This document shows, piece by piece, positions 1 through 18,284 of a stretch of 18,284 nt of DNA. This DNA is from Aulosira sp. ZfuVER01. GTDB taxonomy: Bacteria; Cyanobacteriota; Cyanobacteriia; Cyanobacteriales; Nostocaceae. A model generated the notes under the pieces. The model saw only the letters and a list, made by a program, of their open reading frames with translations. It did no database searches and had not been told where the DNA came from. The translations under genes and the position numbers were made by a program. How positions within the stretch are numbered: position 1 is the first letter of the stretch; the number at the start of each line of letters is the position of its first letter. The stretch spans positions 1-18,284 of the forward strand of contig JAVRCV020000017.1 of the NCBI GenBank assembly GCA_034530615.2, in the 5' to 3' direction.

Positions 1-46
1 TTAGATTACATCTTATGCTTCCTTCCAGCTTAAGTTGACACCAATG
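1..46 (-). mobile_element. End of a repeated IS/MITE-like element (CATTGGTGTCAACTTAAGC... terminus), truncated by the window edge
   Basis: Bases 1-47 are the exact reverse complement of 18233-18279. The junction interrupts a REP-like palindrome (GTAAGGGTTTAGCAATGCT| on the - strand). Confidence 0.65.
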
Positions 47-332
47 AGCATTGCTAAACCCTTACCCACTTTTGGGCATACTGAATTTGATTTAGGTGCG
101 ATCGCCAGAAAATAGGACATAAATATTTTAATTCCCGTTCTGGATAATCAATATTTCTATTAACGGACTTATTTTCTAGAGGAATTATTAAAAATAAGAT
201 GATTAAAATATATTTTTTTTGTCACTTTTCTCTTCAAAAAATCATAGGAAAATATCAATTTATTGCGGAAGATAGTAATGAAAAGCGGTAATCTGCTATA
301 TGCAAAATATGATATTTTCCTAGTAATGCGCT

Positions 333-1496
333 ATGCCATTTTTATTAAATTCTCAGAATGTCTTAGATTATTTAACTAGACATAACCTTTGCTTTCAAGT
401 AGAGAAAGACCAAATTGAGATAGAGTTGAAAGCTGCCAAAAATTTTAATTTGTTACTAACCCTGCCAAATAATCAAAAGCTGTTAGTTAAGCAAGAACGG
501 CACAATCATGAAGGAAAGGCATCTGGTGAATTTTTAAGTGAGTGGCGAGTTCAAGAAGTCTTACAAAGATTTCCAGAACTAAATCATCTTCACCCATCAC
601 TACCAGTGATATTACATTTTGATACAGAAAATTCTATTATCGTTTTTAGATACCTGGATGATTATCAGGATGCAATGGAATTCTACACAAAGGAAAAAAT
701 TTTTGATAGTGAAATCGCTATAGCAATTGGTACTTGCCTAGCTACTATCCATCGTCATACTTTCAATAACCAGGAATATCAAGATTTTTTATCTAAGAAT
801 TTAGATAACTCTAGAACAGAACAGGTGAGAAATTTAATTCGGGGGTTGGAACGGATAGAACCAGAAATTTTTGGTGTAGTACCTGCTGATGGATTGAGAT
901 TTTTTGCCCTGTACCAACGCTACGACAGTTTAGGAGAAGCTCTGAGAAACTTGGGTAATGCTGTTATTCCTTGTTGTTTAACCCACAATGATTTAAAGCT
1001 AAATAATATATTAGTTCATAAAAATTGGCAGCAATCAACTAACAGTATTGTACGCCTAATTGATTGGGAACGTTCTGCTTGGGGAGATCCAGCTTTTGAT
1101 TTAGGAACACTTATTAGTAGCTACGTACAATTATGGCTAGGTAGCCTAGTTATTAGTAAATCTTTAAGTCTTGAGGAATCTCTAACTTTAGCGATGACTC
1201 CTTTAGAACAACTTCAGCCTTCAATTGCTACATTAACTCAAGTTTATTTGCAGACATTTCCAGAAATTTTAGAACACCGTCCTGATTTTTTACTGCGGGT
1301 AATGCAATTTACAGGTTTTGGTTTAATTCAAGGAATTCAGTCCATGATTCAGTATCAAAAATCTTTCGGCAATGTAGGTATTGCTATGCTTCAGGTTGCC
1401 AAAAGCTTATTATGTCGTCCAGAACAATCAATACCGACAATTTTTGGTGCGATTGGTACGAGTAAATTAATTAGACAAACTGCTTTGACTGCTTAA
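333..1496 (+). CDS. lanK: APH/phosphotransferase-fold Ser/Thr peptide kinase, class V lanthipeptide LanK (LxmK/TvaC-like)
   Basis: 387 aa. LLVKQE lysine, HNDLKLNN catalytic loop (HxDxxxxN), LIDWE Mg-binding motif, WGDPAFDLG. Directly upstream of a HopA1-like gene and lanM. Confidence 0.85.
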   Translation: MPFLLNSQNVLDYLTRHNLCFQVEKDQIEIELKAAKNFNLLLTLPNNQKLLVKQERHNHEGKASGEFLSEWRVQEVLQRFPELNHLHPSLPVILHFDTENSIIVFRYLDDYQDAMEFYTKEKIFDSEIAIAIGTCLATIHRHTFNNQEYQDFLSKNLDNSRTEQVRNLIRGLERIEPEIFGVVPADGLRFFALYQRYDSLGEALRNLGNAVIPCCLTHNDLKLNNILVHKNWQQSTNSIVRLIDWERSAWGDPAFDLGTLISSYVQLWLGSLVISKSLSLEESLTLAMTPLEQLQPSIATLTQVYLQTFPEILEHRPDFLLRVMQFTGFGLIQGIQSMIQYQKSFGNVGIAMLQVAKSLLCRPEQSIPTIFGAIGTSKLIRQTALTA

Positions 1497-1520
1497 CTAT
1501 TTTCTGATAATTCAATCATT

Positions 1521-2633
1521 ATGCAATTACTTAACTCTGTTCAGAGTCAGCTTCAAGCTGGGATAAATCAGCGATTACTAGATGTTCTAGAAGATATTGT
1601 TAACAAGGTAGAAATTAATTTTGATTTCTCCATTCGCCATCCAGATTATAAACCATTGGAAATACCTGCTGAAGCTGTTGAACGCTTTCAAAAATTACCT
1701 GGAGAAATGCAGCAAAAATATCTCAGTCTGCAATTGCGGAGTTTTCTGTATGGTATTTATTACAATGGTTCAATGCGAACCGAACTAGCAGCAGATAAAA
1801 AAGAAAATAATTTGCCCTTAGATTTAGAAAATAATACAGTTTTAGGGGTAGATATTGGTTTTTATAAACAATTGCATGACAGTAATTATGGAGAGGGATA
1901 TTTTCAGCCTGGCTGGTCGATTTTGAGAGAAGAAAGTGATGGCAGTTTGGCAGTTAGTAGGGGTGGATTGAGACTGCATATTCAAAAAGATAGGCATTTA
2001 CTAGCATCTGATAAATTTGCTGTTGTGGGTGATGTAATTGCGATTAAAATGCCTAAAAATGTGGTACAAAGTGGATTTTATATGGCGGTTGGTAATGCCG
2101 GATTATATCGCAATGATTTAGAAAATCAACAAATTGTGCGAATATATTTCAATTTAACTCCTTCAGGCGCTGTTGCGGTCATGGGTAATATAACGCAGCA
2201 TTTGAATGAGAAAAATATACCTTTTCAATTTAAAGTTTTGTATCATCCTAAAGATTACAAACGCCACGATTCAGGGGTTTTGTATTTTGACAAGCAGGAT
2301 TATGAAGTAGTAAAGCAATCTTTAAACTCTATTTATATAGAAAATCAAGGGGACTTTAAATCTGAAATTCCCTTGTTTACTAAAGAACTAGCACCAGGGT
2401 TAAGTTTAGCAGAAGAACCAGATCAAAAGTTTGCCGAAAGGGAAAGTTTTGGGATGAATCGCTGTCAGATAATTGCAAATGGTTTGTTAGAAGCTTGGTA
2501 TCAGGGAGATAATTCGCCCCAAGGACGGATGAAAGCAATTCAAGAGCAATTTTCGCTTGTAGGAATTGATTTCGAGCGTGTTCACCTTAATGCCAACTCT
2601 GAGGATATTTACAAAGCCTTGGATTTATCTTAG
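1521..2633 (+). CDS. lanY: HopA1-family protein; predicted phosphoSer/Thr lyase of a class V-type dehydratase (LanY-like)
   Basis: 370 aa. Motifs VRIYFNL, FQFKVL, RHDSGVLY, PLFTKELAPGLSLAEEP and ESFGMNRCQIIA are typical of HopA1-like proteins paired with APH kinases in RiPP clusters. Starts 24 bp after the kinase stop. Confidence 0.82.
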   Translation: MQLLNSVQSQLQAGINQRLLDVLEDIVNKVEINFDFSIRHPDYKPLEIPAEAVERFQKLPGEMQQKYLSLQLRSFLYGIYYNGSMRTELAADKKENNLPLDLENNTVLGVDIGFYKQLHDSNYGEGYFQPGWSILREESDGSLAVSRGGLRLHIQKDRHLLASDKFAVVGDVIAIKMPKNVVQSGFYMAVGNAGLYRNDLENQQIVRIYFNLTPSGAVAVMGNITQHLNEKNIPFQFKVLYHPKDYKRHDSGVLYFDKQDYEVVKQSLNSIYIENQGDFKSEIPLFTKELAPGLSLAEEPDQKFAERESFGMNRCQIIANGLLEAWYQGDNSPQGRMKAIQEQFSLVGIDFERVHLNANSEDIYKALDLS

Positions 2634-2636
2634 CCA

Positions 2637-5600
2637 ATGTCATTAAAATATTGTTTAAAAGATTTTGTAAACGAAGTATCAGTTTTAGAGATTTGTAGCA
2701 TGGAAATATCAGCCTCAAAATTATCGCAAATAGCTATCAACGCAACTTTTTTTTCTGAACAAATCAATAATAAGGATTGCAAAAATATCAATCCTCAAAA
2801 GCTTGACCAAAATTTAATTGAAAAACGGCTTAAAAATTGGTGTAAAGCAGTTGGAGGAGAAGAAAAACTTAAACAACGTCTCCATTGGGATAGATTAGAT
2901 TTAAATACAGTTCGTCCCTTACTAGTAACAGCAGATATTGGAGAAGATTATAATTTACCAACTTGGACAGAAACTCTTAAAGAATTAATTCAAAGTGGCA
3001 TAGCTTCTTTATTTAATCTAGAGGGAGCAGAAAAATTACCACTTGATCCTCAAAAGCCTTTACCTTTTGAAGATTTTTATTTTCCATTTATCTTAGTAGC
3101 ACGGCGTAAATTATCTGCGACATTATCTCCAAACAATCCTTTTGATTTACTAAGTAAAGAAGCATACACAGCCTTAGAATATAGTTTGCTACAACAACTA
3201 GTAAATTTAGGAACAGAAACTTTACTGCTTGAATTCAATCAATTGCGGTCAAATCAAGTTTCTGCAAACCAGACTGATTTTATAGAAAATAATAGCGGAA
3301 ATGACAGTCAATTTCTGTATCGCACCTTCATTCAAAATCTTCTCCAAGATGGAGGCTTAGATTTTTTTGAACGTTACCCTGTGTTAGCAAGGCTTATCGC
3401 TACAACTATTGATTTTTGGGTAAAAAATACTACTGAATTTATCCAACGGTTACAAGCTGATATTCCAGAAATAGAACAGACATTTTCCCCGGATATAAGC
3501 ATCGGAAAAGTCAAGGAAATAGAAACTGCTCTCTCAAATCCCCACAATGGCGGGCGCAGCATTTTAGCGATTACCTTCTCTTCAGGTGTCAAAATTGTCT
3601 ATAAACCTAAAGACTTGAGTCTAGATATAGCTTTCAATCATTTACTAGACTGGTGTAACCAACAGGATATATCTTTAGCCTTCAAAGCTACCAAAATTCT
3701 CAAACGTCAAGAATATGGCTGGGTTGAATTTATTTATCACCAACCTTGTGAGAATCAAACCGCAGTCAAAAACTTCTATAAAAGAGCAGGAATGTTATTA
3801 TCACTACTGTTTGTATTAGGAGCTAAGGACTGTAGCTCTGAAAATGTTATTGCCAATTCTGAATATCCAATTCTGATTGATGCTGATATCTTGATGCATC
3901 CTATACTCAAAAGCAACGATGAATCAGAAGACTGGTTTAAAGATTCAGTTTTAAAAGTGGGGTTTTTACCTAATTGGGAAGGTAATACATTCTCAGCAAA
4001 TGCTCAAGATTCCAGTGTACTTGGTAATATTTATCCCCAACAAGTTAATTCTTCTAGAGAGTGGAAATTTGTTAACACAGATGGAATGCATTTAGCTGCG
4101 AAAACTGCAATTATTCCTTCTGGTACTAATGCGGTAATTCTAGAAGGTAAACCTGTTTCTCCCAGGAACTATGTAGAGGCAATTGTTACTGGCTTTGAGG
4201 AAATATACCGCTTATTAATCAAAAATAAAGAAACTTTGATGGGTGAAGAAAGTTCTCTATCACCCATCAAATCATTAAAGTCTCGATTTATCCCGCACCC
4301 ATCAATCATCTATGCTATCGCCGCTAAAAACAGCCTCAATCCTCAATCTTTGCGTAATGGCATAGAATATAGCATTCTGATTAATAGTTTAATTGATACT
4401 TTTAGCCGTTCTTTGCTAAAAGTTGAAGCAAATCCAGAAATTTGGGTAATTTGGCAAGCAGAAACAAGGTCTTTACAACAGCAAGATATTCCCTATTTCT
4501 CTGTAAGCTGTGATAGTGATGATTTAGAAATTGAACAAGACAAGTTAATTAAGCAGTTTTTTAAAATATCCAGTTACCAAAGGTTAATTACTCAACTGCA
4601 AAATCTTGATGAACAGGATTTAACTATACAAATTAAATTAATTCGGATGAGTTTTGATGCCAAGTTTGCTCATTTAACAACGAACAATGCTGCTTTACAG
4701 GGTAATTTACCACAATTACACTCACTTACTACTGAAGAATTACTGCAAGAAGCTGTAGAAATTGGCAATAATCTTGTCTCAAATGCGATTTGTAATTCTA
4801 ACGGATGCAACTGGATTAATTTAGATTATATGTTCCAGGCTAATCGCTACCAACTCCAGCCGTTAGATGATTCTTTATATAGAGGGCGTGCTGGAGTAAG
4901 TTTGTTCCTAGCAGCCTTAGCAAAAATAACTGGTAAAAATGAATTTAAAGAGGTGGCTTTAGCTGCTTTATCACCTTTGCAACAATCGCTAAAAAAAGCA
5001 GAAATCTGCAAAGAAATACTAGATTCAGAATTTGGTTTATTGGGTATAGGTGGTTTTATCTACAGTCTAGTTAAAATTAGTCAATTTTTGGCACAGCCAA
5101 ATCTTTTAGAATCTGCCCATTTTGCAGCAAAACTATTGACAAAAGAGGTAATCACTACTGATGAAAAGCTGGATATTATGTGGGGAGTTGCGGGAGCAAT
5201 TCCAGGTTTATTAACCCTTTATCATCAAACAGGCGAACAAGCTGTGTTAGACATAGCAGTCACCTGTGGCAATCATTTATTATCACATCGAAGTAATAGT
5301 AACCCTAGAGCATGGGTAACAATAGAAAGTAAAAAACCTTTAACTGGTTTTTCTCACGGAGCAGCAGGTATTTCTCTTTCTCTATTGCGACTATATGCTG
5401 CTACAGCAGATATAGCTTTTTTAGAAGCTGCAAAAGAGGCAATTGAATATGAAAAAAGTGTCTTTGATGAATCAGTTCAAAACTGGCCAGATTTCCGTTT
5501 ATCGGAAAAAACAAATCAAATTAACTTCTTGCATACTTGGTGTCATGGAAGTGCTGGAATTGGGTTAGCTCGTTTAGGTAGTTTGTCAATTATACAGACA

Positions 5601-5942
5601 GAAGAAATTTACTCAGACATTAATATCGCTTTAGAAACTGCTCAAAAGTATGGAATCCCCAGCACAGATATAGACCATATCTGCTGTGGACACATGGGTA
5701 GAACCGAACTGTTTATTTTAGCATCTCAAAAATTGGATAATCAAGAATGGCTAAACATTGCCATAAAACAGGCTGCATGGGTAATAGAAAGGGCAAAAGC
5801 AAATGGAGAATATTCTTTTTCTTCTCACTTGTATAAATCTGCTTATAGCCCTAGTTTTTTCCGAGGTTATGCAGGTATAGGTTATCAATTCCTACGTTTA
5901 GCATTTCCTGAATCTTTACCTTCAGTCTTAATTTGGGAGTAA
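2637..5942 (+). CDS. lanM: Class II lanthipeptide synthetase LanM (degenerate-looking dehydratase domain plus LanC-like CCG-type cyclase)
   Basis: 1101 aa (alternative ATG at 2700). YPVLARL, IVYKPK, GWVEFI and QQDIPYF in the N-terminal domain; LYRGRAG, GFSHGAAG, NWPDFR, WCHGSAG, HICCG and FFRGYAGIGY in the cyclase domain. Confidence 0.95.
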   Translation: MSLKYCLKDFVNEVSVLEICSMEISASKLSQIAINATFFSEQINNKDCKNINPQKLDQNLIEKRLKNWCKAVGGEEKLKQRLHWDRLDLNTVRPLLVTADIGEDYNLPTWTETLKELIQSGIASLFNLEGAEKLPLDPQKPLPFEDFYFPFILVARRKLSATLSPNNPFDLLSKEAYTALEYSLLQQLVNLGTETLLLEFNQLRSNQVSANQTDFIENNSGNDSQFLYRTFIQNLLQDGGLDFFERYPVLARLIATTIDFWVKNTTEFIQRLQADIPEIEQTFSPDISIGKVKEIETALSNPHNGGRSILAITFSSGVKIVYKPKDLSLDIAFNHLLDWCNQQDISLAFKATKILKRQEYGWVEFIYHQPCENQTAVKNFYKRAGMLLSLLFVLGAKDCSSENVIANSEYPILIDADILMHPILKSNDESEDWFKDSVLKVGFLPNWEGNTFSANAQDSSVLGNIYPQQVNSSREWKFVNTDGMHLAAKTAIIPSGTNAVILEGKPVSPRNYVEAIVTGFEEIYRLLIKNKETLMGEESSLSPIKSLKSRFIPHPSIIYAIAAKNSLNPQSLRNGIEYSILINSLIDTFSRSLLKVEANPEIWVIWQAETRSLQQQDIPYFSVSCDSDDLEIEQDKLIKQFFKISSYQRLITQLQNLDEQDLTIQIKLIRMSFDAKFAHLTTNNAALQGNLPQLHSLTTEELLQEAVEIGNNLVSNAICNSNGCNWINLDYMFQANRYQLQPLDDSLYRGRAGVSLFLAALAKITGKNEFKEVALAALSPLQQSLKKAEICKEILDSEFGLLGIGGFIYSLVKISQFLAQPNLLESAHFAAKLLTKEVITTDEKLDIMWGVAGAIPGLLTLYHQTGEQAVLDIAVTCGNHLLSHRSNSNPRAWVTIESKKPLTGFSHGAAGISLSLLRLYAATADIAFLEAAKEAIEYEKSVFDESVQNWPDFRLSEKTNQINFLHTWCHGSAGIGLARLGSLSIIQTEEIYSDINIALETAQKYGIPSTDIDHICCGHMGRTELFILASQKLDNQEWLNIAIKQAAWVIERAKANGEYSFSSHLYKSAYSPSFFRGYAGIGYQFLRLAFPESLPSVLIWE

Positions 5943-5963
5943 AATAATAAAATTAAAAATTTC

Positions 5964-6002
5964 ATTGCTAGGAACGCTACGCAAACCTTCCTTCCTCGCA
6001 AT
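5964..6002. repeat. Degenerate palindromic repeat after lanM; possible terminator or processing hairpin
   Basis: ATTGCTAGGAA (5964-5974) pairs with TTCCTCGCAAT (5992-6002), one mismatch. Resembles the inner stem of the 7005-7150 element. Confidence 0.4.
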
Positions 6003-6379
6003 AACAGAAGATTAGTGGATTTTACAAAAGTGTGATGCTCCCTGCTTGCTATGAGGAATTAGCAATTCTATTTTCTAGAACAAAATTTACATCTAGAATA
6101 ATTTATCATTCATCAGCACAAAATTTTTATTGTGCTGATTTTTTATGTGTTTAGCTAATCTTGTACAATTAAAGTGACAAAAATAATTTATTTTTTTCTT
6201 AAAAATATTCAATAATAGTAGACGAATAAAATTTTTAGTAATGAAGTCCATGTAATTCTTATTTATATAAATGATCATGAATTAATTTAGGCTTAAAGAG
6301 GAACATAAATGTAATCTTTATGTCATAAAAATGCTTTGTTATTTGTGGATTTTAGCAATTTCAATAGCTATTATAGGGA

Positions 6380-6410
6380 TATAAATCAAGCATAAAGAGT
6401 TTGATTTATA
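6380..6410 (+). promoter_or_regulatory. 5'-UTR stem-loop of precursor 1, just downstream of a TATTAT -10-like hexamer (6369-6374)
   Basis: TATAAATCAAGC-ATAAAGA-GTTTGATTTATA forms a 12-bp stem with one G-U pair. Homologous copy at 6721-6751. Confidence 0.55.
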
Positions 6411-6450
6411 AGTTCTACTAAAAACAAATAACGATTGGAGAAAAGAACAC

Positions 6451-6636
6451 ATGGCTAATATCAATATAAAAGATTTATTGAATCTAAATCTGACAGGTGC
6501 TGAGTTATTTAACGATTCAGAAAGTTTTCTAAATGAACTGAGTGACGAAAGCGAGCAAGTAATTGGTGGTCACAAAACAGTGTATTGCCAGTTACCTAGC
6601 TGTAAGGAAACTAAGGTTATAATCAAGGCTGTCTAG
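6451..6636 (+). CDS. lanA: Lanthipeptide precursor 1: 40-aa GG leader plus 21-aa core HKTVYCQLPSCKETKVIIKAV
   Basis: GGAG RBS. Leader ...GAELFNDSESFLNELSDESEQVIGG. Core has 2 Cys, 1 Ser and 2 Thr. Paralog of 6786..6995. Confidence 0.9.
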   Translation: MANINIKDLLNLNLTGAELFNDSESFLNELSDESEQVIGGHKTVYCQLPSCKETKVIIKAV

Positions 6637-6720
6637 TTTTTGTTTTAGCACTTACAGTTACGGGAAAATAACAATATTATTAAGGGTGCTTTACATTGTG
6701 TTAATGCACACTAATAAAAC

Positions 6721-6751
6721 TATTAATCGAGCATAAATTATTCGATTGATA
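6721..6751 (+). promoter_or_regulatory. 5'-UTR stem-loop of precursor 2
   Basis: TATTAATCGAG-CATAAATTA-TTCGATTGATA aligns without gaps to 6380-6410, with pairing-preserving changes. Confidence 0.55.
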
Positions 6752-6785
6752 GCCAGATAAAACAAAATCATGGAGGTTAAAGAGA

Positions 6786-6995
6786 ATGGCTAATATCAAG
6801 GTAAATGATTTATTGAATCTCAACCTGACTGGCGGTGAATTATTTAATGATTCAGAAAGCTTTCTGACTGAATTAAGCGATGAAAGCGAGCAAATAGGAG
6901 TAATTGGCGGTAAATGCTTTTTATTAAGTTGGTATTGTTGTACCCCTACCGTCGTCCAAGATTGCCCCCCAGATTGGTTAGAGAAAAATCAATAA
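6786..6995 (+). CDS. lanA: Lanthipeptide precursor 2: 42-aa GG leader plus 27-aa core KCFLLSWYCCTPTVVQDCPPDWLEKNQ
   Basis: GGAGG RBS. Leader nearly identical to precursor 1, ending VIGG. Core has 4 Cys, 1 Ser and 2 Thr. Confidence 0.9.
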   Translation: MANIKVNDLLNLNLTGGELFNDSESFLTELSDESEQIGVIGGKCFLLSWYCCTPTVVQDCPPDWLEKNQ

Positions 6996-7004
6996 TTAGT
7001 TGTA

Positions 7005-7150
7005 AGTAGTTAGATATAATTAATTACACAATGTCATTGCGAATGGAGCGTTCGCGTAGCATCCCGAAGGGAAGCGGAATGAAGCAATCGCATGGGTTGG
7101 GATTGCTTCGCTTGGCTCGCAATGACTGTAAATATTTTTGTCTAATTACT
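7005..7150. mobile_element. MITE-like element with TA duplication and nested inverted repeats
   Basis: Ends AGTAGTTAGA / TCTAATTACT flanked by TA (7003-7004, 7151-7152). Inner inverted repeats GTCATTGCGA/TCGCAATGAC (7033-7042, 7117-7126) and GAAGCAATC/GATTGCTTC (7081-7089, 7101-7109). Confidence 0.7.
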
Positions 7151-7211
7151 TACAACCAACAAAAATAGTTTGCTTTCGACTCTCATATAGAGTTTTCAAT
7201 CATTGACAACT

Positions 7212-7256
7212 ATAGCCAGCAACTTATTTATTCAATAGGAATTGCTGGCTATTTTA
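7212..7256. terminator. Hairpin between the convergent precursor and export transcripts; probable terminator
   Basis: ATAGCCAGCAA (7212-7222) / TTGCTGGCTAT (7242-7252) is a perfect 11-bp stem followed by a T-rich run. Confidence 0.6.
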
Positions 7257-7282
7257 TTGTTAAAATTGACTGAAATTATTAC

Positions 7283-8020
7283 CTATTCTATATGTTTAAA
7301 AACCTCAATTACCTGTATTTGCTGCTTTATCCACTCTTCAAAAAAATTTGACATAATTTGATAACGTAACTTCTCACTCAATTCTGGTTGAATAATCTCT
7401 TCCACCCTAATCAAATGTACTCCCTTGGAAGTAATAATTGGCTTGAGAAGTTGGGGTGGTTTAGCAGCAAAAACAGCAGCAGAAATTTCTGGCTTTAAAT
7501 CTTTACGATTTACTTTCCCTCGATATCCACATTTGCGACGTAATTCTGTATCTTGGATGTATTGATTAGCTACATCATAAAAACTAGTTTCACCTTCCTT
7601 AACGGCATAAAATAGTTCCATAGCCAAGTCTTCATCATCTAAGACAACTTCATATATCAAAGCACCAGCATAGTCTAGTTGATTTTCAAAAAAATAGGGT
7701 TCAACTTTATCTGCAAATAGATGTTGAGCTAACTTATTAGCAAGCAAATTCTTGTAAACTACTTCTTCAAAGTCATCTAAAGATAGAGCGTGTTCTTCTA
7801 ACCATTTCCATGTGTCTTCAGCAGTTTCTAGTTTATTCATTAATCGGAAATTATCTGCTGCTTTTTGAAGTTCCTCAGTCTCTACTTTGATACTCATTTT
7901 AGATACAGCATTTTCAATCACCTTTTGGGTAATAATCTTCTCAATTAAATCAGGAATTTGGCAATATTGCTTGACGATATGCAAAATATCTTGGTTGGTA
8001 ATTGTGATAGTTTGTGACAT
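7283..8020 (-). CDS. PpiC/parvulin-like peptidyl-prolyl isomerase (foldase) of a peptide-export operon
   Basis: 245 aa. SFYDVANQY, CGYRGKVNRKDLKPEISAAVF and PIITSKGVHLIRVEE match a rotamase pattern. Last gene after the ABC exporter and HlyD. Confidence 0.85.
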   Translation of the reverse strand: MSQTITITNQDILHIVKQYCQIPDLIEKIITQKVIENAVSKMSIKVETEELQKAADNFRLMNKLETAEDTWKWLEEHALSLDDFEEVVYKNLLANKLAQHLFADKVEPYFFENQLDYAGALIYEVVLDDEDLAMELFYAVKEGETSFYDVANQYIQDTELRRKCGYRGKVNRKDLKPEISAAVFAAKPPQLLKPIITSKGVHLIRVEEIIQPELSEKLRYQIMSNFFEEWIKQQIQVIEVFKHIE

Positions 8021-8077
8021 GATTTGGCTCCAAAGATAAATCTTAATTGCACAAAGTTAGGATAAGCTCTTAACTAT

Positions 8078-8204
8078 CAATACTTGGCGGTTAAGATGCT
8101 TATCTTCCCTAAACTTCCTGATAAAGCAGGGAAGTTTCGCCCCAGTTTTAAGAGGGTTTGGGGGATCTGAGAATTTTATTTAAGTCATTAACCGAACAGT
8201 ATTG
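8078..8204. mobile_element. MITE-like element with 17-bp imperfect terminal inverted repeats and TAT flanks
   Basis: CAATACTTGGCGGTTAA (8078-8094) / TTAACCGAACAGTATTG (8188-8204). TAT on both sides (8075-8077, 8205-8207). Confidence 0.65.
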
Positions 8205-8213
8205 TATTAACTG

Positions 8214-9725
8214 TTAGCTTCCTTCTTGCAACTGTTTAAATGGGTCGAGTAGAAAATCAATAATCCGACGCTGGCGTACTATTACTTCTGCTGTTGCTGT
8301 ATCGCCAGGACGTAAAGGTGTACATTGATTTTTACTAGGTATACAATTAATATTCAGGGAAATTTCTAAGTTATATGCAGCAACTTTTCCATTAGGTGTA
8401 TCAACTTCTAATGTAGTCGGTGAAATTTCTACTAATTCCCCTTCAATAATTCCATAATCTTGAAACGGATAGGCATCAAATTTAAGTTTTACTGGCAATC
8501 CTTTACGCAAGGAACCACTTTCAGATGTTGGCATTTGTGCCCGAACAATCAAAGGTGAACCTTCTGGAGCAATCTCTGCAACCATTGTTCCCGGTTGGAC
8601 AACTGCACCTGGACGTTGAATTGGTAGTTGAAATACTCTACCTGCAATGGGAGATTTTAAGACTCGTTGCTGTAATTGCAATTGCAAGCTGTTTATTTGA
8701 CTATTAGTTTGAGCAATTTCTGCTTGTAATGTTGTCATTTCTGTGTCTAAATTATTTAATTGTTCCTCACTTTTAAGTACAGCCAGTTTTCCAGAATGAG
8801 TTAAGGTTTGATAACTTCGTCTTTGTTCTTTTAAGCGTAAATATGCTTGTTCAATTTCTGCCTTTGCTTGACGAATGGTGCGCTGATAGCTGCTTTGTTG
8901 TTCCGCCAAACGTAGATTGGCTTGTTTAATATCTGATTTGCTTTGTTCGTATAATCTCTGTCTTTCTTTGGCTATATCTTGCTTATCTACAACATTAATT
9001 TCTGGAATAGCACCTGCTTGTTTAAGTTTGCTGTAGCGTTCTACTTCCCTTTGGGCACTTTCTAAACTATTTTCTAATAATTTATTCGCAGTTTGAGTTT
9101 GTTCAATAGATTGTCGTGCCTGATTAACTTGGGTTGTTTTTTCTTCTTGTTGAATTTCATAGGAATTTTTTAAAGCTGTTAAATTTTGCTGTACCTGCTC
9201 GATTTGGGCTTGTTTTTCTAACTCTTGGGCTTGATTTTGTTGGCGTTGAGTGGCTAAAGATACAACGATCTGATTTTTCAGCAGATTTAATTGCGATCGC
9301 CTATTTAATTGCCCTTCTAATTTTTCCTTACTTTGACGCAAGTCAGACTTCACTAATTCTGAATCTAATATCAATACAGGTTCTCCAGGCTTGACTAGAT
9401 CGCCTTCTTTGACTGGGATAGAAGTGACTGTCCCAGGTACAGCGCTATCTAATTTAAATGTTTTACCCTTTGGCTCCAGTCTTCCCCTAGCTGTGCCAGT
9501 TTCATCTACTTTAGATAGCATTGCCCAAGGCAGAGAAATAGAGATAAAACTGAGCAGAAAATACAACATTCCCCTTGTCCAAACTTGGGGTAATCCATCA
9601 AGTAAATCTTTAGTATGCTCAGACAAATCATTGGGTAATTGAGTTACGTTTGGAGAGGGATTTCCTGGTTCTTTATATTCATTAATTGCAGTTGCTAATT
9701 TACTGTTTAATATCTCAGACATCAT
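8214..9725 (-). CDS. hlyD: HlyD-family membrane fusion / periplasmic adaptor protein
   Basis: 503 aa. N-terminal TM segment, ARGRLEP, VKEGDLVKPGEPVL, a long Gln-rich coiled coil, LKSPIAGRV, KFDAYPFQDYG and LRPGDTATAEV. Confidence 0.93.
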   Translation of the reverse strand: MMSEILNSKLATAINEYKEPGNPSPNVTQLPNDLSEHTKDLLDGLPQVWTRGMLYFLLSFISISLPWAMLSKVDETGTARGRLEPKGKTFKLDSAVPGTVTSIPVKEGDLVKPGEPVLILDSELVKSDLRQSKEKLEGQLNRRSQLNLLKNQIVVSLATQRQQNQAQELEKQAQIEQVQQNLTALKNSYEIQQEEKTTQVNQARQSIEQTQTANKLLENSLESAQREVERYSKLKQAGAIPEINVVDKQDIAKERQRLYEQSKSDIKQANLRLAEQQSSYQRTIRQAKAEIEQAYLRLKEQRRSYQTLTHSGKLAVLKSEEQLNNLDTEMTTLQAEIAQTNSQINSLQLQLQQRVLKSPIAGRVFQLPIQRPGAVVQPGTMVAEIAPEGSPLIVRAQMPTSESGSLRKGLPVKLKFDAYPFQDYGIIEGELVEISPTTLEVDTPNGKVAAYNLEISLNINCIPSKNQCTPLRPGDTATAEVIVRQRRIIDFLLDPFKQLQEGS

Positions 9726-9752
9726 GTCTCCTTTGAGTTTAAATTTGGGAGT

Positions 9753-9857
9753 TATAGCAATCCTATTTCATTTGTAAAAATATCGCTGTTGATTGTTAGA
9801 AATTGTGTTGCAACGGTGACTGTATGCAATATTTTAGTTTTTCATTTATGACTGCTA
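9753..9857. repeat. Degenerate MITE-like remnant
   Basis: Left end TATAGCAATCCTATTTCATTTG has partial inverted similarity to TCATTTATGACTGCTA at the right end. Confidence 0.3.
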
Positions 9858-9898
9858 GATGAGTTAAAAATTAGGAATTCAATTCTCCTATCCTCAAG

Positions 9899-12634
9899 TT
9901 ATACTGATGCGTCTAACTGTTGTTGATTGAGATAGAAATAATGTCCGCGTTTAGTCATCAATTCTTGGTGAGTTCCACTTTCAATTAACACACCTTTATC
10001 TAATACCAAAATCAAATCGGCATTTCTGACAGTGGAAAGACGATGGGCAATCACTAAGGTAGTTCTTCCCTTAAGAATAGTATTAAAATTCTTCTGAATA
10101 ATCCGTTCCGATTCTGTATCTAAATGAGAAGTTGCCTCATCTAAAATTAATAATCGAGGATTGCCTAATAAAGCTCTAGCTATGGCAATTCTTTGCTTTT
10201 GTCCTCCAGACAGCATCCCTCCACCTTCACCAATTTGGCTTTCATAGCCCATTGGCAACTTTTTAATAAACTCATCAGCACCGGCTTGAGTTGCTGCTTC
10301 GATAATTTCTTCTAATTTTGCGCTGGGATGTCCTAAGCTAATATTTTCCCGAATTGTACTACCAAATAAAAAGGTATCTTGGTCAACTACTCCCACTTGT
10401 TGACGTAAGGAACGTAAGGAAATACTGGTAATATCACATCCATCAATTAAGACTTTGCCATCGCTTGGTGGATATAAGCCTAAAACTAACTTAGAAATCG
10501 TAGTTTTCCCCGAACCACTGCGACCGACTAATGCTACCATTTGTCCTGGCTGAATTTGAAAACTAAGATTTTCAATCACATTTCTATCGCTTTCAGAGTG
10601 ATAGCGAAAGCTGACGTTTTCAAAACGGATGTCACCTTGAATCAAAGGTAAATTTTGTCGGATTTGATGTTGTAAATTCTCCTCTGGCTCTGTGTCTAAT
10701 ACATCATTAATGCGTTCCATTGCAATGACAACTTCCTGTAATTGGTTCCACAATACTGCTAAACGTTGGAAAGGGGAAATAATAGTCCCTAGCAGCATAT
10801 TAAATGCTACAAGTTGCCCAATCGTTAGCTGATTCTGAATTACTAAATGTGCCCCAAACCATAGTAATGATGTAGTTGCAATTGCTTGAATAGAATTACT
10901 AAAAATTTGTAAGCGATTGCTAATAACTTGTCCAGAAAAACCAGTTTTAACTGCTTTGTGTAATAACTCTTCCCAATGCCAGCGTACCGTTTGTTCTACA
11001 GATGTAGATTTAATTGTTCGCACACCAGAAATAGCTTCAATGAGATAACTACTTTCTTGGTTATAAGCACTAAATATTTCCCTGGAATTCTTCTTTAAAA
11101 AGGGTGTAGCAATCAACGCCAATAAAAAGAATGGCGGTACAATAACTAGAGAAAGTAAAGCCATTTTCCAACTGTACCAAAACATCAATCCTACATAGAT
11201 AAATACAGTGAGTAAATCTAATAGAATTGATAATGCTTCACCAGAAAGAAAGCGTTGAATTTTGCGGTTTTCTTGGACGCGAGAAATAATATCGCCAACA
11301 TAACGAGTTTCAAAGAAACTTAAAGGAAGTTGTAGGGTATGACGGATAAATCCGACAATCAAAGCTACATCTAGCCTATTAGCTGTATGGTCTAGTAAAT
11401 ATTGCCGCAAACCAGTTATTGCTACCCGAAATAGATTAAAAATGAGCAACCCTAAACCTACAGCCGTTAAGGTCAACTCAGAACGCTGCACCACCACTCT
11501 ATCGAGAATAAACTGGGTAAATAAGGGGGTGATGAGTCCAAATATTTGGATAAATAGGGAAGCAAGAAATACTTCCAGCAACACCAAGCTGTGTGGTTTA
11601 ATTAACTCAAAAAATTGCCAGAAGGGTGTTGTAGTCTCTTCTGTATCCTTTAAAAGGGCTGTGGGTTGCAGAAGTAATGCATATCCAGTCCAATCTGCTT
11701 TAAATTCGCGATGAGTGAGGGTACGCTGACCAATGGCGGGGTCTGCAACTATGACATATTTCTTGGTGATTTCATAGACAACTATATAATGCTTCCCTTC
11801 CCAGTGAACGATCGCAGGTAATTGTTGCTTCCCTAATTGGTCGAGACTGGCTTTTACTGGTCTAGTGTTAAATCCGATACTTTCTGCTGCTACTGACAAT
11901 CCTCGCAGAGATGCACCGTTGCGGTCAACATTAGCAATATCTCGCACACGATTAACACTAAAGCGTTTTCCCCAATAACGAGACACCATCACCAAACAAG
12001 CTGCACCACAGTCTGATGAACTCTGTTGGGCAAAAAATGGATAGCGTTTAGTTACGCGCTGCCATAAATGCCCTACTCTTTGAGTGGGGTTAGGAAAGTA
12101 GGCTTTGCCGATCTTTTTCTGTGGATTACTTGCTGTTGCTGGGGAAGCACTCGTCGGTTCTTCCCGTTCAGCAAGCTGGCGTGGGACATCGGGAGATGGG
12201 GGTTCGCTGTCAGACTTAACTAATAGGGAATTTCGTGCTTGTGCCTGGGTGCGTAAATGTTCGTAAATTTGTGGATACTTAGCTATCAATTGCGACAGCA
12301 CTTCACTGGGAAGAAAAGCCAGGTGTAAGTTAACACTTGCTCTGGCTGCATAAGGTTTAAAACCTGCTTCCTGAAACAAGGTAAATTCACCAAACGATCC
12401 TCCTAACTCCAAGGTTGCAATCAGTTCGCCTGCATCATCAAGCAATCTAACTTTGCCTGCAAGCACAATATAAATACCTGGTTCAACGTCTGTTCCTTGC
12501 CAAAATTTTCCTACCTTGGGGGTAAGAGATTTAACTTGTTGAAGGCAGTGCTGTAAGTCTTCTGAGGAGAGAGAATAACCTAAGACAGTGCATAATTGCT
12601 GCAAAGACAGCAACTCTGATAGATTTTGCGCCAT
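9899..12634 (-). CDS. lanT: Peptidase-containing ABC exporter (cNMP-binding-like N-domain, C39 peptidase, TMD, NBD), LanT/HlyB type
   Basis: 911 aa. C39 motifs QQSSSDCGAAC, HWEGKHYIVV and VADPA. Walker A GRSGSGKT, signature LSGGQKQR, Walker B ILDEATS, H-loop IAHRLST. N-terminal GIYIVLAGKVRLL...GSFGE...YAARAS resembles a cNMP-binding fold. Confidence 0.95.
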   Translation of the reverse strand: MAQNLSELLSLQQLCTVLGYSLSSEDLQHCLQQVKSLTPKVGKFWQGTDVEPGIYIVLAGKVRLLDDAGELIATLELGGSFGEFTLFQEAGFKPYAARASVNLHLAFLPSEVLSQLIAKYPQIYEHLRTQAQARNSLLVKSDSEPPSPDVPRQLAEREEPTSASPATASNPQKKIGKAYFPNPTQRVGHLWQRVTKRYPFFAQQSSSDCGAACLVMVSRYWGKRFSVNRVRDIANVDRNGASLRGLSVAAESIGFNTRPVKASLDQLGKQQLPAIVHWEGKHYIVVYEITKKYVIVADPAIGQRTLTHREFKADWTGYALLLQPTALLKDTEETTTPFWQFFELIKPHSLVLLEVFLASLFIQIFGLITPLFTQFILDRVVVQRSELTLTAVGLGLLIFNLFRVAITGLRQYLLDHTANRLDVALIVGFIRHTLQLPLSFFETRYVGDIISRVQENRKIQRFLSGEALSILLDLLTVFIYVGLMFWYSWKMALLSLVIVPPFFLLALIATPFLKKNSREIFSAYNQESSYLIEAISGVRTIKSTSVEQTVRWHWEELLHKAVKTGFSGQVISNRLQIFSNSIQAIATTSLLWFGAHLVIQNQLTIGQLVAFNMLLGTIISPFQRLAVLWNQLQEVVIAMERINDVLDTEPEENLQHQIRQNLPLIQGDIRFENVSFRYHSESDRNVIENLSFQIQPGQMVALVGRSGSGKTTISKLVLGLYPPSDGKVLIDGCDITSISLRSLRQQVGVVDQDTFLFGSTIRENISLGHPSAKLEEIIEAATQAGADEFIKKLPMGYESQIGEGGGMLSGGQKQRIAIARALLGNPRLLILDEATSHLDTESERIIQKNFNTILKGRTTLVIAHRLSTVRNADLILVLDKGVLIESGTHQELMTKRGHYFYLNQQQLDASV

Positions 12635-12669
12635 GAAATCCTGAATTTCTACTTACTTTTTATGTGTAT

Positions 12670-13269
12670 TTATTTTTCTGATTCCAAAAGAAAAAATCCG
12701 GTAAAATTACGTGAATTTTCGGATTTGAGGTCAGAGATTAAGATTTTTTGTCCTGCGGTCTTCTCTGTATTTTCACCTTTAGATGGGCTGGGTTTGGGGA
12801 TTGTTGATAATCCCATTTGTTTGAGGACTCGCTTGAGGTGGCGATCGCTAACTTCAATTCCTAATTCTTTCGCTAAATGCTTTTTCAACCAGCTGACTGT
12901 CCAGCGTCTAAACCCATAGCCATAATCGCGGGGACTTTGGGAAAGCAACTGTTGTAAGCGTTCTAAATATTCCTGACTAATAGCTTTCGGACGACCAAGA
13001 GGACAATCCTGCCATTGGTGCGCCATCCCCGTCCGGGCAATGTGCATCCAATGCCGTGCTGTCGCCGGACAACATGCTAAGGTCTGACAAATTTCCGTTT
13101 GGGTTTTGCCGTCATCCGCCAACAACATAATTTCTATTCGCTGACGATAAGACTCAGACAAATCCTCTTGCAGGTTTTTTTGCAGCAGTTTGCGCTGAAA
13201 TGGTGTTAAATACTTACCTGCCCCAATATTTGGGATATCAACTTCAGGTTGCTCAAAATCTTTTGACAT
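12670..13269 (-). CDS. Helix-turn-helix protein resembling the DNA-binding half of IS630 transposases (no DDE domain); putative regulator
   Basis: 199 aa. RQRIEIMLLADDGKTQTEICQTLACCPATARHW (HTH), GRP linker, SPRDYGYGFRRWTVSWLKKHLAKELGIEVSDRHLKRVLKQMGLS (winged HTH). Ends 35 bp upstream of the exporter start. Confidence 0.8.
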   Translation of the reverse strand: MSKDFEQPEVDIPNIGAGKYLTPFQRKLLQKNLQEDLSESYRQRIEIMLLADDGKTQTEICQTLACCPATARHWMHIARTGMAHQWQDCPLGRPKAISQEYLERLQQLLSQSPRDYGYGFRRWTVSWLKKHLAKELGIEVSDRHLKRVLKQMGLSTIPKPSPSKGENTEKTAGQKILISDLKSENSRNFTGFFLLESEK

Positions 13270-13342
13270 TACAGTATCGGCTGTTATTCCCTATAGATTG
13301 ACTGATAAACTTTTATGCACCCTGAAAGTTAAAGTAGATATA

Positions 13343-13357
13343 ACCGTAAAATACGGT
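13343..13357. promoter_or_regulatory. Palindromic candidate operator upstream of the HTH/export operon
   Basis: ACCGTA-AAA-TACGGT, extendable with a 1-nt bulge to AGATAT...ATATCT (13336-13363). Confidence 0.4.
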
Positions 13358-13583
13358 ATATCTTAAGTTTTGTTTAATACTCTGTAGAATACAGACGCAA
13401 GTTTTTTGCACCCAAAAGTCAATACTTTGGGAATTGATACTGGTAACTACACAGATAATAAATAATTTTCCGTAAAATTTTATTGATTCAACTAGCTGCA
13501 TTGATTAAAAGGGTATGGGTATCGGATACCAACCCCAAGTCTGGATTGGCCAGCAATACATCCATGACCTCAAGCCCCCGTAA

Positions 13584-13687
13584 TACCATTTCACTTTAAT
13601 ATTGATACACATAGGCAGCAGGGGGCAGGGTGCAGGGGGAAAGAATTAGAGATTCATCATGTGTATCAGGTATTTCGTGAAATGGTA
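13584..13687. mobile_element. MITE-like element with TAA duplication and internal heptamer repeats
   Basis: TACCATTTCAC / GTGAAATGGTA perfect terminal repeats, TAA at 13581-13583 and 13688-13690. Inner TGATACACAT/ATGTGTATCA. GCAGGGG-GCAGGGT-GCAGGGG at 13618-13638. Confidence 0.75.
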
Positions 13688-13828
13688 TAAGACGCAGTTG
13701 CTAAAAGCGATCGCTCATGTACATACCGCGATAACCATCACTGAACAACTGCTTCTGCAATTGATTTGGGGCGATCGCTACATTAGTCCATCATCACTGG
13801 CAGGATAGCACCCACAGTTTTCTGAATA

Positions 13829-14635
13829 CTAACTGCCAGTAGAACAGTAGTATCGCTCGCCTACTTTCCAAAGCTGAAGCGCAACTATCAGAAAGAGAAT
13901 TCCTGCGATTGGCGATACGTAACAAAACCATAAAGGCACTAAAAAATTATCTTCTTTTTCAAGTACTGCGAGCAGAGGAAAATAGCTGACGCAGCCAAGC
14001 GGTATCAAGAAGGTAAAAAATCGCTGAAACCATTTGCTATAAATTGAAAGCGGATATTGAGCAGTTTCAACTCCTCCATAAGTGAGGATATTCATAATTT
14101 CTAGCGATTCAATAGTCCAGAATGTCAGGGTTGCTTGCACAATCACGATACCAACAAATAGTGCAACCCCACCAATAAATGATGTACCCAAAAGCCAAAA
14201 TGTTTTAAAAGTAAAAGGAATGTATAGCGTTGAAAGCGACCACGCCATCAACACAATTCCTTGAGCAACTCGTCCGATTCGTTTAAAGGTAAATTCTGTG
14301 CCTAAAAGTTGCAGTACTGTAGTGCGTGGACGAAGCAGTAAACGGTCGAAATCACCACTTTTAATTATTTTTGTAAAATAATCAAACCCTTTTCCCAGAG
14401 CATCAGCACAGGCAAAAGAAATATTAATCATGCCATAAAACAGCGCAACTTCCGCAAGAGTCCACGTACCAATACTATTAAAGCGAGAAAATAATGCCCA
14501 AATTCCGAAAAATTCAATAACAGTTACTAAAAATTGCCCTAATACTTGCAGCCAAAAGGACACTTGATACTGCATTTGCGACTTGAAAGATACAGAAATA
14601 TATCGAAAGTAAAGCCAAAAATTGTTCACACTCAA
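13829..14635 (-). CDS. ABC-2 family exporter permease (DUF990-like)
   Basis: 268 aa, hydrophobic, with IKSGDFDRLLLRP and QYPLSIY. Start is TTG 14635 or GTG 14629, after AGGAG. Confidence 0.9.
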   Translation of the reverse strand: MSVNNFWLYFRYISVSFKSQMQYQVSFWLQVLGQFLVTVIEFFGIWALFSRFNSIGTWTLAEVALFYGMINISFACADALGKGFDYFTKIIKSGDFDRLLLRPRTTVLQLLGTEFTFKRIGRVAQGIVLMAWSLSTLYIPFTFKTFWLLGTSFIGGVALFVGIVIVQATLTFWTIESLEIMNILTYGGVETAQYPLSIYSKWFQRFFTFLIPLGCVSYFPLLAVLEKEDNFLVPLWFCYVSPIAGILFLIVALQLWKVGERYYCSTGS

Positions 14636-14668
14636 TTCGCTCCTCTCACGCTAAATTACGAATTATTT

Positions 14669-15487
14669 TCATCCGCCTTGAATTACCAGCTTGCTTACAC
14701 CACGCTTCACAAGAAAACGTCCAAGGATAATAATGACGACTATCCAAATAATTTGATGAAGCAATACGTTAAACAGGGCATTTGGTGGCAGATTACCTGT
14801 AAACAGACGAAAAGGTTTATCAAGTAATCCTGAAAAAGGAAGGACATTTAAAATCGGCTTGATCCAATCAGGAAAAAGTGGCAGAGGCACTATCATTCCA
14901 GAGAAGATAGTCAGAATAGGCGGGAAAACACTATTAATTCCTTCGCCAGAAATTGTCCACATCATTGATATAGTAAGAAGCATAGTCAATGTAGAGGAAA
15001 GTAGAATTGCACCGATAAAGGCAAGAAGAAAAGCACCAAAAGCAGCAAATGAAGGTGGAAAAGTAAGCGATCGCTCTGTTAGCCCTACAATAGGTAAAAG
15101 AAAAATTGTGACGCTAAGAAGCGGAATACCACGCAGTATCAAGGGTGCTGTACGCATTGCTAAAGCGCGAGTAAACCAAAAATTATAAAGGTCGGTGGGT
15201 CGCAGCAGGTCATATCCCACTCCACCAGTTCGGATTAATTCTTGAATTTCGCGATCGCCTGACCAAGGTACAATTGCTACCAGAAACGCTTGCCCAAGCC
15301 ACACATATCCTACAGCTTCGTGTAAAGTCATCGGTTGAGTAGTGGTTGCATGAGTGAAAAATGCTTCCAGAACCATCACTTTCACAAATCCCCAAAAAAA
15401 CTGAGTTCCCACTCCAGCTAAAGCAGCAGTACGATATTGCAACAGCAGTGCAAATCTCGCCAAAAACAGCGACCAGTATGCTGTCAT
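14669..15487 (-). CDS. ABC-2 family exporter permease (DUF990-like)
   Basis: 272 aa, with IRTGGVGYDLLRP, FSGMIVPLPLFP and C-terminal LVIQGG. ATG overlaps the ATPase stop (ATGA). Confidence 0.9.
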   Translation of the reverse strand: MTAYWSLFLARFALLLQYRTAALAGVGTQFFWGFVKVMVLEAFFTHATTTQPMTLHEAVGYVWLGQAFLVAIVPWSGDREIQELIRTGGVGYDLLRPTDLYNFWFTRALAMRTAPLILRGIPLLSVTIFLLPIVGLTERSLTFPPSFAAFGAFLLAFIGAILLSSTLTMLLTISMMWTISGEGINSVFPPILTIFSGMIVPLPLFPDWIKPILNVLPFSGLLDKPFRLFTGNLPPNALFNVLLHQIIWIVVIIILGRFLVKRGVSKLVIQGG

Positions 15488-16476
15488 CCTAAAATTTCTC
15501 CTGAGTTGGCATAAAGTTCCGCAACTATCTCCTCAATTGGTGGGTTTTCCACAAACAGATCCTCTACTTCGTGTTTTGAGGTAACTTGGCTAATCAGGGA
15601 TGCAGCAGAAAGCTTTGTGGGATCGAAAGCCAGAGTGACTGTGCGACCTTGTTTTGAGATGATACTAACTCCCTCTTCTGCAAACAAAAAATCATCGTTT
15701 GCTAAGTCGATTCTTAAATAACGCCGTGAGGAAACTTGAGAACGCAACGTTGCTAGAGTTCCATCACAAAGAATTTCACCGCCACCAATAATAATGATGC
15801 GATCGCACAACGCCTCAATATCATCCATATCATGGGTAGTTAAAATGGTGGTGACTTGATGCGTTTTATTCAGCGTTTTGATAAATTTTCTCACAGCCAG
15901 CTTGGAAACTGCATCTAGCCCGATAGTAGGTTCATCAAGAAACAGAATCTCAGGCCTGTGTAGCATTGCGGCTGCAAAATCACATCGCATCCTTTGTCCA
16001 AGGCTTAATTGTCTCACAGGAGTAGAGAGAAAGCTCTTGAGATCCAGCAAATCAATCATTTCATCCCGTGTTTTGCCATACTCAGAATGGGGAACGCGAT
16101 AAATATCCCGCAACAAATCGAAAGACTCAATTACTGGCAAATCCCACCATAGTTGCGTTCTTTGACCAAAAACTACTCCAATTCGCTCAACATGACGGAT
16201 TCTATCTTTCCAAGGAGTGCGTCCGTTAATGATGCATTTGCCACCGGAGGGTACTAAAATACCACTTAAAATTTTAATAGTAGTCGATTTACCTGCGCCA
16301 TTTGGGCCGATGTAGCCTACAAGTTCTCCCTGCTGTAGTGAGAAGGAAACTCCTTTGAGTGCATGAACTTCTCTAGTTTTTCGCTGCACCAGTCCTTTGA
16401 TTGAACCTAAAAGCCCGGAGGAACGTTCAGACACAAAGAAAGTTTTCTTGAGGTCTTCGACAAGAATGTGAGACAT
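15484..16476 (-). CDS. ABC-2 exporter ATP-binding subunit
   Basis: 330 aa. GPNGAGKST, VFGQRTQLWWDLP, LSLGQRMR, FLDEPTIGLD and TTHDMDDIE. Confidence 0.95.
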   Translation of the reverse strand: MSHILVEDLKKTFFVSERSSGLLGSIKGLVQRKTREVHALKGVSFSLQQGELVGYIGPNGAGKSTTIKILSGILVPSGGKCIINGRTPWKDRIRHVERIGVVFGQRTQLWWDLPVIESFDLLRDIYRVPHSEYGKTRDEMIDLLDLKSFLSTPVRQLSLGQRMRCDFAAAMLHRPEILFLDEPTIGLDAVSKLAVRKFIKTLNKTHQVTTILTTHDMDDIEALCDRIIIIGGGEILCDGTLATLRSQVSSRRYLRIDLANDDFLFAEEGVSIISKQGRTVTLAFDPTKLSAASLISQVTSKHEVEDLFVENPPIEEIVAELYANSGEILG

Positions 16477-16658
16477 ATATTATTGGAATGCAACCTTTTA
16501 CATTGTTAATGTATCGGCATGGTAGTTATTCGGAATGGCGATCGCTTGTTATGAGATATTGTCGCTCATTAAGTAAGCTCTAACTAGGTATTTATGTTAG
16601 CTTGGGGAATTTAGCCTCAACTTCGTTTAGATTAGGCTAGTATAGACGTAATTTTGTT

Positions 16659-18053
16659 GTGCTTACTAGAATAATGGGATCTCAAACTTTCGATTTCTTG
16701 ACTGAAAGCTTTTTATTCCGTGATGATTTTATCAAGAAACGCTTTAGAACAGTTTCTGATAGGGAGATATTAAACGAACTGAATGACTACAGAGAGTTTT
16801 GTTTAGCTAGAAAATCCCAAATTGAAGAAGAAGTTGTAACAAACACATCTAATTTAAATATGCTTTCAGGGCTTGAAATGCCTGATTTGAGTTTGTTAAA
16901 ACAAAGTGCGTTTTATATAAATCAATACTTAATCAATGATCCTATTTTCTCTCTAAGTTATAGAGGAAACGAATTCAGTAAAGCATGGAATACTTCTTTG
17001 GGAATTATCGAAGAACCTGTAGATAGGAATAAACTTTCACAAGTAGTAAGTTATGTTAAGAAACTTACTCCAATGGTTGCTGCTGACTACGTGAAGTTAT
17101 TGCCTATTGATAATTTTTTAGAGCCGCCGGAACAATTACCTATTCTTTATTCAGAAAATTTATTCTCTGATGTTCTGCCTCAACATTTGCTTGATTTTTT
17201 CTATAAAAATACTACTATAAAATCTTTAGAGCGTTTACCCGATAATCCACAAGCGTTTCGCTTGAATGAATTGCAAGCATGTAGAGAAATTCTTATACAA
17301 TTCAACAAGCATACAGATAGAAGTTATGGATATATTTTGTATGAAACCCACTTTGATATTTTAGATAAGGAAGAGAGGAAATTTCAAGCTGCAATGCGTC
17401 TGCCAGATGAGCTACCAGACATAGATTCTTTTACAAATTGGGTAAATCAGTCTTTTTATATGTCGTGTAAGCAAATCTACGATGAGGTTATTTGGAAAAA
17501 TCTGATTGCTACTCGCTATAGAGCTTCCTATTTATCTGAGTCACAATTTGTATTTGATATGCTTCATCAGTTATTCTCACCACAAACTGATATTTCAATA
17601 AATACATATAATGTCTTATTAAAAATAAAACTGCCATTTTTAGAAAATATTGATATTGCGAATTTAATGAAAATTCGCATGAATTATGGTGAGGAATTTC
17701 AAAATTTCCGTATAAATTTAGACAAGCAATTTAGAGATTTAAGATTAGTAAAAGATCCGGAGGAGTTAAAAATCAAAGCCCAGAATGCTCTTCATGAATT
17801 AACTGAAGTACAACTTCACACAATTAATCATAAAGTAAGTCAATTAAGAAAAACAAGTTTATTTTATGATGGACTTATCCTGTCAGCTAGCTTAGTAACT
17901 GCTATTCAAACTGGTGATTGGAATATGGCAGGATTATCTGCAATTATTGCCACAACATTAAGAAGTTATAAACCTTTTATAGACTATTCAAATCAGATTA
18001 AACAAAATCCAGCATTCTTTCTTTGGAAGGTTTTAAAAAAGTCATCAAAATAG
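16659..18053 (+). CDS. Hypothetical protein with a C-terminal hydrophobic hairpin
   Basis: 464-aa open frame in AT-rich DNA (GTG 16659 or ATG 16674). No motif I recognise. Confidence 0.8.
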   Translation: MLTRIMGSQTFDFLTESFLFRDDFIKKRFRTVSDREILNELNDYREFCLARKSQIEEEVVTNTSNLNMLSGLEMPDLSLLKQSAFYINQYLINDPIFSLSYRGNEFSKAWNTSLGIIEEPVDRNKLSQVVSYVKKLTPMVAADYVKLLPIDNFLEPPEQLPILYSENLFSDVLPQHLLDFFYKNTTIKSLERLPDNPQAFRLNELQACREILIQFNKHTDRSYGYILYETHFDILDKEERKFQAAMRLPDELPDIDSFTNWVNQSFYMSCKQIYDEVIWKNLIATRYRASYLSESQFVFDMLHQLFSPQTDISINTYNVLLKIKLPFLENIDIANLMKIRMNYGEEFQNFRINLDKQFRDLRLVKDPEELKIKAQNALHELTEVQLHTINHKVSQLRKTSLFYDGLILSASLVTAIQTGDWNMAGLSAIIATTLRSYKPFIDYSNQIKQNPAFFLWKVLKKSSK

Positions 18054-18233
18054 TCAGTGTAGCAATCTTAATTTAGACTTCAGTGACTTGTAAGATCTTA
18101 TTTATTCATTTTTCCTCAAGCACTTTTACCGCGATGTTCTGTTTTAAGACAACGCGATCGCTTTTACAGAGCTTTTCATTTGCATGAAATACACGCTTTG
18201 AACATCAAATTATCATAAGGGCACAACATTGTT

Positions 18234-18284
18234 CATTGGTGTCAACTTAAGCTGGAAGGAAGCATAAGATGTAATCTAAGAACA
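18234..18284 (+). mobile_element. End of the same repeated element as at 1-46, in opposite orientation
   Basis: Exact inverted copy. The junction interrupts the REP-like ATAAGGGCACAACATTGTT|. Confidence 0.65.

Follow-up and report, generated by a model that had tools for sequence, protein, structure and literature searches.

Gene content of the locus

The analysed window, an 18,284-nt stretch of DNA from Aulosira sp. ZfuVER01, begins at the contig end, 332 nt ahead of a kinase gene, and contains the following features:

333..1496, plus strand: LanK-type peptide Ser/Thr kinase with APH fold (387 aa; PF01636, 52 bits)
1521..2633, plus strand: LanY-type phospho-Ser/Thr lyase of the HopA1 family (370 aa; PF17914, 201.1 bits)
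2637..5942, plus strand: LanM-like protein with a degenerate DUF4135 dehydratase domain and an intact CCG-type LanC cyclase domain (1101 aa)
6112..6139, plus strand: tentative terminator-like hairpin 3' of LanM (10-pair stem, then a run of T)
6451..6636, plus strand: precursor peptide 1, core HKTVYCQLPSCKETKVIIKAV after VIGG (61 aa; leader HMM E 3e-24)
6786..6995, plus strand: precursor peptide 2, core KCFLLSWYCCTPTVVQDCPPDWLEKNQ (69 aa; leader HMM E 3e-25)
7283..8020, minus strand: PPIase-like protein of the export/maturation operon (245 aa; PF00639, 42.6 bits)
8214..9725, minus strand: HlyD-family membrane fusion protein (503 aa; PF13437, 77 bits; TIGR01843, 231 bits)
9899..12634, minus strand: cNMP-binding/C39 peptidase/ABC exporter (911 aa)
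12670..13269, minus strand: HTH protein resembling the N-terminus of IS630 transposases (199 aa; HTH_32/33/23)

The kinase (K), the lyase (Y), LanM and the two precursors are all plus-strand entries of the ORF list within 333-6995. A preliminary description of this DNA had noted the tight packing of the first three genes, and this was confirmed: 24 bp separate K and Y (stop 1496, ATG 1521), 3 bp separate Y and LanM (stop 2633, ATG 2637), and each of the three proteins has a family match. An alternative in-frame ATG at 2700 gives a 1080-aa form of LanM, which is the form in the protein database (P0001). The hairpin 3' of LanM is a consensus match only, with seven such sites against 4.2 expected.

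Two GG-leader peptides with Cys, Ser and Thr do lie downstream of lanM, as described, and both leaders end in VIGG. The C39 exporter said to follow them is real and has C39 and ABC domains, but its gene is read from the minus strand and falls beyond 333-6995, where it shares an operon with the HlyD and PPIase genes. The absence of an HFCD decarboxylase and a methyltransferase was borne out, as Pfam searches of the 15 ORFs scanned in the window matched no HFCD, reductase, methyltransferase or other tailoring family. The ORFs at 13313-13501 and 16659-18053 had no Pfam family match.

A search for K-Y-lanM synteny, as the preliminary description had proposed, revealed the order K-Y-LanM-peptides-PPIase-HlyD-ABC in four named Nostocales loci with 79-92% protein identity. 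The K-Y-LanM trio is also present in a further genome (G144) and in three metagenome contigs, and because of this recurrence the arrangement is not due to chance. In two relatives ureE/F/G, a response regulator and a photolyase gene are found upstream of the kinase. The Aulosira genome has four K-Y pairs, three of them beyond the window locus.

Catalytic residues of the kinase and the lyase

K exceeds the PF01636 (APH) cut-off of 23.2 bits, but is distant from the class V kinases, with 88.8 bits for the NCBIfam LxmK model NF038156 (cut-off 315). Like these kinases it has the catalytic loop and the Mg-binding Asp, and K53, H218-N-D220...N225 and D244 are invariant across 11 homologues. Y is similarly distant; no NCBIfam model matched, and the protein matches LxmY (PDB 9dk1_B) with an E value of 2.5e-8. 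Its residues R207/K238/R248/Y255 have the same spacing as R187/K219/R229/Y236 of CaoY, whose Arg, Lys, Arg and Tyr were identified by mutagenesis, and are kept in 10/10 LanM-linked copies. At the level of the alignments, the catalytic residues of K and Y are intact.

Domains and active-site residues of LanM

LanM matched PF13575 (DUF4135) with 402.7 bits (positions 1-377/378), PF05147 (LANC_like) with 219.7 bits and TIGR03897 with 945.7 bits (cut-off 304). It thus has the class II architecture, an N-terminal DUF4135 and a C-terminal LanC-like domain in a single polypeptide.

Nine dehydratase residues were scored in CylM numbering (D252, H254, K274, D347, H349, N352, D364, R506, T512). Alignment to CylM and LicM2 showed the signature NHKDSNDRS for the window LanM, compared with the canonical DHKDHNDR[T/S]. 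Asn (N301 of the window LanM) replaces D252 and Ser (S400) replaces H349, so that the canonical set of class II is incomplete, whereas H254, K274, D347, N352, D364, R506 and a Ser at T512 make up the seven of nine that are kept. T512S was dropped as a deviation because Ser is normal at this position, occurring in 9/35 canonical LanMs. According to the part of Dong 2015 available to us, CylM H349A still forms a small amount of dehydrated product and D252A gives partial dehydration; D252 is one of four phosphate-elimination residues there, and its own mutants accumulate phosphopeptides.

The WCHG and CCG motifs of the cyclase domain are present, with zinc ligands C948, C995 and C996 and the acid-base residue H886 (the SHG His) invariant in 51 members of the clade described below. 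Between orthologues, the DUF4135 domain is 86% identical and the cyclase domain 79-91%, so that the degenerate domain is no less conserved than the cyclase.

A LanM clade with a decayed dehydratase site

We compared 120 LanM homologues, namely the 85 closest (at least 43% identity in the DUF4135 region) and the next 35. The former, a clade that comprises 85 or more 90%-identity clusters, carry the canonical nine-residue set in 2/85 cases, compared with 34/35 of the next relatives. D347 or H349 is missing in 78/85 clade members (Asp347 replaced in 42/85, His349 in 56/85); D252 is most often replaced and kept in only 17/85. Besides the two fully canonical members (P0013 and P0014), four deviate by D252N alone.

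In an unbiased scan, 36 canonical LanMs yielded 61 columns with conservation of 95% or more, of which only five are lost in the clade, namely the equivalents of D252, a P-loop Gly, D347 and H349, together with a fixed E-to-D change. Judged from these alignments, the decay affects only the P-loop and the catalytic loop, while the remaining domain and the zinc site are conserved, and the residue loss has the pattern seen when selection on a site has ceased. The nucleotide-binding residues of the domain are still conserved, which is compatible with a still-active kinase too.

A tree built from 113 distinct LanMs whose gene context was known placed the 11 degenerate sequences in a single clade with support of 1.0. 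His349 is also absent from four LanMs outside the clade (L040, L051, L054, P0092), none of which has K-Y in its flanks.

Association of the degenerate LanM with K and Y

Y lies directly upstream of LanM in nine distinct loci (the window, L001-L004, L016 and L068-L070), a count that, like the peptide counts below, is drawn from kin and is not independent. K is also present in these loci wherever the contig extends far enough. In G228, LanM shares its site with a peptide that has the same leader, and K-Y-PPIase-HlyD-ABC is located about 700 kb from there; the LanM contig of L067 has only 701 nt of upstream sequence. The identities of LanM and Y to the window proteins co-vary across nine loci (rho 0.996).

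Neither K nor Y was found in the fetched flanks of 114 other LanM ORFs (53 + 61). These are canonical in 48/53 and 56/61 cases, and the remaining five of the 61 are truncated and canonical where readable. A metagenome scan with the clade alignment, which used cyclase-domain motifs and served as a control set, detected mostly ordinary LanMs, with clade members at only 4/80 loci. As the degenerate LanMs form a single clade, their link to K-Y is in effect one evolutionary event.

Precursor peptides

The core of precursor 1 contains two Cys (6, 11), one Ser (10) and two Thr (3, 14), that of precursor 2 four Cys, one Ser and two Thr; in the cores, Ser/Thr are about equal to or above Cys in number. 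Both translations also bear out the earlier remark that neither core ends in Cys. An orthologue of precursor 2 with 87% identity is present in L002.

Both precursors belong to a leader family that is common to K-Y loci without LanM. They do not have the longer leader that goes with the second, canonical LanM of the same genome, whose precursor is a different one of 93 aa. All 24 leader-HMM-positive peptides at LanM-linked loci have at least two Cys (mean 3.46 Cys); at K-Y-only loci this holds for 3/44 rows (41 distinct peptides; mean 0.14 Cys). The three Cys-containing peptides at K-Y loci without LanM are those of L013, L151 and L165, and in two of the genomes concerned (G150, G274) there was no DUF4135 match.

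Comparison with known systems

An APH-type kinase adjoining a HopA1-like lyase, both with their catalytic residues, is a criterion of class V and is found here as in LxmK/LxmY (PDB 9DK1), CaoK/CaoY and the thioamitide pairs TvaC/TvaD and TsaC/TsaD. The present host, however, is a cyanobacterium and not an actinobacterium; the locus combines the pair with a LanM and with a GG leader presumably cut by the C39 exporter, and an HFCD decarboxylase, an F420 reductase and a methyltransferase were not found in the window. Class V as first defined has no class I-IV synthetase in the cluster, whereas here LanM begins 3 bp past the lyase gene. With no HFCD family match among the 15 ORFs and no C-terminal, AviMeCys-forming Cys in either core, the locus also differs from those of lexapeptide and cacaoidin, which are marked by a LanX-type cyclase, an HFCD decarboxylase or such a Cys.

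The class II relatives of the window LanM are what we take to be the ProcM-like 'CCG' group of cyanobacteria. The window LanM shares with them the combination of DUF4135 and LanC, the Cys/Cys-Cys zinc motif WCHG...CCG and several precursors per enzyme, whose cores vary behind a conserved leader; in contrast to them, its clade has lost dehydratase catalytic residues.

The preliminary description had placed the division of labour between K/Y and LanM outside the standard classes. This is too strong, as class V pathways with a LanC-type cyclase and LanK/LanY are published (Pei 2022, as covered in the available part of the review PMC12328550). In those pathways, too, K/Y dehydrate and a zinc protein of the LanC fold cyclises; there, however, it is a stand-alone LanC-like cyclase in Streptomyces, whereas in the present locus the LanC fold forms the C-terminal part of a full-length LanM, which retains its decayed dehydratase domain.

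The closest described group is 'Family 1A' of cyanobacterial HopA1/phosphotransferase RiPP clusters (Eyles 2021, PMC8153245), equivalent, in the parts available to us, to what Liang 2022 (PMC9486802) termed 'type-B' putative LanA. The window locus belongs to this family by all that could be compared with the accessible portion of PMC8153245: it is cyanobacterial and has a K-Y pair, the same GG-leader family, several hypervariable cores, a PPIase and a C39 transporter. The Nostoc carneum orthologue of the locus is covered in the same portion: its peptides appear in Network 1, in a row with PPIase, LANC_like, peptidase and transporter all scored as 1. The literature check advised earlier has two outcomes. 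The co-occurrence of K-Y, LANC_like, PPIase and C39 in cyanobacteria was already tabulated in the 2021 supplement, as its available rows show; a degenerate LanM beside K-Y was not found. The text sections and supplement rows of PMC8153245 available to us make no mention of the neighbour as a full LanM or of a degenerate kinase site, and the text sections treat the family as lacking conserved Cys, Ser and Thr, in which it differs from the present locus. The literature searched, in which subscription journals are thinly covered, contained no description of K-Y beside a full LanM or of a degenerate LanM dehydratase site, and owing to this coverage the negative result is not proof of being unpublished. 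Walker 2020 leaves APH and HopA1 unmentioned. Nostolysamides, nostolanthin and the latent-space cyclase study were set aside as precedents, being irrelevant as canonical LanMs.

Proposed pathway and alternative readings

The redundancy expected where K/Y stand beside a LanM is resolved in that one of these dehydratases has decayed. That K and Y dehydrate and LanM cyclises, as first suggested in the preliminary description, is supported at the sequence level by the decay of the LanM site, the K-Y linkage, the intact K, Y and zinc sites and the Cys-containing cores. We consider it rather probable that K, Y and LanM work together as a three-protein lanthionine synthetase on GG-leader peptides.

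We infer the steps and their order as follows. K would phosphorylate core Ser/Thr of both co-encoded precursors, as LxmK/CaoK do, and Y would eliminate phosphate to give Dha/Dhb, as LxmY/CaoY do; both probably recognise the leader motif G-x-(E/D)-L-F-x-D-S-E-S-F-L-x-E-L. The cyclase domain of LanM would then add Cys thiols to the dehydro residues through its intact Cys-Cys-Cys zinc site and form (methyl)lanthionine rings. The dead kinase-like domain of LanM has kept its fold, presumably for docking of the leader or a partner. Finally, the C39-ABC/HlyD exporter encoded on the other strand would cut after GG and export the product.

Both dehydratases might instead work, with a bifunctional class II LanM and K/Y as a class V accessory module that adds dehydrations at sites untouched by LanM or makes the process faster. 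The window LanM retains D347, K274, N352, D364, R506 and H254, the corresponding CylM mutants H349A and D252A are partly active in the available part of Dong 2015, LanMs without His349 occur outside the clade with no adjoining K-Y, and Ser/Thr in the cores match or outnumber Cys. Yet the clade has replaced D347 and H349 in the proportions given above while keeping 49/54 other conserved DUF4135 columns, and none of the canonical LanMs among the 114 ORFs has recruited K-Y, so that we regard this reading as fairly unlikely. A mixed chemistry, in which a LanM with D252N phosphorylates without being able to eliminate and Y removes phosphates added by K and LanM, would fit the frequent replacement of D252, the elimination residue of CylM in the accessible part of Dong 2015; however, the phosphorylation residues H349 and D347 are lost too, an intact K would be superfluous and the literature searched offers no precedent, which makes it very improbable. 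Hardly credible at all is that K/Y serve peptides encoded elsewhere, with the window LanM a decaying non-functional relic or in an unrelated role. The four K-Y pairs of the genome would allow it, as would the separate loci of K-Y and LanM in G228, if these cooperate at all; but LanM is uninterrupted by stops over its full length and shows 79-89% identity from one species to another, by which a decaying pseudogene was ruled out, its zinc site is invariant, the adjoining peptides bear the leader of the K-Y family and the gene order is kept across nine distinct loci.

The three-protein synthetase may extend to the whole LanM clade. Its members would then be obligate pseudo-dehydratases, with a non-catalytic lipid-kinase-like domain under purifying selection as a K-Y-M docking module; within a class II scaffold, the dehydratase of class II would have given way to that of class V, and the system would arguably be a separate lanthipeptide class. 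This wider proposal is tentative, and we would put it at slightly under an even chance. If it is true, a hand-over between two unrelated dehydration machineries could be observed.

If the three-protein reading is true, one enzyme class has replaced another inside a working pathway, with LanM keeping its cyclase and fold while dehydration passes to an unrelated kinase/lyase pair. It would offer enzymologists a LanM that is a pseudo-kinase by nature, in which leader binding and scaffolding could be told apart from catalysis. It would also link lanthionines to one subfamily of the cyanobacterial K-Y peptides, a large family without known products. For genome mining it would be a warning that the presence of a LanM does not equal class II chemistry.

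Export operon

The exporter matched PF03412 (140 bits), PF00664 (173 bits), PF00005 (128 bits) and PF00027 (33 bits), and its presumed role is cleavage of the GG leader and export. The PPIase-like protein scored 77.5 bits against TIGR04500, which is under the cut-off; its gene is conserved in L001-L004, L067, L068, L147 and in K-Y-only loci. The HTH gene is the conserved first gene of the operon. Homologues with 50-84% identity immediately precede the ABC gene in seven other loci (L147, L011, L003, L150 and L152-L154), and this conservation ruled out that the gene at 12670-13269 is a stray IS fragment.

Gene content of the cluster

ORFs were assigned to families with Pfam and NCBIfam profiles, which gave the following cluster.

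Genes of the cluster (coordinates, strand, product, profile scores)
333-1496, plus: APH-fold kinase (K), 387 aa; PF01636, 52 bits (Pfam)
1521-2633, plus: HopA1-family protein (Y, the lyase), 370 aa; PF17914, 201 bits (Pfam)
2637-5942, plus: complete LanM, 1101 aa; DUF4135 402.7, LANC_like 219.7, TIGR03897 945.7 bits
6451-6636, plus: precursor peptide, 61 aa; leader end VIGG, core with 2 Cys, 1 Ser, 2 Thr
6786-6995, plus: precursor peptide, 69 aa; leader end VIGG, core with 4 Cys, 1 Ser, 2 Thr
7283-8020, minus: PPIase-like gene (Pfam)
8214-9725, minus: HlyD (Pfam)
9899-12634, minus: cNMP-binding/C39/ABC exporter (Pfam)
12670-13269, minus: HTH protein, 199 aa (Pfam)

Gaps of 24 bp (K/Y) and 3 bp (Y/LanM) and the family matches confirmed the tight packing of kinase, HopA1-like gene and lanM noted in the preliminary description, as well as the two GG-leader Cys/Ser/Thr peptides behind them. 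The C39 exporter that it included is present, but on the opposite strand and outside the claimed 333..6995; the four minus-strand genes (7283-13269) converge on the precursor genes. No decarboxylase, reductase or methyltransferase family matched any of the window's 15 ORFs, in agreement with the reported absence of decarboxylase and methyltransferase genes. The top NCBIfam model for the kinase, that of the class V kinase LxmK, scores 88.8 bits, well under its cut-off. An in-frame ATG at 2700 offers an alternative LanM start, giving the 1080-aa form of the protein database. The left edge of the window is the contig end; in two relatives, urease accessory genes, a response regulator and a photolyase lie upstream of the kinase, which therefore forms the cluster edge.

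A terminator-like hairpin that follows LanM and precedes the first precursor gene (6112-6139, plus strand; consensus match only) suggests that the precursors are transcribed separately from K-Y-LanM. The HTH protein resembles the N-terminus of IS630 transposases, and homologues with 50-84% identity lie directly upstream of the cNMP-C39-ABC gene in loci L147, L011, L003, L150 and L152-L154; it probably is not IS debris but regulates the export operon as a domesticated DNA-binding protein. Past the cluster lie an ABC-2 type transporter operon (13829-16476, minus strand; two ABC2_membrane_6 permeases and an ATPase) and a 464-aa ORF (16659-18053, plus strand) with no Pfam or NCBIfam match. The related loci that were checked contain no homologue of either, and a putative self-protection role is possible.

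Catalytic residues of LanM, K and Y

The window LanM was aligned by phmmer to the solved LanMs CylM and LicM2, and its site was read with the residue roles described by Dong et al. 2015. It has Asn at CylM D252 ('SNPH' vs 'GDSH') and Ser at H349 of the DxH motif ('KDCSSEN' vs 'TDLHYEN'); H254, K274, D347, N352, D364 and R506 are kept, and Ser at T512 is normal variation. Among 120 protein-database homologues, the canonical nine-residue set was found in 2 of the 85 closest, the degenerate clade, compared with 34 of the next 35. The 85 closest keep D252 in 17, D347 in 43 and H349 in 29 cases, and 78 lack D347 or H349. In an unbiased scan of 61 columns (54 within DUF4135) whose conservation reaches 95% or more across 36 canonical LanMs, just five were lost in the clade: the equivalents of D252, a P-loop Gly, D347 and H349, and one fixed Glu-to-Asp change. 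Identity between orthologues is 86% in the DUF4135 region versus 79-91% in the cyclase domain, and the zinc Cys ligands and SHG His are invariant in 51 clade members. On these alignments the dehydratase domain as a whole is not decaying, and the pattern reads as the signature of a pseudo-enzyme domain retained for a non-catalytic role, which may be docking of the leader or of K-Y, or the sensing of nucleotides.

The reciprocal case, a canonical dehydratase signature with at least one zinc-ligand Cys of the cyclase domain missing (e.g. SHDC, FDEC, ANCW, TNCW), occurs in the cyanobacterial LanMs of L045/L046 (genome G050, contig C41), L035, L038, L039, L044, L047, L049 and L057. G050 carries three tandem LanM genes, all with altered ligand positions.

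In the kinase, K53, the catalytic loop (H218-N-D220...N225) and D244 are present and do not vary across 11 homologues. The lyase hits the LxmY chain of crystallised LxmKY (E 2.5e-8; PDB 9DK1, identified as such from the review PMC12141560). Its R207, K238, R248 and Y255 are spaced 31/10/7 and kept in 10/10 LanM-linked lyases; R187, K219, R229 and Y236 of CaoY, whose roles were tested by mutagenesis, are spaced 32/10/7 (Liang 2022, PMC9486802). Judged by their catalytic residues, K and Y both look active.

Recurrence of the gene order

The preliminary description had proposed a search for K-Y-lanM synteny, and the arrangement was found in four Nostocales loci, in genome G144 and in metagenome loci. 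The four, retrieved by a lyase protein search at 79-90% identity, belong to Nostoc linckia, Calothrix membranacea, Nostoc carneum and an Aulosira MAG; all four share the order K-Y-LanM, 1-5 peptides and PPIase-HlyD-ABC on the opposite strand. Within a sample of 401 cyanobacterial genomes, DUF4135 was detected in 47 and HopA1 in 61, the latter including 45/45 of the window's own family. In three of the 401, LanM and HopA1 matches were no more than 2 kb apart: the window's own genome, G144 and G180, where the locus is a duplicate of L004. The own genome encodes K-Y four times and LanM twice, the two being paired only in the window.

For each full LanM match in the genome sample, the surrounding DNA was fetched (52 regions), and scanning metagenomes with the clade alignment gave 80 loci. 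A tree was built of 113 distinct LanMs; the 11 with a degenerate site fall into a single clade (support 1.0) on a long stem. At nine distinct clade loci (the window, L001-L004, L016, L068, L069, L070) the lyase lies directly upstream, joined by the kinase in every case where the contig extends far enough; the clade member L067 has just 701 nt of upstream DNA. In genome G228, the degenerate LanM (L056) lies beside one same-leader peptide (P0121), in a setting of unrelated genes (phosphatases, a GNAT); the sole K-Y pair (L147), with PPIase, HlyD, ABC and HTH genes, is ~700 kb away. Nif11 peptides and a radical SAM enzyme also occur at L147. Outside the clade, the fetched flanks held no K or Y homologue for any of 53 LanM ORFs from genomes (two genes being counted twice through overlapping regions) or 61 from metagenomes. 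The site was canonical in 48 of the 53, the exceptions being H349 to I/L/Y (L040, L051, L054) and D252E (L032, L058); of the 61, 56 were canonical and complete, and five were truncated and canonical where readable. Ranked by identity to the window, the nine loci come out alike for LanM and lyase (rho 0.996), and the clade counts come from one group of relatives and therefore represent in effect one evolutionary event.

The metagenome K-Y-LanM locus L070 (13603-15706) encodes at least five precursors, three near-identical, with Tyr/Gly-rich cores ending in repeated CGNT motifs; the Pleurocapsa peptides tabulated by Eyles et al. resemble them.

Precursor peptides

G16, L19, E24, F26 and G42 of the leader are invariant in 23 peptides. 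This motif is common to LanM-linked and K-Y-only loci, and the 93-aa precursor adjoining the own genome's second, canonical LanM is quite unlike these peptides; the leader thus tracks K-Y, not LanM. A leader HMM was run over 11 LanM-linked and 24 K-Y-only loci. All 24 LanM-linked matches have at least two core Cys (mean 3.46 Cys, 4.21 Ser+Thr); among 44 K-Y-only rows (41 distinct peptides, three listed twice), three contain Cys (mean 0.14 Cys, 6.41 Ser+Thr). Core Cys is thus possible in the absence of LanM, since Cys-bearing peptides were found at K-Y-only L013, L151 and L165. At 12 of the 24 K-Y-only loci, mostly of the quinone-gene type, the HMM had no match.

Proposed division of labour

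The earlier proposal that LanK/LanY dehydrate and LanM cyclises gains support from this comparative sequence evidence. We consider it reasonably probable that K-Y dehydrate, the LanM-like protein cyclises and C39-ABC/HlyD cleaves and exports. K and Y, probably a heterodimer by analogy with LxmKY and CaoKY, would bind the common leader and turn core Ser/Thr into Dha/Dhb via phosphate esters; the LanM-like protein would then add Cys thiols through its zinc site, with at most three rings per peptide because each window core has three Ser/Thr. C39-ABC/HlyD would remove the leader after GG and export the product.

That both dehydratases are active is rather unlikely, but the window LanM still has D347 as well as its metal and ATP ligands, and CylM H349A was described as only mostly dead (Dong et al. 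2015). We regard a split in which LanM phosphorylates and Y eliminates as very improbable. Action of K/Y on other substrates, for which the distant pair of G228 might be cited, is hardly credible beside a leader that tracks K-Y. The division of labour between K-Y and LanM would amount to a class V dehydratase with a LanC-fold cyclase, the latter embedded in a decayed class II synthetase, an assignment supported by the comparisons of residues and loci.

Eyles et al. 2021 (PMC8153245) catalogued 1,340 HopA1 proteins, grouped 570 cyanobacterial GG-leader peptides from 183 clusters as 'Family 1A', and placed 20% of HopA1 proteins close to, or in fusions with, LanC-like cyclases; for these, K-Y 'could catalyse the dehydration'. 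Their tables score HopA1, phosphotransferase, PPIase, LANC_like, peptidase and transporter all as 1 for the Nostoc carneum orthologue, show the same pattern for Moorea producens 3L and list four Cys-rich peptides for Pleurocapsa. Liang et al. 2022 (PMC9486802) named the cyanobacterial peptides 'type-B', uncharacterised, with LANC_like among the co-occurring families of their neighbourhood figure. According to a 2025 review (PMC12328550), known class V peptides so far come only from actinobacteria, and some class V pathways use a LanC cyclase (citing Pei 2022). Our literature search, with most subscription journals outside its coverage, found no paper calling the cyanobacterial neighbour a full LanM or its dehydratase site degenerate.

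Other K-Y pairs

The further own-genome K-Y pairs lie at L011 (contig C55), L012 (C11) and L013 (C52). One occurs with two Nif11 peptides, a radical SAM enzyme, an aldo/keto reductase and two PPIases; this Nif11-type locus also encodes GG-leader peptides that lack Cys, together with the same export genes as the window. Another is accompanied by a second C39 exporter (717-aa C39-ABC) and a Ser/Lys-rich peptide. The remaining pair adjoins phylloquinone/menaquinone-type genes (thioesterase, AMP-ligase, MenC-like, UbiA, chorismate-binding). Quinone-gene pairs form a separate branch of the lyase tree and were found in at least eight genomes (L012:9389-10477, L013:9304-10392, L155, L158-L161, L163, L167); they may have a function other than peptide dehydration. 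The quinone-type own-genome lyase has Gln at the catalytic Lys position, and in the C52 lyase Asn stands in for Arg207 and Gln for Tyr255.

Follow-up and report, generated by a model that had tools for sequence, protein, structure and literature searches.

Class II lanthipeptide synthetases of the LanM type (CylM, LicM2, ProcM-type) combine a lipid-kinase-like dehydratase domain (DUF4135) with a LanC-like cyclase domain bearing a CCG motif. Class V systems are defined by the absence of class I-IV synthetases, and their pairs (CaoK/CaoY, LxmK/LxmY, SprPT/SprH3), like TvaC/TvaD of the thioamitides, consist of an adjacent APH-family kinase and HopA1-family lyase, as described in PMC9486802. The same three chemical steps are united in class IV LanL, a single chain of lyase, kinase and, last, a zinc-type LanC cyclase (PMC9486802, PMC10604976). 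In cyanobacteria, such kinase-lyase (K-Y) pairs and 'type-B' precursors are already known (PMC9486802, PMC7794033), and group I/II 'bacteriocin' clusters with a long C39-ABC transporter, an HlyD protein, a SurA-type peptidyl-prolyl isomerase (PPIase) and double-glycine precursors occur in nearly all genomes (Wang et al. 2011, PMC3140520).

The locus analysed here, in an 18,284-nt stretch of Aulosira sp. ZfuVER01 DNA (the window), shares features with each of these systems. Its LanM aligns with LicM2 over the full length and has the class II domain composition; unlike class II enzymes, it has other residues in place of the DxH His, P-loop Asp, DxE Glu and elimination Arg and Thr, a separate kinase and lyase lie directly upstream, and the precursor leaders are of the K-Y type, which was not found beside canonical LanMs. 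The kinase and lyase resemble the class V pairs, including the conserved lyase Arg/Lys/Arg/Tyr (PMC9486802), whereas the predicted cyclase belongs to a LanM. In contrast to LanL, the window encodes three separate polypeptides, its kinase (APH) and lyase (HopA1) come from unrelated families, and the cyclase is still attached to what is probably a former kinase domain. The remaining genes are those of the group I/II clusters; the main text of Wang et al. uses neither 'kinase' nor 'phosphotransferase', and the paper treats LanM clusters separately, as group IV (PMC3140520). A literature search, with subscription journals mostly outside its range, returned no description of a K-Y-LanM hybrid or of a degenerate LanM active site; supplementary figures S5/S6 of PMC9486802 (genome neighbourhoods, type-B precursors) may already show the arrangement.

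Composition of the locus

The window contains the following genes:

333..1496, plus strand: LanK, APH-family Ser/Thr kinase, 387 aa (PF01636, E 1e-13)
1521..2633, plus strand: LanY, HopA1-family phospho-Ser/Thr lyase, 370 aa (PF17914, E 1.6e-59)
2637..5942, plus strand: LanM-type synthetase ORF, 1101 codons, frame open (PF13575, PF05147, TIGR03897)
6451..6636, plus strand: precursor 1, 61 aa, leader ending in GG, core with 2 Cys and 3 Ser/Thr
6786..6995, plus strand: precursor 2, 69 aa, leader as in precursor 1, core with 4 Cys and 3 Ser/Thr
7283..8020, minus strand: SurA/PpiC-type peptidyl-prolyl isomerase (PF00639)
8214..9725, minus strand: HlyD-family secretion adaptor (PF13437; TIGR01843 231.2 bits, above cut-off)
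9899..12634, minus strand: cNMP-binding/C39 peptidase/ABC exporter (PF00027, PF03412, PF00664, PF00005)

The kinase and lyase genes are adjacent, with 24 nt between them, as in class V; the LanM ORF begins only 3 nt past the LanY stop, so that a class II synthetase is present where class V would have none. LanK scores 88.8 bits against the class V LxmK profile NF038156 (cut-off 315) and, judged by this score, is only a distant relative of the LxmK equivalog. Its residues K53, E70, H218, D220, N225 and D244, which we take to be the beta3-Lys, HxDxxxxN and Mg-Asp kinase motifs, are each conserved in 66-67 of 67 homologues. In LanY, R207, K238, R248 and Y255 stand opposite identical residues of the PDB entry 9dk1_B ('Lyase'), are retained in 61, 58, 66 and 62 of 66 homologues, respectively, and are spaced nearly as R187, K219, R229 and Y236 of CaoY (PMC9486802). 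From these residues, both enzymes look catalytically competent.

Both LanM domains are nearly complete: PF13575 covers aa 247-623 (E 2.2e-120, profile positions 1-377 of 378) and PF05147 aa 742-1098 (E 5.4e-65, positions 2-349 of 350), and the TIGR03897 score is 945.7 bits at a cut-off of 304, which together place the protein among class II LanMs by domain content. Residue numbers here count from the upstream ATG (nt 2637) and not from M22 (nt 2700), which is probably the true start; the database call of the protein (P0004) has 1080 aa, and in the L003 orthologue aligned codon 2 of the ORF is a stop.

Active-site positions of the LanM and its clade

Within the LanM ORF, the features used below are, all on the plus strand:

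3375..4505: dehydratase domain, lipid-kinase-like, DUF4135, degenerate active site (N301, S400, D417, H554, S556)
3534-3554: SNPHNGG motif, aa 300-306
3600-3611: YKPK motif, aa 322-325
3828-3845: DCSSEN motif, aa 398-403
3876-3887: IDAD motif, aa 414-417
3987..4136: clade-specific conserved segment, aa 451-500, from column conservation
4284-4313: RFIPHPSIIY motif, aa 550-559
4860..5930: LanC-like cyclase domain, CCG motif (H907, C969, C1016, C1017)

The first-pass annotation had read the dehydratase site as degenerate from consensus motifs, and alignment confirms this. The best solved-structure matches by phmmer were LicM2 (6st5_A, E 1.9e-75) and CylM (5dzt_A, E 3.3e-40). N301, S400, D417, H554 and S556 (codons AAT, AGC, GAT, CAC and TCA) align, counted along the CylM chain, to D252, H349, E366, R510 and T512, and LicM2 and CylM both have D, H, E, R and T there. 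The residues that the annotation had listed as retained (K323, D398, N403, D415, R550) are indeed retained; together with H303, they align to CylM K274, D347, N352, D364, R506 and H254, respectively, and the spacings 301 to 323 (22) and 398 to 415 (17) are those of CylM. Thus, six of the nine CylM dehydration residues are kept (H303, K323, D398, N403, D415, R550) and three are changed (N301, S400, S556), in addition to D417 and H554. The Thr-to-Ser and Glu-to-Asp substitutions are conservative.

Among the CylM mutants described in PMC4550811, D347A and D364A are dead and N352A is nearly dead; phosphate elimination suffers in D252A, H254A, R506A and T512A and is lost altogether in T512A, D252A yields partly dehydrated products, and H349A modifies its substrate almost fully by 10 h. 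Every residue whose CylM Ala mutant lost phosphorylation is kept in the window LanM (D398, N403, D415, K323), so that the protein may have some residual kinase activity.

A set of 117 canonical LanMs drawn from many phyla has D in 116, H in 111, E in 117, R in 113 and T in 103 at these five positions, which are thus close to invariant in such enzymes; the window pattern far exceeds chance. Of 147 representatives (at 50% identity) from outside the clade described below, 116 carry DHK[KR]DHENDERRT across the 13 scored positions, and position 417 is E in 146. One outlier (P0326) has the degenerate signature at 42% identity.

The window LanM belongs to a monophyletic cyanobacterial clade (102/102 tips, support 1.0; stem length 0.415, median of internal branches 0.053). 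Compared with the canonical set, the clade keeps D301 in 16/102 vs 116/117, D398 (CylM D347) in 50/102 vs 117/117, H400 in 34/102 vs 111/117, E417 (CylM E366) in 2/102 vs 117/117 and T556 in 49/102 vs 103/117. Other positions are nearly invariant within it: K323 is present in 101 of 102, H303 in 98, D415 in 96, R550 in 93 and N403 in 90, and the D417 of the clade is kept, as are K323, D415 and N403, in 90-101 of 102. Fifty-two members have another residue in place of the catalytic Asp (36 N, 8 S, 4 K, 3 E, 1 H), and which one it is differs between sub-lineages; the degeneration has a single origin followed by repeated losses. The window's own sub-clade keeps D398 in 19 of 20 members. Since CylM D347A is dead, the clade overall therefore cannot depend on phosphotransfer by LanM. 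The annotation's proposal of a pseudo-dehydratase is thus partly supported, at the level of the clade; the window protein itself keeps the phosphotransfer set.

Residue loss in the N-domain is focused. An unbiased scan of the 65 N-domain columns that are at least 93% conserved in canonical LanMs found 57 kept in the clade and eight lost (81, 300, 301, 398, 400, 417, 554 and 580), six of which are active-site positions. Column conservation at aa 451-500 is 0.77-0.80 in the clade vs 0.43-0.45 in canonical LanMs, an excess of +0.32 to +0.36 where +0.10 is typical. In the cyclase domain, H907 and C969 are retained in 101 and C1016 and C1017 in 100 of the 102 proteins, the remainder being gaps; the window LanM has all four residues expected of the LanC fold, of which H907 is presumably the acid/base His and the three Cys the Zn ligands, as in NisC and ProcM.

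Purifying selection acts on the N-domain, where dN/dS is 0.16-0.34 vs 0.19-0.30 in the cyclase domain over six valid pairs (the pair of the window and L003, whose aligned start crosses a stop codon, was left out), and the ratio of N-domain to C-domain identity is 0.96 in the clade vs 0.99 in canonical LanMs. A conserved, selected fold with varying catalytic residues, the pattern of a pseudokinase, is thus seen at the level of the clade. In a search for cyclase-only forms, nearly all short LanM relatives of at least 50% identity lay on contigs under 6 kb and are therefore probably cut genes; one of 470 aa (P0126) lies on an 11 kb contig, and L047 is a lone C-terminal LanM remnant of 300 aa.

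Linkage to LanK and LanY, leaders and cores

All 19 loci with a LanM at least 47% identical to that of the window have 2-9 changes at the 13 catalytic positions. LanY is found at 15 of the 16 with enough upstream DNA, LanK too where the contig reaches, and the order is always K>Y>M on a single strand. At canonical LanM loci, tblastn with the window K and Y (E <= 1e-5), a search that would miss very distant homologues, detected neither gene in any of 91, of which 67 have at least 2.6 kb upstream and 50 at least 5 kb on both sides. The annotation had proposed to check whether the variants are specific to LanMs beside K/Y genes, and they are. Shared ancestry among the loci, with some near-duplicates (L006/L182, L180/L181), makes the counts look more independent than they are. 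At one clade locus (L172), neither K nor Y is present in the 7.6 kb upstream and the 9 kb downstream of the LanM gene, which lies ~700 kb from the sole K-Y pair found in that genome. This speaks against an obligatory LanM scaffold for K/Y and weakens that reason, offered in the annotation, for keeping the N-domain.

The K-Y pair itself is more widespread. Of 401 cyanobacterial genomes, 59 contain LanY, as do 45/45 of the window's own family; at the 60 Y loci fetched, K is directly upstream in every case and LanM is present in only two. Radical-SAM, aldo/keto-reductase-like or NHL-repeat genes are found at other K-Y loci in place of LanM. The SurA/PpiC-type PPIase gene also occurs at K-Y loci without LanM (the window copy scores 77.5 bits, under the cut-off, with the 'peptide maturation system' profile TIGR04500).

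The leader follows the same pair. A DSESF..EL..GG leader family is common to all K-Y loci with a match, with or without LanM, is present at 16 of the 19 clade LanM loci and was found at none of the canonical LanM loci; it belongs to K-Y. LanM presence in K-Y loci tracks Cys in the cores: all 32 distinct cores of 11 K-Y-M loci contain Cys (mean 3.28), vs 11 of 105 cores of 41 K-Y-only loci (mean 0.16). LanM is not strictly required wherever Cys occurs, because nine K-Y-only loci hold Cys-containing cores.

A putative division of labour and its alternatives

The dehydratase half of LanM most likely lacks several catalytic residues because the neighbouring kinase and lyase have taken over dehydration. 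The reading we favour, and consider probable, is a hybrid lanthipeptide pathway in which K/Y dehydrate, LanM cyclises and the LanM N-domain is a retained pseudokinase. A LanK-LanY cassette widespread in cyanobacteria would recognise the DSESF..EL..GG leader; LanK would phosphorylate core Ser/Thr with ATP, and LanY would eliminate the phosphate to give Dha/Dhb, the chemistry of class V. The zinc-type LanC domain of LanM would supply the missing step, joining core Cys and dehydro residues into thioether rings, and the C39-ABC/HlyD exporter would then cleave off the leader after GG. Freed from dehydration catalysis, the N-domain would have become a pseudokinase in which selection still maintains the fold, the ATP/Mg-type residues (K323, N403, D415) and the new conserved loop 451-500, whereas the catalytic residues of DxH, the P-loop Asp and the Thr and Arg of elimination can vary freely. 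It probably holds peptide and/or nucleotide for the cyclase, and the conservation of K323, D415 and N403 suggests that some nucleotide-dependent function survives in the clade. We give even chances to a fuller version, in which the clade are 'pseudokinase-cyclases' of a hybrid class, the class V pair dehydrating and the class II-derived enzyme only closing rings, with the nucleotide-binding N-domain and loop 451-500 recruiting the substrate or gating the cyclase. If so, they would be a natural case in which a domain of a RiPP synthetase became a pseudoenzyme once a different dehydratase had taken over its function.

Such a system would be a natural experiment separating the two activities of LanM. 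It could show which parts of the dehydratase domain serve something besides dehydration and offer a route to LanM-peptide engagement, which is still hard to pin down in class II. Genome mining via 'LanM' would give a class II call with the wrong enzyme logic, and mining via K/Y a class V call. In cyanobacteria, the K-Y pair resembles a dehydration module that can be reused, with the next gene (LanM, reductase-like, radical SAM) setting the product type; for engineering, the clade may offer a CCG-type cyclase that acts on its own and is matched with a separate dehydratase.

Could LanM instead still perform both class II activities, perhaps slowly, with K/Y redundant or acting on other residues or peptides? 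The retention of D398, K323, N403, D415, H303 and R550, the conservative nature of the Ser and Asp replacements, D398 in 19/20 of the window's sub-clade and the slow yet active CylM H349A (PMC4550811) are in keeping with this. We nevertheless think it unlikely: sister lineages that share the gene arrangement and the type of leader carry N, S, K, E or H at 398, so the pathway works without Asp398; E417 (117/117 canonical LanMs) and D301 (116/117) are both substituted; and K/Y accompany 15/16 testable clade loci vs 0/91 canonical ones, with a leader of the K-Y type. A split in which LanM phosphorylates without being able to eliminate (N301, H554, S556) and LanY removes the LanM-installed phosphates would fit the intact phosphotransfer set and the position of N301 and S556 opposite CylM D252 and T512, whose mutants accumulate phosphopeptides (PMC4550811). 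It leaves LanK unexplained, with K at 60/60 Y loci and kinase motifs in 66-67/67 homologues, while half of the clade is without the catalytic Asp and the window LanM has also lost the DxH His, and we regard it as quite unlikely.

We are very doubtful that the N-domain has acquired a new nucleotide-dependent role, such as gating the cyclase through ATP/ADP or making another modification, instead of serving as a passive module for binding. The conservation of K323, D415, N403 and the new D417 (90-101/102), the clade-specific loop 451-500 and a dN/dS as low as that of the cyclase domain would accord with such a role; the cores and neighbouring genes, however, suggest no extra chemistry, and this reading overlaps the hybrid pathway without excluding it. 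That the whole gene is a decaying relic is hardly credible despite the several active-site substitutions and the remnant L047 elsewhere: the frame is open over 1101 codons, as the annotation had stressed against general decay, dN/dS is 0.16-0.34 in both domains, 57/65 conserved N-domain columns are kept and the cyclase residues are present in 100-101/102. On these grounds, the pseudogene reading was rejected.

A scan of the window for regulatory elements returned 19 promoter-like sites vs 29.7 expected and 7 terminator-like sites vs 4.1 expected, and was informative only for one hairpin at 6112-6139.

Gene content of the window

The window is the opening 18,284-base stretch of contig C17, in a genome of 8.0 Mb. 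LanK, LanY and the LanM ORF make a close-packed trio on the plus strand, and the two precursors share a common leader with a GG end and carry Cys together with Ser/Thr in their cores:

333-1496, + strand: LanK, APH-family kinase
1521-2633, + strand: LanY, HopA1-family protein
2637-5942, + strand: LanM ORF (PF13575 at residues 247-623; PF05147 at residues 742-1098)
6451-6636, downstream of LanM: precursor gene 1
6786-6995, downstream of LanM: precursor gene 2
Minus strand: SurA-type PPIase, HlyD adaptor and cNMP/C39/ABC exporter

The 2637-5942 product is a LanM by architecture and profile score but not by its catalytic residues, and its nearest named homologues come from Nostocales (Aulosira, Calothrix, Tolypothrix, Nostoc). 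A second LanM with a near-canonical site is encoded on contig C22 of the same genome. Class V lanthipeptide clusters are defined by having no class I-IV synthetase, which separates them from this LanM-containing cluster.

Translation of the 1101-codon ORF may begin only after its initial 21 codons (2637-2699); the database call has 1080 residues and starts at M22, and in the orthologue at locus L003 aligned codon 2 is a stop. At locus L005 the orthologue of precursor 1 contains two in-frame stop codons, with the adjoining precursors intact.

The LanM active site in the window and its clade

Compared with solved structures using phmmer, the window LanM matched LicM2 (E 1.9e-75) and CylM (E 3.3e-40). 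The degenerate motifs that the first-pass annotation had placed at 3531-4313 are indeed there: at N301, S400, D417 and S556, and at H554 replacing the inner Arg, both structures have D, H, E, T and R, respectively. Counted along the CylM chain, N301, S400, D417, H554 and S556 are D252, H349, E366, R510 and T512. The residues reported as retained (K323, D398, N403, D415 and R550) likewise align with CylM K274, D347, N352, D364 and R506, and H303 with H254. The changes of the elimination Thr and the DxE Glu are conservative.

Among 120 homologues, these positions were variable in the 85 nearest (P0004-P0088, at least 44% identity in the domain) and essentially canonical in the other 35, as in the genome's second LanM. 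Proteins and LanMs taken from loci together amounted to 219 distinct sequences, 102 from the altered cyanobacterial clade and 117 canonical. All 102 formed a single group in the maximum-likelihood tree (support 1.0), on a stem of 0.415 versus a median internal branch of 0.053.

Active-site residues kept in clade and canonical LanMs (window numbering)
D301: clade 16/102; canonical 116/117
D398: clade 50/102 (otherwise N 36, S 8, K 4, E 3, H 1); canonical 117/117
H400: clade 34/102; canonical 111/117
E417: clade 2/102; canonical 117/117
R554: clade 64/102; canonical 113/117
T556: clade 49/102; canonical 103/117
K323: clade 101/102; canonical 117/117
H303: clade 98/102; canonical 117/117
D415: clade 96/102; canonical 117/117
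R550: clade 93/102; canonical 117/117
N403: clade 90/102; canonical 117/117

D398 is replaced differently in different clade sub-lineages, the outcome expected if constraint has been relaxed ever since the clade arose. When 1.84 billion representatives (50% identity) were searched exhaustively, 3544 LanM-like proteins were found at E <= 1e-30. The best 150 comprise three clade members and 147 others; among the latter, E occupies position 417 in 146 and the signature DHK[KR]DHENDERRT is found in 116. Besides the three clade members, the representative P0326 (612 residues, 42% identity in the domain) also has a degenerate signature, with N398, S400, Q403, D417 and R556.

The sequence comparisons indicate that the loss is focused, not general, in agreement with the first-pass view that the gene is not simply decaying. 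The clade keeps 57 of the 65 N-domain columns that are at least 93% conserved in canonical LanMs (those lost are 81, 300, 301, 398, 400, 417, 554 and 580), and dN/dS in six valid pairs is 0.16-0.34 for the N-domain and 0.19-0.30 for the cyclase domain. In sliding windows, clade conservation lies about 0.10 above the canonical set nearly throughout, falling to an excess of 0.00-0.02 in the P-loop and catalytic loop and rising to 0.32-0.36 at residues 451-500, a clade-specific conserved segment. The N-domain/C-domain identity ratio is 0.96 in the clade and 0.99 in canonical LanMs, and the cyclase residues H907, C969, C1016 and C1017 are present in 100-101 of the 102 members. An isolated remnant of LanM residues 800-1101 (L047:10001-10891, 50% identity) has neither N-domain, K/Y nor precursor at its locus.

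Linkage to LanK and LanY

LanM matches were found in 117 loci, 19 of them with a clade LanM and a readable active site. The suggested tie between the substitutions and K/Y neighbours held: 15/19 clade loci have LanY, plus LanK where the contig extends, co-oriented and invariably arranged K>Y>M, versus K or Y in 0/91 canonical loci with a visible N-domain (67 with at least 2.6 kb upstream, 50 with at least 5 kb on both sides). These counts include near-duplicates (L006/L182, L180/L181) among mutually related loci, and the search queries were the window's own K and Y proteins only. L175, L176 and L007 have at most 713 bases upstream, too little to judge K/Y presence, leaving 16 clade loci. At L172, K/Y are absent from the 7.6 kb before and the 9 kb after the clade LanM; the only K-Y pair found in that genome lies about 700 kb away, and a Cys-rich precursor with a leader of the K-Y type directly adjoins the LanM.

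K-Y loci can have this leader family (M-A-x-I ... DSESF-x-x-EL ... GG) whether or not they contain a LanM; it was found in 16/19 clade LanM loci and in none of the canonical ones. Cores were counted from complete ORFs with the leader motif, a G-G/A site and at least 8 core residues, duplicates being merged. In 11 K-Y-M loci, all 32 distinct cores have Cys (at least two in 30; mean 3.28); in 41 K-Y-only loci, 11 of 105 distinct cores do (mean 0.16). Multi-copy Cys-free cores of a conserved type, in which an '..AIGH.AKS.S' stretch precedes Tyr/Gly-rich tails, are seen repeatedly beside K-Y across Nostocaceae (K-Y-only loci L128, L133, L134, L136, L137, L139, L144, L150 and others) and look like a widespread dehydrated-peptide family. 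Repeated C-G-N-T units in the cores at L177, L178 and L180 suggest many small thioether rings of equal size.

LanY homologues were found in 59/401 sampled cyanobacterial genomes and in 45/45 of the window's family, often in multiple copies, with four in the window's genome. Of the LanY sites listed, 60 were examined, namely the top 40 beyond the window plus 20 weaker ones. LanK lies directly upstream of LanY in all 60, and only 2 of these loci contain a LanM. Three further LanK-LanY pairs of the window's genome lack LanM: L106 (C55:83274-84383), L140 (C11:19400-20473) and L141 (C52:238351-239385). Six annotated K-Y-only loci have the PPIase/HlyD/C39-ABC set of the window, with additional radical-SAM, aldo/keto-reductase-like or NHL-repeat genes. 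At L106 the pair is accompanied by a radical-SAM enzyme, an aldo/keto-reductase-like gene, HlyD, two PPIases and two precursors of Nif11 type. In eight K-Y-only loci (L106, L115, L119, L122, L123, L125, L130, L131) an ORF of 337-348 residues begins -2 to +8 nt from the LanY stop; that of L106 has a weak aldo/keto-reductase match. The slot after LanY seems modular, taking LanM or a reductase-like gene.

LanK residues K53, E70, H218, D220, N225 and D244 are each found in 66-67 of 67 homologues. LanY R207, K238, R248 and Y255 are identical in the solved 'Lyase' 9dk1_B and are spaced similarly to the residues that mutagenesis showed to be needed in the class V lyase CaoY (PMC9486802). Earlier papers note cyanobacterial K-Y pairs with 'type-B' precursors (PMC9486802, PMC7794033) and catalogue transporter/PPIase clusters in 2011 (PMC3140520). 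In a literature search that covered few subscription journals and, for PMC9486802, the main text without the supplementary neighbourhood figures, no description of either the K-Y-LanM arrangement or the degenerate LanM site came up.

Possible roles of the altered LanM

Passages of the CylM study (PMC4550811) assign D347/H349 as the catalytic DxH pair, K274 to gamma-phosphate activation and N352 and D364 as metal ligands, and make no mention of E366. D347A and D364A were dead and N352A nearly so; H349A was slow, yet modification was almost finished in 10 h. Phosphopeptides built up in D252A, H254A, R506A and T512A, the last never eliminating. By these roles, the window LanM keeps the core phosphotransfer set, and three residues are gone: the DxH His, the inner Arg and the P-loop Asp. 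For this single protein we consider residual, maybe slow, kinase activity improbable, and phosphorylation by LanM with elimination by LanY more improbable still.

The simplest account is that K/Y dehydrate and LanM cyclises: K/Y would bind the leader and dehydrate the peptide, LanM would be recruited as cyclase where cores have cysteine, and its kinase domain would then have become catalytically dispensable yet stayed under selection. The N-domain may be retained for peptide binding, for nucleotide binding (a candidate because K323, N403 and D415 are conserved), or for supporting or gating the cyclase via the loop at 451-500. L172 makes a permanent K/Y scaffold look less likely.

Elsewhere in the window, a terminator-like hairpin (6112-6139, + strand; 10 pairs, then a T-run) is found downstream of the LanM stop, ahead of the precursors; the promoter and terminator scan, taken overall, did not exceed chance. 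A 199-residue HTH protein (12670-13269, - strand), with the exporter on one side and an ABC-2 transporter set (13829-16476) on the other, matched only the first 124 positions of the IS630 transposase model and is probably a transposase fragment. The 464-residue ORF at 16659-18053 (+ strand), without a match in Pfam or NCBIfam searches, belongs to a conserved hypothetical-protein family (Atlas feature score 0.98, TM 0.85).
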